DNA from: Nitrosopumilus sp.
GTDB lineage: Archaea; Thermoproteota; Nitrososphaeria; Nitrososphaerales; Nitrosopumilaceae
Reading direction: 5' to 3'
NCBI GenBank assembly: GCA_965207075.1
Contig: CBDBLO010000002.1
Coordinates: 288,001 to 352,000 of the forward strand
Length of the DNA stretch: 64,000 nt
Positions 1 to 64,000 of the stretch are shown here, in pieces. Made by a program: the position numbers and the translations under genes. The notes under the pieces were generated by a model, which saw only the letters and a list, made by a program, of their open reading frames with translations, did no database searches and had not been told where the DNA came from. Within the stretch, counting starts at the first letter, position 1. Each line of letters begins with the position of its first letter.

Positions 1-4
1 GAGC

Positions 5-499
5 GTGCCGGAGATGGCAGTCGACGACCGCATGCAGGAGTCGTACTTGGACGGGATGGTCGGCGGACTGCTTGACATGCGTGCCGTCGGGCTGTCCCTT
101 GAGGATGCAAAGTCGCTTCAGCGGCTGCCCACGCTGTACGCAAAGGGCCTGGACTCGTACGTCCGGCGGCTGGTGGACAACACAAAGCAGATCATACGGG
201 ACTGTGACATGCGTACCACCAAGACCAAGGTGGTCATACTGTGGTCGTTTGATGACCATCTGATGCGCGGCGACCGCAACGAGATATGCAACGTGCTGGC
301 CAGCCGGCTGCACGACTGGCTGGCCGACGTGGACGTGTACGCGGAGCCGCCGCCGGGAATCTTTTCGACTGACAAGCCAATGGCCGTCATCCCGTGCTCC
401 CTGAAGGACTTTGAGCGGGCCGCGGCCGCCAAGGCCGAAAAGCCCAACCTGGTGGTGGTGAAGGCCACCCCGCTGTGCGAGCAGTTTGAAGGATCGTAG
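5..499 (+). CDS. Hypothetical protein, probably the 3' part of a gene truncated by the window edge
   Basis: The frame is open from the window start, has coding-like codon usage and ends in TAG at 497-499. No motif recognised. Confidence 0.6.
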   Translation: MPEMAVDDRMQESYLDGMVGGLLDMRAVGLSLEDAKSLQRLPTLYAKGLDSYVRRLVDNTKQIIRDCDMRTTKTKVVILWSFDDHLMRGDRNEICNVLASRLHDWLADVDVYAEPPPGIFSTDKPMAVIPCSLKDFERAAAAKAEKPNLVVVKATPLCEQFEGS

Positions 500-624
500 T
501 TAGTTGCATAACCCGAGTTCTTGGTGTGTGCCCTCAACCGCAGAATGAGGCGTAGGCAGGGCTGCGCAGCCAACTAAAGGAGCGCCAGTTGTTAAATTAT
601 AAATCGCCTGCGCCGTGGCGCTAG

Positions 625-1386
625 ATGATGTCACAAAACGACGGGCCGCCTGCAGGTGGCGGAGGTGACGGCGGCCGCGATCCCGGCGCGGTGGCCGGAA
701 CGGATTACGCGGCCGACGGGGAGATTACAATTGAGAATGTTGCCGGCGGGGATGTTGCCGGTGGAAACGACGACGGAGGTTCAGACGGCGGCGCCACGGG
801 CCCCGAACCGACCGCGGATGCGGCCACGGCCGCTGCAGAGTCAGAGTCGGAGCCAGACGACGGCAGCCGCACCCGTGATGCCAAGCACGACGGCACGGCG
901 CCGCCGACGTCGTCGCCTGACATGGACCCCGCGCAGCTGTACAACCTGTTGCAGGCAGAGACGGCCAAGTCCTCCAGATACGAGCAAAAGCTCAAGCTCG
1001 CGCTTGCCGACTATCAGAACCTTACGAAGAGGACGGCGTCTGAGATCGAGGCCGGGATTGCCGCGAGGCTGGGGGGACTCGTGTCCGACGTGCTCGGCGT
1101 GCGGGACGACTTTGTCAGGGCCCGCGACACGTTTGCCAAGGAGCAGGTTGACACGGAGGGGCTTGACTCCATACTGCGCAACATGGACTCGATGCTTGAG
1201 AGGTACGAGGTCAGGCCCATCGACGCTCTCGGAGAGATATTCGACCCGAACATGCACGAGGCCGTCTCCTCGGAGGTGGACCCGCTGCTTGATGAGAACA
1301 CCATAACAAAGGAGCTGCGCCGCGGTTACATGATGAAAAATACGATTATAAGGCCTTCAATGGTAGTCATATCAAAAAAGGAGTAG
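625..1386 (+). CDS. grpE: Nucleotide exchange factor GrpE with an acidic/Gly-rich N-terminal extension
   Basis: Motifs LADYQNLTKR, GEIFDPNMHEAV and GYMMKNTIIRPSMVVI; lies directly upstream of dnaK. Confidence 0.96.
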   Translation: MMSQNDGPPAGGGGDGGRDPGAVAGTDYAADGEITIENVAGGDVAGGNDDGGSDGGATGPEPTADAATAAAESESEPDDGSRTRDAKHDGTAPPTSSPDMDPAQLYNLLQAETAKSSRYEQKLKLALADYQNLTKRTASEIEAGIAARLGGLVSDVLGVRDDFVRARDTFAKEQVDTEGLDSILRNMDSMLERYEVRPIDALGEIFDPNMHEAVSSEVDPLLDENTITKELRRGYMMKNTIIRPSMVVISKKE

Positions 1387-1397
1387 CGCGGTAAATA

Positions 1398-3368
1398 ATG
1401 AGTAAAGTTATCGGCATTGATCTTGGCACCAGCAACTCTGCTGCTGCCGTAATGATGGGCGGCAAACCCGCCATAATTCCGGCGGCCGAGGGCGCCACCG
1501 TGGGCGGCAAGGCCTTTCCCTCCGTCGTGGCGTTCTCAAAGGAGGGCGACCTCTTGGTGGGGGAGCCGGCGCGCAGGCAGGCCGTCACAAACCCCACAAA
1601 CACCATCGTCGCGGCAAAGCGCAAGATGGGATCCGATCACACGTTCCGCATACAGGACAAGGACTACAAGCCGCAGCAGATCTCGGCGTTCATCCTGCAA
1701 AAGATCAAAAAGGACGCGGAGGCGTTCGTCGGTGAGCCTGTCCAGAAGGCAGTCATCACGGTCCCGGCATACTTTGATGACAACCAGCGCCAGGCCACAA
1801 AGGACGCCGGCACGATCGCGGGGCTTGATGTCGTCCGGATAATCAACGAGCCGACGGCCGCCTCGCTTGCGTTCGGGCTGGACAAGGCAAAGGAGGACAT
1901 GAAGATACTGGTCTTTGACTTTGGCGGCGGCACGCTGGACGTTACCATAATGGAGATGGGCGGCGGCGTCTTTGAGGTGATGAGCACCTCCGGCGACACG
2001 CAGCTCGGGGGGACCGACATGGACAAGGCCCTGATCGACTATATCTCCGACGAGTTCCGCAAAAAGGAGGGCATAGACCTTGGATCCGACGTGACTGCGA
2101 TGACGCGCATACGGGAGGCGGCCGAAAAGGCAAAGATCGAGCTGTCCACCGTAATGGAGACTGACGTCAACCTGCCGTTCATAGCAAACGACCCCTCGTC
2201 GGGCGCAAAGAACCTCGAGATCAGGATCACCAGGGCAAAGCTCGACGAGCTCATCGACCCGATAGTGCAGCGCTGCAAGCCGTCCATACTAAAGGCGCTC
2301 GAGGATGCGAAGGTTACGGACTCTGACATCGGCAAGATAGTGATGGTCGGGGGCCCCACCAGGATACCGCTTGTAAGAAAGTTCGTCGGCGAGGTGGTCG
2401 GCAAGACGCCCGAGTCCGGCGTGGACCCGATGGAGGCAGTCGCAATGGGCGCAGCGATCCAGGCCGGCATCATAGCAGGCGACGTTACAAGCGATATCGT
2501 ACTGCTTGACGTGACGCCGCTGACGCTCGGGATAGAGACGCTGGGCGGGGTCAGGGAGCCGCTCATAGAGCGCAACACCACCATACCCACCTCAAAGTCC
2601 AAGGTCTTTACCACCGCCGCGGACAACCAGACGGCCGTTACCATACACGTGGTGCAGGGGGAGCGCCCGATGGCCTCGGACAACGTCTCTCTTGGAAGCT
2701 TCAACCTTACGGACCTGCCCCCGGCGCCAAGGGGCGTGCCGCAGATAGAGGTCAAGTTCGACATCGACGCCAACGGAATAATCAACGTGACTGCAAAGGA
2801 TCTCGGGACGCAGAAGGAGGCAAAGATCACGATCGAGTCGTCCACCAAGCTGTCCGAGGACGAGATTGAAAAGCTAAAGGAGGACGCCGAAAAGTTCTCC
2901 GAGGAGGACAAAAAGAAAAAGGAAAAGATAGACCTCCGGAACGAGGCGGAGAGCTATATCTACACCACCGAGAAGCTGGTAACCCAGGACCTCAAGGACA
3001 AGATAACACAGGAGCAGGGCATCAAGATTACCGACGCGGCAAAGGAGGTAAAGGAGGCCCTGGACAGGGAGCCGGAGGAGCTAAAGATAAAGCTAGAGGC
3101 CCTTCAAAAGATTGTAAACGAGGTGACCGTGGAGCTGTACAAGAATGCCGCTCCGGGGGCAGACCCGCAGCAGCAGCAACAGCAACAGTCGGCCGCCGAG
3201 GGTGACGAGAACGTGTTTGAAAAGGTGGATCCAGAAGGGCAGCAGTCGGAGGGCGCGCGGGAAAGTGACGGCGCTGGCAGTGCAGACAGTGACAACAATA
3301 GCAACAGCAACGACAACAACAGCAACGACTCGGCGCAAAAGGATCCGCACCAGACGGGCCAGTCGTGA
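1398..3368 (+). CDS. dnaK: Molecular chaperone DnaK (Hsp70)
   Basis: Motifs [49 protein letters not shown] and [16 protein letters not shown]. Confidence 0.99.
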
Positions 3369-3431
3369 CCCTGCGGCACGCGGTGCGGCTTGATATCGTT
3401 TATACGTAAAACATTCGGAGCGTGACGTGCC

Positions 3432-4514
3432 GTGAGTTCGAAGCGTGACTATTACGAGGTTCTGGGCGTTGGCAAGGACGCGCCCGCCGACGAGATAAAG
3501 AAACAGTACCGCAAGCTGGCGCTAAAGTTCCACCCCGATCGCAACAGCACGGCCGAGGCCGCCGAGCACTTCAAGGAGATATCCGAGGCGTATGCGGTGC
3601 TGTCCGACGGCTCCAAGCGGCAGCTGTACGACAGGGCCGGGCATGCGGGAGTCGACGGGCAGTACAGCACGGAAGATATCTTTGGCGGGGCGCGCGGAAA
3701 CTTTGACGAGGTATTCGGCCGGGACGGCGGCGGATTCGAGTCCATCTTTGAGCAGATCTTTGGGGGCAGGGGCCGCGGCGGCTTCGGCCGGAGCCGCGAG
3801 GGCGCCGACCGCCTAGTTGAGACGTCGGTTACGCTTGAGGAGGTTCTGCACGGCAAGAACTTGGAGATCGAGGTCCAAAAGCGCATAACCTGCGGGGAGT
3901 GCAGCGGGACGGGATGCCGCCCCGGGACTAGGAGGAAGACGTGCTCTGCATGCGGGGGCCAGGGCCAGATCAGGAAGACGCGCCAGATGGGGTTTGCCTC
4001 CTTTGTAACCGCAATGCCCTGCTCTGCATGCGGGGGCCAGGGCATGGCCATAGAGGACCCGTGCGGCAAGTGCAAGGGGAACGGCAGCCGCAAGGGAAAG
4101 AAACCCATTGCATTCAAGATACCCCCCGGTGTCGATGACGGGGACTATACCATACAGGGAGAGGGCGACGAGGTGCCCGGAGGCCGGAACGGCGACCTGA
4201 TAGTGAGGGTGAGGGTCATGAGGCACAAGCTCTTTGAGCGCGACGGCAAGGACATACACATGCGCCTGCACGTCCCGATGGTGGACGCCGCGCTCGGATG
4301 CACCATGAGGGTTCCCACGCTTGACGGCATGGAGACCATAAGGATAGATCCCGGCAGCCAGCCAAACGACACCATAAAGGTGAGGGGCAAGGGGGTCTCG
4401 CACGTCCGCAGCCGCGGCAAGGGCGACATGCTGGTGCACCTTGCCGTCGGGATACCAAAAAAACTCAACCGCACTCAGAGGCGGCTGCTCGAAGAGTTTC
4501 AGAAGGAGGGTTAG
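3432..4514 (+). CDS. dnaJ: Chaperone DnaJ
   Basis: J-domain with HPD, G/F-rich region, four CxxCxGxG repeats and C-terminal domain. Confidence 0.99.
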
Positions 4515-4519
4515 CCGCC

Positions 4520-5155
4520 ATGAATGGCGGCGGCGGCAGCAGTGGTGGCAACTACGACGGCGGCCATGACGGCATCTGCAGGATAGCCTTGGACGTGGAC
4601 GGCGTGCTGGCCGACGTGATGCAGGCGTGGCTGCGCATGACAAACCCCGGCAGGCTCGGCCCGCTCTCCAAGTCAGACATGACCGGCTGGGACTTTTGGT
4701 CAAGATACGGCGTCAAGAAGCGGGACTTTTACGCCCAGCTTGACGCATGCTGGAACGAATGGGACTCCCTGCCTCCCACGGAGCCGGATCTGGCCCGCGC
4801 GACGGAAGGGCTGTCGCGCATAGGCGCGGTGGATATCGTCACGGCCCGGTCGCCGGCGACGAACAGGCACGTAAGGATGTGGCTCAAGCTTCACGACGTA
4901 TCGTACCGGAGGTACGTGCACGTGGCGGCCGGACACATGAAGGCCGATCTGGACTATGACGTGTTCATAGATGACTCGCCCGTAAACGCGGAGGCGTTTT
5001 TGCGCAACGGCAAGCGGGTGATCCTGTACACGCAGCCGTGGAACACCACGGTTGCAGAATCCCCGCCGCGGCTAGTCAGGGTGTCGAGCCTCAGTCAGGC
5101 AGCGGAGGCCGCCGCCCGCATGGCGCCCAGACGTGGCCATAACGGCAGCCAGTAA
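4520..5155 (+). CDS. HAD-superfamily 5'(3')-deoxyribonucleotidase-like protein
   Basis: HAD motifs IALDVDGVLAD, IVTAR and FIDDSP. Confidence 0.8.
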   Translation: MNGGGGSSGGNYDGGHDGICRIALDVDGVLADVMQAWLRMTNPGRLGPLSKSDMTGWDFWSRYGVKKRDFYAQLDACWNEWDSLPPTEPDLARATEGLSRIGAVDIVTARSPATNRHVRMWLKLHDVSYRRYVHVAAGHMKADLDYDVFIDDSPVNAEAFLRNGKRVILYTQPWNTTVAESPPRLVRVSSLSQAAEAAARMAPRRGHNGSQ

Positions 5156-5225
5156 GGCGCCTACTGGCGATGCTTGCGGTGCGCGTGGCGACGGCTTTAC
5201 GGTGACGCAGCATTGGCAGAATCCC

Positions 5226-5387
5226 CTAGTCCGTCCTCCTCATATCCACGGTGTGGCCGTCCCTTACGTGCACCGAATGGGCGGTCTTTAGCAGATCCCT
5301 TATCTTGTCATCGTTGTAAAACTTTGTATTGTACCTGCCAAGCGTCTTTTTGCAGCTGGAGCAGTAGATCTCGATATAGCTGGTCAT
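5226..5387 (-). CDS. Small putative Zn-binding protein (CxxC plus HxxH)
   Basis: Reads MTSYIEIYCSSCKKTLGRYN...AHSVHVRDGH. ATG at 5387 (alternative 5396). Fills the gap between the HAD gene and the ParB-like gene. Confidence 0.7.
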   Translation of the reverse strand: MTSYIEIYCSSCKKTLGRYNTKFYNDDKIRDLLKTAHSVHVRDGHTVDMRRTD

Positions 5388-5530
5388 ACACGGCATGAAG
5401 GATTCCCATATAATAACGCGGAGAAAGGCCCGCCGTGCCAGAAAAGGGAGCGCCATGCCGGCGCGGCCGATCACAATATGACTATAAAAATGATAAATAT
5501 TCCGCACACGTACATTGTTTGGCTGTAATT

Positions 5531-6457
5531 ATGGAACCGTACGATAACTCGCTTGTCGAACCCATAGAGTTGAGGATGGTAAGGCCGTCAAAGTTCCCCA
5601 CCCGCAGCCCTGACCCGAAGGACTCCCCGGAGATTGAGGCCCTCAAGGCCAGCATCAGGGATCACGGGCTGCTGCAGCCCATAGTAGTGCGCCCGCTTGA
5701 GCGGGGCTTTGAGATTGTTGCGGGGCATCGCAGGTTTGCCGCATGCAGGTCGCTCAGATGGAGGTTCATACAGTGCAAGATTGTGGAGTTTGACGACAAG
5801 GAGGCGTACGAGGTGCAGCTTACCGAGAACCTCCAGCGCAAGACGATCGACCCGGTCGAGGAGGCCATGTCGTACCAGCGGTATGTGGATGACTTTGGAT
5901 GGGGCGGAGTCAGCGAGCTTGGGAGGCGGATAGGAAAGAGCGAAGAGTACGTCTCGCACAGGATTCAGCTGCTGAGACTGCCCGAGGATGTGCGCAACAG
6001 GGTAAGGGATCGCGTGCTGGGAATCAGCCAGGCCCTCGAGCTGACCGACGCCGCGCTGGGCGGCCGCGCCTCGGAGCTGGCGCAGGAGATCATAGACAAC
6101 AAGATGACAGTCAAGCAGATACGTCGGGTCAAGGGCCAGTTAAAGCAGGCAGAGGCGTACGACTATTCAGGAATGGCGCCCCCCGGGTGGTCGGAGGGAG
6201 CGCGGCCCGCCGCGCACGACGACGCCGCCGCTGGCGCGGCCGCGGCCAAGACAAGGGAGGCCGCCGTCGTAAAGCGCAGCATCCTCGCGCTCAGGATTAC
6301 GCTCTCAAGGATCGACGAGCTGATAGAGGATGCGGGCAGGGACGGCCCGCACAGCCAGGTTGAGCTGATACAGTTCCTGATGAAGATGAGGATGCAGGCG
6401 CACGCGATGATAGACGACGCGCTGAGGTACAAGCGGGAGCACCGAGCGGCCGCATAG
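5531..6457 (+). CDS. ParB/Spo0J-family protein (CTPase-fold domain plus HTH)
   Basis: GLLQPIVVRP, IVAGHRRFAA (GxxR), ENLQR and HTH VSELGRRIGKSEEYVSHRIQLL. Start taken as the ATG at 5531 after an AT-rich tract. Confidence 0.9.
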   Translation: MEPYDNSLVEPIELRMVRPSKFPTRSPDPKDSPEIEALKASIRDHGLLQPIVVRPLERGFEIVAGHRRFAACRSLRWRFIQCKIVEFDDKEAYEVQLTENLQRKTIDPVEEAMSYQRYVDDFGWGGVSELGRRIGKSEEYVSHRIQLLRLPEDVRNRVRDRVLGISQALELTDAALGGRASELAQEIIDNKMTVKQIRRVKGQLKQAEAYDYSGMAPPGWSEGARPAAHDDAAAGAAAAKTREAAVVKRSILALRITLSRIDELIEDAGRDGPHSQVELIQFLMKMRMQAHAMIDDALRYKREHRAAA

Positions 6458-6518
6458 GACCTGCTTATGATAGTATTACGCGCGGCGAGATGCTACAGTC
6501 CTTTTGCACGCGGCGACG

Positions 6519-7058
6519 TTATTTGCCGATGAACGGCGGGATCCACTCTTTGAGGAATTCTTGATATTCTTTTTCGGTATACGACATGGAATAAAGCGAC
6601 GCCTCTGATTGTGGCACAAAGTCATAGACCTCGTAGGTCTGGAGTATGTCGCCGAACAGGTTACGGTAAATGTCGTTCTCCTCGTCGGCCATCTCCGCGC
6701 TCAGAAATGACTTTATGGTGATCCAGTCGTACCCGCCCCTGGTCCTGCCGGAGAACGCCACGAACGGCGCGTCCTGCAGGTAGCGCTTGAGCCCCTCCAG
6801 CCTCTTTTGCAGCGCCTGGGACGTCCTGAACGTGACCAGGTCGACGCGTATGATGCGGCCGGGCAGCTTTTTGGTGTCCACCGATATCGTGTATCCCTTT
6901 ATGACGCCGCTGTCCTCCAAGGCCTGCTTGCGGGACTCTATCTCCTCTTCCGTGACGCTGTATCCGAACCCCCTGACGCGATCCCAGAGCTCGAACACGG
7001 ACTGTCTGGCGTCCTGGCTCAGCGCCGAGATTATCATCTCGTCAATCCTGTCAACCAT
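6519..7058 (-). CDS. Lrp/AsnC-family transcriptional regulator
   Basis: N-terminal DRIDEMIISALSQDAR, LEDSGVIKGYTISVD, and a RAM-like TRGGYDWI region. Confidence 0.85.
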   Translation of the reverse strand: MVDRIDEMIISALSQDARQSVFELWDRVRGFGYSVTEEEIESRKQALEDSGVIKGYTISVDTKKLPGRIIRVDLVTFRTSQALQKRLEGLKRYLQDAPFVAFSGRTRGGYDWITIKSFLSAEMADEENDIYRNLFGDILQTYEVYDFVPQSEASLYSMSYTEKEYQEFLKEWIPPFIGK

Positions 7059-7449
7059 GATCTTTCTGTATGGTATGGTATGGCATCTCATATGTACTTT
7101 TTTGATCGGCAGCTCCCACGCATGCTGCCGCCACGGCGCCGCCTGTCGCCCTGTACCTAGACTGGGCTCGACGCGCATAATCGGGCGGTTGGCCGTACGA
7201 ACGGGCGGCAGTATGGCGTGCGGCGTAGGCGGCAGCAGCAGCGGCATGGCGTGATGCCCCGCATGCGCAGCAGCGGGCAACGGGACGCACGGGCAAACGT
7301 GGCATGGCAACCAGCGGGAAAGCATGAGTCCGTCCGTCGTGCGTAAAGGACGGTTACGGCATGGGATTTGCGCCTGACTGCAGAAGAAGTGAGCTCATAC
7401 TCTGGAAGCCGGGCCGCATTTTAATACTAGTGCGTGCCTGATTCTCTGC

Positions 7450-9813
7450 TTGGCCGCGATACTCCCCGAGAACGTCGGGTTTCTGGTGATGATAGGCGTG
7501 GGACTCGTGATGGCCCTGACCGTCACGCTGATGGTAAAGGCCGAGACCAAGTGGCTTGGCACGCGCAAGACCTCCGAGTGGTTCTATACCGCGGGCCGCA
7601 CCATAAAGACCGGGCTGATCGCGGCCTCGATAGTGTCGGCCTGGACGTGGGCCGCCACGCTGCTCCAGTCCTCCACTGTAACGTTTGAGTTCGGCGTGGC
7701 CGGCTCGTTCTGGTACGCGGCGGGCGCGTGCATACAGGTCATACTGTTCTCGATACTGGCCGTCGAGCTGAAGCGGAGGGCACCCATGACCCACACGTTC
7801 GCGGAGATGATAAACGTCAGGTACGGAAAGCACGCGCACAAGGTCTTCCTGTTCTTCGGGCTCATGACAAACACGATCGTGACCGCCATGCTCGTGCTGG
7901 GCGGGGCCGCCGTCGTCAACTCGCTTACCGGCGTCGACATCACGCTTGCCGCGTTCCTGCTACCTGCCGGGATCGTACTGTATACCATATTCGGCGGCCT
8001 CAAGGCCACGTTCTTTGCAGAGTACATCAACGCGGGCTTTATCTTCGTGGTCGTGCTGGCGTTCGTGTCGGTGATCTACTTTGTGTCGCCAGACATAGGG
8101 GGGATATCGGGCATGTACGACAAGCTGTCCGCCGCGTCCGTACTGAACCCGGTGGAGGGCAACGCGATGGGAAGCTACCTGACGCTTGCGTCGGCCGGGG
8201 CCCTCGTGTTTGGCGTGATCAACATCGTGGGGAACTTTGGCACCGTGTTTGTGGACCAGTCGTACTGGCAGCGCGCGATCGCGGCCAGGCCCCGCTCCGT
8301 GGTGGGGGGCTTTATCATCGGGGGGCTGGTATGGTTTGCGATACCGTTCACGCTTGCCACCACGCTGGGGTTGGCCGCCATTGCCACCGGCGTGACACTG
8401 AGCGAGGATCAGATCGGGCTGGGCCTCGTCGCGCCCACCGCGGCCGCGGAGATCATGGGGGACATGGGCGCCATCCTGATACTCGCCATCGTGTTTACGG
8501 CCGTGACCGCGGCGGGCTCCTCGCAGCTGGTCAGCGTCTCGTCGCTTATGACATACGACGTGTTCCGGACGTACCTCAAGCCGTCGGCCACGGGCAGGGA
8601 GCTGATGCGCGTCTCCAGGTATGCCATACTGCTGTTCGGGGCCGGGATGGGCCTGATGGCATCCATGCTGTTCCAGCTGGGCGTCAGCCTGCAGTACGTG
8701 TACCTGACGATGGGGATCCTGATAGGATCGGCCGTCGCCCCCATCTCCCTGTCCATACTGTGGGGCCGCACGAACAGGAACGCCGCCACCGTGGCGGCCG
8801 TGACGGGGCTGGTAGCCGGGGTCGCGGCCTGGCTGGGCTCCGCGTCGGCCATACACGGGGAGATCAGTATACTGTCCACCGGCAGCTCCATGCCCCTGCT
8901 TGCCGGGAACGTCGCGTCCATGCTGACGGGGCTGGTCGTTACGGTTGTCGGCAGCATCATGTTCCCGGAGAGGTTCGACTTTAGGGACCTCAAACAGCGC
9001 ATACTCCTTGTCGATGACAGGATCCGCTCCATGCTGCGCCGCGACGCGGACGAGCGCAGGCTTGCGCGCATGTCCGCGCTGTCAAAGCGGATAGGCGTGG
9101 GGGTCTCGATATTCCTGGTGATAGTGTGGCCCGCCTCGCTCTACCTTACCGAGTACGTGTTCACCGAGTTCTCGTTTGCCGTATGGGTGGTCATGGCCAT
9201 AGTGTGGGCCGCGGCCGCGGCCATTGCAGTTATCGTGCTGCCCATACTGGAGGCACGCCACAGCGTAAGGGAGATTGCAGCCAAGATGTTTGGCGCGGGC
9301 GGGCACGGGGACTCTGAGTATGCACGACGGCAGCGGCACGCCGAGGCGTCGCATGGAGACGCCCGCGCACGCGACGGCGATGGAGCGCAGTCCCTGCTCA
9401 AGGTGCTGGTTCCGGTGGACGGCTCCATCGGTTCCCTGCGCGCGCTCAACAACGCAAACCGGCTCCTGAGGGACGTCTCGGCGCTGAGGGTGTACCTCCT
9501 GTACGTGATGGAGTGGGCCGACGAGGACGATTCCGGCGGCGAGGAGAACATGGACGAGCAGCTGAGCAGCCAGATGCGCGAGGAGGGCCGAATAGTACTC
9601 CGTAGCGTGTCGGTTCCTCAGGAGGTGCACAGCTGCACCCGGATCGTAAAGCTCGGCATGCCTGCAAAAAAGATTGCAGAGACGGCCGACAGGCTCGACG
9701 TCGACCTCGTGGCGATGGGCCGCCGCGGACTCGGCGGCACCGACGAGCCGATGGGGCACGTCACCATGGAGGTGATCGGGCTGACCCGGAAGCCGGTGGT
9801 CCTGCTTGACTAG
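7450..9813 (+). CDS. dur3: Dur3-type urea:Na+ symporter (SSS family) fused to a C-terminal universal stress protein domain
   Basis: Dur3 signatures SAWTWAATLLQSS and NFGTVFVDQSYWQRAIAA. The C-terminus is USP-like (VLVPVDGS...LVAMGRRG...KPVVLL). Confidence 0.92.
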   Translation: MAAILPENVGFLVMIGVGLVMALTVTLMVKAETKWLGTRKTSEWFYTAGRTIKTGLIAASIVSAWTWAATLLQSSTVTFEFGVAGSFWYAAGACIQVILFSILAVELKRRAPMTHTFAEMINVRYGKHAHKVFLFFGLMTNTIVTAMLVLGGAAVVNSLTGVDITLAAFLLPAGIVLYTIFGGLKATFFAEYINAGFIFVVVLAFVSVIYFVSPDIGGISGMYDKLSAASVLNPVEGNAMGSYLTLASAGALVFGVINIVGNFGTVFVDQSYWQRAIAARPRSVVGGFIIGGLVWFAIPFTLATTLGLAAIATGVTLSEDQIGLGLVAPTAAAEIMGDMGAILILAIVFTAVTAAGSSQLVSVSSLMTYDVFRTYLKPSATGRELMRVSRYAILLFGAGMGLMASMLFQLGVSLQYVYLTMGILIGSAVAPISLSILWGRTNRNAATVAAVTGLVAGVAAWLGSASAIHGEISILSTGSSMPLLAGNVASMLTGLVVTVVGSIMFPERFDFRDLKQRILLVDDRIRSMLRRDADERRLARMSALSKRIGVGVSIFLVIVWPASLYLTEYVFTEFSFAVWVVMAIVWAAAAAIAVIVLPILEARHSVREIAAKMFGAGGHGDSEYARRQRHAEASHGDARARDGDGAQSLLKVLVPVDGSIGSLRALNNANRLLRDVSALRVYLLYVMEWADEDDSGGEENMDEQLSSQMREEGRIVLRSVSVPQEVHSCTRIVKLGMPAKKIAETADRLDVDLVAMGRRGLGGTDEPMGHVTMEVIGLTRKPVVLLD

Positions 9814-9941
9814 CAGGATGCCGCCGGGCTTTCCTGCGATGCACTCTGGCCAGTTATTTTTTTTGCATTGATGTGGCGGGCGTTCTCCGTGATCGAATCC
9901 ACGTTGCACACTCTTAATAGCCCGGGCATGGCTCCCACCTT

Positions 9942-11180
9942 GTGAATGGCAACAACGGCGGTCCGTTCGAGCTGCTCCTGTCTGATCTTGAGGCGCACGC
10001 CACCGCGCGTGCGCACGACGACAGGGTGCGGGCCGTGGCAAAGACCCGGTTTGAGATGAGGCCGTCGGGGTTTGTAGGCATAAGGCCCGACCCGTCGCCT
10101 CCCAGAAGGACGGCCTTTGTCGACGGCGGCAACAGGGTACTGGCCGAGGCGCCGGATTACCTGATCGTGCTTAATCGAGTGTATTATTCAGTATTTCGGG
10201 GAGCCGAGAAGCTCGGACTGCGCGATCGCATGGAAGATGGCGGCCAATGCAACGGCCGCGACGGTGACGGTTTGACTAGGCAGAGGACGACGACATTCCT
10301 ATCGTGCGTGCTGCCGCACGCGGGCGATACTGCCGCACGCGGCGGCACGCGCGATGATGATGACAGCGATGGCAGTGACGATGGCAGTGACGGCAACTCA
10401 AGTCCCCCGGAACCGCTGAGATTCGACACCCGGATCTACCCGTACGGGCGAGGGTTCCTTGGGTGCCTTCCTGACAGGGACGAGCTCCTCTCAATCTCGG
10501 ACGGCAAGACCACGGCCCTTGACGGCTCCGCCCCGCTTGCCTCGCTTGCCCGGCGGCTTGCCGAGATCAGGCTCGCGACCCGGATAGCATCCGACGAGCT
10601 TGGACCCGGCGACATACTGGTCTTGGACGGCTCGCTTCAGACCTCGCTTGACGTCGAGAGGCAGTATGCCGGCAGGCTGTACGATACGGCGGCGAGGAGG
10701 GGCGTCATAGTATGCGGGCTTGCAAAGACCACCCGGCTGCTTACAGAGTCCGGCGAGCCGCTGCTGGCGCGCGTGTCGGAGATCGCCGCCAAGGCGGGGC
10801 ACGACCGGTGGTACGTACCCGTTGCCGAGGGGATGTTCGGTGACGGCCTGACCTCGATGCTTGCGGCAAAGCTCCACCCAAGGTCGCGGTTCGTATTCCG
10901 GGTTGACGTGCTGTGCAAGCAGTTTCGGGAGATGGACGGCGCCCAGCGAAACGCCGTGTTCTGGAGCCTGGCGGCCAACTCTGGCGACGTTGCGGCACTG
11001 GGGTATCCATACGGGCTGATCGACGCGGACAAGCACGCGCAGGTGCGCAAAAAGGAGGCCGCGATGTACAGGCGCTCCCTCTACTCCCGCATGGAGGGAC
11101 GTCCGGAGCGGCGGCGCGTGCTGGCGCGCCACCCTGATTCGATTATATTCCATGACATTCTCAACAGGGTGACCGGGTGA
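9942..11180 (+). CDS. nurA: NurA 5'-3' nuclease
   Basis: Motifs AFVDGGN, LVLDGSL, GLAKTT and GYPYGLIDADKHA; overlaps the herA start. Confidence 0.9.
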   Translation: MNGNNGGPFELLLSDLEAHATARAHDDRVRAVAKTRFEMRPSGFVGIRPDPSPPRRTAFVDGGNRVLAEAPDYLIVLNRVYYSVFRGAEKLGLRDRMEDGGQCNGRDGDGLTRQRTTTFLSCVLPHAGDTAARGGTRDDDDSDGSDDGSDGNSSPPEPLRFDTRIYPYGRGFLGCLPDRDELLSISDGKTTALDGSAPLASLARRLAEIRLATRIASDELGPGDILVLDGSLQTSLDVERQYAGRLYDTAARRGVIVCGLAKTTRLLTESGEPLLARVSEIAAKAGHDRWYVPVAEGMFGDGLTSMLAAKLHPRSRFVFRVDVLCKQFREMDGAQRNAVFWSLAANSGDVAALGYPYGLIDADKHAQVRKKEAAMYRRSLYSRMEGRPERRRVLARHPDSIIFHDILNRVTG

Positions 11181-12985
11181 TGAGGGGACGGGCCGGCAGT
11201 CTTGACGTGATGGGCCAGGTGATCGGGGGCGGGTTCGGCCAGATCCTGGTGCGGCAGAAGGCGGGCGCGACCCTGGAGATCGGCGACATACTGGTCCTGG
11301 AGGAGAGGGAGACGGGAGACAACCTTGTCCTGTCCGTCTTTGACCTGAGGTACGCGTCGCAGATAGACGACAAGATGCACGAGATGATATCGGGCGTGGC
11401 GCTCGAGGAGGAGGAGGAGGGGCAGCCTGGGGAATCCACGTTCTACGAGCCGGACATTGTAAACTATGTGATCGCAAGCATAAGGCCGCTTGCCCGGGTG
11501 GGGACGGCGCCCGACGGTGACGGGGACGTGCCTGTCAGCACCCCCAAGGCGCTGCCCCCGTTTCACAGCACGCTGAGGCCCGTCAGGAGGGAGGATCTGG
11601 CGTTTCTGGAGAAGAGGAACCAGGACGGCCTCTTTGTCGGAAGCATAAGGAGCGGCTCGGAGGTGATAGAGGACGCCAGGGTCATGCTTCCGGTCAGGGA
11701 CATATTCAAGCACCACGTGCTGATTCCTGCCACCACGGGCAGGGGCAAGTCCAACCTGGTAAAGTCGATGCTGTGGAACGTGATGGACTCGGGGACCAGG
11801 GTCGGGATCCTGGTGCTTGACGCCCACGACGAGTACTATGGCAAGACGGGCATGGGGCTCAAGAACCACGGCAGTGCGACGGACAGGCTGGTGTACTATA
11901 CCACGGAGCGCCGCACGCTGCCCGGGGCGCGCACGTTTTCGATAAACATCAGGGCCGTGGAGCCGCGCCACTTTGAGGGGATCGTAGAGTTCTCCGACGC
12001 GCAGCTGAGGGCCATACACGGGTTTTACGCCACGCACGGCGAGGACTGGATCGCGGCCATAATGGGGGCCGCCGGCCCCGGATATGACGCCGCCGCTGCA
12101 GCGGCCGAAGGCCCGCACGACCATAACGGCGGCGACGATTACGATGACGTCCTGAGGGAGGCCGGCGCCAACAACCATGACAGTAATGACAGCAGCAGCG
12201 ACGGCGGCAACAGCAAGGGCGGCAAGGGCAGCCGGGACGGCGACGGTCCGGCGCGCTCCACCATGTCAGTTGTGCGGCGCAAGCTGGAGATGACGCTTGA
12301 CATATACACAACGGGCAAGAAAAGCCGCACGATGCACTCCAGGAACGCCGTGTTTGATCCGGACACGAAGGGCGCCACCACCGTCCAGGACATCGTGCAC
12401 GACATGGAGTCCGGCAAGATAGTCGTGCTTGACACGTCGCAGCTTAACAGCGCGGCGGAGCTCGTGGTCGGAAACATAGTCGCGACGAGCCTACTTGAAA
12501 GGTACAAGTATTACAAGACCCAGGGCACGCTGAGCCAGAAGCCCGTCACGTCCATCGTAATCGAGGAGGCGCCCCGCGTGATAGGCGAGGACGTGCTTGC
12601 GTCAAAGAACGACAACATATACGCCACGATAGCGCGGGAGGGGCGCAAGTTCCAGGTGGGACTCGTGGCCGTAACGCAGCTTGCAAGCGTGATTCCAAAG
12701 TCCATACTGGCCAACATGAACACGAAGATCATACTGGGCAACGAGATGAAGCAGGAGCGGGAGGCCCTGATAGCGTCCGCGTCCCAGGACCTGTCAAGCG
12801 ACGACAAGAACATAGCGAGTCTGGACAGGGGCGAGGCCATCATAACCAGCATATTCGTCCCGTTCGCGATACCGATCAAGGTCCCAAAGTTCGAGGATCT
12901 GGCGGGTGGTGCGGGGGCGGCAGCGACGGATGCGGGGGCCACAGGGCGCGGCAACAACCAGCGGGTGAGGGTGTTCGGGCAGTGA
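11177..12985 (+). CDS. herA: HerA bipolar helicase/ATPase
   Basis: Walker A ATTGRGKS, LDAHDEY, Walker B IVIEEA and REGRKFQVGLVAVTQ. Confidence 0.95.
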   Translation: MMRGRAGSLDVMGQVIGGGFGQILVRQKAGATLEIGDILVLEERETGDNLVLSVFDLRYASQIDDKMHEMISGVALEEEEEGQPGESTFYEPDIVNYVIASIRPLARVGTAPDGDGDVPVSTPKALPPFHSTLRPVRREDLAFLEKRNQDGLFVGSIRSGSEVIEDARVMLPVRDIFKHHVLIPATTGRGKSNLVKSMLWNVMDSGTRVGILVLDAHDEYYGKTGMGLKNHGSATDRLVYYTTERRTLPGARTFSINIRAVEPRHFEGIVEFSDAQLRAIHGFYATHGEDWIAAIMGAAGPGYDAAAAAAEGPHDHNGGDDYDDVLREAGANNHDSNDSSSDGGNSKGGKGSRDGDGPARSTMSVVRRKLEMTLDIYTTGKKSRTMHSRNAVFDPDTKGATTVQDIVHDMESGKIVVLDTSQLNSAAELVVGNIVATSLLERYKYYKTQGTLSQKPVTSIVIEEAPRVIGEDVLASKNDNIYATIAREGRKFQVGLVAVTQLASVIPKSILANMNTKIILGNEMKQEREALIASASQDLSSDDKNIASLDRGEAIITSIFVPFAIPIKVPKFEDLAGGAGAAATDAGATGRGNNQRVRVFGQ

Positions 12986-14274
12986 AGTTTGCGCACTTTT
13001 CGGACATCCACCTGGGGTTCCAAAAGTCAAGGCCGCTCCAGGGCGTGGAGCAGGACGTCTTTGAGCGCGCGCTGGACGACTGCATAGAGCGCTCAGTCGA
13101 CTTTATCCTGGTATGCGGTGACACGTTCCACGTCAACATACCGGAGATGCGGGTGCAAAAGTTCACGTTCGCGGCACTGCGCAGGGTGCACGAGGCCGGC
13201 ATTCCCGTATACGCGATATACGGCAGCCACGACTTTTCCCCGTCGGCCACCTCCGTCATCGACCTGCTTGCGGAGACGGGCTACATCACAAACGTCCAAA
13301 GGCTCACGGGCAACGACGACGGCACCATGTCACTGGGGTTTGTCACGGACGAAAAGACGGGCGCAAAGCTTGCCGGCATCAGCGGGCTTGGCGCGTCAAA
13401 GGACATCACGTACTATGAAAAGCTCGACCGCGGCCCGCTGGAGGCAGAGCGGGGCCTCCGCATATTCATGTTCCACGGGCCGGTCTCCGAGATGCGCACG
13501 GCCGACGACGCGGCCCAGGCGGCGGACGCGGCCATGCCGCTGTCGTACATGCCACGGAATTTTGACTATTACGCGGGCGGCCACATACACAGGTTCCGCC
13601 ACGAGTCGTTTGAGGATTACCCGCACGTGGTGTATCCCGGAACGACGTTTGCCGGGTTCCACTCGGATCTGGAGGAGAATGCGCGCGGCGCCACGCGCGG
13701 GTACGTGCTGGCCGAGTTTGACGATACCGGCATCACGGACGTGCGGCAGATCGGGATAAAGAACTGCGAGTATGACATGATACGGGTAAACGCGACCCAC
13801 AAGACGTCGCATGCCGTAAGCGAGGAGATCGACCAGAAGCTTGCGGGCGTCGAGCCGGCCGACAAGGTAGTAATACTGAGCGTGTCAGGCAGGATGTCGG
13901 AGGGAAAGACCACAGACGTCGACTTTGCGGCCATATCGGGCAGCCTGCAGGGAAGGGGCGCAGTCGAGGTGAAGATCAGCAGGCGCCAGCTGTCCTCCGC
14001 CGAGTACGAGATAACGGAGTCAAAGGGGGAGACCGCCGAGGAGATTGCCGTAAACACCTTTGGGGAGAACATAGGCCAAGTCGACTCCGGGGCCGCGGGG
14101 CTGACCGGCAGGAATGGGGCGGAACTTGCAAAGAGGCTGCTTGACATACTGGGCAGGCCGGCCCTCGAGAACGAGCCGCTCACAGTCTACCGGGAGCGCG
14201 TGGCCGACGAGGCCGCGGCGGCGCTCGAGCTGGACGGAGAGGGGGGGAGAGAGGGAGGGGAGGAACAGGAATGA
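12982..14274 (+). CDS. mre11: DNA double-strand break repair nuclease Mre11
   Basis: Phosphoesterase motifs SDIHLG, GDTFH, GSHD, FHG and GGHIH. Confidence 0.95.
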   Translation: MKFAHFSDIHLGFQKSRPLQGVEQDVFERALDDCIERSVDFILVCGDTFHVNIPEMRVQKFTFAALRRVHEAGIPVYAIYGSHDFSPSATSVIDLLAETGYITNVQRLTGNDDGTMSLGFVTDEKTGAKLAGISGLGASKDITYYEKLDRGPLEAERGLRIFMFHGPVSEMRTADDAAQAADAAMPLSYMPRNFDYYAGGHIHRFRHESFEDYPHVVYPGTTFAGFHSDLEENARGATRGYVLAEFDDTGITDVRQIGIKNCEYDMIRVNATHKTSHAVSEEIDQKLAGVEPADKVVILSVSGRMSEGKTTDVDFAAISGSLQGRGAVEVKISRRQLSSAEYEITESKGETAEEIAVNTFGENIGQVDSGAAGLTGRNGAELAKRLLDILGRPALENEPLTVYRERVADEAAAALELDGEGGREGGEEQE

Positions 14275-16712
14275 TTCTCGACTCGCTCACGCTGACCAAC
14301 ATCCGGAGCCACCGCGACACCGAGATAAAGTTCCCTACGGGCATCACCATATTCAGCGGCGACATCGGCTCTGGCAAGTCCACCATACTGATGGGAATCG
14401 AGTTTGCACTGTTCGGCAGCGGATCCGTCAAGGGGGAGAGCCTTCTCTCAAAGGGCGCGGACTCCGGCGAGATAATGCTTACGTTCCACGTCGGCGACAC
14501 CAAGTACGAGGTGGGCAGGACGCTCAGACGGGCCCGCGGGAAGATCGCGCAGGACCCCAAGGGCTCGTACCTCCGCGCAGACAACGTGCTCGAGCCTCTC
14601 ACCACGAAGCAGCTGGACGGGCGCATCCTGGAGATCCTGAGGCTCAACGAGCCGTCCAGCTCCAACGCCAAGAGCCGCATATACCGGTATGCCGTGTTCA
14701 CCCCACAGGACGAGATGAAGTCCATACTGTGGGATACGGACAAGCGCCTCGAGACCATACGCAAGATATTCCGCATGGAAGAGTACCAGACGGCCGTGGA
14801 GAACGCGAATTTTCTCAGACAAAGGATGCGCGACGAGGCAAACAGACTGGAGGCAAAGTTCGAGGATCTGGGCGACAAGAGGTCGGAGCTTGCGGACACG
14901 GAGCGGAACATACGCGACATCACGGCCGAGATATCCGCCGGATCCGAGGCAGAACGAGACCTAGGGGTACTGGAGAAGACCGCAAGGGACGAGGTATCGC
15001 GGTACGAGGGCCGAATGGCCGATAAGAACGCGCTCGACGTAAGGTATGCCGGCATCCGCTCCCGGCTGGACGGGGAGGAGCACATGCGCGCGGAATGCAA
15101 GAGGAGGATGGAGGAGAACCGGAGCCGCATGGACTCTGTCAGGGCCGAGTCCGTCGAGATCTCAAGGATCCAGAGTCCCACGGGGCGCACCATGGAGCAG
15201 ATACGCGAGGAGATCGCGCGGTTCGAGGCGCTCGGCGAGGAGATCATAAGGACGCGCGCCGATGCCAGCTCGGTGGCCGGGCGGATCGACGCGCTGCGGG
15301 CAAAGCTGCAGGGGAGAACGGACGCGGGTGCCATAAGGGAGGAGGCCGACAGGTGCGAGTCGGAGCTTGGCTCGCGCACAAGAACGCTGGATGACATGCG
15401 CCGCGCGCGCGAGGACACCACCACCGCAAGGACGGCGGCCGCCGTCGAGGAGAACAGGCTGAACGAGGACGTTGCGTCGCTTCAAAAGCTCGGGGCAAGG
15501 TGCAGCCTGTGCGGACACAAGCTGACAAAGGAGCACATAGCCCGGCAGGGAGAGGAGAGGCGCGAGGCGATGGCCGCCGCCCGGTCAAGGAAGAGCGCGC
15601 TAGACGTAAAGTACGAGGCCGAATCCGACCGGATTCGGGACGCGGAGGCCGACGCGGAGAGGCTCAAAAGTACGCTGGCCTCGCTGCGGGTTATGATACC
15701 GGACGCGGAGGAGCACCGGCGGCTTGGCTCCGAACTGGCGCGGCTCCAGGCCAGCTTGAAGTCGCTTGACGCAAAGAACGTAGTGTCGCCGGAGCCAGGA
15801 TTCCCCGCCGACTCCGGCCGCACGCAGACGCCGGCCGAGTACCTCTCGGCGCTAAAGGACGCCCTTGTCGAGTACGAGAACAACACGAGGCGCGCGGCCG
15901 ACATCGCCGACGAGCTGGAGCGACTGGAGGCGGCCGACAAAAGCGACCGTACGGAGATGGAAGAGTCGCTGGAGCGCACGCGCGGCTTCGAGTCGGAGCT
16001 CAGCAGGGTCTCTGCAACACTCGAGTCATACAAGGGCGACGACGAGGCCGCGTCGGCCGCAAAGGCAAGACTCGACGACGCGCGCCAATCGCTTGCCGAC
16101 GTGCGCGAAAAGCTCGCCGTAAAAAAAGCGGACTTGGAGAACGCAAACCGGGCCGTGTCGCGGCTGGGGGCCGACGTTGCAGAGGCAGAGCGCCTTGAAG
16201 AAAGGCACGGGAGGTACACCGCCTGCATGAACTGGCTATCCGACTTTTTCACCCCCACCGTGTCCCAGATAGAGAAGACGGTCCTGCTGACACTGCAACG
16301 GACGTTCAACGAGTCGTACCGTACGTGGCATGCCAAGCTGATAGACGACCCGACAAAGGACTCCTACATAGACGAGGAGTTTGCGCCCATAGTGGAGCAG
16401 GACGGGTACGTGCAGAGCGTGGAGTATCTGAGCGGCGGCGAGAAGACAAGCGTGGCGCTCTCCTACCGGCTGGCCCTCAACCACATGGTGAGGAAGGAGG
16501 CCGGGGGCCTGGAGTCGAGCCTGCTGATACTCGACGAGCCTACAGACGGGCTCTCCAAGGGACAGCTGGGACACGTAAAGGAGCTGCTCGACGGGCTGAA
16601 CTCGGAGCAGATCATACTGGTCTCCCACGACGACGAGATGGTAGCGCACGCAGAGCACGTCTTCAAGATTGAAAAGTCGTCCGGGGCCACCGCGGTCAGA
16701 CAGATACAGTAG
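14271..16712 (+). CDS. rad50: DNA double-strand break repair ATPase Rad50
   Basis: Walker A GDIGSGKST, long coiled coil with CSLCG zinc hook, LSGGE, LILDEPT and VSHD. Confidence 0.96.
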   Translation: MILDSLTLTNIRSHRDTEIKFPTGITIFSGDIGSGKSTILMGIEFALFGSGSVKGESLLSKGADSGEIMLTFHVGDTKYEVGRTLRRARGKIAQDPKGSYLRADNVLEPLTTKQLDGRILEILRLNEPSSSNAKSRIYRYAVFTPQDEMKSILWDTDKRLETIRKIFRMEEYQTAVENANFLRQRMRDEANRLEAKFEDLGDKRSELADTERNIRDITAEISAGSEAERDLGVLEKTARDEVSRYEGRMADKNALDVRYAGIRSRLDGEEHMRAECKRRMEENRSRMDSVRAESVEISRIQSPTGRTMEQIREEIARFEALGEEIIRTRADASSVAGRIDALRAKLQGRTDAGAIREEADRCESELGSRTRTLDDMRRAREDTTTARTAAAVEENRLNEDVASLQKLGARCSLCGHKLTKEHIARQGEERREAMAAARSRKSALDVKYEAESDRIRDAEADAERLKSTLASLRVMIPDAEEHRRLGSELARLQASLKSLDAKNVVSPEPGFPADSGRTQTPAEYLSALKDALVEYENNTRRAADIADELERLEAADKSDRTEMEESLERTRGFESELSRVSATLESYKGDDEAASAAKARLDDARQSLADVREKLAVKKADLENANRAVSRLGADVAEAERLEERHGRYTACMNWLSDFFTPTVSQIEKTVLLTLQRTFNESYRTWHAKLIDDPTKDSYIDEEFAPIVEQDGYVQSVEYLSGGEKTSVALSYRLALNHMVRKEAGGLESSLLILDEPTDGLSKGQLGHVKELLDGLNSEQIILVSHDDEMVAHAEHVFKIEKSSGATAVRQIQ

Positions 16713-16767
16713 GCGTGCGGGCGCGGCCCCGCCGTCCGGCGGATTGCGCGCCGTGCCGACAACGCAG

Positions 16768-17814
16768 TCAGCTCTTTCTGATGTCGGTAAAGGGGGCGCC
16801 CAGAACAATCTTTCTTGCGTAAGCGGCGGCCTCCGTTACTGCGGATCCTACGGACTCGGTGTCGCGTCCTAGCAGCCTTGCCATCACCCCAGTGTTGCCG
16901 CTCATTACGGTGGCGCCGCCTGCAACTTCGCCGTGCCGGAGTATGATGTCGTCGATGCCCTTTTGCAGGACTTCCACGTATTTTTTTTCTGTAATAACGT
17001 ACAACGAGGATACGACGTCGTACTTTTCCATTATTCCAAACGACTTTATGTTCGGCGTTGATTTGTTTGCGGATTGTGACTGTAGATGCGATGTCTGTTT
17101 CGGGGTCGATGTTTGTGAGGATGACGATAAAGATGCTGTTCGCGGCGATGCTGCTGACGCTGCTGACGCTGATGGCTGCAAGGACACGATCCGCGGCTCC
17201 ATCCTTGCCGCATCCACAAACCTGAACCTCTCGTCCTGATCCGTGACGCGCATCCTCAGACTGCATGACTCGTACGCAAACGACTCGCCCATTCCGACGC
17301 GCCCGGGTGATACGGTCTCCGCGTACACCAGAGTTGCAGTCTCGTGCACGGACATGACCGCATCCTGCCGGAACCTGGATCCCGCGTACGGGATTATCTG
17401 GTCGGGCATGTACTCCAGATACGAGCTCTCGCCCAGCGACAGGCGAAGCGACGCCCGCGCCGCCGGCTTCTTTTCTGTACGCGCCGAGTCTCTTGTCCCG
17501 TATATCCTGGTGGCCCCCTGCGTCGTGATGTGGGCCCTCGCCCCGCCGCCCAGATCAAACCTCGTGACGTGCCTGTCGCCCTGGAGTATGCCGCCGGACG
17601 TGGACGTGACATATACGTACGCCATGTCTGGCAGGGATTGCTCACAGTAGAGCGCCCTCTGTACCGCCAGGGGCGGCTCTGCACGCTGGCCCGCAATTAT
17701 CGTCTTGGCGCCGTCATGGAGCAGCGACAGGTGCAGGCGCCCCTCCATGCCTGTCCTGTGGGGCGGTATGACGTCCGCGGCAGCCGCGGCCTCCGCCCCG
17801 GCCGCGGCCCCCAT
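16768..17814 (-). CDS. ureD: Urease accessory protein UreD
   Basis: Motifs SGGILQGD, ITTQGATRIY, LEYMPDQIIPY and PGRVGMGESF. The ATG overlaps the ureG stop (TGATG). Contains a Ser-rich insertion. Confidence 0.92.
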   Translation of the reverse strand: MGAAAGAEAAAAADVIPPHRTGMEGRLHLSLLHDGAKTIIAGQRAEPPLAVQRALYCEQSLPDMAYVYVTSTSGGILQGDRHVTRFDLGGGARAHITTQGATRIYGTRDSARTEKKPAARASLRLSLGESSYLEYMPDQIIPYAGSRFRQDAVMSVHETATLVYAETVSPGRVGMGESFAYESCSLRMRVTDQDERFRFVDAARMEPRIVSLQPSASAASAASPRTASLSSSSQTSTPKQTSHLQSQSANKSTPNIKSFGIMEKYDVVSSLYVITEKKYVEVLQKGIDDIILRHGEVAGGATVMSGNTGVMARLLGRDTESVGSAVTEAAAYARKIVLGAPFTDIRKS

Positions 17815-18488
17815 CACCGTTGTACTTCCCCCCCATTTTTGGCGCGGCTCTTCGGGGGAGCCCCGAACAGCAGGTTTCTTACTATCAGGTCCGCCACCTC
17901 CGGTACGCCCCGGTCGGTCATGCAGTTGACAAAGACAAACGGCTTTTCCGCGCCCCTGATTCTCAGGGCGTCTGATCTCATCACCTCCAGGTCCGCGCCC
18001 ACCATGGGCGCCAGGTCCGTCTTGTTTATCACAAGCAGGTCGCAGCTCGTTATTCCAAGCCCGCCCTTCCTTGGATACTTGTCGCCGCCGGCCACGTCTA
18101 CGATGTAGATGAAGTAGTCTGCAAGCAGCGGACTGAATGTGGTGGTTATGTTGTCGCCGCCGCTCTCTATTATTATGAGGTCCAGCTCGGGGTGCTCCCT
18201 TTCGATGTCCTCTATTACCGATATGTTCATTGACGGATCCTCCCTCACGGCCGTGTGCGGGCACCCGCCAGTCGCCAGCCCCACGACCAAGTTCTCCGGC
18301 AGCAGGCCGCGCTCCGTGGCCAGGTTGGATCTCATGCGGTCCGCGTCCTCCTTTGATATGACGTCGTTTGATATTATGCTCACGCTGTATCCGCGGCCCG
18401 CCAGCACGGGCACCACGCGCTCAATCAGCATGCTCTTTCCGGAGCCCACGGGCCCGCCTATTCCGATCCTAGGTATCCTCTCTGCCAT
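17814..18488 (-). CDS. ureG: Urease accessory GTPase UreG
   Basis: Motifs GGPVGSGKS, TGGCPHTAVRED, ESGGDN and NKTDL. Confidence 0.97.
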   Translation of the reverse strand: MAERIPRIGIGGPVGSGKSMLIERVVPVLAGRGYSVSIISNDVISKEDADRMRSNLATERGLLPENLVVGLATGGCPHTAVREDPSMNISVIEDIEREHPELDLIIIESGGDNITTTFSPLLADYFIYIVDVAGGDKYPRKGGLGITSCDLLVINKTDLAPMVGADLEVMRSDALRIRGAEKPFVFVNCMTDRGVPEVADLIVRNLLFGAPPKSRAKNGGEVQR

Positions 18489-18505
18489 ACCGCGCCGTCC
18501 TCCCG

Positions 18506-19240
18506 TCACGTAATGAACATTTTTGCATCCGTCCTCGCATGGGCCATCTGCAGCGCCTCGGCATGCGGGCAGAACTGCCACATCTCCGACACGTCCTTTG
18601 CAACCGACGACGCGGCGGCCTCCCGCATGACGGGCTTTAGCTCGTGGATTATCCCCTGCGCCTCAAAGTGATGTATCATTCCCAGCCGCAGCGCCGCGCC
18701 CACCATGTTTGAGACAAACCCGTACAGCATGATCAGCGCGGCCTTTTCTTTTCCGATCCCGAGCGCGCGGCAGCACACGCCCAGTGCGACCGGGTAGACC
18801 CCGGAGGCCCTCCCGTCATCTATGCACTCCATGTATCTTGCCAGGCGCGCGTCGCCGCAGAACCCTGCAACGCACCTGCACAGCTGCACTCCGGAGCGCA
18901 CGTACGCGTCCCTTGCCTCCCGCACCGTCTTTGCAGAGCAGCATGCGGCGTCTATCTCCTCTATGGCATCCGTGTCCTCGTGTGGCGCCGCGTCGTACGC
19001 GTTTGCAAGGGCCACGCAGTCTGCAACGCCGACCTGATGTGTGATCAGATCCCTGCACAGCGCCGACAGCTCCCGCGCGCCGGTTACCATCCCCCTGGCA
19101 AACATCAGCTCCAGCCCGCCCGATGACGCAAACATTCCGGTGGGAAACAGCGAGTCTGATATCTGCAGGGCGTCAAGATCGTCCGGTGCGCAGGCGCCGG
19201 GGCCGTCCCCCGCCGCCGCTTCCGCGTCACTGGTGCCCAT
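18506..19240 (-). CDS. ureF: Urease accessory protein UreF
   Basis: LQISDSLFPTGMFASSGGLE and C-terminal AHARTDAKMFIT. Confidence 0.94.
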   Translation of the reverse strand: MGTSDAEAAAGDGPGACAPDDLDALQISDSLFPTGMFASSGGLELMFARGMVTGARELSALCRDLITHQVGVADCVALANAYDAAPHEDTDAIEEIDAACCSAKTVREARDAYVRSGVQLCRCVAGFCGDARLARYMECIDDGRASGVYPVALGVCCRALGIGKEKAALIMLYGFVSNMVGAALRLGMIHHFEAQGIIHELKPVMREAAASSVAKDVSEMWQFCPHAEALQMAHARTDAKMFIT

Positions 19241-19793
19241 GCACGTCGGCCCCCGCATGCGGCACAAAGATCTCACTTGCAATCTTCAGTTCGACGCCGC
19301 CCCCCACCTGGCCGAGCAGCCTCTCAAACGTCTCTAGCTCCGAATCGTCCTGTATGGGAAACGACACGGTCCCTTCCTCCCCGTTGACCGAGATGGGGCG
19401 GTGCCTGTTCCCTATTACGTGGCCCATGACCAGGCATGGCTCAAAACAGTCGTCGGCAGACGGCATGCCATGGTTGTCCTCCGGATCCCAGTCCAGAAAC
19501 CTTGCCACTATGACCTTTTCGGGTGACTGCTGAATAATCAATGGGGGCCTCTTTGGGTTCTCGCTTTGCAGTATGTCCCCGTGGCGCAGCGTCCTGCCCC
19601 GGCTCAGGTTTATCCCCACCTCGGCCCCCGACTCTGTCCTTACAAGCTGCCTGCTCTTTGCCATGTCGGCCCTTGGCATCACCACTGTGTCAAACGATGC
19701 CCCGCCGCCCCCTGCGCGCCCTTTGTCGCCGCTGAGTTTTTTGCCGCCGTCGTTGAATTTGTTGCCAGCTATATCGGCGTAGACGTCCAGCAT
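19227..19793 (-). CDS. ureE: Urease accessory Ni chaperone UreE
   Basis: LRHGDIL, GHVIGNRHRP and C-terminal HAGADVHGH. Confidence 0.93.
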   Translation of the reverse strand: MLDVYADIAGNKFNDGGKKLSGDKGRAGGGGASFDTVVMPRADMAKSRQLVRTESGAEVGINLSRGRTLRHGDILQSENPKRPPLIIQQSPEKVIVARFLDWDPEDNHGMPSADDCFEPCLVMGHVIGNRHRPISVNGEEGTVSFPIQDDSELETFERLLGQVGGGVELKIASEIFVPHAGADVHGHQ

Positions 19794-19893
19794 GTCGTGA
19801 CTGGCCTGCGTGTTAAATTATACTTTGCCTGCGCCTCCGCACCGCTCGTCCTCCTCAATTATTAAATATGTCACGCACGTAGGTTCAATATTG
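19794..19893. promoter_or_regulatory. Divergent promoter region between ureE and ureA
   Basis: AT-rich TATA-like tracts near 19812-19822 and 19857-19869, each roughly 20-30 nt from the respective start codon. Confidence 0.55.
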
Positions 19894-20196
19894 ATGCTCA
19901 CGCCGCGGGAGATTGACAAGCTGCACGTGTTCCTTGCGGCCCAGCTTGCGATGCGCCGCAAGGAGCGCGGCCTGAAGCTCAACCATCCGGAGGCGGTCGC
20001 CGTAATCACGGATCACATACTGGAGGGCGCGCGCGACGGCAGGACCGTGCCCGAGCTGATGAGCTCGGGCAGAAGCGTGCTCTGCAAGGACGACGTGCTG
20101 CCGCAGGTTCCGGATCTGATACACTCGATACAGGTGGAGGCCACGTTTGACGACGGCACAAAGCTCGTGACCGTCCACGACCCGATAGCAAGGTGA
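19894..20196 (+). CDS. ureA: Urease subunit gamma
   Basis: [20 protein letters not shown] and [18 protein letters not shown]. Confidence 0.98.
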
Positions 20197-20331
20197 GGAT
20201 GCGTTGTTGTGCTTGCGTGGTGGAGACTGTGATGGTGGCAGGTGGTAATGGTGGCAGGTGATGATAATAATGATAATTACGACGACGACCACCAGGATCG
20301 CATTGAAAACCACGGGGGCGGAGGCCGGGCA

Positions 20332-20706
20332 GTGACCACACGCGAAATACCCGGCGAGTACATCATAGCCGGTGGCGACATCGTACTCAACCGGGACAGG
20401 GACACCGCGTCGGTGCAGGTCACGAACACGGGGGACCGCCCTGTGCAGGTCGGATCGCACGCCCACTTTTTTGAGGCAAACAGGGCCCTGTCCTTTGACC
20501 GGCAAAGGGCGTACGGGTTCCACCTGAACATTCCCGCCGGGACGTCCGTCCGGTTCGAGCCGGGCGACTCGCGCACAGTCAGCCTCGTCGCGTACGGCGG
20601 GGAGAGGACGGTGTACGGCTTTGGCGGGCTGGTGAACGGGCCGCTCGACCAGAAGAGGGACGAGGCCCTGCGCCTTGCTACAGAGAGGGGGTACAGGTCA
20701 CAGTGA
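20332..20706 (+). CDS. ureB: Urease subunit beta
   Basis: [24 protein letters not shown] and [15 protein letters not shown] at 20332 is preceded by GGAGG; the ORF stays open upstream to 20242. Confidence 0.97.
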
Positions 20707-22415
20707 CGCTTGAGATTCCACGACGCCGGTACGCCGAGCTGTTCGGGCCCACCGCCGGCGACAGGGTCCGGCTTGCCGACACGGACCTGATAATAGAGAT
20801 CGAGCGCGACCTGCTCGTGCACGGCGACGAGATCGTCTTTGGCGGCGGGAAGAGCGCGCGCGACGGGATGGGCCAGGCCAGCGGCGTCCTGCGGGAGGAT
20901 TCGCTTGACCTGCTGATTACGAACGCGATCGTCATGGACCCGGTGCTTGGCATCGTAAAGGCCGACATCGGGATAAAGGACGGGCTAATCGCGGGCGTCG
21001 GGAACGCCGGAAACCCCCACATCATGGACGGCATAGAGATGACCGTGTCGTCTAACACGGAGGTGATCGCCGGCGAGCACACGATATGCACGCCGGGCAC
21101 CATAGACACTCACATCCACTTCATCTCGCCGCAGCAGGCGGTGGACGCCATATGCAACGGCACCACCACCATGATAGGCGGCGGCACGGGCCCCGCCGAC
21201 GGCACAAAGGCCACGACCTGCACGCCGGGCTCGTGGAACATACACCGCATGATAGAGGCCGCCGAGGAGTACCCTCTCAACTTTGGGTTCCTCTGCAAGG
21301 GCAACGACTCTAGGCCCGAGTCGCTTCTGGAGCAGGTGGGGGCCGGCGCCTGCGGGCTGAAGCTGCACGAGGACTGGGGGACGACCCCCGCCACCATAGA
21401 CTCGGCCCTGCGCGTGGCAGACGAGACGGACACGCAGGTCGCGATACACACCGACACGCTCAACGAGTGCGGCTTTGTGGACGATACCATACAGGCCATA
21501 GCGGGCCGGACCATCCACACGTACCACACGGAGGGGGCCGGCGGGGGGCACGCGCCCGACATAATGAGGGTGGCCGGGGAGCCTAACATACTGCCGTCCT
21601 CCACCAACCCGACGCGCCCGTTCACGGTGAACACGTTGGCGGAGCACCTCGACATGATGATGGTTTGCCACCACCTGAACCCCTCCGTCCCGGAGGACCT
21701 CTCGTTTGCAGAGTCGCGCATACGCGGCGAGACCATAGCGGCGGAGGACGTCCTGCACGACATGGGCGCCATATCCATGATGTCCTCTGACAGCCAGGCG
21801 ATGGGAAGGGTGGGGGAGGTTACCACCAGGAACTGGCAGACCGCCGACAAGATGAAGCGGAGCGCGGGGCGGCTTGCCGGCGAGCGCGGCGACAACGACA
21901 ACTTGCGCGTGAAGAGGTACCTTGCCAAGATCACCATAAACCCTGCCATCACGCACGGGATATCGGCCCACGTCGGCTCGCTTGAGCCCGGCAAGCTTGC
22001 CGACATCGTGGTGTGGACGCCGCAGTTCTTTGGCATAAAGCCCAAGATGATCATAAAGGGCGGGTTTGTCGCGTACTCGCTGATGGGCGATCCCAACGCG
22101 AGCATACCGACGACCGAACCGGTGTACTACCGCCCGATGTTCGGGGCGCTCGGCTCGGCCAAGCACTCGACGTCGGTCACGTTCACGTCAAAGCTGGCCA
22201 TTGCCCGCGGGCTTTCGGACAGCCTTGGAACCTCAAAGAGGCTGGTGCCAGTCGAGAACTGCCGCGGCATAGGCAAAAAGGACATGATATACAACGACCT
22301 GACGCCTGAGATACGCATCAATCCTGAGACCTACGAGGTCGTGGTGGACGGCAGTCCGGCCACTGCCGAACCGGCGACGCGCCTGTCCCTTGGAAGGTTG
22401 TACAGCCTGTACTAG
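20703..22415 (+). CDS. ureC: Urease subunit alpha
   Basis: [39 protein letters not shown] and SSDSQAMGR; all Ni ligands are present. Confidence 0.99.
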
Positions 22416-22494
22416 GCCTAGTCGACATCGACTAGTTTTTTGTATATAAGGCGAGATACGGTTTGAACGCATATGGGGGAAGTAGGCCACACGT

Positions 22495-24714
22495 ATGCGC
22501 ATGGAGCGCGGACAGCCTGCGACTACCACCCTCTCTACGATAACGGCATCAGTGGTGGCGCCGCTTGAATCTATTGCGTCTGCTGCGGCTGCTAACAAAA
22601 AGGCGATCATGTCCCGGCAGGCGTTTTTGCCGTCTGCGGCAGTGGCGCTGGTCGCCGTACTGGCTATATCCTGCGTCCCAAACCCGGCGTTTGGTGCCGG
22701 TGCCATCGCGGAAGGATTCACGATAGGCGACGTGCTCGACGAGAGCTGGGGCTGGTTCATAGTTGTGGGCCTCGGCGCCGTGTTCGCGATCGTAATCACG
22801 ATCGAGACAAAGGTGGAGGAACGATACCTAGGCGTCTCCCAGACCTCAGAGTGGTTCAACACGGCTGGCAGGGTGATCAAAACAGGCCTTACTGCGGCTG
22901 CCATTGTATCTGCCTGGACGTGGGCCGCCACGCTGCTGCAGTCGTCGACGGTCGCCTACCAGTACGGGGTAAGCGGTCCGTTCTGGTATGCGGCAGGCGC
23001 GTCCATACAGGTCCTTCTCTTCGGCATACTGGCAATAGAGCTCAAGCGCAAGGCGCCCAACGCGCACACGTTCCTGGAGATCATAAGGGCCAGGTACGGC
23101 GGCGGCGCCCACCGGGTCTTTCTAGTGTTCGCCCTGATGACCAACATGATAGTTACAGCCATGCTGCTGCTCGGCGGCGCCGCGGTCGTCAACGGGCTGA
23201 CCGGCATGGACATCTCGCTTGCCGCGTTCCTGATCCCGATAGGCGTGATGATATACACGCTGGTCGGCGGGCTAAAGGCCACGTTCGTTGCAGACTACAT
23301 GCATACCATAATCATATTCATCGTGATACTGATATTCGTCGGCACGGTCTACTTTGTCAGCCCCATTACGGGCGGCATCGAGGGGATGTACGACAAGCTC
23401 GTCGAGGCCGCGCGCATAAGCCCGGTGGAGGGCAACGCGGCGGGCGCCTACCTTACCATGGCGTCCATCGGCGGGCTGATATTCGGCGTGATCAACATAG
23501 TGGGCAACTTTGGCACCGTGTTTGTGGACCAGGCGTACTGGCAGCGCGCGATTGCCGCGCGCCCGCAGTCCACGGTAAAGGGGTTCCTGCTAGGGGGCGC
23601 CTGCTGGTTTGCCATTCCGTTTACGCTTGCAACTACAATGGGCCTCACGGCCGTCGCGCTTGGCGTGGACCTGACGCCAGAGCAGGTCCAGCTCGGGCTT
23701 ACGGTACCCGCCGCCGCATCGGTTTTGATGGGCGAGGTGGGCGCCGTGATGGTGCTGACCATGCTGTTCATGGCCGTGACGTCGGCGGGATCCGCCGAGC
23801 TGATCGCCGTCTCGTCGCTGATCACGTACGACGTGTATAGGACGTACAAGAACCCGTCGGCGTCGGGAAAACAGCTGCTAAAGGTCTCGCGCGCCACCAT
23901 AGTCGGGTTCGGCCTGGGCATGGGGGGCCTGGCGGTGATACTGCTGAGCATGGGACTGTCACTGGGATTCGTATACCTGGCGATGGGCGTGCTGATCGGC
24001 TCTGCCGTGATACCGATAGCCCTGACGATCACGTGGAAGCGCACAAACAAGTACGCCGCCACGATAGGCGCGATTGCGGGGCTCTTCGTGGCGCTGGGCA
24101 CGTGGGTCGGCGTGGCCGCGTCGCTGCCAGAGTTCGGGGGCGAGGTGTCGCTTGCCAGTCTGGGGCACAACTACTCTATGCTCTTCGGTAACATAGCCGG
24201 CATACTTACGGGCGGCGCCATCGCGGGCCTGGGAAGCCTGGCAAGCAGGACCAAGTTCGACTGGGCATTAATGAGGGAGAGGATAAAGCTGGTGGACATC
24301 AGCCAGGCCGAGAAGGCGGCGCTCGACGCGGACGAAAAGACGCTTGCGCGCGCGTTCAAGTTCAGCCTCAAGGGAGGCGGGATCATGACCCTGGTGCTGA
24401 TCATAGCGTGGCCCATGCCGCTGTTCTTCTCCGGGTACGTGTTTGACATCGGGTTCTACTCTCTGTGGGTCGGCATAGCCGTCGTATGGGTGAGCGCCGC
24501 GACCTTTTTTATAGTTGGGCTGCCCATCATAGAAGCGAGGCATGGAATCGCACAGGTCGCCAGGGGCAGGAAGGCAGTCGTCACGGAATCCGGGGCGCAG
24601 GAGGCCGTCGAGGATGATCCTGCCGATGAAGCCGGCGGTGGCGACGATGACGACAGTGGTGGCGACGACGACGCCAAAAGCGGAAAGGACGACGGGGCGA
24701 AACCGGGGGCGTGA
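22495..24714 (+). CDS. dur3: Dur3-type urea:Na+ symporter (second paralogue, no USP domain)
   Basis: SAWTWAATLLQSS and NFGTVFVDQAYWQRAIAA. Signal-peptide-like N-terminus; the true start may be near 22609. Confidence 0.94.
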   Translation: MRMERGQPATTTLSTITASVVAPLESIASAAAANKKAIMSRQAFLPSAAVALVAVLAISCVPNPAFGAGAIAEGFTIGDVLDESWGWFIVVGLGAVFAIVITIETKVEERYLGVSQTSEWFNTAGRVIKTGLTAAAIVSAWTWAATLLQSSTVAYQYGVSGPFWYAAGASIQVLLFGILAIELKRKAPNAHTFLEIIRARYGGGAHRVFLVFALMTNMIVTAMLLLGGAAVVNGLTGMDISLAAFLIPIGVMIYTLVGGLKATFVADYMHTIIIFIVILIFVGTVYFVSPITGGIEGMYDKLVEAARISPVEGNAAGAYLTMASIGGLIFGVINIVGNFGTVFVDQAYWQRAIAARPQSTVKGFLLGGACWFAIPFTLATTMGLTAVALGVDLTPEQVQLGLTVPAAASVLMGEVGAVMVLTMLFMAVTSAGSAELIAVSSLITYDVYRTYKNPSASGKQLLKVSRATIVGFGLGMGGLAVILLSMGLSLGFVYLAMGVLIGSAVIPIALTITWKRTNKYAATIGAIAGLFVALGTWVGVAASLPEFGGEVSLASLGHNYSMLFGNIAGILTGGAIAGLGSLASRTKFDWALMRERIKLVDISQAEKAALDADEKTLARAFKFSLKGGGIMTLVLIIAWPMPLFFSGYVFDIGFYSLWVGIAVVWVSAATFFIVGLPIIEARHGIAQVARGRKAVVTESGAQEAVEDDPADEAGGGDDDDSGGDDDAKSGKDDGAKPGA

Positions 24715-24720
24715 TCCCTC

Positions 24721-25290
24721 GTGACACACTGCGCCGGGTGCGGCATCACCCTTGGATGGAAGAAATACAAGTTCCAGCGCATGTGGCGCATACCGGGCTA
24801 CTATTGCAGGCCCTGCATGCTGGAGCTCGGCAAGGAGTTTGACAAGCACGCCAAGATTGTAAGCCCTACTAGGAAGTGCGATCTATGCGGCGTCGACTAT
24901 TACTTTATGAAGCCGTACAACAAGGGCGGCACCCACCACAACTACTGCCACGTCTGCTACGAGGCAGTATCAAACGGGGCCGTTCCCGTCCCCACGGCGC
25001 CAAAATCAAAAAACGAGCTGCCGAGGCCCCCGCAGAAGCTGCCCCTTGTAATGATAATCTTTGCCGGACTGGGCGGCCTGATGATGCTGCTTGGACTGGG
25101 CTTTACCATGATGTCCACCGGGGAGGATGCCAACGTGACGCACATCCTGTTTGGCGCCATTACGACCGCGCTCGGGTTCGTCCTGATTCGAAAGACGCTA
25201 AAGTCGCGCAGCCTGCTACTGGGCCGCGGAAACGTGGGAGGCGGCAGCGGCAGACCCGAGTCGCCCAATCCGGAGACTACGACCCGCTAG
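24721..25290 (+). CDS. Zn-ribbon membrane protein (four CxxC plus two predicted TM helices)
   Basis: CAGC, CRPC, CDLC and CHVC followed by two hydrophobic segments; starts 6 nt after dur3. Confidence 0.8.
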   Translation: MTHCAGCGITLGWKKYKFQRMWRIPGYYCRPCMLELGKEFDKHAKIVSPTRKCDLCGVDYYFMKPYNKGGTHHNYCHVCYEAVSNGAVPVPTAPKSKNELPRPPQKLPLVMIIFAGLGGLMMLLGLGFTMMSTGEDANVTHILFGAITTALGFVLIRKTLKSRSLLLGRGNVGGGSGRPESPNPETTTR

Positions 25291-25323
25291 TGCTCTTGGC
25301 TGCCGCTTCCTGACGTGACACTG

Positions 25324-26184
25324 CTATATCCCCAGCGCTGCGGCCACGCCGCTCGCAATGATATACGCGCCAAACAGCATGGCGATGCTCCCCGACGCGT
25401 ACCGGATTGCCCTCCTTGCGGTGTTGGTGCTGCCGCATGCCGCAAACAACAGTGACAGGGCGCCCGCCACCAGCACCATGCCGATCGTCGATCCCGCGCC
25501 AAACACTGACGCAAGTAATAGCGGCAGCGGTAGCAGCGCCCCGGCATCGGCCGCGGACGACGCTATTGCGTCCGGCATGGCCGACAGGGCCAACACTACC
25601 AGCCCCCCGCTTCCGGCCAGGCCGTGCACACATCCTATGACGTACGGGACGTGGCTGTGCGAGTGGCTCATGCTGCCGTCATCACCCACACCCTCGCGTT
25701 TGTCGTCGTGGCTGTGCGGATGGGAGTGCGTCGTTCCGTCCTCGTGCGTGTGGACGTGCGAGTGCGTCCAGAGCCGTGACAGGAATGGCAGCGTCCACCC
25801 TTTTGTGCCGCCGCCCCTCTCGCGTATCGCCGATATTCCAAGCAGGATCAGCATCACGCCCACCCCCATCTCGAATATGTCAAACAGCTCGTGTGGGATG
25901 TTTACGGATAGTATGATGACTAACACCGCCACTAGAAATATGCTAGACGCGTGCCCGAACCCCCATAACAGGCCCGATATGGAGCCCGTTATGCCTGCCC
26001 TCTTCTTACTCTGTTTCTCTTCCTCCTTCTTCCCCCGTCTGACGGACGACAGCATTGCGGTTACGTGATCCGGCTCCAATGCATGGTACAGCCCTACCAG
26101 CAGTCCGGCCCCCAACAACAGCAGGGGGGCCTCTGCATACGGCGCATGGTATGCGCCTGCAAGCAGCCCGTCCAACACGGTCAT
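25324..26184 (-). CDS. His-rich nickel transporter (NiCoT/UreH-like)
   Basis: HALEPDH, WGFGH, HSHVHTHEDGTTHSHPHSH and HGLAGSG; multiple TM helices. Confidence 0.88.
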   Translation of the reverse strand: MTVLDGLLAGAYHAPYAEAPLLLLGAGLLVGLYHALEPDHVTAMLSSVRRGKKEEEKQSKKRAGITGSISGLLWGFGHASSIFLVAVLVIILSVNIPHELFDIFEMGVGVMLILLGISAIRERGGGTKGWTLPFLSRLWTHSHVHTHEDGTTHSHPHSHDDKREGVGDDGSMSHSHSHVPYVIGCVHGLAGSGGLVVLALSAMPDAIASSAADAGALLPLPLLLASVFGAGSTIGMVLVAGALSLLFAACGSTNTARRAIRYASGSIAMLFGAYIIASGVAAALGI

Positions 26185-26711
26185 GGCATCTCCCCCGAGA
26201 TCATCCTGCCGCCACTGCCGCCGCCATTGCTGTTGCTAAACAATGATGCTGGAGATGCTGATGGCTGTCCCTGACTCAATCCCTGTTTCATATATGATGT
26301 GGGCCTGATTGGATCCTGTATCACAATATTTACCGCGTCGCCTCCTGTCCTGTCCGTGATGCCGATCTCAAGGCGCTTGATCATGTCCGGCACGCCGATC
26401 ATCACCTGGTGGTCAGACAGCATGTCCGGCAGCCCCTCCTCGATTGCAGGCGTACGCGAGTCCTGGCGGTCTGCTGCCGCAGACGAGTAAGCGCATGCCC
26501 CGTACAGCAGCATGACGTCGTTGATGTTTATCCTGCGGTTGCCGGCGATCATGTTCTGGATCGAGTCGGCCGCTGCCGCAAGCATCTCCTCGTCGCTTCT
26601 GTCCCTGATATCGTACCGCCTGGTCAGCGGGCCCATGTCCCTGTCTGCTCCCCGCGCGGTTACCCGGATGGTGCACTGCAGGAGGCGGCTGCTGTGTGTA
26701 TTACGCGTCAA
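26181..26711 (-). CDS. Divergent urease gamma-subunit-like protein
   Basis: By-eye alignment to the local UreA: RININD~KLNHPE, LSDHQVMIGVPDMI~[21 protein letters not shown]~VTVHDPI. Has 4-nt overlaps with both neighbours. Confidence 0.7.
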   Translation of the reverse strand: MTRNTHSSRLLQCTIRVTARGADRDMGPLTRRYDIRDRSDEEMLAAAADSIQNMIAGNRRININDVMLLYGACAYSSAAADRQDSRTPAIEEGLPDMLSDHQVMIGVPDMIKRLEIGITDRTGGDAVNIVIQDPIRPTSYMKQGLSQGQPSASPASLFSNSNGGGSGGRMISGEMP

Positions 26712-27823
26712 CCGCGATCAGGAATCTCCGCCCGTGGGTTTCCAAAGTTGTACGTGTTGCCCGTACCGCGATAGTCCCTCGGCCTGACGGGGCTGCCGCC
26801 CTCAAGCCCCCTCTTTGTAAGCGAGAGTCCCGCCAGCAGCTCCACTATCAGCCGCTGGCCAAGGCCCGAGGTAATCCCGCCGTTGTACGAGCTGTTGTCG
26901 CTGACGTCGTACGCCGGCGCGACCTCCACCAGATCCATCGCAAAGCGGTCCGGGTCAAAGGATTTCGAGAGCAGCCTGATCATGCGTATGCCCTCCCTGG
27001 ATGTCAGTCCGTTGGGCTCCGGCTCCCCGGTGCCGGGGGCGTATGCGGGGTCAAACGAGTCTATGTCCCAGCTCAGGTATACCGCGTCCGTCCCGTCGTT
27101 TGCGCGGTCCGCAATCTCCTTTGCGATATAGTCTATGCCCATCTCCTCCACGTCGAGCATCGTAAACCATTGAAAGTCCTGGTCGGACATCCACTTGTAC
27201 AGATCCGGCCCCGGCCAGTATCCGCGCGGTCCCACAAGCGAGTAGTTGCGCCCCTTCATGCACCCGATCTCCATTATGCGGCGTATGTGGGCCCCGTGGT
27301 CGTACTTGTAGCCAGTCAAGCCCTGCGGCGCGCAGTCCGCGTGCGTGTCAAAGTGTATCATGCCTATCCGCTTGTACTTTTTTGCAAATGCCCTTACGTT
27401 GGCATACGTTATGGAGTGGTCCCCCCCGAGCATGACCGGGATGCCGTCTTGCTCGAGCACCTCCTTGACCTTTACGGTCATCCTCTTGTGTGACTCTATC
27501 ACGTCGCCCGGCGAGACCTGCACGTCGCCGTAGTCCACGGTTCTGAACGTACCAAACGGGTCGGCCCCGGTCTCTATGTTGAACCGCTCGTACGGCGGGG
27601 ACGGTATGGTGGACGCGGCGCGCAGGGCACGCGGGCCGTACCTCGCACCCGGCCGTATCGTGGTGCCAAAGTCAAACGGCTCGCCTATTATCGCCACGTC
27701 GGGGTTTGCCTCTACCAGCTCGGCGTGGCTTCTGATCCAGGGCAGGTGCAGAAATGTGTTTATTCCCACAAACGGCGCGACGTCGGCCCCCCGGTAATCG
27801 TCACCGTAAAACTCCATCCCCAT
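26708..27823 (-). CDS. Ureohydrolase (agmatinase/arginase/guanidinase family), substrate unknown
   Basis: RPGARYGP, GGDHS, DTHAD and SWDIDSFDPAYAPGTGEPEPNG; binuclear metal ligands are intact. Confidence 0.95.
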   Translation of the reverse strand: MGMEFYGDDYRGADVAPFVGINTFLHLPWIRSHAELVEANPDVAIIGEPFDFGTTIRPGARYGPRALRAASTIPSPPYERFNIETGADPFGTFRTVDYGDVQVSPGDVIESHKRMTVKVKEVLEQDGIPVMLGGDHSITYANVRAFAKKYKRIGMIHFDTHADCAPQGLTGYKYDHGAHIRRIMEIGCMKGRNYSLVGPRGYWPGPDLYKWMSDQDFQWFTMLDVEEMGIDYIAKEIADRANDGTDAVYLSWDIDSFDPAYAPGTGEPEPNGLTSREGIRMIRLLSKSFDPDRFAMDLVEVAPAYDVSDNSSYNGGITSGLGQRLIVELLAGLSLTKRGLEGGSPVRPRDYRGTGNTYNFGNPRAEIPDRG

Positions 27824-27995
27824 GATAATCAATTATGTGACGCATTGTGGATAAATAAAGATTCCAAGTAAAGTACGCATGCGCGGCGCGACACCGACAA
27901 GGCGCGCCGGATCGTATATGGGGGAACGGCCTTCCGCGCGCGCCCTGCTCGCGCGGCAACATCCAAAGTTATAAGCGCGTGCGTCTAGTTCGCGC

Positions 27996-29249
27996 GTGGT
28001 ATTTGCAGGAAAGGGACGCGGCGTAAACGAGTGGCGTCACATAAACGAAGGACTCCGATGCGAACGGTACGGACAGCTCTCAAAGGCGGCTTCCCGGTTC
28101 GCAAAGGCCTTGAGCATAAACCCGCACAACGGGACCGCCCTGATGCACATTGCGGGCATACGCTACCAGACGGGAAGGTACGACGACTCCGAACGCTGCT
28201 ATGCAGAGATAGTCGAGTCCGATCCCTCCAACATAGACGCCCTGCAGGGCCTGGGGCTTGCGCTCGAAAAGCAGCACAAGTATGCGGAGGCCCTTGCACA
28301 CTTTGAGAAGATCCTTGCAATAGACGCCACGTATGACGACGCAGTTGCATACTCGGCCCTCTGCAGGAGCGGACTCGGGGGTCACGACGAGGCGCTTGCG
28401 ATGCTTGACGGGGTGATATCGAGAAGCGGCGGCCACCACGTGCAGGCCCACTACTGCAGGAGCCGCGTCCTGAGCCGGATGCACAGGGATGCCGAGTCCA
28501 TATCGGCCCTGAATGACGCAAGGAAGGCCGAGGCCAGGCAGTCTGCCGCCCTGTACGAGCAGGGCAGGGCTCTGTCACGGCAGAAAAGGCACGAGAAGGC
28601 GGTGGAGATGTACACAAGGGCGCTGCGCCTGAACCCGGAGAACGCGGACGCGCTCGTGGCAAAGGGCTGGACGCTTGACTATGCGGGGCTTCCCTCAAAG
28701 GACGTGGTCCCGCTCTATGAAAAGGCCATACAAGTCGACCCGCACTGCACCGAGGCCCACCTCAACCTGAGCTTCCTGTATGACCGGACCGGCCTGTACC
28801 GTAAGGCAGTCGCGTGCCTTGACAGGATTCTCGAGTACGATCCGAGGAACGTCAGGGCCCTTTACAGCAAGGGGATCGCGCTGCACTCGCTAAAGCAGCA
28901 TGCTGCGGCCGCGTTCTTTTGCGACGCTGCGATACGCGCCGACCCCTCGAACCCCAAGGCCCTGTGCAGCATGGTCTGGATATTGGAGCACCGCAAACAG
29001 TATGCGGAGGCCCTTGAATACTGCGATCTGGCCATCGACGCGGATCCGGAGTACGCGTACGCGCACAGTTATCGCGGAAAGCTGCTGTACCTTCTGGAGC
29101 GGCACGACGAGGCCCTCATGTCGTACGAAAAGGCGCTCTCGCTTGATCCTGGCAACCGCACCGCTGAGTACTATCGCGACAAGGTTGTGGAAAAAATCAC
29201 AAAGGCGCAAAAAAGGGCCGCAAAAGGGAGGAAGGGGGGGCCAAGATAG
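27996..29249 (+). CDS. Tetratricopeptide repeat protein
   Basis: About ten tandem ~34-aa TPR-like units (A..Y.KAL.LDP). TATA-like TTATAA near 27969. Confidence 0.9.
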   Translation: MVFAGKGRGVNEWRHINEGLRCERYGQLSKAASRFAKALSINPHNGTALMHIAGIRYQTGRYDDSERCYAEIVESDPSNIDALQGLGLALEKQHKYAEALAHFEKILAIDATYDDAVAYSALCRSGLGGHDEALAMLDGVISRSGGHHVQAHYCRSRVLSRMHRDAESISALNDARKAEARQSAALYEQGRALSRQKRHEKAVEMYTRALRLNPENADALVAKGWTLDYAGLPSKDVVPLYEKAIQVDPHCTEAHLNLSFLYDRTGLYRKAVACLDRILEYDPRNVRALYSKGIALHSLKQHAAAAFFCDAAIRADPSNPKALCSMVWILEHRKQYAEALEYCDLAIDADPEYAYAHSYRGKLLYLLERHDEALMSYEKALSLDPGNRTAEYYRDKVVEKITKAQKRAAKGRKGGPR

Positions 29250-29418
29250 CCGGTGACTGCCGCCATAATTAATGCAGAATGCGCGCCCGCGCAATTCACG
29301 GCCCGCCCGACGGGCGATTCGTACTGTACGCAGGCGGCCGGCCCGAAAATATTATGTGTAATTTGCAACAACACGACAGTGACAAAAATCTTATAACATA
29401 CCACGCCACACCACATGC

Positions 29419-29673
29419 ATGGTCGCGGTAAGCACGCCGGAGGACATAGAGCGCGAGTCCAGGCGCGTCATCACGTCCCTGTACGGCGACGTGATATCCG
29501 ACTTTAGGGTCAACGAGACTTTTCAGATACCCGAGAAGGGGCCGCGCGTGGCGTGGGACGTGCAGGTGAACTTTATGCGTGACGGGCTAAAGTATACCGT
29601 GGACCTCGAGATACAGGAAAAAGATTGCCAGGTTACGAACGCCAGACTGATCGACACCATGACGCCGCTGTGA
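29419..29673 (+). CDS. Small hypothetical protein
   Basis: 84 aa with coding-like codon usage. TTTATAA lies about 25 nt upstream of the ATG. Confidence 0.75.
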   Translation: MVAVSTPEDIERESRRVITSLYGDVISDFRVNETFQIPEKGPRVAWDVQVNFMRDGLKYTVDLEIQEKDCQVTNARLIDTMTPL

Positions 29674-29680
29674 CGGCGGC

Positions 29681-30208
29681 TCAGGCAGAGAGGATCTCCT
29701 TTGCGGTTCTCATCCTTTGCAGGATGTTGTTTACGTACACGTCGGCAAACCTGTCAAAGGTCATGTGGCCGTTCCCGGACCCTGCCGCAGCCGCGGCACG
29801 GTGCGACTCGTACTCTGAGTGGAGCCACTCAAAGTCCGACTCCTGCAGCCGTATGATCCCGTTCTGCGACTCGAACTTTGACTCGAACAGGTTTGCAAGA
29901 AAGTAGCTGACAAAGTGCGAGTAGCACTTTATGCGGTATTTTGATGCGTACTCCCCCATGTGTTCCTTGTGGTAACTGTCGATCCACTCCTTTATGTCGT
30001 TGCGTATGGTCAGCGTGTTGTACTTGCCTGAGAGGTCGAGCCTGTGGCCGTGCATCCTCACCGTATACCGTCCCAGCCTCACCTCGTTCATCAGAATTAT
30101 CAGGGTGCTTGGCAGGAACATTCCCGGATAGAACGTGTCCGTGACGCTTGTGAGGAGCGCCAGTATGCTCGGCTTGAGGCCGATTGTAGAATATCCACTG
30201 CCGGGCAT
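29681..30208 (-). CDS. Hypothetical protein, possibly tandem ribbon-helix-helix repeats
   Basis: 175 aa with an AT-rich promoter upstream (30229-30256) and three strand-helix-helix-like segments. Confidence 0.75.
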   Translation of the reverse strand: MPGSGYSTIGLKPSILALLTSVTDTFYPGMFLPSTLIILMNEVRLGRYTVRMHGHRLDLSGKYNTLTIRNDIKEWIDSYHKEHMGEYASKYRIKCYSHFVSYFLANLFESKFESQNGIIRLQESDFEWLHSEYESHRAAAAAGSGNGHMTFDRFADVYVNNILQRMRTAKEILSA

Positions 30209-30444
30209 GCAGTGCGTACCGTACTGGCGTTTATATTATTTTATGAATATATTAAAAGTGCGCGTTCCGGCCGGCTTAATTTACGCTTGGGCGCGTCCTG
30301 CATCTGGCATTGTGGGCATAAGGCTCTAACCGATCCGGCCGTATGCCGTCAAAACCTTGCACCGTCGCGCGCCGCCTGCAGTGCGCGCCGCCGCGGACGC
30401 GCGCGGCCAAGCGCGACGAACGCCTGCAGTCGCCGCGCCTGTAG

Positions 30445-30660
30445 TCACTGCCCCGTGCGGTTCTTCTTGATGTCCGATATGATCCGCATCACTATCCAGA
30501 ACGACGCGATTGCGATGGTCCCGACTCCAAGTCCCGCCAGAAACGGCATGCTCTGGTCTGCGCCGTCCTGCTCCCCGCCGCCCATCTGGGTCAGGGCAAA
30601 ACCGAATATTATCAGTATGACTGCCGCCGCAAACTGCTTGTCCACAGACGGGATGTGCAT
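30445..30660 (-). CDS. Small two-TM membrane protein
   Basis: Hydrophobic segments FAAAVILIIFGFAL and FLAGLGVGTIAIASFWIV, followed by a basic tail. Confidence 0.6.
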   Translation of the reverse strand: MHIPSVDKQFAAAVILIIFGFALTQMGGGEQDGADQSMPFLAGLGVGTIAIASFWIVMRIISDIKKNRTGQ

Positions 30661-31057
30661 TGGTAGATTAAAAGCAGTTCGTGGCGCATGCCGTATGTCC
30701 TGGCCGGTTCCGGACAGCATCTGGGCATTTCATAGCATTGAGCCTCTGGCGCGGAATCCTGATGGCGCGCCGGGTATTGCACCAGTAGGAGGAGGAGGAG
30801 AGGTCGTGGGAGGAAGAGGAAGAAAGAGCGTGCCGTGAGCCGCAGCCCCGCCGCCGTTGCCTCTGCGGGCCGCCTTTGCAGCACCCCTTTCTGCAGGGGC
30901 GCCCCGCCGCTTGTTGCATCTTCACATAATACATCTTTTTTTTGTATTTGCTACGTTTTATGCATAAATTTGTATTATACACATGATATCTTATGCGTAA
31001 TACGTACTTTACATCAAATTTTCAATATTTAATAGGTCTGCATCCGTAACAGATGCG

Positions 31058-32701
31058 TTGGCGGAGATAGACGGCTTTGGGGCCGCGATCATACTGTTCA
31101 TTATACTTACACTGGTAGTCGGCGTCCTGTCGGGCCGGCTCATAAAGCAGAGCGGCAAGCGGCTGATTGTCGCGGGCAAGAGCCTGCCGCTTGCCATGGT
31201 CGGGACGATGCTCGCCGCGCAGGCCGTGGACGGCAACTCGTCGCTTGGCAACGTGGCGCTGGTCTTTGAGTTCGGGTTCTGGGCCGGGGCCGTCGTGCCC
31301 ATAGGGCTGGGCGTGTGCCTGCTGATCACGGCCACGTTCTACGCGAAGCCCCTCAACAAGATGTCGATGATAACCCTGCCGGACTTTTACTACAGGAGGT
31401 ACGGCAACGCGGCAGAGGGCATATCAGGCGTACTCATGATAATCAGCTTTACCGTCCTAGTCGCGGGGAACCTGGCCGCAAGTGGGTTCATACTGGAGAT
31501 CGTGTTCGGGATTGACTTTTTCTGGGGGATTCTATTCTCGGCCCTGGTGGTGGTTGCGTATACCTGCGCAGGCGGACTGTTTGCGTCCGCGTACACCAAC
31601 CTGTTCCAGGTGTACCTTGCAATCGCCGCGTTCTGGGTCGGATTCCTGTACTTTGCGGGTGGGTTTGCAGACGCCCCGTGGGCTGTCATATACGCGAATG
31701 CGCCGCCCGAGTTCTTGGACCTGTCGGGGCTGTTTGACATCGGCAACGGGGCCCTGATAAACTGGGGCGCCATACTGGCGCTGGGACTGGGCGATATCAT
31801 CGCCCTGGACTTTATGGAGCGCGTGTTTGCCTCAAAGGATCCGAAGACTGCAAGGCGGGGCGCATACATGGGCGGGGCCCTCACCCTGTTTACCGTCGTG
31901 CCCACTAGCATGCTTGGGATCGTGGCGCTCTACTACCTGCCGGGTGACACGGATCCCGGGTTCGCGCTCCCGCTGCTCAGCACCTTGCACATGCCCTTTG
32001 CGGTGGGCGCGGCCATACTCATGGGGGTGATCGGCGCATCCATGTCCACTGCCAGCGGTGGATTGCTGGCCATATCAAGCGTCGTGTCGCGCAACCTCGT
32101 AAACAGGATAATACGCAGGAGGTGGCTTGGAAAGCCCGGCACAAGCGACCAGAGCCTGCTGTGGATGACGAGGGTCACGCTATTCCCCATGATTGTGGCG
32201 GGAACCACGCTGGGATACCTGGTGCCCAACCCCGGGGTCTACCTGGTGCTGGCCTTTGACATCATGTTCGCGGGGGCCTTTGCCCCGCTTACCTTGGGGC
32301 TGTTCTGGAAGAAGGCAAACATGCCTGCTGCTGTCGCGTCCCTCCTGATAGCGTCGTTCCTGCGGCTGTCGTTCTTCTTTACCATGCCCGAGGAGTGGGC
32401 GGGACTGGACACCATGATCCCGCCGGTCGTCTCGTTCGTGGTGTTCATCACCGTGGCCCTTGCGACCCAGAACCGGTATCCGGGAAAGGCCAGGCACGAC
32501 GTGCGCGACTACGTGCCGCCCGAGGAGGACGTGATTGCAGGCGAGGACCTAAGGCACTTTAGGGAAGACTTCATGAGCTCGGGACTCGAGGGCGTGCCGC
32601 AGGACTCCGGCGGCGACGGCGGGGAGGACTCCGGCGGCAAGGACGGTGGCGCAAAGGGGGTCGGCAACGTGCCCGGCGGCGTGCCGAGCAAGGGAGCCTG
32701 A
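31058..32701 (+). CDS. Sodium:solute symporter (SLC5/SSS, choline-transporter-like clade), substrate unknown
   Basis: VAGKSLP, TLPDFYYRRYG, GGLFASAYT, MERVFASKD and ASMSTASG; lacks the Dur3 signatures. Confidence 0.9.
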   Translation: MAEIDGFGAAIILFIILTLVVGVLSGRLIKQSGKRLIVAGKSLPLAMVGTMLAAQAVDGNSSLGNVALVFEFGFWAGAVVPIGLGVCLLITATFYAKPLNKMSMITLPDFYYRRYGNAAEGISGVLMIISFTVLVAGNLAASGFILEIVFGIDFFWGILFSALVVVAYTCAGGLFASAYTNLFQVYLAIAAFWVGFLYFAGGFADAPWAVIYANAPPEFLDLSGLFDIGNGALINWGAILALGLGDIIALDFMERVFASKDPKTARRGAYMGGALTLFTVVPTSMLGIVALYYLPGDTDPGFALPLLSTLHMPFAVGAAILMGVIGASMSTASGGLLAISSVVSRNLVNRIIRRRWLGKPGTSDQSLLWMTRVTLFPMIVAGTTLGYLVPNPGVYLVLAFDIMFAGAFAPLTLGLFWKKANMPAAVASLLIASFLRLSFFFTMPEEWAGLDTMIPPVVSFVVFITVALATQNRYPGKARHDVRDYVPPEEDVIAGEDLRHFREDFMSSGLEGVPQDSGGDGGEDSGGKDGGAKGVGNVPGGVPSKGA

Positions 32702-32740
32702 AGTTTTTAACCCGTCCGCACCGACGCCGTAATACCGCTA

Positions 32741-34585
32741 ATGAAGTACCCCGACATATTCAACCCCGACCTGTCGCGCATCGGCGTGCAGGAGTCGCAG
32801 ATGTACAACCTGGTTGCCGGCGAGCTCGTAACCCAGACGGTAAGGACGGCGCTCGGGCCGCGCGGCATGATGAAGGTGTACGTCGACATCCTCGGCGAGG
32901 ATACCCTGACCGTGCACGGGGGCGCGTTTCTGCGCAAGATTGACGTGGACCACCCGGCCGCCAAGGCCGTCATCGACGCGGTAAACGCGGTGGACAACCA
33001 CGTGGGCGACGGAACCACGACCGCGGCGGTGCTGATCGGGGCCCTGCTCAGGAATGCCAAGGAGATGCGCGCCCTGCGCATCCCGACTGCCAGTATCGTT
33101 GCGGGATACGAGGCGGGGCTGGAGGCCGCGCTGGCGGAGCTGGAGCGCATAAAGTTCGAGGGCAGGGCCTCGGACCGCCGCACCATGCGTGATCTGGCGC
33201 GCTGCTGCATCAGGGGCAAGGCGCTCGGGGAGCTCTGTGAGGGGAGCCGCGTCCGGGATGGCCGGGAGGGTGGCGCCGGAAACGGCACGGGCAATGGCGC
33301 CGGAAGTGGCGACATCGTCGACATGCTGGTACGCGCCGCATACTGCACGTCTGACGTGTCCTCCGGACGCGCCCTTACTGATGATGTCAAGATAGAGGAA
33401 AAGCCCGGCAGCGCGGCGCAGACCGAACTGGTAATGGGGACCGTGATCGACAAGCCCGTGGACAGCGCCGCCATGCCCCGCGCTATACGCGACGCCCGGA
33501 TACTGCTTGTAAGCGAGCCGCTTGAGCGCAGCCGCACCAAGACAGAGTCGGAGATTTCGATGGACTCTCCCGGACAGATGAAGGAGTTCCTGCGGCAGGA
33601 GTCCGAAGACGTGCGCGGCGCGGTGAGCGGGGTGATCGGCAGCGGCGCCAACGTGGTCATATCCCGCAAGGGGATTGACGACGAGGCCCAGGAGCTGCTT
33701 GCAAGGGGCGGCATAATCTCCGTGAGGCGGGTCAAGCACAACGACATATGGTGGCTTGAAAAGGCGACGGGCGCCGTCACATGCACGGACATACGCGACA
33801 TGTCAGGCGCGAGGATGGGGCATGCGGACCTGGTATGCGAGAGGAGCGTGGGCGGGGACAGGATGCTCTTCGTCGAGTCCGGGCGTGACGACGCAAAGTC
33901 CGTGACGCTCCTCCTGCGGGCCAACTCAAAGAGGTACCTGGACGAGTTTCACCGCACCGCGCTCAACGTGCTGCACGTGCTGAGGGATTTCATCGAATGC
34001 CCGTACCTGGTGTACGGGGCGGGCTCGTGCGAGGCCATTCTCGCGCGGCGGGTCAGGGACGAGTCGGGCGTGATGGCAGGGAAGGCGCAGGTCGCGGCCG
34101 CAAGGTTTGCAGACGCGCTCGAGTCGGTTACGATGGCCCTTGCCGAGAACGTCGGGATTGAGCCGCTGGACGCGCTGCCGCTCCTGCGCTCAAAGGTGCA
34201 CGGCGACCGCCGGGGATCGCGTGCTGCAGCAACCCGTAGCTGTGGTAACGCTGGAGGGGCCGGTGACGGGGACAACGGCGCTACCGCCTCCAACCCGCCC
34301 TCGGGCTGGTACGGCGTCGACCACGCCTCCAGAAGCATATGCGACGTCTCCCTCCTGCCCTACAGCGTCATAGAGCCGTATGCCGTAAAGGCCCAGGTCC
34401 TCAAGAGTTCCGTCGAGGCCGCATGCGCCGTCCTGAACGTGGATGACGTCTTTGTCAAGGACTTGATCGACAACACGCACTGCCATATAGACGGCACCGT
34501 GCACGCCCACAAGGATCCTGGCAGGAACCACAACCACTGGGAGCAGGAGGGCCTGGAGCAGCGCCAGATGCATCACTACTATTAG
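32741..34585 (+). CDS. Divergent group II chaperonin (thermosome-like) with a His-rich C-terminal tail
   Basis: LGPRGMMK, HPAAK, VGDGTTT, LEKATGA and VIEPYAVKAQVL. Tail reads THCHIDGTVHAHKDPGRNHNHWEQEGLEQRQMHHYY. Confidence 0.93.
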   Translation: MKYPDIFNPDLSRIGVQESQMYNLVAGELVTQTVRTALGPRGMMKVYVDILGEDTLTVHGGAFLRKIDVDHPAAKAVIDAVNAVDNHVGDGTTTAAVLIGALLRNAKEMRALRIPTASIVAGYEAGLEAALAELERIKFEGRASDRRTMRDLARCCIRGKALGELCEGSRVRDGREGGAGNGTGNGAGSGDIVDMLVRAAYCTSDVSSGRALTDDVKIEEKPGSAAQTELVMGTVIDKPVDSAAMPRAIRDARILLVSEPLERSRTKTESEISMDSPGQMKEFLRQESEDVRGAVSGVIGSGANVVISRKGIDDEAQELLARGGIISVRRVKHNDIWWLEKATGAVTCTDIRDMSGARMGHADLVCERSVGGDRMLFVESGRDDAKSVTLLLRANSKRYLDEFHRTALNVLHVLRDFIECPYLVYGAGSCEAILARRVRDESGVMAGKAQVAAARFADALESVTMALAENVGIEPLDALPLLRSKVHGDRRGSRAAATRSCGNAGGAGDGDNGATASNPPSGWYGVDHASRSICDVSLLPYSVIEPYAVKAQVLKSSVEAACAVLNVDDVFVKDLIDNTHCHIDGTVHAHKDPGRNHNHWEQEGLEQRQMHHYY

Positions 34586-34683
34586 GCCCTGACTGCCCGC
34601 ATTCCTGCCCCGTGTCATGGAGTGGGGGGGGGGGGAGGAGAAGGATTGAACGGTTACCGCGCCGCTATCGTCACCGCTATGGG

Positions 34684-36693
34684 CTACTTTGCTTCCCGCA
34701 GCGCGTCTGCAATGCCGCTTACGATCAGTTCGTTGACCCTCTGTCCGGGGGCCCTGCCCCTGAGCCGCTTCATGGCGATTCCCATGAGGGGCCCCGCCGC
34801 CCGCTCGCCCTGGTTTGAGATCATCTCCATGTTGTCTTGTATTATCCCGCTTACTATCTCCTCAAGCTCGTCTGCGCCGACGCTCTGTATGGACGCCGAC
34901 TTTATGGCGTCTGAGACGGTTCCGGCCTTGGCCGACATTATGGCCTGGAATATCATCTCGACTGACTCCTTGGCAATCTCGTTTTCCCCGAGCATCTCAA
35001 ACGTCTCGCGTATCATCTGATCGTCAAGCCGTCCGACGTCCATGCCCTCCTGCCTGCCCAGCCTCGTTATCGACGAGCAGAGAGCGGATGCCACAAACGT
35101 GGGTTCCACCGCCGCAGTCGCCGCCCGGGAGCCCCGCCCGGACGCAATCTCCTCGAACAGTTCTAGGTATGGCGAGTCCCAGAGCTGCTCTGCAAGCTGC
35201 CTGTTGATGCCGTATGCGTCCTGCAGGTCCGACACCGCCTCGCTCCACGGTTTTGGCACGTCGGCCGCGGCGCGGTCCAGCTCCTCCTGCGTTATGGTAA
35301 TCGTGGGGACGTCAGTCTCCGGGTACATGCGCGCAGAGCCGGGCCGGGGCCTCAGAAACGCGGTCCTGCCGTCGGCCGTGGCAAGCCTGGTGTCGGCCGG
35401 GACGCCGTCCGTTGCAATGCGCCGCACCCTTGAGATTATCTGGTCTATGATGGGGCCCGTCCTGCCGGCCGGGGCCGCCAGCATGATGAACGCGTCCGTG
35501 TCTAGGCTTGCCTGCAGCAGTCCTGCCACCCCGGCCACGTCCCGCTCCGTTATTCCGTACGCCGGAAGCTCGTCGGAGTGGAATATGCCGCCCACCCCGA
35601 ACCGCCTGACGAGCTCCGCTATCTCCTTGCCGAGCCTGACGTCCTCGTGCGGGGAGTATCCGAATATTCCGGCCGCGTTCCTGAACGCGACTGCCATGAT
35701 TGTATGGTTCTGCTTTACGGCCCTCTGGATTATCTTCGATGACGCGGACTGCCTGAATACGCCGGTTACGTCCGCCCTGTCCCGCGACGCGTCGTGTTCC
35801 CACCGGCACTCCCGCAGCCTTGCTGATATGGCAGTCAGCCCGTGCTGCCTGTACGCCTCGTACGACACCACGTCTGCAAGCTGGTCGAGCTGCTGCACCC
35901 CCTTGACCTCCACCACGCTGCCCCCGCCGTCCCTTATGCTCACGTTGACGTCCTGCCTGATGGAGCCCAGGCCGCGCGTCACCATCCTGGTGCCCCGCAG
36001 CATCCTCCCAAGCGACAGGGCCGCGGCCCTCACCGCGTCCGGATCAGACACGGCAAACGGTTCCGTTGCGATCTCGACTAGCGGAACCCCGAGCCTCTCT
36101 AAGCCGTACCCCTTGGCATCCACGCCCGCATGGGCTCCCGCCTCCAGTATCCGTGCGGCGTCCTCCTCCAGGCATATGGACTGGACTCCGATTCTTGCGA
36201 TGCCCGGCGCCCCGCCTTCCAGTCCCTGCTGCGGCGGCGGCAGCGGCACGTCAAACGACCCCCCCTCCGACACCAGCATGGTCCGCTGGAAGCCTGTCGT
36301 GTTTGAGCCGTCCACCACGGTCTTCCTCATGGTGTGGAGCTCTGTGTACGTCCTGGACTTGAGCGCGGACGCGATTGTCAGAGCCGTCCTCTTGGCGTCG
36401 GGATCCAGCCGGTGCGGCGGCTCCTCGTCCTGCTCGACCAGGCAGCTGCTGTTGTAGTTTGCATAGTACGTGATGGTCTTGGCCCTTGCCCCCTCGAAGA
36501 GCGCCGCCGGGTCGTGCCCCCCGACCTCGCCGCTTGATGATCTAAGCCTGCGGCTGAACGTTATGGGGTACGCGTCAGGCTCGGCCGGCGGGCAGCCGCA
36601 GAACAGCTTTTTGCCGGTCGCAAGCTGCTGGTGTATCTCCAGCCCCACCATGACGCCCAGGTCCCCGAGGCTTGGAGTCCCCCGCGCGCTCAC
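34684..36693 (-). CDS. gatE: Glu-tRNA(Gln) amidotransferase subunit E
   Basis: GLEIHQQL, MRKTVVDGSNTTGFQRT, IRQDVNVSI and RPRPGSARMYPETD. Confidence 0.97.
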   Translation of the reverse strand: MSARGTPSLGDLGVMVGLEIHQQLATGKKLFCGCPPAEPDAYPITFSRRLRSSSGEVGGHDPAALFEGARAKTITYYANYNSSCLVEQDEEPPHRLDPDAKRTALTIASALKSRTYTELHTMRKTVVDGSNTTGFQRTMLVSEGGSFDVPLPPPQQGLEGGAPGIARIGVQSICLEEDAARILEAGAHAGVDAKGYGLERLGVPLVEIATEPFAVSDPDAVRAAALSLGRMLRGTRMVTRGLGSIRQDVNVSIRDGGGSVVEVKGVQQLDQLADVVSYEAYRQHGLTAISARLRECRWEHDASRDRADVTGVFRQSASSKIIQRAVKQNHTIMAVAFRNAAGIFGYSPHEDVRLGKEIAELVRRFGVGGIFHSDELPAYGITERDVAGVAGLLQASLDTDAFIMLAAPAGRTGPIIDQIISRVRRIATDGVPADTRLATADGRTAFLRPRPGSARMYPETDVPTITITQEELDRAAADVPKPWSEAVSDLQDAYGINRQLAEQLWDSPYLELFEEIASGRGSRAATAAVEPTFVASALCSSITRLGRQEGMDVGRLDDQMIRETFEMLGENEIAKESVEMIFQAIMSAKAGTVSDAIKSASIQSVGADELEEIVSGIIQDNMEMISNQGERAAGPLMGIAMKRLRGRAPGQRVNELIVSGIADALREAK

Positions 36694-38135
36694 CGTGAGG
36701 TCATCTCCGACGCGACGTTCTCAAGCATTATCCTTCTGATTCCCTCCGAGTCCTCCGCCAGCGAGGCGGCCCACATGGCCTTTACCAGGGCGACCTCCGG
36801 TATCATGTCCCCAAGCGGCACCACTCCCATCTCCATCAGATCGCGCCCGCTCTCGTATACTGTCATTGCCGTCCTGCCGTCTATGCACTGCGACGTCATG
36901 CCCATGAACACGCCGCGCTCGCCGGCCCTTGCAACCTGCCCGTACACGGCCCTTCCCACGTGCCCCAGGCCGGTCCCCTCGAATATTATGGCCCTGCATC
37001 CGGAGTCGATTATGTGCCCCAGGTGGGCCGGGTCGTACCCGGGGTGATACTTTACGAGCGCAACCCTCTGGTCGAGCGATATCTTGGGACTGTATTCGGG
37101 GCCAGGACGCGGCCGGCCTGCGCCATCCAAACTGTCTGGGGATATGCCACCGTCGGCAGATACGACAAACGCCGGCCTGCCGCCTATGGTCTCAAAGGCG
37201 TCCCTCCTGCTTGTGTGGTTCTTTCTGACTCTGGTGCCCATGTGGCACGCTATCTCGCCGTCCCCGGAGCCGCCGTGCATTGCGACGTAGACGCCGCCGC
37301 CGTTATGTGAAGCGATGAACCTTGCGGCCCCGATCAGGTTGGTCGCGGCGTCCGACGACGCCCTGTCCGGTGACCTCTGCGCGCCCACCAGAACGACGGG
37401 AATCGGGAGCCCCGCAAGCGCAAACGACAGGAACGCGGACGTGTAGTGCATCGTGTCGGTTCCGTGCGCCACTATGATGCCCGCGTACGGCCTGACGCCT
37501 CCTGCTGATGTGGCGGCGGCGGTACCGGACTTGTTGCCGTCACCCCCCACCGCGGTATCTCCGGCGCCGAGGCCCGCGGCGCGCTCGTCTATACACCGCG
37601 CAAGCGTCAGCCAGTGCTCCGGCATTATGTTCTCAGAATACTCGGATATCACCACCTCCGAGTCTATCTCGGCTATGTCGGCCAGCTCCGGTATGGAGTC
37701 GAGCAGGTCCGAGGCCGACAGCACGGGGGTCACGGCCCCGGTCCTGTAGTCTATCCTGCTCGCTATCGTGCCGCCGGTCGAGAGCAGCAGTATTCTCTTC
37801 TCTCCTGCGCGGTTTCGTGCCGCCGGTCCGGGGGGCTCCGCGGCCGTGCCGCCGCCATTGACACTGCTGTCGCCGCCCCTCCTCCCTATGTCCGTGACGG
37901 CACTGCGCCTGTCCACTGAAATCTCCATTATCCGGTCAACGTTGATGCCCGCATTGTACCCGCTGCTCAGCTTTGCCACGACGTGCGAGTCGTCGTCGTG
38001 CTCGTATCTGGGCATTAGGAGCCCCGCGCGCTTGGTGCCGTCCTTGTAGGTTATGACAACGGAGTCTCCGACCGCGGCGCCCGCGTCGTTCAGCGCCCGC
38101 AGCGCAGCGCCGCGGTATCCGCCCGTATCGTTCAT
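36690..38135 (-). CDS. gatD: Glu-tRNA(Gln) amidotransferase subunit D
   Basis: KLSSGYNAG, TGGTIAS, HGTDTMHY and GAQRSPDR; overlaps the gatE start. Confidence 0.97.
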   Translation of the reverse strand: MNDTGGYRGAALRALNDAGAAVGDSVVITYKDGTKRAGLLMPRYEHDDDSHVVAKLSSGYNAGINVDRIMEISVDRRSAVTDIGRRGGDSSVNGGGTAAEPPGPAARNRAGEKRILLLSTGGTIASRIDYRTGAVTPVLSASDLLDSIPELADIAEIDSEVVISEYSENIMPEHWLTLARCIDERAAGLGAGDTAVGGDGNKSGTAAATSAGGVRPYAGIIVAHGTDTMHYTSAFLSFALAGLPIPVVLVGAQRSPDRASSDAATNLIGAARFIASHNGGGVYVAMHGGSGDGEIACHMGTRVRKNHTSRRDAFETIGGRPAFVVSADGGISPDSLDGAGRPRPGPEYSPKISLDQRVALVKYHPGYDPAHLGHIIDSGCRAIIFEGTGLGHVGRAVYGQVARAGERGVFMGMTSQCIDGRTAMTVYESGRDLMEMGVVPLGDMIPEVALVKAMWAASLAEDSEGIRRIMLENVASEMTSR

Positions 38136-38167
38136 GGCAGACAAACTGCCCCTGCCATCTTAATTAA

Positions 38168-40354
38168 TTATCTGTAGTAAGAGACGGCCAGCTTCTCGCC
38201 TATCTTCAGGTCCTTCTGCTCCCTGACCTTCTTGACGGCCTCCTCAAAGTGCCGCATCGTAACCCTGGCCTCGGTGCTCTTCTTCTCCACGTCCTTTACG
38301 TCGGGGTAGGCGTCGAGGAACTCGTGTATCACGAGCGAGACTGCCGTGTTTGCGATGGACGCGGTGTCGGCGCCGCTCATGCCGTCTGTCATCTCGGCAA
38401 TCTTGTCAAAGTTGACGTGCTGCGGGTCGTCGGGACTGTCGACGGTCGGGATCTTCTTGGCGTTTATGCGCAGTATGCTCTTGCGGCTCTCCTTGTCGGG
38501 CAGCGGAATCTGTATTATCTTGTCAAACCTTCCTGGCCTCAGCAGGGCGGGGTCTATCATGTCGGCCCTGTTGGTGGCGGCCAGAACCACCACCCCGTGC
38601 ATGTTCTCCATGCCGTCCAGCTCGGTGAGCAGCTGGGAGACGACGCGCTCCGTCACGGCCGTCTCGCCCCCGGCACCCCTGACCGGCGCGATGGAGTCTA
38701 TCTCGTCGAAGAACACCACGCACGGCGCCGACTGGCGCGCGCGCTTGAATATCTCGCGTATGCCGCGCTCGGACTCGCCGACCCACTTTGAGAGCAGCTC
38801 GGGCCCCCTGACCGACACAAAGTTGGCCTCGCTCTGGGTGGCGACGGCCTTTGCAAGCAGCGTCTTTCCGGTCCCGCTGGGCCCGTGCAACAGTATGCCG
38901 CGGGGCATATTGTGCCCAAGCTTGTCGTACAGCCCAGGATACTTCATGGGCCACTCGACTGCCTCCTGCAGGTCCCTCTTTACGTCCTCCAGCCCGCCTA
39001 CCTCTTCCCACTTTACGTCGGGGTTCTCTATGAAGACCTCGCGCATGCCGGACGGCGTGACCTCTATGAGGGCCTTTGTAAAGTCCTCGTGGTTCACCAC
39101 CAGCTTGTCGAGCGTCTCGGGCGGGATCTTCTCCTCCTCCAGGTTCAGTATGGGCAGCAGCCTCCTGAGGCACTTCATTGCGGCCTCCTTGCACAGGTAC
39201 TCGAGGTCCGCGCCGACGTACCCGTGGCTTACCGAGGATATCTTGTCCGTGTTGACGTCGTCGTCAAGCGGCATGTTGCGGCTGTGTATCGCAAGTATGT
39301 CCTTGCGGCCCCTCTTGTCCGGCACCTTGATCTCGATCTCGCGGTCGAACCTGCCGGGCCTCCTCAGGGCCGGGTCTATCGCGTTGGGGCGGTTGGTGGC
39401 GGATATCACTATGACCTTGCCCCGTGCCTCGAGGCCGTCCATGAGGGAGAGCATCTGCGAGACGACCCTGCGCTCCACCTCCCCCGTGACCTCCTCGCGC
39501 TTTGGGGCGATCGAGTCTATCTCGTCTACGAATATTATCGACGGGGCCTTCTCCCTTGCCTCCTTGAATATCTCCCTGAGGCGGGCCTCGCTCTCGCCGT
39601 AGAACTTGCTCATTATCTCGGGCCCCGATATGCTAATGAAGTGTGCGTTGCTCTCGTTTGCGACGGCCTTTGCAAGCAGCGTCTTTCCGGTGCCCGGCGG
39701 GCCGTACAGCAGGACGCCCTTTGGCGCCTCTATGCCGAGCTTTTCGAATATCTCGGGGTGCCTGAGCGGAAGCTCTATCATCTCCCTGACCTTTTTGATC
39801 TCGTCTGTCAGGCCGCCGATGTCCTCGTATGTGACCTGGGGCACGCCGCGGAGGGTCTCGCCCTTTTCTGCTATGGTAAATGTGGTCTTCTGCGTGATCA
39901 GCACCGCGTCGGATCCCGGCGTAACCGATATGACCTGGAACGTCAGCCTGCCGCCAAAGTACGGGACCATCACGTTGTCGCCCTTTATCAGCGGGACGCT
40001 CTCGAGCGCGTCGGCCAGGTACCTCTCGTCGATGGGCGGTATCGACTCCAGCGGGGCCACCACCACCCTCTCGGCCGCGACGGCCTTTATCTTCTTGACC
40101 ATGATGGTGTCGCCTATCGCGATGCCGGAGTTGTTGCGGCCCAGGCCGTCGATCCTTATGATCCCCTTGCCCTCGTCTGACGGGTAGAGCGGAAGGCACT
40201 TTGCGACCGTGCGGCGCTTTCCCTTTATCTCGATTACGTCACCGGTCGAGGCGCCAAGCGTGTCCATCGAGTCGTAGTCTATCCTTGCGACGCCCCTTCC
40301 CACGTCCCTGGTGTACGCCTCCAAAACCTTCAGGGACAGTCCGCTCTGGCTCAT
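38168..40354 (-). CDS. cdc48: CDC48/p97/VAT family AAA ATPase
   Basis: N-domain plus two AAA modules ([27 protein letters not shown]) and C-terminal YYR. Confidence 0.98.
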
Positions 40355-41492
40355 GGGTGGAAATGACCCTGCCTACATTTTATACCTTTGTCAGATTGGC
40401 TGCAGGTTGCGGAGCCCAAAAATCGGCCTCCTCCCTCCCGCCAACTGCGACATCGCGTTCTTCACCACCACCACTCACTGTCCGCTCATCCGTGGCAGCC
40501 GTGTTCCTCTCCCCGGTGCCACCTCCTTGCAAATTCCTGCAGGCGCCACCGCGGCCCCTCAGACGACATGTGCGGCCCGTCGGTTGCCACCGCGCGAACA
40601 GGCCCGTGGGATCGAGTGATCTCGCCAGCGGACCTGGATTAGTGGGAAGGGGGAAGGGAAGGGCGGGAAATGACTTGTACTGCATCTCGCGCGCAGTCTT
40701 AGGCCTCCCTTGGCAAGTGCCTTGCTGCAGACGCGGCGTATGCCGGGCTCGGCCGGCAGACTTTGTGTCGGCCGTTACGTGCAGCTTGCCAAACGGCTTT
40801 TCCGCGCGTGCTCGTCCCGTAATGCAATTCTCGCGGATGATGAGGACGGGTCCGGACGGGCCGAGGGCAAGGTCGTACTTTTCCCCGTCACGCGCCGTGC
40901 GGTTCCGGCCGGCTCTTCCCTGACGCCGCTGATGCTCTGTCCCCCTCTATTTTTTGCGTCTTCAAATTCGTAAATGGACGCGTCAAGCTTTCAGGATCCC
41001 CCTGCGTAACGGAGTTCGGGCGAGTCGTCGTCTCCAGACGACCTGCTGTACATGCCCCGGTTCTGCCCGCATCCCTGCCGCGTAAGGGACGTGTGACTGC
41101 CGGGGAGACGAGCAGGCCGTTGGTGTAACTCGGAGGGACATGTTCCTGCGGCAGTTGAGACTTCTCGGCTCCCCCTTTTCACGCGGTTCCTGTACGTGTG
41201 CCACAGCGTCTTGTCCATCTTGGCACGTTTCTGTGGCTCCACTGCCACCGCCTCGGCCATGCGGCACGGCCAAGCATCCGGGTATGAGTCCACTTTCAAG
41301 ACGCGCCCAGATCCTAATCGCATGGCCCGATCGTGACGTTTCGCCACTCTAGGCGGGACTGTGCCACACAGCCTGTACACGCTCAGGCCTGTTCCGAGTT
41401 CGTGCCTGAGCGCACCCTGAGTTTTGAAATTTCAGGCACGGTGGCACGCCAACCGATGCTTTTTTATATGCCTCTGGTGACCCTTGTTTAGA

Positions 41493-43415
41493 ATGGAAAC
41501 AAGGACGATCGTACATGCCTTCGTACTAACCGTAGCAATTGCGGCGGGATCTATACTAGCAACTGACTTGTACGTAGGCAACGATCTCGGTACAGAGTCT
41601 GCCACTGCCCAGGAAGCGATGGCGCAGCTTGGCTCGCCCTTTGCCCGTGGAGACTACATGAGTTTTGATGTGCCTACTGGTGTAACCGCATCCTTCCCCC
41701 CGTTCCCCCCCTACCCCTTACCCCCATACCCTCCTGGTTATCAGGGTCCTCAATTCCCCTCCGGCTATGATTCCTATAACCATCCGGGTTTCACCATGGA
41801 CAACGGAAACGCCGTCTTTGGCGTGGTCATCCCACACCTTGGGACTTGGATTTACAACACAATATCGCCGAACTTTGCCGAGCCGTCTCTGGCGTTCCGC
41901 TATGTCACGATTATACTGAATGTAGGCTATGATGCCACGGCGCCTTACAGCGAAAATGCAAAGGGCGTCTATTCGCACATAGATAACCGCGACTCATCCG
42001 AGTATACGGATAGCACGAACATGAACACTGCATCAATACAAGCGATGTACCGCCTTGCAATGTCGTTCGACGACAGTGAGAAGGCACGGTGGGATAGAAT
42101 GCTGACTGACAGCGGACTTTCGGTAAGCGACTACAACTATTTTGGTCAGTCTGGTTTTACTTCGTCGACTTGTAGCGATTCGACTCAGCATCTGTCAGGG
42201 CTTTCCAGCGATAGGGCGGCTGTCGCCATCGGCAACATTGCCGCCCAGTGCGTCATAGAAGGACGCGCGAATGATGGCTTTAACCAGGTCTTTAATGGAG
42301 ATACCCGCAATCAGTTCAGGGACAATACCGGTTACACGCCCGTCAACACTGTCGATAACTTGGTGGATCTGTCACGGTGGCAGCCGCTGACATGGGAGAC
42401 AAGCGACGGCTATACAATCACGCAGAAGTACATCACCCCGCAGTGGGCCAACACAGAGCCGTACACCGTTGGGCTAGACCCGCGTGATCACCGCGCGCCT
42501 GTTCCCACAAAAAGCAACTATTACGCAAACCCAGCGGACTACAAGGCGCAGGCAGATGAGGTGTTGAACGCCGTTGCGGCCTTGACCCAAGAACAAAAGA
42601 TGTTAGCCGAGTACTTTGACAACAAGGCTCGCGAGACACTGTTCTTCCCCGCAGTGGAGGCATTGCCAAGAGACGATCTGAAAGGTCTTGTCGCGACCGA
42701 CGCGTGCCCGCCTAGATTTGTTCCGGGACAGGGACTTGTGCCCTATGCCGAGTGTCTGAACACCCGGGACTTTTGGCAGCTGGACTTTATGTTGCACATT
42801 GCGCAGTTTGACGCGGGCATTGTAACGTGGCAGGAAAAGACCCGTCATGACGCCGTGCGACCCATAACGGCAATCCAGTATCTCTATGACGGCCAGAATG
42901 TTGACCATTACACTGGACAGGTCGACGGAGGCGACTGGACACCCTACTTGGTCACGAGCGACCATCCAGAGTATCCCTCTGCCACGACTTGCTTCTGCGC
43001 AGCCCAAGCGGCGGCATGGAAGCTGTACCATAACGACGGCAATCCCAACGGCCCCGATGCCATTCCCGACATCAACGGAAATAATGCACCAGATGACTTG
43101 GCCGGTTTGCTGCTCCCAGGAAGTTCGGTACACGAGCCCGGCAACCCACCCCCTCCCGGTGTATACGTCTCATTTGAAACGTGGAGCGACTACACGGCTG
43201 AGTGCGCCGAGAGCCGCATATATGGCGGCGTGCACTTTAGGGATGCCGTAGACGCATCACTGAACCTCTGTGGCGATGTAGGCGAAAAGGCATACGAGTA
43301 CTTCGATACCCTGCTGGCCGGAACCGCCGACCTCAAGAGGCCTGCCGTGGCACTGTCGCCAGATCCACTGCGTGACCCATCCAACTTCCCTGCTAGGTCA
43401 TTGGTCTGCAGATAG
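41493..43415 (+). CDS. Secreted vanadium-dependent haloperoxidase-like / PAP2-superfamily protein
   Basis: Signal-peptide-like N-terminus, KTRHDAVRP (Kx6RP), HPEYPSAT and SRIYGGVHF. TTTATA at about 41463. GC is lower than in flanking genes. Confidence 0.85.
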   Translation: METRTIVHAFVLTVAIAAGSILATDLYVGNDLGTESATAQEAMAQLGSPFARGDYMSFDVPTGVTASFPPFPPYPLPPYPPGYQGPQFPSGYDSYNHPGFTMDNGNAVFGVVIPHLGTWIYNTISPNFAEPSLAFRYVTIILNVGYDATAPYSENAKGVYSHIDNRDSSEYTDSTNMNTASIQAMYRLAMSFDDSEKARWDRMLTDSGLSVSDYNYFGQSGFTSSTCSDSTQHLSGLSSDRAAVAIGNIAAQCVIEGRANDGFNQVFNGDTRNQFRDNTGYTPVNTVDNLVDLSRWQPLTWETSDGYTITQKYITPQWANTEPYTVGLDPRDHRAPVPTKSNYYANPADYKAQADEVLNAVAALTQEQKMLAEYFDNKARETLFFPAVEALPRDDLKGLVATDACPPRFVPGQGLVPYAECLNTRDFWQLDFMLHIAQFDAGIVTWQEKTRHDAVRPITAIQYLYDGQNVDHYTGQVDGGDWTPYLVTSDHPEYPSATTCFCAAQAAAWKLYHNDGNPNGPDAIPDINGNNAPDDLAGLLLPGSSVHEPGNPPPPGVYVSFETWSDYTAECAESRIYGGVHFRDAVDASLNLCGDVGEKAYEYFDTLLAGTADLKRPAVALSPDPLRDPSNFPARSLVCR

Positions 43416-43959
43416 CCGTCTTTGTTCCCTAGGACCCTTGGTTAGATACTGCTTTCAATTTGCGTGTTCCGGCCCGTCCGCCCCTAATCCGTTTCTATTC
43501 TCCTGCTAAGTGCGTCTGTTCTTGATGCCCCCATACTGTGTGCCTTCAGGTACTCTGCAAGGGACGTTTATTGCCCTTCCCTGCCCGTCCTCGTCACAGC
43601 CGTAAGGGTTCTTCCGCCTGAAGGAGTGGCGCATGACAGCGCGGTCCCCGGTATGTATCGGCGTATCATTGTGATAGCCGCGGACTATATGCAGAAGCGG
43701 AGGCGTGGCTCAAGGGGCACATGCAGGAATGAAATGAGCAGGATCCTCGCCGCCTAGCATGGAAAATGGCGCCCCGCTGACACTGCATGCTCCGACGAAC
43801 AGCTCCGAATGGTTCTGCCACGGACAGCTTGCACGAGGCATACGCGGATCGTCCTGTTCCAACCGGTCATTCGAGTAGGCGCGCATACGAGAGCCTCACG
43901 GGTTGGAGGCAGCACCTTACAGTAACCGATAAATGCACCGCGCATGGGCAAGCCAACAG

Positions 43960-45156
43960 TTGGATCTCGACACCATCACCCAGAACTCCATAATCTACGT
44001 CCTGATTGCGTGGGTTGTCATCGTGGTTGTCGCAAAGGCCGTCCGGCTCGACCGGCACGGGTTCTCGATAACCCCGTACAGCCTCACGTACAAGAACGCG
44101 GGCGTCAACTCGGTGCTCGTGCGGATGCTTGGCCGCACCCGGCGTGGCATACGGGTCTTCGCGGACGTGAGCGTGGTGGCCGGGTTCCTGATGATGGGCT
44201 TTGCGTTCTGGTTCCTGCTAAACAACGTGTCGAACTTTTTTGTGGCGCAGGACGAGTTCGCGGAGCTGACGGTCCTCATACCCGGCGTCACGCTGACGTC
44301 GGCCACGTCCATAATGTACTTTCTCCTGTCCATCCCGATAGTCCTGGTGATACACGAGGGGGCTCACGGCATAGTGGCCGCCCTTGAGAGGATAAAGATC
44401 AAGACGGGCGGGTTTGCCGTATTCATCGCGCTCTTTGCGGGGTTCGTGGAGCCCGACGAGGACGAGTTCAAAAAGGCAAAGCGCGTCTCCAAGCTGCGCG
44501 TCATCGGGGCGGGGGCCACGTCAAACGTCATATTCGCGCTCGCGCTCGGCGCCATACTCCTTACAAACCCGCTGTTTGCCATAGTGCTGCCCGATCCGAT
44601 CCGCGAGGCCTTTTACGAGCAGCCCGAGGGCGTGCTGGTGCTCTCAGTCATCGAGGGGTCCGGCGCCGAAGGGGCCGGGATGCTGTCAGGGGACATAATC
44701 ACCCGGATAAACGGCGCCGAGATAACCACGCCGCTTGACTTTCCGCAGCTGGAGCCCGGGGAGGTGGCCGAGGTGGAGGTGCTGCGCAGCGGCCAGTACG
44801 TGTCGTTTGAGGTCCCGATAACCCCGGCGCCTGACGATCCGGAGAGGGGGCTGGTCGGCATAATGCGCGACAACTCGCTTGCGTACAAGCCGGTGCTGGA
44901 CTTTATCGAGTGGAACGATCCGGCGCTCTCGATGTTCCTGCTGTGGCTGTGGATGATATCGTTCTTCATCGGGATAATCAACATGCTGCCCCTTCCGATC
45001 CTTGACGGCGGCAAGTTCATCCACAGTATACTTGATGAGAGGATATCCGAGCGGGCGCTCACCGTGGTAATGATCGGGACGTACGCGTTCACGTTCGTGC
45101 TGTTCGTGCTGAACATAGCGCTGTCCTATTTAAAGTCCGGATGGTTTACGATATGA
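43960..45156 (+). CDS. Site-2 protease (M50) with PDZ domain
   Basis: HEGAH, a PDZ-like segment (SGDIITRING) and NMLPLPILDGG. Confidence 0.93.
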   Translation: MDLDTITQNSIIYVLIAWVVIVVVAKAVRLDRHGFSITPYSLTYKNAGVNSVLVRMLGRTRRGIRVFADVSVVAGFLMMGFAFWFLLNNVSNFFVAQDEFAELTVLIPGVTLTSATSIMYFLLSIPIVLVIHEGAHGIVAALERIKIKTGGFAVFIALFAGFVEPDEDEFKKAKRVSKLRVIGAGATSNVIFALALGAILLTNPLFAIVLPDPIREAFYEQPEGVLVLSVIEGSGAEGAGMLSGDIITRINGAEITTPLDFPQLEPGEVAEVEVLRSGQYVSFEVPITPAPDDPERGLVGIMRDNSLAYKPVLDFIEWNDPALSMFLLWLWMISFFIGIINMLPLPILDGGKFIHSILDERISERALTVVMIGTYAFTFVLFVLNIALSYLKSGWFTI

Positions 45157-46268
45157 GCTCCCCGGCCACCCTGCAGGCCGGCGGCGGCCCGGGCGCCGGC
45201 GTAGCGCCGGGGACGTGCGACCGGTGCGGCACCGGGCGCGCCGCATACACGCGCAAGTACTCCGGGCAGTCCCTGTGCACCAAATGCTTTAGGCGCTCGA
45301 TATCAAGAAAGGCCGCAAAGACCGTCTCCAAGTATGGCATGATCAGGGACGGGGACAGGGTGGCAGTCGCGGTATCCGGCGGCAAGGACTCGCTTGCACT
45401 GCTGCAGATAATGCACGAGATGTCGCAGGGGCACAACTTTGAAATCGACGTCATAACCATAGACGAGGGGATCCCCGGATACAGGGACGAGGCGCTCGGG
45501 ATAGTCTCCGACGTGTGCGGCTCGCTGGGGGTGGGGCACAGGGTGTACGCGTACAAGGATCTCTTCGAGGTGTCCCTTGACGAGGCGCTCGGCCTGAGGC
45601 AGCGGCCGCAGAACCAACAGCAGGGAACCCGGGGAATGTCGTCGTGCTCCATATGCGGCACGCTCAGGCGCAGGGCCATAGACATCGCCGCGGCCGACGT
45701 GGGCGCCGACGCGGTCGCGACGGGGCACAACCTTGACGACATGCTGCAGACGTTTCTCATCAACATGCTGTCCGGCGACACCGACAAGATCGCGTGGATG
45801 GGTCCCGGCGGCGCGACGGGGGCGGCGGCCGATGCCGGCGCAAGCCCCCGGAGGATAAAGCCGTTCTGCGAGATCTACGAGTCGGAGATAGTATTCTATG
45901 CGTTTGCAAGCGGGCTCCCGTTCCAGCAGGAGCCGTGCCCCCACATGAACGAGGGGATAAGGACCGAGATACGCGAGTTCCTAAACTCGCTGGAGTCTGA
46001 ACGGAGCGGCATAAAGAACAGCATGTACGCGTCGGTTCTCCGAATCGTGCAGATGGCCCACGGGCGCGGCGCGGCGCCCGGGCCCCGGGAGGCCGGCGGG
46101 CCGGACGGCGCCGCTGACACTCCTGCCGCCACCATCCCCGCCCCCCCGGAATCCGCCGGCAAGCGGCGCTCTTCGTGCCCGCGGTGCGGCGCCAGCTGCA
46201 CGGGGGGAGACAGCGGAATATGCTCCGTGTGCGAGACGATGGCCAGGCTGGGTCGCATCCGCCGCTAG
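45153..46268 (+). CDS. ncsA: tRNA 2-thiolation protein (TtuA/Ncs6 family)
   Basis: CxxC zinc fingers, PP-loop SGGKDS, CSICGTLRR, ATGHNLDD and CPH. Confidence 0.9.
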   Translation: MSSPATLQAGGGPGAGVAPGTCDRCGTGRAAYTRKYSGQSLCTKCFRRSISRKAAKTVSKYGMIRDGDRVAVAVSGGKDSLALLQIMHEMSQGHNFEIDVITIDEGIPGYRDEALGIVSDVCGSLGVGHRVYAYKDLFEVSLDEALGLRQRPQNQQQGTRGMSSCSICGTLRRRAIDIAAADVGADAVATGHNLDDMLQTFLINMLSGDTDKIAWMGPGGATGAAADAGASPRRIKPFCEIYESEIVFYAFASGLPFQQEPCPHMNEGIRTEIREFLNSLESERSGIKNSMYASVLRIVQMAHGRGAAPGPREAGGPDGAADTPAATIPAPPESAGKRRSSCPRCGASCTGGDSGICSVCETMARLGRIRR

Positions 46269-46328
46269 CAGACATCCCGCCCGCCCCGCGATCTTAATGC
46301 AAATATAGCACTTCGGCCACCATACGTT

Positions 46329-46644
46329 GGTAGCAGGGAGGATTGGGGTGCCAGCCGTGCCCCGTTCTGAAACCGGCTATACGCAGAGATCAGTAACTGC
46401 TGGGTAAATCTCCAGATGGGCGGTTCCCGCTTGGCGTGCGGAAATGAAATCACGCCGGGGCGGGTGGTTGCAAGGCTGGAACTGTTCGAAGGGACGGCTT
46501 CCAAGCCTGAGCCACCGAAAGGGACTAGGTCCGGGAGGGAGCAATCCTAAGGTGGAGCTTCCACGCTTCCCCGTCAACGTGGCGGATCTTGTACGCCTCG
46601 AGATGGGGCCGCCTGTCTGGACTGGAGCCGGCAGGGCTGCTACC
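46329..46644 (+). ncRNA. ffs: Archaeal signal recognition particle RNA (7S)
   Basis: 316 nt bounded by complementary ends GGTAGCAG/CTGCTACC. Has a helix-6-like stem with GAAG tetraloop (AGGCTGGAACTGTTC-GAAG-GGACGGCTTCCAAGCCT) and a helix-8 motif CTAGGTCCGGGAGGGAGCA. Confidence 0.9.
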
Positions 46645-46674
46645 TTAATTAAAACCGCACGCGCAGCGCGGAGC

Positions 46675-47025
46675 ATGGACATGATGCCTTCGGGAGGGGG
46701 AGCAGATTCCCGCAGCTATGACGGGTTTGAGAAAAGCCAGCTGCCAGCTGAGATGCGCCCGGCGTTTGGCGCGCTCCGGCAGTTCTGCATGTCGCTTGGC
46801 GGCAACGTGATAGAGGATGTCAGGCCCCACCGCGTCGTATTCTGCAAGTCCATGAACACCAGGTGGTTTGCAGACGCCAAGCCCTCCGATGACGACCCCG
46901 GAGTGGTCATAATCAAGATACGCACCGGATGGCGGGATCCGATACGGATGGTTCGGATGGACCGGGGCGGCCCCTCCAGGGAGATCAGGGACGCGATTGC
47001 GGCCGCGTACGGTTCGGTGCGCTGA
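46675..47025 (+). CDS. Hypothetical protein (DUF5655-like)
   Basis: LRQFCMSLGGNVIEDVRPHRVVFCKS...FAD; start placed after the SRP RNA. Confidence 0.65.
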   Translation: MDMMPSGGGADSRSYDGFEKSQLPAEMRPAFGALRQFCMSLGGNVIEDVRPHRVVFCKSMNTRWFADAKPSDDDPGVVIIKIRTGWRDPIRMVRMDRGGPSREIRDAIAAAYGSVR

Positions 47026-47085
47026 CCGCGCGTCCGCGCGGCACCGGTTCCTGCGTGTGTCGGCACCACGCCGCGGCCCCGCCCG

Positions 47086-47367
47086 TCACGGGTACCTTAC
47101 GTCAAATGACTGGAACTCGCCGAGCGCCTCCTCGTTGCGGATCTCCACGTCTTCCACCCTGGCGTTTGCCGGCCCCGCATGCGCCCACTCTATGACGCGG
47201 CCGAGCGCCTCCTCGTCCCCCTCAAGAACGGCCTCTACGCGGCCGTCCTTGAGGTTCCTGACCCATCCAAGTATGTTGTTCTTCTTTGCCGTTACCTTGA
47301 GCGCCTGGCGGAAAAAGACGCCCTGCACGCGGCCCGTGACAAAGATTCGAACCCGGCGGTCTGCCAT
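47086..47367 (-). CDS. acyP: Acylphosphatase
   Basis: GRVQGVFFR and GWVRNLKDGRVE. Confidence 0.96.
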   Translation of the reverse strand: MADRRVRIFVTGRVQGVFFRQALKVTAKKNNILGWVRNLKDGRVEAVLEGDEEALGRVIEWAHAGPANARVEDVEIRNEEALGEFQSFDVRYP

Positions 47368-47485
47368 TCTGTACGGCCGTCGGACTGACCATTAATCAGT
47401 TTTGACATTGTGTCTGCGATGGGTGCGGCACAACGTAATACCACGGGCCGAGCCGCCAACTGCAGCCGTTGCCATGCCGCGGCTG

Positions 47486-48220
47486 CTAACGCCTCTCCTT
47501 GATCCTGGCCCTTCCGGTCTTTCTTGCGGCAATGCTTCCGACCTTTGCCCCCGGGGGCGCGTCTCTGGATACGGTGGAGCTCTGCCCCACGTGCTGGTGC
47601 CTTCCGCCCCCGTGCGGGTGCACGTACGCGGCCTGGGCCACTCCGCGGACTATGGGGTACTTCTTGCCCTTTGACCTGAACTTTCGCCACTTGCCGCCGG
47701 CGCTCATGAACGGCCTCTCGCTCACGCCGCCCCCTGCCAGCGTCCCGATCATGGCGCGGTTCTTTGGGTTCAGCGTGGTGAACTTGCCGGAGGGAAGCTT
47801 GACCGTCACGCCCTCGTCGCCGTGGGAGAATATCGTCGCGTTCGTGCCGGCCGACTTTACAATCGCGCCGCCGTCGCCGTAGTGCTTTTCTATGTTGCAC
47901 ACCACGGTGCCGTCCGGTATGTTCTGGACGCTGATCACGTTGCCTTCCGCAATGTCCGACTTTAGCCCGAACTGCACCATGGAGCCCACCTTGGTGCCCA
48001 GCACGGCCGGCACGAACGATACCGAACCGTCGCCGAACCTTATCTTGGAGAGCGGCGCGTCGCGGCCGCGCTCGTGGACCAGGTCAATGACCCTGCCTTC
48101 CAGCTGGTCGCCGAGCTTGAACCTTGGGTAGATTGCCCTTGCGCCCACCTTGCCGGTAAAGGAAGCCCTGAACTGGTTTCCCCCCCTGCCTCTTCTCCTT
48201 ACAAGTGGCCTCTTACCCAT
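47486..48220 (-). CDS. rpl2: 50S ribosomal protein L2
   Basis: MGKRPLVRRRGRG, VRGVAQAAYVHPHGGG and PPGAKVGSIAARKTG. Confidence 0.98.
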   Translation of the reverse strand: MGKRPLVRRRGRGGNQFRASFTGKVGARAIYPRFKLGDQLEGRVIDLVHERGRDAPLSKIRFGDGSVSFVPAVLGTKVGSMVQFGLKSDIAEGNVISVQNIPDGTVVCNIEKHYGDGGAIVKSAGTNATIFSHGDEGVTVKLPSGKFTTLNPKNRAMIGTLAGGGVSERPFMSAGGKWRKFRSKGKKYPIVRGVAQAAYVHPHGGGRHQHVGQSSTVSRDAPPGAKVGSIAARKTGRARIKERR

Positions 48221-48290
48221 TGTGATCGTGTCGGCTGGAGGACGGGATTTTAAGCTTTTGTTTATAATGCATGGCGTGCAAGCGACTGGC

Positions 48291-48698
48291 ATGGTAGCAG
48301 GAGCAGAGGCAGGAGCAGAAACGGCACCGGCAACCGAACCCGCGATAATAGTCTCGACATATCCGGACAAAGCGGCTGCAGCCGGCGCCGCAGCAGCTCT
48401 TGTGGGGTCCGGACTTGCGGCATGCGTGAACATATCTGAGATATCCTCGTTCTATTCGTGGGAGGGCAAGATGGTAGAGGACGAGCGCGAACACATCGCC
48501 ATATTCAAGACCACGTCGGACAGAAAGGAGGAGCTAAAGGAGAGGATAGGCACGACGCACCCGTACGACGTTCCGGAGATTGCAGAGATCGCCGTGTCTG
48601 ACATCAACGAGCCGTACATGCGCTGGCTTGCCGCCTCGACCAGTTCCCCCACCGCTGCCGCCACCGCCTCTGATGGCGGCCGAGGCAACGGCCCGTGA
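48291..48698 (+). CDS. cutA: Divalent-cation tolerance protein CutA
   Basis: LAACVN, SFYSWEG and HPYDVPEI. Confidence 0.95.
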   Translation: MVAGAEAGAETAPATEPAIIVSTYPDKAAAAGAAAALVGSGLAACVNISEISSFYSWEGKMVEDEREHIAIFKTTSDRKEELKERIGTTHPYDVPEIAEIAVSDINEPYMRWLAASTSSPTAAATASDGGRGNGP

Positions 48699-48777
48699 CG
48701 GCGATCGGTCTCTGACACTCGCGCCCGCACCATGTGATGCCGTAGATGATGGGAGAAAAGGCAGAGAGACGCCGCCG

Positions 48778-49902
48778 TCATTCCACCGCGTATCTTAGCA
48801 GCGCCACTATGCCGCCAAGCCCCGCCGCGCGCAGCCCTATGTCCGTCGACGAGTCCACTCCGTACACGTCGGCCCCGGACTCCTCGGCCATATTGAGAAG
48901 GTCCACCACCTTCTGCTCGTCACCGTACTGCTGCAGGGCCCCGTCGGCAAATATCAGCGAGTCTACTGCGCCCATCCTGGCCGCAGCTAGGGTCTCCTCG
49001 TACCCCATTGCATACCTTGGAACCTTCTTGTGCGCGTGCCCGATGATCCTGTCAAGTATGCCCGAGACGAGCGCCAGCTTGCTGCTTGAGATGGCCTCGC
49101 GCATAGCCTCCGACTTTGCAAATACGTGTATTCCGTCCTCGCCTCCGGAGTCTATCCCCTCCACCATTATAATCTCGTATCCGGGACGCCCCCCCCTTGG
49201 CTGCCGGCCGCCGATGTAGTTTGCAAACCTCTTCTTCGTGTTTCCGGGGCCGAACAGTATCAGGGTTCTGGATTCCTGCCCTCCGACTCCGCGCGCCGCC
49301 TCCTTTGCAACGGCGTCTATGGCCGACGCAACCTGGCCGAAAAAATCCTCCATGTTGTGGCTCGTCTTGTAGCGCTTGCCGCCCCTGCCAGAGTACATGT
49401 TGGGCGAGACGTCAAGGTGCGTGCCCCTTAGGAGCGCCACCCCGCAGTCGGCGGTGTCCATTGCGACCAGGATGAATGTCGAGTTGCCGCCCTTCCCGCC
49501 GCCGCCCTTGAGTATCCTGCGTTCCGTCCTGGCCCATCCGCCCTTCCCGCCTCCGGCCCTCTGGACTCTCTTTGAGATGGTGATGGCGTCGCCGGCCGCT
49601 ACCGTCATGGAGTGGTGCGTCCCGTGCGGGACAGAGTCGTTGTTTGACTCGTGCACGGTCCCACCTATCCTCAGCCTCTCAATCGTGCCGTCAAGCGAGA
49701 TCTTTTCTGCCATAATCGTGACCGTGATCCTGACGCGCTCGCCGCGGTCGGGCCTCGAGTAATCCCTGTCGCGCTTTAGCACCCGGGTCGTGGAACCCGT
49801 TATCATGTCGCCGCGCTTGATCACGCGGCGCAGCGCAAGCAGGTCGTCGGCGTCCTCCGCGATTGCGGAGAGTGCAGACTCGTCCTTTCTCTTGACTATC
49901 AT
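48778..49902 (-). CDS. pelA: mRNA surveillance / ribosome rescue protein Pelota
   Basis: EDADDLLAL, GTHHSM, FGPGNTK and LGGIVALLRY. Confidence 0.93.
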   Translation of the reverse strand: MIVKRKDESALSAIAEDADDLLALRRVIKRGDMITGSTTRVLKRDRDYSRPDRGERVRITVTIMAEKISLDGTIERLRIGGTVHESNNDSVPHGTHHSMTVAAGDAITISKRVQRAGGGKGGWARTERRILKGGGGKGGNSTFILVAMDTADCGVALLRGTHLDVSPNMYSGRGGKRYKTSHNMEDFFGQVASAIDAVAKEAARGVGGQESRTLILFGPGNTKKRFANYIGGRQPRGGRPGYEIIMVEGIDSGGEDGIHVFAKSEAMREAISSSKLALVSGILDRIIGHAHKKVPRYAMGYEETLAAARMGAVDSLIFADGALQQYGDEQKVVDLLNMAEESGADVYGVDSSTDIGLRAAGLGGIVALLRYAVE

Positions 49903-49992
49903 GGCTTGCGTCCCTGATGACAATGCCCGTGTCTGATAATAACGGTATTGCGTCGGAGCATGCTGTGCATGGACGCCTGCAGCATCGCCTTG

Positions 49993-50430
49993 CTATGGTG
50001 TATCGGCCGGGCCTGAGGCTGCCGCCGCCGCATCGCTGCCGTCACCCGTCTTCTCCCTGAGGTAGTCTTTCAGCCAGTCCATGGTTATCACGCCGGACTC
50101 CGAGAGGTTGGCCAGGGAGTTTGATGACGCCTCCCCGGTGACCTTGCCGTTGAACCGCCTCAGCTGGCGCCACTTGAGGTCGGTGTTTCCGCTCTTTGAC
50201 TTGTAGATGATGCCCAGCACGTCCCTTGCGTTCACGAACGTTACGTCCCTGAGTTTTTTTAGCGTGACCTTGTCCGCCGCCTCCACGTATATCTCGCCGC
50301 TTGACTCGCCGCGCTCGGCAAATATCTCGTGATCGTCAAGATAGCTTCTCGGCGCGTACGACCTGCACGTGCTGAATATGACGAATTTTCTGAAACTCTC
50401 AAGCGATGCCGGCGTCTCTATCCGAACCAA
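49993..50430 (-). CDS. Hypothetical protein
   Basis: 145 aa with coding-like codon usage; no motif recognised. Confidence 0.75.
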   Translation of the reverse strand: MVRIETPASLESFRKFVIFSTCRSYAPRSYLDDHEIFAERGESSGEIYVEAADKVTLKKLRDVTFVNARDVLGIIYKSKSGNTDLKWRQLRRFNGKVTGEASSNSLANLSESGVITMDWLKDYLREKTGDGSDAAAAASGPADTP

Positions 50431-50711
50431 TTTGCAGGACTGGAAGCTGGCCCTTTTATCAAGCTTTTTTCAGGGCCACGCCGGCCCCGCTCCCCGCAGC
50501 CTGGCCCGCACGGTGCCGCATGCCGAGCGGTCCGCACCCGCGGCGGCGGGCCCCGGCGCGCTTCTTCTGCCTCCTCCCCGCATTGAAAGGTTAATCAGTT
50601 CGCGCGCGGCAGGCACAGTGCAGGCAGTGACGAATCTATCCCTCTGATTCCCGGCCGACGGCCGCGGAAGGATGATGACGATCTTGAGTTCGGAGTCCTG
50701 CCATACTTTTA

Positions 50712-51158
50712 ATGGGAGCGCCGCGCCGCGCGGCCGTGAAGTCCCTTACGGAGCATCTCACCTTTGAGACCCCGACGCGCGTGGCGTTTGTAAACATCAC
50801 GCCGCAGGTCGAGTCGCTGGTCGCAAAGAGCGGGGTGCAGGAGGGGCTCTGCCTTGTCAACGCGATGCACATCACCGCCAGCGTCTACATAAACGACAAC
50901 GAGGACGGGCTGCTGGGCGACTATGAGAAGTGGCTCGAGGGGCTGGCCCCGCACGGGCCCGTGGAGCGATACGCGCACAACTCCGGGACGGGGGAGGACA
51001 ATGCCGACGCGCACATGAAGCGCCAGGTTATGGGACGAGAGGTGGTGGTGGCGATCACCGGAAACAAGCTGGACTTTGGGCCGTGGGAGCAGATCTTTTA
51101 CGGGGAGTTTGACGGGAGGCGCAAAAAGCGCGTGCTTGTCAAGATAATCGGGCAGTAG
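50712..51158 (+). CDS. yjbQ: YjbQ/UPF0047 family protein
   Basis: [19 protein letters not shown] and [13 protein letters not shown]. Confidence 0.93.
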
Positions 51159-51323
51159 TCACCCAAAGTCCGCGTCGCGCTTTTGGCTCTGGGACTCGTT
51201 CTTTCTTGCAGAGGCCCTGAACTCGTCGTCGTGGTTCTGCGGCCCGTGCCCGCACTTCATACACGCAATCTTAAACCCGTCCTCGCTCTTCTCGTACGTC
51301 TCGCAGCCGCAAAAGCACGCCAT
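51159..51323 (-). CDS. Small Cys/His-rich putative metal-binding protein (54 aa, absent from the ORF track)
   Basis: Hand translation: MACFCGCETYEKSEDGFKIACMKCGHGPQNHDDEFRASARKNESQSQKRDADFG*. The stop abuts the yjbQ stop. Confidence 0.7.
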   Translation of the reverse strand: MACFCGCETYEKSEDGFKIACMKCGHGPQNHDDEFRASARKNESQSQKRDADFG

Positions 51324-51517
51324 AAACGGGCGCCCCTCTGTATCGTTATATCTCTTGTTTTATGGTGTGGCGGTGGCGGCGGCCACGGCGGTGGCGGCGG
51401 CGCAACCTGCAAACGCCGCGGCTCTGGGAGCTGCACCTCTCCTCCCCCCCAATGAGAAGCATGCATGCTCTTGCAGGCCGCAGCGCGGCTGCGGCACGGC
51501 AGTCGGCCGGGCAGGTG

Positions 51518-52012
51518 TCAGTCGGACTTTCCGTCCCCTTCGTCCTCATTCTTGGACAGGCAGCACTCGCCCGGCGGTATGACGTAGTCATGCGGGCACA
51601 GCCTGGGGTGGTTTAGCATGGTGCACAGCGCGTCGGTAAACTGCTTGTTCATGTGGTGCTCTATCCCGCACACCATCTCCTCGTTTATCTCGACCTTGAG
51701 GGCGTTCTGCATCAGGACCTCGAGCAGCCTGCTGTTTCTCATCATGCTCGCCCCTATCCTCTCGCCCTCGTCTGTCAGCCTCACCCCGGCCTTGTTGTAG
51801 TTCACCAGTTTTTTGGCGTTGAGCTTTTTGAGCATCTGCACCACGCTGGGCTGCTTTACGTGCAGCATGTCTGCAATTGACGTGATCTTCACCTCCCCAC
51901 CGCGCTCCTTTATGTGCCAGATCGCCTTGAGGTACATCTCGACGTGCTCGGCCTCGGCTGTCCCCACGAAGAGGCGCTCCTCCTTGCCGTTCCCGTTGCC
52001 CCCGTCCTGCAT
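51518..52012 (-). CDS. DtxR/MntR-family metal-dependent transcriptional regulator
   Basis: EMYLKAIW, PSVVQMLKKL, CGIEH and PRLCPHDYVIP. Confidence 0.92.
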   Translation of the reverse strand: MQDGGNGNGKEERLFVGTAEAEHVEMYLKAIWHIKERGGEVKITSIADMLHVKQPSVVQMLKKLNAKKLVNYNKAGVRLTDEGERIGASMMRNSRLLEVLMQNALKVEINEEMVCGIEHHMNKQFTDALCTMLNHPRLCPHDYVIPPGECCLSKNEDEGDGKSD

Positions 52013-52116
52013 GGGACAGATGTATCCGCATCTTTTAATAAATATTCTAGGCTGGTGCAGACTCCTAGAACCATCGCCGCGCCGCGGTCCGTGCGGCTCC
52101 CCCCTCCGTCTGCAGC

Positions 52117-53154
52117 TCACTCCCCGTGCAGGATGAGCTTTGACATTGTGGTTTCTGCCGGTATTCCCTGCTCCACCGCGTACGCGATTGCCGCCATGTT
52201 GCGCACCTCGTAGGACGTGAGCTTTGTTATTCCTATTACGGTTGCAAAACTGAACATCCTGGTGAACGCCCTTGCAGACGCGGCGTATATGGCCATCTCA
52301 AAGGCCCTCTCGAACTGGGCCACCGCGTCAAGGTCGTTGTCCGAGTCGGGCACCAGCACCTTGTATCTCGTCGCGGACAGCTCCGCAAACGCGTCGGATA
52401 CGGTCCCGGCCGAGATCATCCTGCCCAGCAGCTCCCTTGAGATCAGCGGCGTGTTTGACACTATCAGATCCTCTATCTGCGCGTCGTCAAGTCCCCAGAG
52501 CTTGCCCCTCGCCACGCTGAGCAGGTTGTAAAAGTCCACGTCCATTCCGATGAGCCTGGTCGCGTCAAGCTCCCTGGTGCCCTGAATGGCGCTGCCCAGC
52601 TGCCTGTACAGGATCTTGTCAAAGTACGTGTCAAACATCTGGATGTTCTTCTTGTCGTTGTACGCGGCCGCCGCCTTTGCTATGTCCTCGCCGAACTGCG
52701 CCGACCCGAGGCTCGCGACTGCCTCCTCCAGGTCCTTTGCAACGAGCGCCTTTACCACCACGTCGCGCTGCTTTATCAGCTCCTCCGCGCGCAGGTTGAG
52801 GTGCCTCTCCAGCTCCTCCTGGCTCTTTCCGAGCACCTTGCCCTTTAGTATGATCTTCAGGTTGGTTATGATGAACTTCATATAGTATGCGTCAAGCAGG
52901 CGCGAGTTTCCCCCTGCCGTACGCGCGATGGAGTGGTGTACCTCGGCCAGGTGGCCCCTCAGGGCCGACTCGATCCCCTGCGAGGTGTACGGCTTCTGCA
53001 CCTCTGATACGGCGTCCGCGTACGTGGTGTTCTTTATCCTGGTCATCAGCTCGTCCAAGTCCCTTGACTCTGCCAGCGTCTGAAAATCAGAACGCGCCAA
53101 GAGCTTTCCCTTTTTGCTGTACGCCTTTACCGACGCGTATACGCTCTTGCCCAT
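52117..53154 (-). CDS. atpC: A-type (V-type) ATP synthase subunit C
   Basis: YASVKAYSKKGKLL, NLKIILKGK and YEVRNMAAIA; AC39-family size. Confidence 0.9.
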   Translation of the reverse strand: MGKSVYASVKAYSKKGKLLARSDFQTLAESRDLDELMTRIKNTTYADAVSEVQKPYTSQGIESALRGHLAEVHHSIARTAGGNSRLLDAYYMKFIITNLKIILKGKVLGKSQEELERHLNLRAEELIKQRDVVVKALVAKDLEEAVASLGSAQFGEDIAKAAAAYNDKKNIQMFDTYFDKILYRQLGSAIQGTRELDATRLIGMDVDFYNLLSVARGKLWGLDDAQIEDLIVSNTPLISRELLGRMISAGTVSDAFAELSATRYKVLVPDSDNDLDAVAQFERAFEMAIYAASARAFTRMFSFATVIGITKLTSYEVRNMAAIAYAVEQGIPAETTMSKLILHGE

Positions 53155-53222
53155 TTAGCGTGCGGCGACTCTGCAATGGATTTTAATGTTTGTAAGCGGT
53201 CGCCTTTCGCGGGCCGTCTTTT

Positions 53223-54002
53223 TCACCGGTCGCCGCCGCCCGTCCCGCCCGCTGCGCGTTCCGCGCCGTCCTTCTCCGCGCGTGGTGCCGCGTCGCCGCC
53301 CGTCCCGCCGGATGCTGCGCCTGCGCCTGTCCCTGCCCCTGCCCCCATCATCTCATCAAGCAGCCCTATTGTACCGTCGCGGTCGCCCTTTGAGAATCTA
53401 GCAAAGGCCGCCAGGAGCTCCCTATGCATTGCCAGCGAGTCGTCTTCTATGCGCCGCAGCTTGGATAGCTCAAACGGCAGCAGGCTGTCTATCCTCTTTT
53501 CGCAGAACGCGCCAACGTACAGCCGCACCACGTATGACGCGAACAGCGGGCTTGCCTCCGAGAGCCTCTTTAGCATTGTTGTGTTCCCGTCCTCGTCGGG
53601 ACCGGCTGCAAAGAACGTCTTTAGCATCCTTCTCTTCTGCTCCGCGTCGCGTACCAGCGACGCGGCGACCAGTACGCCCTCCCTGGTCAGCCTGTAGTAC
53701 GGCACCCCCATCTCCTGCAGCGCCTTTGGCCCCCGCTTGAGCGGCATCCTGCCCTCCTCCTCCACTACATGCATGGGCAGGAGCACCTCGTCCAGATCCC
53801 GGAATATTCCCGAGTAGACGTTCTTCCACACGCTGTTCTCCACCTCTGCCACCTGCCGCGCTATGCCCGTCCTCGTGCGGCCCGTGGGGTTGGTCTGCAC
53901 CGCTAGTATTGCTATGATGGCCCTCTGCCTCCTTGCCTCTCCCGTCAGGCGCCTGCTGCCTGTCTTGAACCTGCTGAATATGGACAGCCTGGCGTCCTTC
54001 AT
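53223..54002 (-). CDS. Putative winged-helix protein, divergent from amt
   Basis: Helix-turn-helix-like TRTGIARQVA...VYSGIFRDL and a wing-like YYRLTREG. Confidence 0.7.
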   Translation of the reverse strand: MKDARLSIFSRFKTGSRRLTGEARRQRAIIAILAVQTNPTGRTRTGIARQVAEVENSVWKNVYSGIFRDLDEVLLPMHVVEEEGRMPLKRGPKALQEMGVPYYRLTREGVLVAASLVRDAEQKRRMLKTFFAAGPDEDGNTTMLKRLSEASPLFASYVVRLYVGAFCEKRIDSLLPFELSKLRRIEDDSLAMHRELLAAFARFSKGDRDGTIGLLDEMMGAGAGTGAGAASGGTGGDAAPRAEKDGAERAAGGTGGGDR

Positions 54003-54128
54003 TGCACCACCTTGACACATTTTTCCATTGTTATGATACTATCTTGTTATACTCGGATATAATAACTTACTTTTTGGGTGATATTATAATATTCAACTCT
54101 TAAATAATTTCAATCTGTGGCAGATTTA

Positions 54129-55691
54129 ATGAATTCTAAGAACCACAAGTATGCTCTATTACTTGTGGCCGCAGTAGCCATTACGGCAACAGGCGCAATG
54201 TCACAAGCATATGCGCAGAGTGTCAACGATGGTATGGACGGATACGTGATGGGAACCAGTGGCATCTATACTGGAAACCCTAACGAATGTTGGTATGACG
54301 ACGGCGAAGGAGGCATGCTGCCATGCATGGTAGACACAGGTGACATGGCATGGATGCTGACTGCAACCTCGATGGTACTCTTCATGTCCCCCGGCGTAGC
54401 GTTCTTTTATGGCGGTCTCGCCAGATCAAAGAACATCGTCAACGTACTGGGCATGACCCTCATGGTGATGGGTCTGATGTCCGTACAGTGGGTCCTATGG
54501 GGATACTCGCTGGCATTCGGCGGAATTGATTCGGACGCAAACCTGTTCATGGGCAACCTCGACTATGCAGGATTCAACATGGTCTCGGCCTGGGCGCCGT
54601 TAGGCGAGCTTGGGCCCTGTCATGACACATGGTCGGCTGCCTACCAGATGAACGAGTTCAAGGAAGGTGAGTATTGCAGCCTGAGTTGGCCTGGCACAGT
54701 GCCACACCAGCTCTTTGCAATGTTCCAGGCGACCTTTGCAGTCATCACCCCGGTTCTGATTATCGGTGGTCTGATTGACAGAATCAAGTTCAGCGCGCTG
54801 GTCATATTCGTGCTTCTCTGGGGTACCTTTGTCTACGACCCGATCGCACACTGGGTCTGGGGCGGAGGATACATCGGCGGAGGCTCGCTAGACCTCGATC
54901 CGGACCTGTCTCCATCGTACGCTCTAGACTTTGCCGGCGGTACAGTAGTGCACATCTCTTCAGGATTCGCTGCATTGGCAGGAGCCATCGTCCTTGGCAG
55001 ACGCCTCGGATATGGCAAGGTTCCGATGGAGCCACACAACATCCCGCTCATAGTATTGGGCGCCGGAATTCTGTGGTTCGGTTGGTTCGGCTTTAACGCA
55101 GGAAGCGAAGTGATGGTAGACGGCATTACGGTGAGTGCATGGACGGTAACCAATACCGCAACAGGCATGGCCGCCGTCACTTGGATGCTCATGTCATGGG
55201 CGCATACAGGAAAGCCAAGTGTCATCGGCGGGGCAACCGGCGTTGTGGCGGGACTGGTAGCTATCACGCCAGCCTCTGGTTGGGTAGGTCCAATGGCCGC
55301 GATCATCATCGGCATTGCTGCAGGCACCATATGCTACGCAAGCATAGCGTTCAAGAACGCGCGCAAGTGGGACGACGCACTCGATGTATGGGGAGTACAC
55401 GGGATGGGCGGTCTTACGGGCGCCATCTTGACCGGAACACTGGCAAGTCCGCACGTGTGGGATACCGGCGACGGTATCGGAGCATGGACCGGCACGGCCG
55501 AGGGCATGGAGCAGCAGGGAATCAGCATCATTGCCGCTGCGATGTCCATCGCGTATGCGTTTGGCGTGACGATAGTCATCCTGAAGATCATGGATGCTGT
55601 CTGGCCAGGCGGAATCAGGGTCACTCCGAAAGAGGAGGAGATCGGCCTTGATCTTGCGCAGCACGGTGAAAGAGCATACACAAGCGAGTAG
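54129..55691 (+). CDS. amt: Ammonium transporter
   Basis: FQATFA, DFAGGTVVH, LWFGWFGFNAGS, GLVAITP and WGVHG; N-terminal signal peptide and Cys-containing extracellular loops. Confidence 0.98.
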   Translation: MNSKNHKYALLLVAAVAITATGAMSQAYAQSVNDGMDGYVMGTSGIYTGNPNECWYDDGEGGMLPCMVDTGDMAWMLTATSMVLFMSPGVAFFYGGLARSKNIVNVLGMTLMVMGLMSVQWVLWGYSLAFGGIDSDANLFMGNLDYAGFNMVSAWAPLGELGPCHDTWSAAYQMNEFKEGEYCSLSWPGTVPHQLFAMFQATFAVITPVLIIGGLIDRIKFSALVIFVLLWGTFVYDPIAHWVWGGGYIGGGSLDLDPDLSPSYALDFAGGTVVHISSGFAALAGAIVLGRRLGYGKVPMEPHNIPLIVLGAGILWFGWFGFNAGSEVMVDGITVSAWTVTNTATGMAAVTWMLMSWAHTGKPSVIGGATGVVAGLVAITPASGWVGPMAAIIIGIAAGTICYASIAFKNARKWDDALDVWGVHGMGGLTGAILTGTLASPHVWDTGDGIGAWTGTAEGMEQQGISIIAAAMSIAYAFGVTIVILKIMDAVWPGGIRVTPKEEEIGLDLAQHGERAYTSE

Positions 55692-55695
55692 AATT

Positions 55696-55727
55696 CCTCT
55701 CTCCTCTTTTTATTATTCCTTTTTTAG
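55696..55727 (+). terminator. Pyrimidine/oligo-T tract, probable archaeal terminator of amt
   Basis: CCTCTCTCCTCTTTTTATTATTCCTTTTTT lies directly after the stop codon. Confidence 0.55.
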
Positions 55728-56021
55728 CCTGATGGGTGCGCACGGGCATCTGGCCATTGCCTGTTGCGTGCCCGGCGCGTTGCGGCAGTTGGCCCTTGCG
55801 CGCCGCGCGCGGCTCTGAGTATGGTGATGCTGGCCGAACCCCCCACCAAATATCCGGGCGTGCCATGGTTGGAGTGAGTCCCGTGAAAGACGCAGCGGTG
55901 AACAGTACGCGGTGTTGGCTAGTTGGGAATTCCCAAGACCGCAGCAAAATCAATTAATACGCTGCGGCAGTGGCCGCATGTGTGTGGTGCTAGTGGTGAC
56001 GGTGGCGGTGATGGAATCGGC

Positions 56022-56807
56022 ATGCTGATTACCACCGGCCGCTTGGGCGATCTTCTTGCAGGCCCAAACGATGGCTTGGTCGTGATAGACGCGCGCCCCT
56101 TCTCGGAGTATGCCAAGGGGCACATACCCGGGGCGGTGAACCTTGACCTGTTTGCCTTCCACTGGAACGACACCTCCGCGCGCGGCATGGCCGAGTTCGA
56201 CAGGCAGGCTGCTAGGCTGCTCGGGTTTGCAGGTGTGGCGCGCGGCAGGACCGTCGTCGTATACGACGGGCAGTCCGGCATGCTCGCCGCGCGCGGCGTC
56301 TGGATGCTCCGGTACATGTCGCACGGAGACTCGTACATGCTTGATGGGGGGTTCGCCGCGTGGCGGAGCGAGTCGAGGCCCGTCGAGACGCAAACCAACG
56401 CGCCGAAGCCGGCGGAGTTCGAGCCGCGGCCCGATCCCTCCGTACTGGCCGGATACGAATACGTTGCAAGTAATCTGGACCGGCTCGTCCTGGTGGACGC
56501 CCGCTCTCCGGAGGAGTATGACGGGACCGTATCCAGAGCGGCGAGGGCGGGGCACATACCGGGCGCGACAAACATTGACTGGAGCAGGAACTTGGCCGGC
56601 GACGGGCGGCTCAAGGACAAGGGACGGCTGGCAGAGATGTACGGGGGTATTCCGCGCGACTCTGAGGTTGTGACATACTGCCAGGGCGCCTACCGCGCTG
56701 CAAACTCGTTTGTCGCGCTCAAAACGGCGGGATTTGAGAACGTCAGGGTCTACCTGGGCTCGTGGGGCGAATGGGGCAACGTGCCTAGTTTACCCTCTGA
56801 GGTATAG
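56022..56807 (+). CDS. Tandem-domain rhodanese / thiosulfate sulfurtransferase
   Basis: Two GHIPGA repeats, active-site YCQGAYRA and YLGSWGEW. Confidence 0.93.
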   Translation: MLITTGRLGDLLAGPNDGLVVIDARPFSEYAKGHIPGAVNLDLFAFHWNDTSARGMAEFDRQAARLLGFAGVARGRTVVVYDGQSGMLAARGVWMLRYMSHGDSYMLDGGFAAWRSESRPVETQTNAPKPAEFEPRPDPSVLAGYEYVASNLDRLVLVDARSPEEYDGTVSRAARAGHIPGATNIDWSRNLAGDGRLKDKGRLAEMYGGIPRDSEVVTYCQGAYRAANSFVALKTAGFENVRVYLGSWGEWGNVPSLPSEV

Positions 56808-56828
56808 TAGCGGCCTAGTCTGTTGTTC

Positions 56829-58712
56829 TTATGTGGTGCCGCCGTTCATGGCCTGCCAATCATCGCGAATCTTGTAATAGTACGAATACGTGACAGCGAA
56901 CTCGCCCGTATCTCCCGACTGTATTCCTCCCTTTTCTCTCAGGTAAGACTTTTCGGCATCGTCGAGAATTTTGAAGAGCCGTACCGCCTTTCGATTTTGG
57001 GGAATGTCCGCGTCGTTCTCGATTCTCTCGATTTTTTCAAGTATCGAGGCGTATGCGGGATCGTTTATCTCGTTGCGAATCTGTCTTGTTATGCTGTCCA
57101 GTATGTCGTCCTGGATCTGGATCTGCGTGCTCTGGTGCGGCCGCGTAACGTTGGGATCCTCAAAATTCACGACGTTGACTGGTATTACGAACGGCTGGTG
57201 TGACGTCCACATATAGCTCTTGCCGCGTATGGGTTCGCTTAGTATCTGCGTGACTATGTCGTTGGAGTAGTGCGCGTTGACCTCTGACAGTGAGTCTAGG
57301 TCCTTTCTGCTCAGAAGGTGGAACACGAAAAAGTTGTCGCCCTGGCTTATTATCTCCGACGGTATGCTTCCTGGTTGCTGCGTTATGAATATGCCGCCGA
57401 GTCCGTATTTTCTGCCCTCCTTGGCCAGGTCCACGAACGCGGATGGCGCGGGCGAGTATCTAGAGTCTGACAGGACGGTATGCGCCTCTTCAAGCACAAA
57501 CGTTGCGTTGATCAGGTTCCTTCCCGCGGTTTTGATGAAGTTGTCCTTGTTCTCGTCAAAGATGTCCTTTATGATTATGGAGCTGATCAGCCGCGCAGTG
57601 TGGCTGTCCGTGCGTGAGATGTCGAATATCACAACTTTGCCCTGCCGCAGCGCCTCCTTGACTATCCTGATCGTGTTCGAGCTGGGATCGTGGATCTTTG
57701 ATATGTGGGGGACTAGGTTGTTCAGTATCGGCTTTACGTCTATCTCACCTGACATGCTGGACTCGTTGTTTGAACCCTCCAGTCCTAGGACGATCTTTGA
57801 GACCTCGTTGTAGTCTGCGTCCCAGCGTTTTTCGTGCAGTAGCATCACAAGTTCTCTCCATGAATTCCTGCTCATTGCCATCAGTTTTGCAAAGAATATG
57901 GTTTCGTGCTTGCTTGGGCTTACCATGAACGGCACGGCCAGTCCGGGCGGCAGCTCCGCCAAGTTGATGTCGATCTTGCGGTAGACGTTTTTGATTTCAG
58001 GTGGCACCTTCTGGTTTGTGACAAGCAGGGCCGGCCGCTTGTCCATTATGCCGGGCCTACCCCTCCTGTCCGTTATGGCGTACTCGCCCTCCTGATCAAA
58101 TATCAGCAGTCCACCGTTCTGCGGTTTCCACTCCCCGCATATCACCTTCATGAGGTTGCTCTTTCCATATCCGGCGCGCGCAAAGATGAACGTCCTCTTG
58201 GAGTTGAGCTCCTTCTGGTCGAACATTATGCCAATCTCGGGATCCGGGCTATAGTCCCCGACATGAACGCCGCCCGACTGCTCCTGCATGGCGCTTCCTA
58301 TGATCCTTCTGACCGCTTCCTTGCCCGGAAGATACACCTTGCTTGTAATCTGAGGTATGCGCCTCATTCCGGGGGAGAACCCGTCATCCGACAGGGAACC
58401 GAGCACCTTTATCCTGACCTTGTAGCTGATCTTGCTCTTCTTTATGTCGTGGCCGATATTGTCAATCATCTCTTCTGCCGCTATGTCGTTGAGCCACTTC
58501 TCGCCCATTATCGACGTGAACTCGCCGCGCGGTGAATAGTCGGTCACCCGAGCCACGATATTGTCTCGGCCGTTGTGTATGAGCAACAGGCTTCCGATCT
58601 CTATCATAAAGTCTGCCCTGTACGGGGCGATAAGCCACGCTACGTACTCGTATGATGATTTTTCAAGGCCCATAAAGACGCCCACCACAGCGTCGCCGGT
58701 ATCAGTCGACAT
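56829..58712 (-). CDS. Second HerA/FtsK-family ATPase
   Basis: ARAGYGKS, IFDQEGEY, FVLEEAH and KEGRKYGLGGIFITQQP; HAS-barrel-like N-terminus. Confidence 0.9.
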   Translation of the reverse strand: MSTDTGDAVVGVFMGLEKSSYEYVAWLIAPYRADFMIEIGSLLLIHNGRDNIVARVTDYSPRGEFTSIMGEKWLNDIAAEEMIDNIGHDIKKSKISYKVRIKVLGSLSDDGFSPGMRRIPQITSKVYLPGKEAVRRIIGSAMQEQSGGVHVGDYSPDPEIGIMFDQKELNSKRTFIFARAGYGKSNLMKVICGEWKPQNGGLLIFDQEGEYAITDRRGRPGIMDKRPALLVTNQKVPPEIKNVYRKIDINLAELPPGLAVPFMVSPSKHETIFFAKLMAMSRNSWRELVMLLHEKRWDADYNEVSKIVLGLEGSNNESSMSGEIDVKPILNNLVPHISKIHDPSSNTIRIVKEALRQGKVVIFDISRTDSHTARLISSIIIKDIFDENKDNFIKTAGRNLINATFVLEEAHTVLSDSRYSPAPSAFVDLAKEGRKYGLGGIFITQQPGSIPSEIISQGDNFFVFHLLSRKDLDSLSEVNAHYSNDIVTQILSEPIRGKSYMWTSHQPFVIPVNVVNFEDPNVTRPHQSTQIQIQDDILDSITRQIRNEINDPAYASILEKIERIENDADIPQNRKAVRLFKILDDAEKSYLREKGGIQSGDTGEFAVTYSYYYKIRDDWQAMNGGTT

Positions 58713-58713
58713 C

Positions 58714-59850
58714 TCACGCCCTGCCCCCGAGAGTGCCCTTGTCCACCGTCGCATCAAGCATTGATGAGTCCCGGATATAATCGGACAGCCTAGGATCCAT
58801 CTTATTGACAAGCTCCTTTATGATTCTGTCACGCAGTATAGAGGCAGGCAAGCCCATGCCTGCAGCGTACTCGTGCGCCCGCATTAGCGTCTGCGGGTAT
58901 CCGAGCACGGGATACGAATGCGCCGAGTCCCTGGCCAGATACCCCATCATCTCCGTTATTTCCTCGTCTGAGTAGATTGCGGCGTTGTCTGCCGAGCTGT
59001 CGGGCATTTCCACCGTTACTAGCAGGTCCTTGTGCCTTGAGAGCTTTGCGACGTACAGTGAACCAAACGCGTACTCGAGCGGGACAGCGCTGCCGGGGCC
59101 CAGCCTTTTGCCGCCTCCCCACTTGTATGCCATGTTCTCCAGATCCAGCGGGATCTTCACATATCCGATCTGGCCTTTTGGGAAGACGCGCTCACATACG
59201 AGCGCCGCCTTTAGCAGAAAGATTATTCTCGATTTTTTTGCAACACCGGCCACCCTTACGTGACCTTTCTTCCGGACAAGCGTCTGCCTTAACCTTGTGA
59301 TAAGCTCTGACTTTATCTTCTTTGTACGGAGAAGTCCGTCCCTCAGTATCATCGTCTTGCCGTCGTCCGGCGCAGCCGTGACCGCGCTGAACATACACGC
59401 AAACTCAGCAATCTCCATGAGCGTTTCCCTGGCAGTCGGCATCTCCGTCACATCCCGTAGGCTGTCCTTGCCCACGATAGAGAGAAAGTCTTGTATGATT
59501 GGATCTGTGTCTATGACCTCGAATATTGCGCGCAGTTCGGCGGCGTCATAGTCTCCTATGGGCGCCGCAAAGTTCATCTTTGTGTTTCCGTTCGAGTCTG
59601 CAACCCTTATGATCTCAAACTCGAACGGATCAAAGTCCAAGTTGAGTAGTCCTCCGTCAAACGACTTGAATGATGTGGAGACGTAAGACCCCGCGGAGTC
59701 TATGGGCACGAACCTGAGTTCTCTCACCCTGCTCCTCAGGTCGTTGAGCTTTTGCAGCTGACTGTCACGAAGCCTCTCAAGGTTTGTGACATGTCTGGGG
59801 TCAAAGTCTAGGTTGAGCCTACCTGCCCCTCTCATGGCATCCACCTGCAC
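58714..59850 (-). CDS. Second NurA-family nuclease
   Basis: SFDGG, ILRDGLL, GVAKKS and GYPQTLMRAHEYA; ends 1 nt before the HerA-like start. Confidence 0.82.
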   Translation of the reverse strand: MQVDAMRGAGRLNLDFDPRHVTNLERLRDSQLQKLNDLRSRVRELRFVPIDSAGSYVSTSFKSFDGGLLNLDFDPFEFEIIRVADSNGNTKMNFAAPIGDYDAAELRAIFEVIDTDPIIQDFLSIVGKDSLRDVTEMPTARETLMEIAEFACMFSAVTAAPDDGKTMILRDGLLRTKKIKSELITRLRQTLVRKKGHVRVAGVAKKSRIIFLLKAALVCERVFPKGQIGYVKIPLDLENMAYKWGGGKRLGPGSAVPLEYAFGSLYVAKLSRHKDLLVTVEMPDSSADNAAIYSDEEITEMMGYLARDSAHSYPVLGYPQTLMRAHEYAAGMGLPASILRDRIIKELVNKMDPRLSDYIRDSSMLDATVDKGTLGGRA

Positions 59851-60069
59851 GGCATGATCACGCCTTTTCTGTCGTGATATTTAGGATGCACGGTGGAACT
59901 GGCCGGTTATCAAAGCGGCGCATGTGCGTATGGTAATCATTGGCCCGCTCTGCCCATTTGGATCTTAGACTCAGGATTGCATATATGGATGATCGCGGTG
60001 ATTTTTTTGCACGTGACGCCGCGTGCCATTGCTATAATGCAACAAGCCGTCTGCCTCTTGGCTCTGGAG

Positions 60070-62196
60070 TCAGTTTGACTTTTTCCAGACAAACTGGTTG
60101 TAGATCATCTCCGGCCTCAGCTGCCTGAACTCGTGCCCGCCGCCGTCGTACCACTTTGTAAAGAACTCGTACAGGTGCAGCCTCAGGGACTGTATGTAGA
60201 CGATGAGCCCCTCTATCATCATGATCCCGATGTTGCCGCCTATTATCATGACCCACGCGCCTATCGCGTCGGGGCCGCCAAGCGAGTAGAACGAGTTGTT
60301 GACCGTAAGCAGCAGGGCCGCGTGCACCAGCAGCATGATCCCTATCCGGGCGTAGCTGATGGTGTGCGCCAGACTCTCGATGGTCTTGCCCAGGAATACC
60401 TCCATTATCACGTTGGCCGCCGAGCCGCCCTCCTCCGGGTGCCTCTTTGCGTGCATCAGCCCGCCTATCATCATCATTGCCATCGACGCAATTACCGTTA
60501 CCACGGCGATCCTCGTCACTATCCAGACCTGCGCCCACTCGCCCAGAAACACGGTAACCCACGGGACCGTCTCCGTGTGCGTCCTGGAGTACATGTTCAT
60601 CACGTCGTACTGGGAGCCTATCGCGCACATCATTATCACGACGATCCCGCCGTACAGCGTGATGTTCGGGAGCGCCTCCATGTACAGGGCGATCTTCTTG
60701 CCCTCCCTGGCTAGGCGCTTTATGCGCAGGATCATCGCCCACAGCAGGTGCACTATCCCTATGAACAGCGACACCTTTAGTATGTCGATCACCTGCTCAA
60801 ACGTCAGCTCCGCGACCGATATCACTCCCACGATCCAGCTGATCGGGTACAGGGCGCCGCCCTCGGCCAGCAGTCCTGTAAACGGGCCCATGGCGGCTAT
60901 GTGGTGCCCGAACACCTCCCCCGTGCCCACGCCGGCGATCGCCGACGCGGCCCCGGATATTGCAAGCAGCATGCCCCACCTTGAGAGGTTGCCCTGGCCC
61001 TTTGCCTTGAAGAGCAGCCCCATCCCCATGAGGAGCAGCCCGTGCCCCAGGTCGGCGAACATTATGCCGTAGAAGATGGGCCACATCAGCGCAATCATCG
61101 GCGTGGGATCCGCCTCGCCCTTTTTTGGAATCCCCTGGCTGTTGGTTATGGTCTCAAACGTCCGTATGAACCGCTTGTTGTCGTACAGGGTGGGGGCCTG
61201 CTCTATCAGCTTGGGGTCGGTGAGCTCCTCGACTATGGCAGTCCACCTGCCCGCTATCTTTTGGAACTTGGCCTCCATCTTTGCGGGTATGTACCCCTGG
61301 ATCAGCGCAAAGTGCTTTGTGCCGGACGGCTTTCTGAGCGTCTCCAGCATCTCCTTTGCCACCCTCGCCTCCTCGTGCAGGGCAAGCATGTCGCGCCTCG
61401 TCCTCTTTGCCATCTGCGCGACCTCCTTTGCGTTTGCCTTCTGCTTGGCGGCCAGCTCCTTGATCTTTGACTCTGCCAGGGCGTGGGCCTTTGAGGGCAC
61501 CTGCGGCATCCCCTCCGGGATGGCAAACGGGTTTGCGTTAAAGCTCCTGAATATCTTTAGTATCTTCTCAGAGTCGGCTGCCCCCCCTATTACCAGCGCG
61601 GCGGACCTTCCGCCCTTCTTTTTTGACGACGACAGGTCATACCTGTACGACGTAACAGACGGCGCCGCGCCCTCAAGCGACCTTGCAATCTCGTCATAGT
61701 CCGACGCGTCAATCACGAACAGGTTTGCGTAAAAGTACCGCATGAGCCCGAATCCGGACAGGTCGATCTCAAGCCTCTTTGCGATCCCTATGGTGTCCCT
61801 CAGCGAGGTGTACTCGTCTAGCGCGCGCTTTGTGTCCGCGCGCTCCTCCAGCAGCCGCGCCGCGCCGGATATCACGCCGGGCGCCTCCTTGGCGAGGTGG
61901 CCCACCATCTCGGCTACCTCGTCAAGCTCGTAGTCCTTCTTCTTGATCATGGTGCCCTTGAACAGTATCTCCAGCATGCCGACTGTGGGCGGTATCCCGA
62001 GCCCCTTTACCACGTCGTCCACCGACTGGTAGGTCTTTTGGGCCTCCAGCAGCAGGTCGTCTATCTCCGGCGTGACTATGTCGTGCTCGCCGTCGATCTT
62101 GTGGAACCACTCAAACTCCGCCAGCCTCGATATGGCGGCCGGGGACTCGCTTCTTGGCAAGATTACGCTCCCCAGCTTTAGCTCCGCCAGACCCAA
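60070..62196 (-). CDS. atpI: A-type ATP synthase subunit I
   Basis: DPTP, FYGIMFADLGHG, HTISYARI and QSLRLHLYEFFTKWY. Confidence 0.97.
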   Translation of the reverse strand: MGLAELKLGSVILPRSESPAAISRLAEFEWFHKIDGEHDIVTPEIDDLLLEAQKTYQSVDDVVKGLGIPPTVGMLEILFKGTMIKKKDYELDEVAEMVGHLAKEAPGVISGAARLLEERADTKRALDEYTSLRDTIGIAKRLEIDLSGFGLMRYFYANLFVIDASDYDEIARSLEGAAPSVTSYRYDLSSSKKKGGRSAALVIGGAADSEKILKIFRSFNANPFAIPEGMPQVPSKAHALAESKIKELAAKQKANAKEVAQMAKRTRRDMLALHEEARVAKEMLETLRKPSGTKHFALIQGYIPAKMEAKFQKIAGRWTAIVEELTDPKLIEQAPTLYDNKRFIRTFETITNSQGIPKKGEADPTPMIALMWPIFYGIMFADLGHGLLLMGMGLLFKAKGQGNLSRWGMLLAISGAASAIAGVGTGEVFGHHIAAMGPFTGLLAEGGALYPISWIVGVISVAELTFEQVIDILKVSLFIGIVHLLWAMILRIKRLAREGKKIALYMEALPNITLYGGIVVIMMCAIGSQYDVMNMYSRTHTETVPWVTVFLGEWAQVWIVTRIAVVTVIASMAMMMIGGLMHAKRHPEEGGSAANVIMEVFLGKTIESLAHTISYARIGIMLLVHAALLLTVNNSFYSLGGPDAIGAWVMIIGGNIGIMMIEGLIVYIQSLRLHLYEFFTKWYDGGGHEFRQLRPEMIYNQFVWKKSN

Positions 62197-62346
62197 GATG
62201 CTTGGCCCGTAGACTGCTGTGTTTTAATACCTTTGCAAGGGGGGACGCCCCGGCGGGACTAATTCTGCCTGTGTAACGGCGCCGCCGCCCGCCGGGGGCC
62301 GGAAAACTTCAAAACATTAAAATCCATTATTCCAAGATGGACGGCC

Positions 62347-62961
62347 ATGACGGCATCAGGGCCCGTGGCGCAGCTGGAACAGACCATTGACAAGATCATA
62401 CGCCAGACCGAGGAGGAGATACTCTCCGGAATGGAGTCGGCCGCGGGACAGTCGAGCCAGGCGCTTGACGATGCCATACCCGCGCTGGAGCAGGAGTACG
62501 AGAAGATAATCGCCGACGGCAGGAAGGAGGCCGACAAGATCAGCCGCCAGATCGTGGGCTCGGCCGATCTGGAGGTGCGCAACCGGCAGCTGCTGGCGCT
62601 CGAGGACGCGGTCGACGGCGTCTTTGTGCGCGCCCTCGAGGAGGTGGCCGCGGCCGACCGCAACGGGTCGGACTATGCGGCGCTCCTGCGCTCGCTCTTG
62701 GCCGAGGCCGTGTCGGTTCTGGGTTTGTCTGACGTCGTAGTGCATGCGAGCGCGCAGGACCGGGACGCGGTACAGGGCATACTGTCCTCTGACTATGCGG
62801 GCGCCGAACTGGCGCCAGAGCCGCTTGGCTGCATGGGCGGGGTCCGGATCCAGTCAAAGGACGGGGCCATGACGTTTGACAACACGCTTGACGCGAGGAT
62901 AGAGCGCCTCAAGCCTTTAATTAGGAAGGGAATCGCATCCAAATTCGGAGCAGGCAACTGA
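62347..62961 (+). CDS. atpE: A-type ATP synthase subunit E
   Basis: N-terminal coiled coil and [22 protein letters not shown]. Confidence 0.93.
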
Positions 62962-62962
62962 G

Positions 62963-64000
62963 ATGGCGGCGCGGGGCAGGATTGTATGGGTAAGCGGCCC
63001 TGCCGTAAAGGCCGACGGCATGTCGGATGCAAAGATGTACGAGACCGTGGTGGTAGGAGAGGCGAAGCTGGTCGGCGAGGTCATCAGGCTTACCGGGGAC
63101 GTTGCATTCATTCAGGTTTACGAGTCGACAAGTGGGTTGAAGCCGGGCGAGCCGGTGGTAGGGACGGGCAACCCGCTCAGCGTCCTGCTGGGGCCCGGCA
63201 TCATAGGGCAGCTGTACGACGGAATCCAGAGGCCTCTGAGGGAGCTCTCCAAAGCATCGGGGTCGTTCATCGGCAGGGGCATCACCACCACCCCGGTAGA
63301 CATGGCCAAAAAGTACCACTTTGTCCCGAGCGTGTCAGTCGGGGACGAGGTCGCGGCGGGCAACGTGATAGGAACCGTCCAGGAGACCGATCTCATTGAT
63401 CATTCCATAATGGTGCCGCCGGATCATCCGGGCGGCAGGATTGCAAGCGTGGTGCCGGAGGGCGACTACGATCTGGAGGTAGATCTTGCCACAGTCGAGT
63501 CCGCCGCCAGCAGCGGCGGTGACGACGGCAGCAGCAGCGGCGCACCGGCCGAGCCGCTCAGGATGTACCACAGGTGGCCCGTGCGAAAGCCCAGGCCGTA
63601 CAAGGACAGGTACGACCCGACCGTTCCGCTCCTGACGGGGCAGCGCGTGATAGATACGTTCTTTCCGATCGCAAAGGGCGGCACCGGCTCGATTCCGGGC
63701 GCATTCGGGACGGGCAAGACCGTCACGCTCCACCAGATAGCAAAGTGGGCCGACTCGCAGGTCGTCGTGTACATCGGATGCGGCGAGCGCGGAAACGAGA
63801 TGACAGAGGTGCTAGTCGAGTTCCCCCACCTGACGGATCCCAGAAGCGGCAAGCCGCTCATGGACCGCACGGTCTTGGTGGCAAACACGAGCAACATGCC
63901 GGTGGCCGCGAGGGAGGCGAGCATCTACACGGGGGTTACGATTGCCGAGTATTACAGGGACATGGGCAAGGACGTCGTTCTGGTCGCGGACTCCACGAGC
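62963..64000 (+). CDS. atpA: A-type ATP synthase subunit A (5' part, runs off the window)
   Basis: Hand translation from ATG 62963: [15 protein letters not shown]...YDGIQRPL...WPVRKPRP...[10 protein letters not shown]...GCGERGNEM...[13 protein letters not shown]. Confidence 0.97.

Follow-up and report, generated by a model that had tools for sequence, protein, structure and literature searches.

At the locus considered here, an archaeal group II chaperonin gene (its product is designated P0001) carries a C-terminus of unusual composition. The gene is found in a stretch of 64,000 nucleotides from Nitrosopumilus sp. (contig CBDBLO010000002.1, positions 288,001 to 352,000), called the window below, in the company of genes for two sodium:solute symporters (SSS), a TPR-repeat protein, an arginase-family ureohydrolase, a small protein resembling UreA, a NicO-like putative nickel/cobalt permease and the urease subunits with their accessory proteins. 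The features are collected in Table 1.

Table 1. Features of the chaperonin gene and of its surroundings, with positions in the window.
Feature	Position	Strand	Evidence or remark
Urease cluster: ureD, ureG, ureF, ureE; ureA, ureB, ureC	16768..22415	ureD, ureG, ureF, ureE minus; ureA, ureB, ureC plus	Pfam UreD, cobW, UreF, UreE_N, Urease_gamma, Urease_beta, Urease_alpha/Amidohydro_1
Second SSS transporter	22495..24714	+	Directly downstream of ureC; Pfam SSF 5.8e-23; NCBIfam sss 3.9e-66
NicO-like putative nickel/cobalt permease	25324..26184	-	His-rich loop ..HTHEDGTTHSH..; Pfam NicO E 1.6e-4, with 21.5 bits short of the 27.7 required
Small UreA (urease gamma)-like protein, P0142	26181..26711	-	Between hydrolase and permease genes; hhalign profile-profile 97.3%, E 2.6e-11, 86 columns
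Arginase-family ureohydrolase, 374 aa	26708..27832	-	Candidate client and pathway enzyme; Pfam Arginase 5.6e-81
Cytoplasmic TPR-repeat protein, 417 aa	27996..29249	+	Pfam TPR families
Sodium:solute symporter (SSS/SSF)	31058..32701	+	Pfam SSF 2.1e-23; ends 39 bp upstream of the chaperonin gene, same strand
His-tailed group II chaperonin paralogue, P0001, 614 aa	32741..34585	+	ORF; Pfam Cpn60_TCP1 2e-110
LGPRGM nucleotide-binding loop, residues 38-43	32852..32869	+	G39 and P40 invariant in 120/120 homologues
H59 codon, opposite Mm-cpn D60	32915..32917	+	phmmer and MAFFT alignments
GDGTTT phosphate-binding loop, residues 89-94	33005..33022	+	D90, G91 and T92 invariant in 120/120; positions 93/94 vary (T/V/I/S/A)
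Gly-rich lineage-specific insertion 1, about residues 164-190	33230..33310	+	Missing from Mm-cpn and from 560-575-aa homologues; pLDDT <50 for 169-189
N409 codon, opposite the catalytic Asp Mm-cpn D386	33965..33967	+	phmmer and MAFFT alignments
Gly-rich lineage-specific insertion 2, about residues 486-524	34196..34312	+	Gap against solved thermosomes; pLDDT <50 for 491-518
Conserved His-rich C-terminal motif, residues 578-614 (37 residues)	34472..34582	+	T-H-x-H-x-D-G-x-x-H-x-H-(6)-H-x-H ... G-x-x-Q-R-x-x-H-H-Y-Y

An initial annotation had taken the open reading frame for a group II chaperonin, and the Pfam family Cpn60_TCP1 (PF00118) bears this out, which scores 370.3 bits (cut-off 34.3) on residues 30-572 and is covered over profile positions 1-487 of 490. 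The best matches in the PDB are thermosomes and CCT subunits, with E-values down to 5e-87. The NCBIfam cut-offs for thermosome alpha, beta and subfamily were all missed (NF041082, 408.7 vs 450; NF041083, 393.8 vs 400; TIGR02339, 398.5 vs 671.1). P0001 is the divergent paralogue among three chaperonins encoded in its genome and shares 35-37% identity with the other two, which are canonical thermosomes. Its AF2 model (mean pLDDT 82.4, pTM 0.80) contains a long apical helix at 277-300 (pLDDT 79-92). The built-in lid region is present as well, for in a phmmer comparison with solved chains residues 189-488 run along Mm-cpn 167-464 without a deletion; constructs of Mm-cpn from which the lid was removed align to P0001 only as split pieces. 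PDB entry 3j02, titled 'Lidless D386A Mm-cpn variant', is among these solved-chain matches. The sequence and the model support the view of P0001 as a specialised thermosome paralogue.

ATP hydrolysis in Mm-cpn is driven by D386 and D60, the latter at a position which we take to be that of GroEL D52. The initial annotation had described the two loops LGPRGM and GDGTTT as intact and both aspartates as replaced, by His and Asn. The loops are indeed present, and proper alignment does not restore the aspartates: against solved Mm-cpn chains (phmmer), the pairs H59/D60 and N409/D386 both fall in ungapped blocks, and a MAFFT alignment with the two canonical thermosomes of the genome agrees (TNDGATIL vs TVHGGAFL; ..HDAL vs ..LNVL). 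Among the best 120 homologues of P0001, on which all conservation counts for the ATP site are based, position 59 is His in 117, with R, Q and Y once each, and position 409 is Asn in all 120. What holds for this clade does not hold as a feature of the family, since deeper tail-bearing members have D/D, N/D, S/D or D/S at positions 59 and 409. The double loss marks one clade and not all tail-bearing chaperonins. In a quick tree, from which the support values are taken, loss of a catalytic Asp falls in three separate clades (H/N, N-or-S/D and D/S; SH-aLRT 100 each). Because the deeper members retain both Asp residues or miss one, the losses number at least three independent events, and because some of those members keep both, loss of hydrolysis would not be essential to the role of the family.

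The C-terminal tail of a group II chaperonin points into the central chamber. In both canonical paralogues this place is occupied by a Gly/Met/Pro-rich tail, as seen with MAFFT, while P0001 ends in the His motif THCHIDGTVHAHKDPGRNHNHWEQEGLEQRQMHHYY (34475-34582), with 8 His and 1 Cys in its last 36 residues, arranged in three HxH and one HH just as had been described initially. The tail is not a chance run of histidines, because it terminates 119 of the 120 best homologues, and the remaining one (P0013) is a truncated record of 493 aa. When 21 tails from two ammonia-oxidising families are aligned, 13 columns are invariant (T H H D G H H H G Q R H Y), and seven His columns are invariant or nearly so across both families. 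Nowhere else is the protein so well conserved: the tail has 90% identity against 58% for the body, and none of 395 body windows reaches its level. An overlapping feature on the opposite strand (ORF 34190-34618, minus) was considered as the cause of this conservation and rejected, because the third codon positions of the tail are free to vary from genome to genome (22-70% identity) although they encode the same residues. The His-rich tail described initially is therefore conserved, and it is a fixed motif and not a loose His-rich storage run. In the apo monomer AF2 model the tail has a pLDDT <50 and is predicted to be disordered.

A search for the tail motif among 1.84 billion representative proteins returned 21 matches. 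Four of these are repeat proteins, apart from the unclassified P0122; among the other 17, the nine inspected are all chaperonin C-termini. THSHADGTVH-type units occur in two of the repeat proteins, one of which has a lipoprotein-like signal, and this suggests that the H-x-H-x-D-G unit is a general metal-binding unit.

From the tail one could imagine that P0001 is a metal store or buffer and not a foldase, that is, a ring or smaller oligomer with 8 His per subunit which sequesters nickel or another metal on behalf of the neighbouring genes' products, as Hpn or HspA do, with the chaperonin body as scaffold. Losing the catalytic Asp three times independently while keeping the tail invariant would fit such a role, as would the further His-rich insertion in the body of one homologue (P0132), and the His-rich tail of mycobacterial GroEL1 has been tied to copper homeostasis (PMC10170517; bioRxiv 10.1101/766162). 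However, the tail is no variable His run but a fixed motif, in which some invariant residues are not ligands (Gly, Gln-Arg, Tyr-Tyr), and constraint extends over the nucleotide loops, with D90, G91 and T92 in 120/120, and the whole apical domain, the lid region being free of deletions. The dedicated TPR protein that co-occurs with the chaperonin suggests protein-protein work in addition. We therefore consider a mere store distinctly unlikely.

The nearest solved relatives of the arginase-family hydrolase are guanidinobutyrase 3nio (2e-51), guanidinase 9fek (1e-47) and GdmH 7esr/7oi1 (7e-47); the enzyme is the second of two paralogues, the other being encoded by a 316-aa-frame gene elsewhere in the genome. 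The small ORF next to it is conserved in 8 loci. BLASTP of P0142 against UreA gave no match, and Pfam and NCBIfam at default thresholds gave none for P0142, P0143, P0144 and P0145; the likeness to UreA emerged in the profile-profile comparison only. The permease belongs to a 'high-affinity nickel-transporter' cluster in Atlas at 0.96, and 11 permease homologues share a HAxEPDH motif and a HxHxDGxxHxH-type loop that resembles the tail motif of the chaperonin. The H/N clade has 13 other loci, and in 12 of them an SSS orthologue adjoins the chaperonin gene (L013-L024, with L014 yielding none); it usually lies upstream, on the same strand. Two sponge metatranscriptome runs, from two studies, contain short contigs that fall within the SSS gene and within the chaperonin gene at 90-99% likeness, and no contig bridges the two. 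Contigs in an RNA library are no proof that either gene is transcribed, and stretches without coverage carry no information.

An extra thermosome near SSS and urease genes has been linked to pressure in a hadal MAG (Zhong et al., 2020; PMC7265257). By this account P0001 would serve under stress in general, or under high pressure, as an added subunit of the housekeeping ring. We find this hardly credible: the tail-bearing gene occurs in 18 of the 27 genera sampled, regardless of genome size, it is distributed with the genes for hydrolase and urease and not by habitat, and the RNA-library contigs just described stem from sponge runs.

Co-occurrence was counted in 301 genomes of the window's family, which are related to one another, so that the tallies overstate independence. 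The tail was found in 99, an orthologue of the hydrolase in 97 and both in 92. All 67 chaperonin/hydrolase pairs that share a contig lie within 24 kb of each other, and of the five genomes with the hydrolase only, the three inspected all have a contig end beside the hydrolase gene. In one complete genome (G100), just the last 60 codons of the chaperonin are left, beside the permease gene, and there is no hydrolase orthologue; this looks like joint decay. Of 71 genomes that have a NicO-like gene and the hydrolase gene on one contig, 63 have the two no more than 1 kb apart. As such genes occur in 128 of the 301 genomes, 53 of these having no hydrolase, and as 22 hydrolase genomes gave no NicO match, the permease is not exclusive to this set. 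It also fails as a discriminator between a role in urease and one in hydrolase maturation, given the 53 of 128 permease genomes without hydrolase. Judged by gene content and order, the SSS transporter, chaperonin, TPR protein, arginase-family ureohydrolase, UreA-like protein and NicO-like permease form a conserved six-gene module of ammonia-oxidising archaea (AOA), present in about a third of the 301 genomes.

The TPR protein, in whose sequence no signal peptide or membrane segment is visible, brings in a different view of the tail. The EEVD ends of Hsp70 and Hsp90 bind TPR co-chaperones, and the C-terminus of P0001 might likewise be a docking peptide in the main, with its histidines secondary. 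Orthologues of the TPR protein are confined to module-bearing genomes, 70 of the 301, of which 68 have the tail-bearing chaperonin and the other two the hydrolase, and there is little or no variation at the H-H-Y-Y end and in the G-x-x-Q-R block, though their residues are atypical as metal ligands. In the deeper clade, however, a TPR match at E 1e-40 was obtained in only 4 of 24 genomes despite the conserved tail (shorter TPR genes of 22-27% identity are found nearby), and the H-x-H-x-D-G-x-x-H-x-H unit in the permease loop and the repeat proteins argues for metal binding. Docking as the principal function of the tail thus seems quite improbable to us. The two roles, docking and metal binding, are not mutually exclusive.

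More weight has to be given to urease, with which the initial annotation had associated the chaperonin. The link itself is real: the window contains ureDGFE and ureABC, and ureC is present in 94 of the 99 tail genomes, the five exceptions being 61-85% complete, so homologues do not occur independently of genes for metal-dependent ureohydrolase and urease. The six-gene module appears confined to urease-bearing genomes. One may then ask whether this is a urease-specific chaperonin that folds, stabilises or Ni-loads urease, with the arginase-family module a neighbour that feeds urea to it. In 49 of 64 same-contig pairs chaperonin and urease lie within 30 kb, and in 31 within 6.5 kb, which makes urease a possible client. 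The chaperonin gene directly adjoins ureA or ureD in six loci (L007-L010, L012, L014), and in the second family of the order the tail-bearing chaperonin sits directly beside ureABC (L007-L009). The module includes a UreA-like protein, and the UreE of the window is without a His-rich tail (it has only ..VHGHQ), so that extra nickel capacity could be useful. Stabilisation of urease has also been proposed in print (Abby et al., 2018; PMC5797428). On the other hand, 46 of 140 urease-positive genomes are without the chaperonin, and 42 are without chaperonin and hydrolase alike; many of the 42 are complete, and they include single-contig genomes of 98-99% completeness (G038, G142, G207, G229, G274, G299). 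Moreover, of the 64 genomes with both on one contig, 15 have urease at a distance of 90 kb to 1.3 Mb from the chaperonin, with the hydrolase gene still at no more than 24 kb. The chaperonin tracks the arginase-family hydrolase module more tightly than urease. The ureohydrolase, which the initial annotation gave only as an alternative, is the closer partner, and a chaperonin specific to urease, its main reading, appears unlikely.

The chaperonin gene keeps company with genes for a putative nickel transporter, an enzyme resembling arginase and urease, and its product probably helps to build or metal-load those enzymes. In the reading we prefer, and to which we give roughly an even chance, P0001 binds a metal, probably nickel, is impaired in ATP hydrolysis and has the maturation of the arginase-family enzyme as its dedicated task; urease would act downstream or be a further client. 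The protein still has the fold of a thermosome and both loops for nucleotide binding. In the window's clade nucleotide would probably still be bound, and it would be hydrolysed slowly or not at all because both acidic residues that activate hydrolysis are missing. The fixed array of His, Asp and Tyr ligands in the tail may bind a transition metal. Nickel would be the likeliest, since the module also encodes a NicO-type permease whose His loop looks like the tail motif, and this permease supports nickel indirectly. Sequence does not reveal which metal is bound; members of the arginase family classically use Mn, AOA are rich in copper, and Cu is bound by the tails of mycobacterial GroEL1.

Under the preferred reading, the ring would hold the arginase-family enzyme after its synthesis, perhaps urease subunits too, and present metal to the binuclear site. 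It would thus do what HypA/HypB-like accessory proteins do for the bacterial Ni-dependent guanidine hydrolase GdmH. A complex prediction of the tail with the arginase-family enzyme and two Mn (Mn, not Ni, serving as the ligand) scored 0.00 against a mark of 0.32, a value that weighs on neither side of the binding question. The SSS transporter would import a guanidino compound from which the hydrolase makes urea, and urease would convert this to ammonia for energy and nitrogen. A more detailed version of these steps, which we put forward as a candidate while holding it to be improbable as a whole, turns the ring into a metal-insertion chamber. Here the ring would work independently of hydrolysis, the tails would take nickel from the NicO-type permease by way of the shared H-x-H-x-D-G-x-x-H-x-H unit, the TPR co-chaperone would dock on ..HHYY, and nickel would be loaded into the arginase-family hydrolase of guanidino compounds in place of HypA/HypB-type factors. 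If true, this would describe a route from a guanidino compound over urea to ammonia in marine, sponge-associated and soil AOA.

Ammonia-oxidising archaea have a large share in the nitrogen cycle, and the module hints at a substrate so far overlooked: a guanidino compound may feed urease and ammonia oxidation. Chaperonin paralogues dedicated to one pathway are, to our knowledge, rare; a group II chaperonin with a fixed metal-binding motif and repeated loss of catalytic Asp would be a new use of the thermosome scaffold. The module is also a concrete candidate for metal supply to Ni-dependent arginase-family hydrolases. For the genes themselves, the current annotations 'agmatinase SpeB', 'thermosome subunit alpha' and 'hypothetical protein' can be refined.

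The paralogue as such is already in print. An 'Hsp60 homolog' (arCOG01257) at the urease locus of Nitrosocaldus and soil AOA was the subject of the stabilisation proposal mentioned above (Abby et al., 2018; PMC5797428), and the additional thermosome of the hadal MAG was recognised as phylogenetically distinct (Zhong et al., 2020; PMC7265257). Like P0001, these are extra, distinct thermosomes beside urease, and in the latter case SSS genes as well, and they almost certainly belong to the same gene family. The relevant passages of the two papers make no mention of a His-rich tail, of substitutions in the ATP site or of a link to arginase-family, NicO-like or TPR genes. A literature search, which took in passages from the text of these papers, found no description of the tail, the ATP site or the hydrolase link, and these three appear to be new. 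Work that treats Hsp60 and urease in Thaumarchaeota reports the paralogue or enumerates Hsp60 genes and is silent on the tail.

With canonical thermosome alpha and beta subunits (Mm-cpn 3kfb and 5w79; Thermoplasma 1a6d), P0001 has in common the fold, the domain order, the nucleotide loops and the lid region. It differs in the replacement of D60 and D386, in the exchange of the Gly/Met tail for the His motif, in NCBIfam scores below cut-off, and in a patchy distribution tied to a metabolic module.

For the hydrolase, the closest functional analogy is with the guanidinase GdmH. The accessory proteins that deliver nickel to GdmH are HypA/HypB-like and not chaperonins. In Synechocystis this Ni-dependent arginase-family enzyme is encoded together with them, and the pathway continues through urease (PMC12186494). 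The analogy is one of function only, in that proteins encoded adjacently load nickel into the binuclear site of an arginase-family enzyme; the archaeal hydrolase, known here from sequence alone, is equally close to guanidinobutyrase and to the GdmH-type guanidinase. A Ni-dependent guanidinase is also found in the comammox organism N. inopinata, and the part of the report concerned names no known loading factor (PMC11410670).

Two bacterial systems combine a chaperonin with a histidine-rich end. In mycobacteria, the C-terminus of GroEL1 is a short His run, and we know of no link between GroEL1 and ureohydrolases. The duplicated GroEL1 (Cpn60.1), with its His-rich C-terminus and its part in copper homeostasis (PMC10170517; bioRxiv 10.1101/766162), resembles P0001 in that a Gly/Met tail has given way to a His-rich one, and it has been described as metal-binding, with a proposed role in metal handling over general folding. 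GroEL1, however, is a bacterial group I chaperonin linked to copper, in contrast to the group II P0001 with its 37-residue motif of fixed spacing. The other system is HspA of Helicobacter pylori, a GroES with a His/Cys-rich Ni-binding tail that serves the nickel enzyme urease. The initial annotation named it as a precedent, and it was cited in support of urease stabilisation (Abby et al., 2018; PMC5797428); it shares with P0001, by description only, the design of a chaperonin-system protein with a C-terminal His-rich extension. The tail sequences are unrelated and the positions in the assembly are different, HspA being the lid of a bacterial chaperonin and P0001 a subunit of the ring itself.

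The third, divergent thermosome paralogue of this genome (P0001) has a constrained thermosome fold with its nucleotide loops intact. No reading frame at this place is longer than its gene, which encodes 614 residues, of which 30-572 match Pfam Cpn60_TCP1 with 370.3 bits. The three best NCBIfam models are, in order, thermosome alpha, thermosome subfamily and thermosome beta, and the chaperonin scores under the curated cut-off of each (408.7 vs 450, 398.5 vs 671.1 and 393.8 vs 400, respectively). The same genome (2.23 Mb, 95% complete) also has a canonical pair of thermosome genes, with scores of 631 and 626 bits, and close homologues of the chaperonin are labeled 'hypothetical protein', 'thermosome subunit alpha' or 'chaperonin GroEL' in databases. 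The AF2 model is confident over the body (mean pLDDT 82.4, pTM 0.80), while residues 575-614 of the tail fall below a pLDDT of 50. Gly-rich insertions at approximately 164-190 and 486-524, predicted to be disordered, are found only in its closest, GC-rich relatives.

The initial annotation had read the ATP-binding motifs as intact and both catalytic aspartates as apparently replaced, and both points are borne out. LGPRGM and GDGTTT are present, and in ungapped phmmer blocks H59 aligns with D60, and N409 with D386, of solved Mm-cpn chains. Aligned by MAFFT to both canonical paralogues, the chaperonin has TLTVHGGAFL where they have TITNDGATIL and LNVL where they have HDAL. Aspartates at both positions are required for ATP hydrolysis, in agreement with the title of a PDB entry listed among the phmmer matches ('Lidless D386A Mm-cpn variant'). 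Within the clade of this chaperonin, non-acidic residues are fixed at these positions: of the best 120 homologues, 117 have His at position 59 (Arg, Gln and Tyr occur once each) and all have Asn at position 409, and in the phosphate loop D90, G91 and T92 do not vary. Deeper members with the same tail carry D/D (loci L007, L008, L009 and L012, and protein P0134), N/D (L011), S/D (L010) or D/S (L005 and L006) at positions 59/409; the substitutions are a clade character. In a maximum-likelihood tree built by quick search from 30 rows, with two canonical thermosome sequences as the sole outgroup, the His59/Asn409 group (19 rows), the N/D and S/D pair and the D/S pair each received an SH-aLRT of 100; the catalytic site has therefore changed at least three times.

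The His-rich tail is conserved above all other parts of the chaperonin. It is a 37-residue end segment with 8 His and 1 Cys, where canonical paralogues end in Gly/Met/Pro-rich sequence. It is present in 119/120 of the best database homologues, the remaining one being a truncated record. Among 106 homologues with a body less than 70% identical to the query, mean identity is 58% in the body and 90% in the tail, and none of 395 body windows of tail length matches this conservation (the top window, over the ATP loops, reaches 82%). Between genomes, third codon positions of the tail agree at just 22-70%, which places the selection at the protein level. A second family in this order has a weaker version (43-51% identity). 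When 21 tails of the two families are compared, T, H, H, D, G, H, H, H, G, Q, R, H and Y never vary, and the single Cys is not conserved beyond the family of the window. With a consensus of T-H-x-H-x-D-G-x-x-H-x-H-(6)-H-x-H ... G-x-x-Q-R-x-x-H-H-Y-Y, the tail is a motif rather than a run of His.

A profile of the tail found 21 matches among 1.84 billion representative proteins, and the 10 inspected comprise 7 chaperonin C-termini or fragments and 3 repeat proteins. Other chaperonin C-termini among the matches belong to P0116 and two full-length records of Nitrosopumilaceae type; the matching protein P0122 (2392 aa) has 19 matched stretches. Two repeat proteins are made of THSHADGTVH-like units, one of them with a lipoprotein-type leader, which suggests that this unit is a general metal-binding element. 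Separately, P0132, a chaperonin homologue with the same tail, has a second His-rich insertion of approximately 50 residues in its intermediate/apical region, and several database records of 40-65 aa consist of the tail only.

The urease-linked setting first proposed for the chaperonin is borne out by a complete urease cluster in the window. An SSS transporter follows this cluster, and a second ends 39 bp upstream of the chaperonin.

Features of the chaperonin neighborhood, in window positions
Feature	Positions	Strand	Remarks
SSS-family transporter, third in window	7450-9813	+	universal stress protein domain fused C-terminally
Run of four same-strand ORFs	9942-16712	+	operon ends just upstream of urease cluster
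412-aa ORF	9942-11180	+	first of the run; no Pfam match
HerA-like (DUF87)	11177-12985	+	in the run
Mre11-like phosphoesterase	12982-14274	+	in the run
Rad50-like	14271-16712	+	in the run
ureD, ureG, ureF, ureE, then ureA, ureB, ureC	16768-22415	-, then +	full urease cluster
ORF with CxxC pairs, then membrane segment	24721-25290	+	just downstream of ureC-linked SSS transporter; 73% identical counterpart in another genus (locus L013); no family match
NicO-like membrane protein, putative Ni/Co permease	25324-26184	-	between urease cluster and chaperonin
Small UreA-like ORF	26181-26711	-	between arginase-family and permease genes
Arginase-family hydrolase	26708-27832	-	between urease cluster and chaperonin
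TPR protein	27996-29249	+	between urease cluster and chaperonin
His-tailed chaperonin	32741-34585	+	614 aa
643-aa protein	41484-43415	+	DUF6851 and second helical-bundle domain of vanadium chloroperoxidase

Across 301 sampled Nitrosopumilaceae genomes, the chaperonin shows near-perfect co-inheritance and close linkage with the hydrolase, the UreA-like protein, the NicO-like permease, the TPR protein and the SSS transporter, all in urease-bearing genomes. The tail occurs in 99/301 genomes, ureC in 140/301 and both in 94/301; the 5 with a tail and no ureC are 61-85% complete, and 46 have urease and no tail. Orthologues of the hydrolase (77-100% identity) are found in 97/301 genomes, 92 of them with the tail. 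Three of the 5 genomes with hydrolase and no tail were inspected, and in all three a contig end lies beside the gene. The tail is found without hydrolase in 7 genomes, six of them 54-84% complete and the seventh, G100, complete and lacking the orthologue. At locus L027 of that genome (G100:C1, 9794-9973), only the last 60 chaperonin codons are left (73% identical), beside a NicO-like gene, and this remnant is either what joint module decay has left or a tail peptide encoded on its own. Another 42 urease-positive genomes, several of them single-contig, have neither chaperonin nor hydrolase. As the genomes are related, the counts are of non-independent events. Unpublished genomes G092 and G228 are counted in the tail, ureC and hydrolase tallies, G228 but not G092 in the second-family tail tally, G092 but not G228 in the NicO and TPR tallies, and a third, G260, in the NicO tally; leaving out all three lowers any count by at most 2 with conclusions unchanged, and no sequence from them was used.

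Urease could also be the only client of the chaperonin, and distances bear directly on this rival. Chaperonin and ureC lie within 30 kb in 49/64 same-contig pairs and 90 kb to 1.3 Mb apart in the other 15, while all 67 same-contig chaperonin-hydrolase pairs lie within 24 kb, 66 of them within 15 kb. At nine loci with a distant urease, the chaperonin still adjoins at least one of the SSS, hydrolase, TPR and permease genes. Its main tie is thus to the hydrolase module, which in turn occurs nested within genomes that carry urease. In g24, a genus with small genomes, ureC occurs in 22/36 genomes and the chaperonin in just 5; ureC open frames of 700-722 aa there, against the usual ~570-600, suggest an extended or fused urease alpha.

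The hydrolase keeps GGDHS, DxHxD and DxD, the metal-ligand motifs of the arginase family, in 16/16 aligned orthologues (77-94% identical). Among solved structures it comes closest to guanidinobutyrase (3nio, 2e-51), then to N. inopinata guanidinase (9fek, 1e-47), Synechocystis GdmH (7esr/7oi1, 7e-47) and metformin hydrolase (1e-34). Elsewhere in the genome lies a second member of the arginase family, presumably the housekeeping agmatinase. The permease matches Pfam NicO at E 1.6e-4, under the cut-off; its nearest Atlas cluster is 'high-affinity nickel-transporter' (0.96), and the ten best family-bearing matches concur. It carries an HAxEPDH motif and a His loop, H-x-H-x-H-x-D-G-x-x-H-x-H-x-H (..HTHEDGTTHSH.. 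in the window), based on the H-x-H-x-D-G-x-x-H-x-H unit that also underlies the chaperonin tail, and DGTVHAH is an exact match between the tail and one permease homologue. No more than 1 kb separates the permease and hydrolase genes in 63/71 same-contig genomes, and NicO-like genes occur in 53 further genomes without hydrolase. The small ORF, without a Pfam match, resembles a divergent UreA (urease gamma) by hhalign (probability 97.3%, E 2.6e-11) and might physically tie the hydrolase to urease or its maturation proteins. The TPR protein is soluble, with approximately ten repeats; its orthologues are found in 70/301 genomes, 68 of them tail-bearing and two with the hydrolase instead, and in none outside module-bearing genomes. 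It may serve the invariant ..HHYY C-terminus as a co-chaperone or adaptor, and a rival reading would make the tail a TPR-docking peptide.

From the fold, catalytic-site, tail and linkage data together, we infer that the chaperonin is dedicated to maturation of the hydrolase, a role in which the tail probably delivers metal, most likely nickel. Urease would then act downstream and might be a second client. Besides the urease-only client and the TPR-docking peptide named above, rival readings make the chaperonin a pure metal store or a general stress subunit.

Earlier N. gargensis and N. viennensis AOA genome papers may mention the chaperonin gene. In the text of the papers searched, we found no account of this tail in archaea, of the altered ATP site or of a link to the hydrolase. 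Abby et al. (2018; PMC5797428) describe a putative chaperonin, an Hsp60 homolog (arCOG01257), as a conserved member of urease loci in Nitrosocaldus and in soil AOA, suggest that it stabilizes urease, and state that none was found in Nitrosopumilales. An extra, distinct thermosome near SSS and urease genes is noted in a hadal MAG and tied to pressure (Zhong et al., 2020; PMC7265257), and in soil AOA an SSS gene is described as clustered with an 'agmatinase (SpeB)' (2024; PMC11131427). GdmH is presented as a Ni-dependent guanidinase of the arginase family with Ni-delivery proteins encoded alongside (PMC12186494). The N. inopinata guanidinase is also Ni-dependent and has no known loading factor (PMC11410670). 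Among chaperonins, a His-rich tail is described for mycobacterial GroEL1, where it is tied to copper (PMC10170517; bioRxiv 10.1101/766162).
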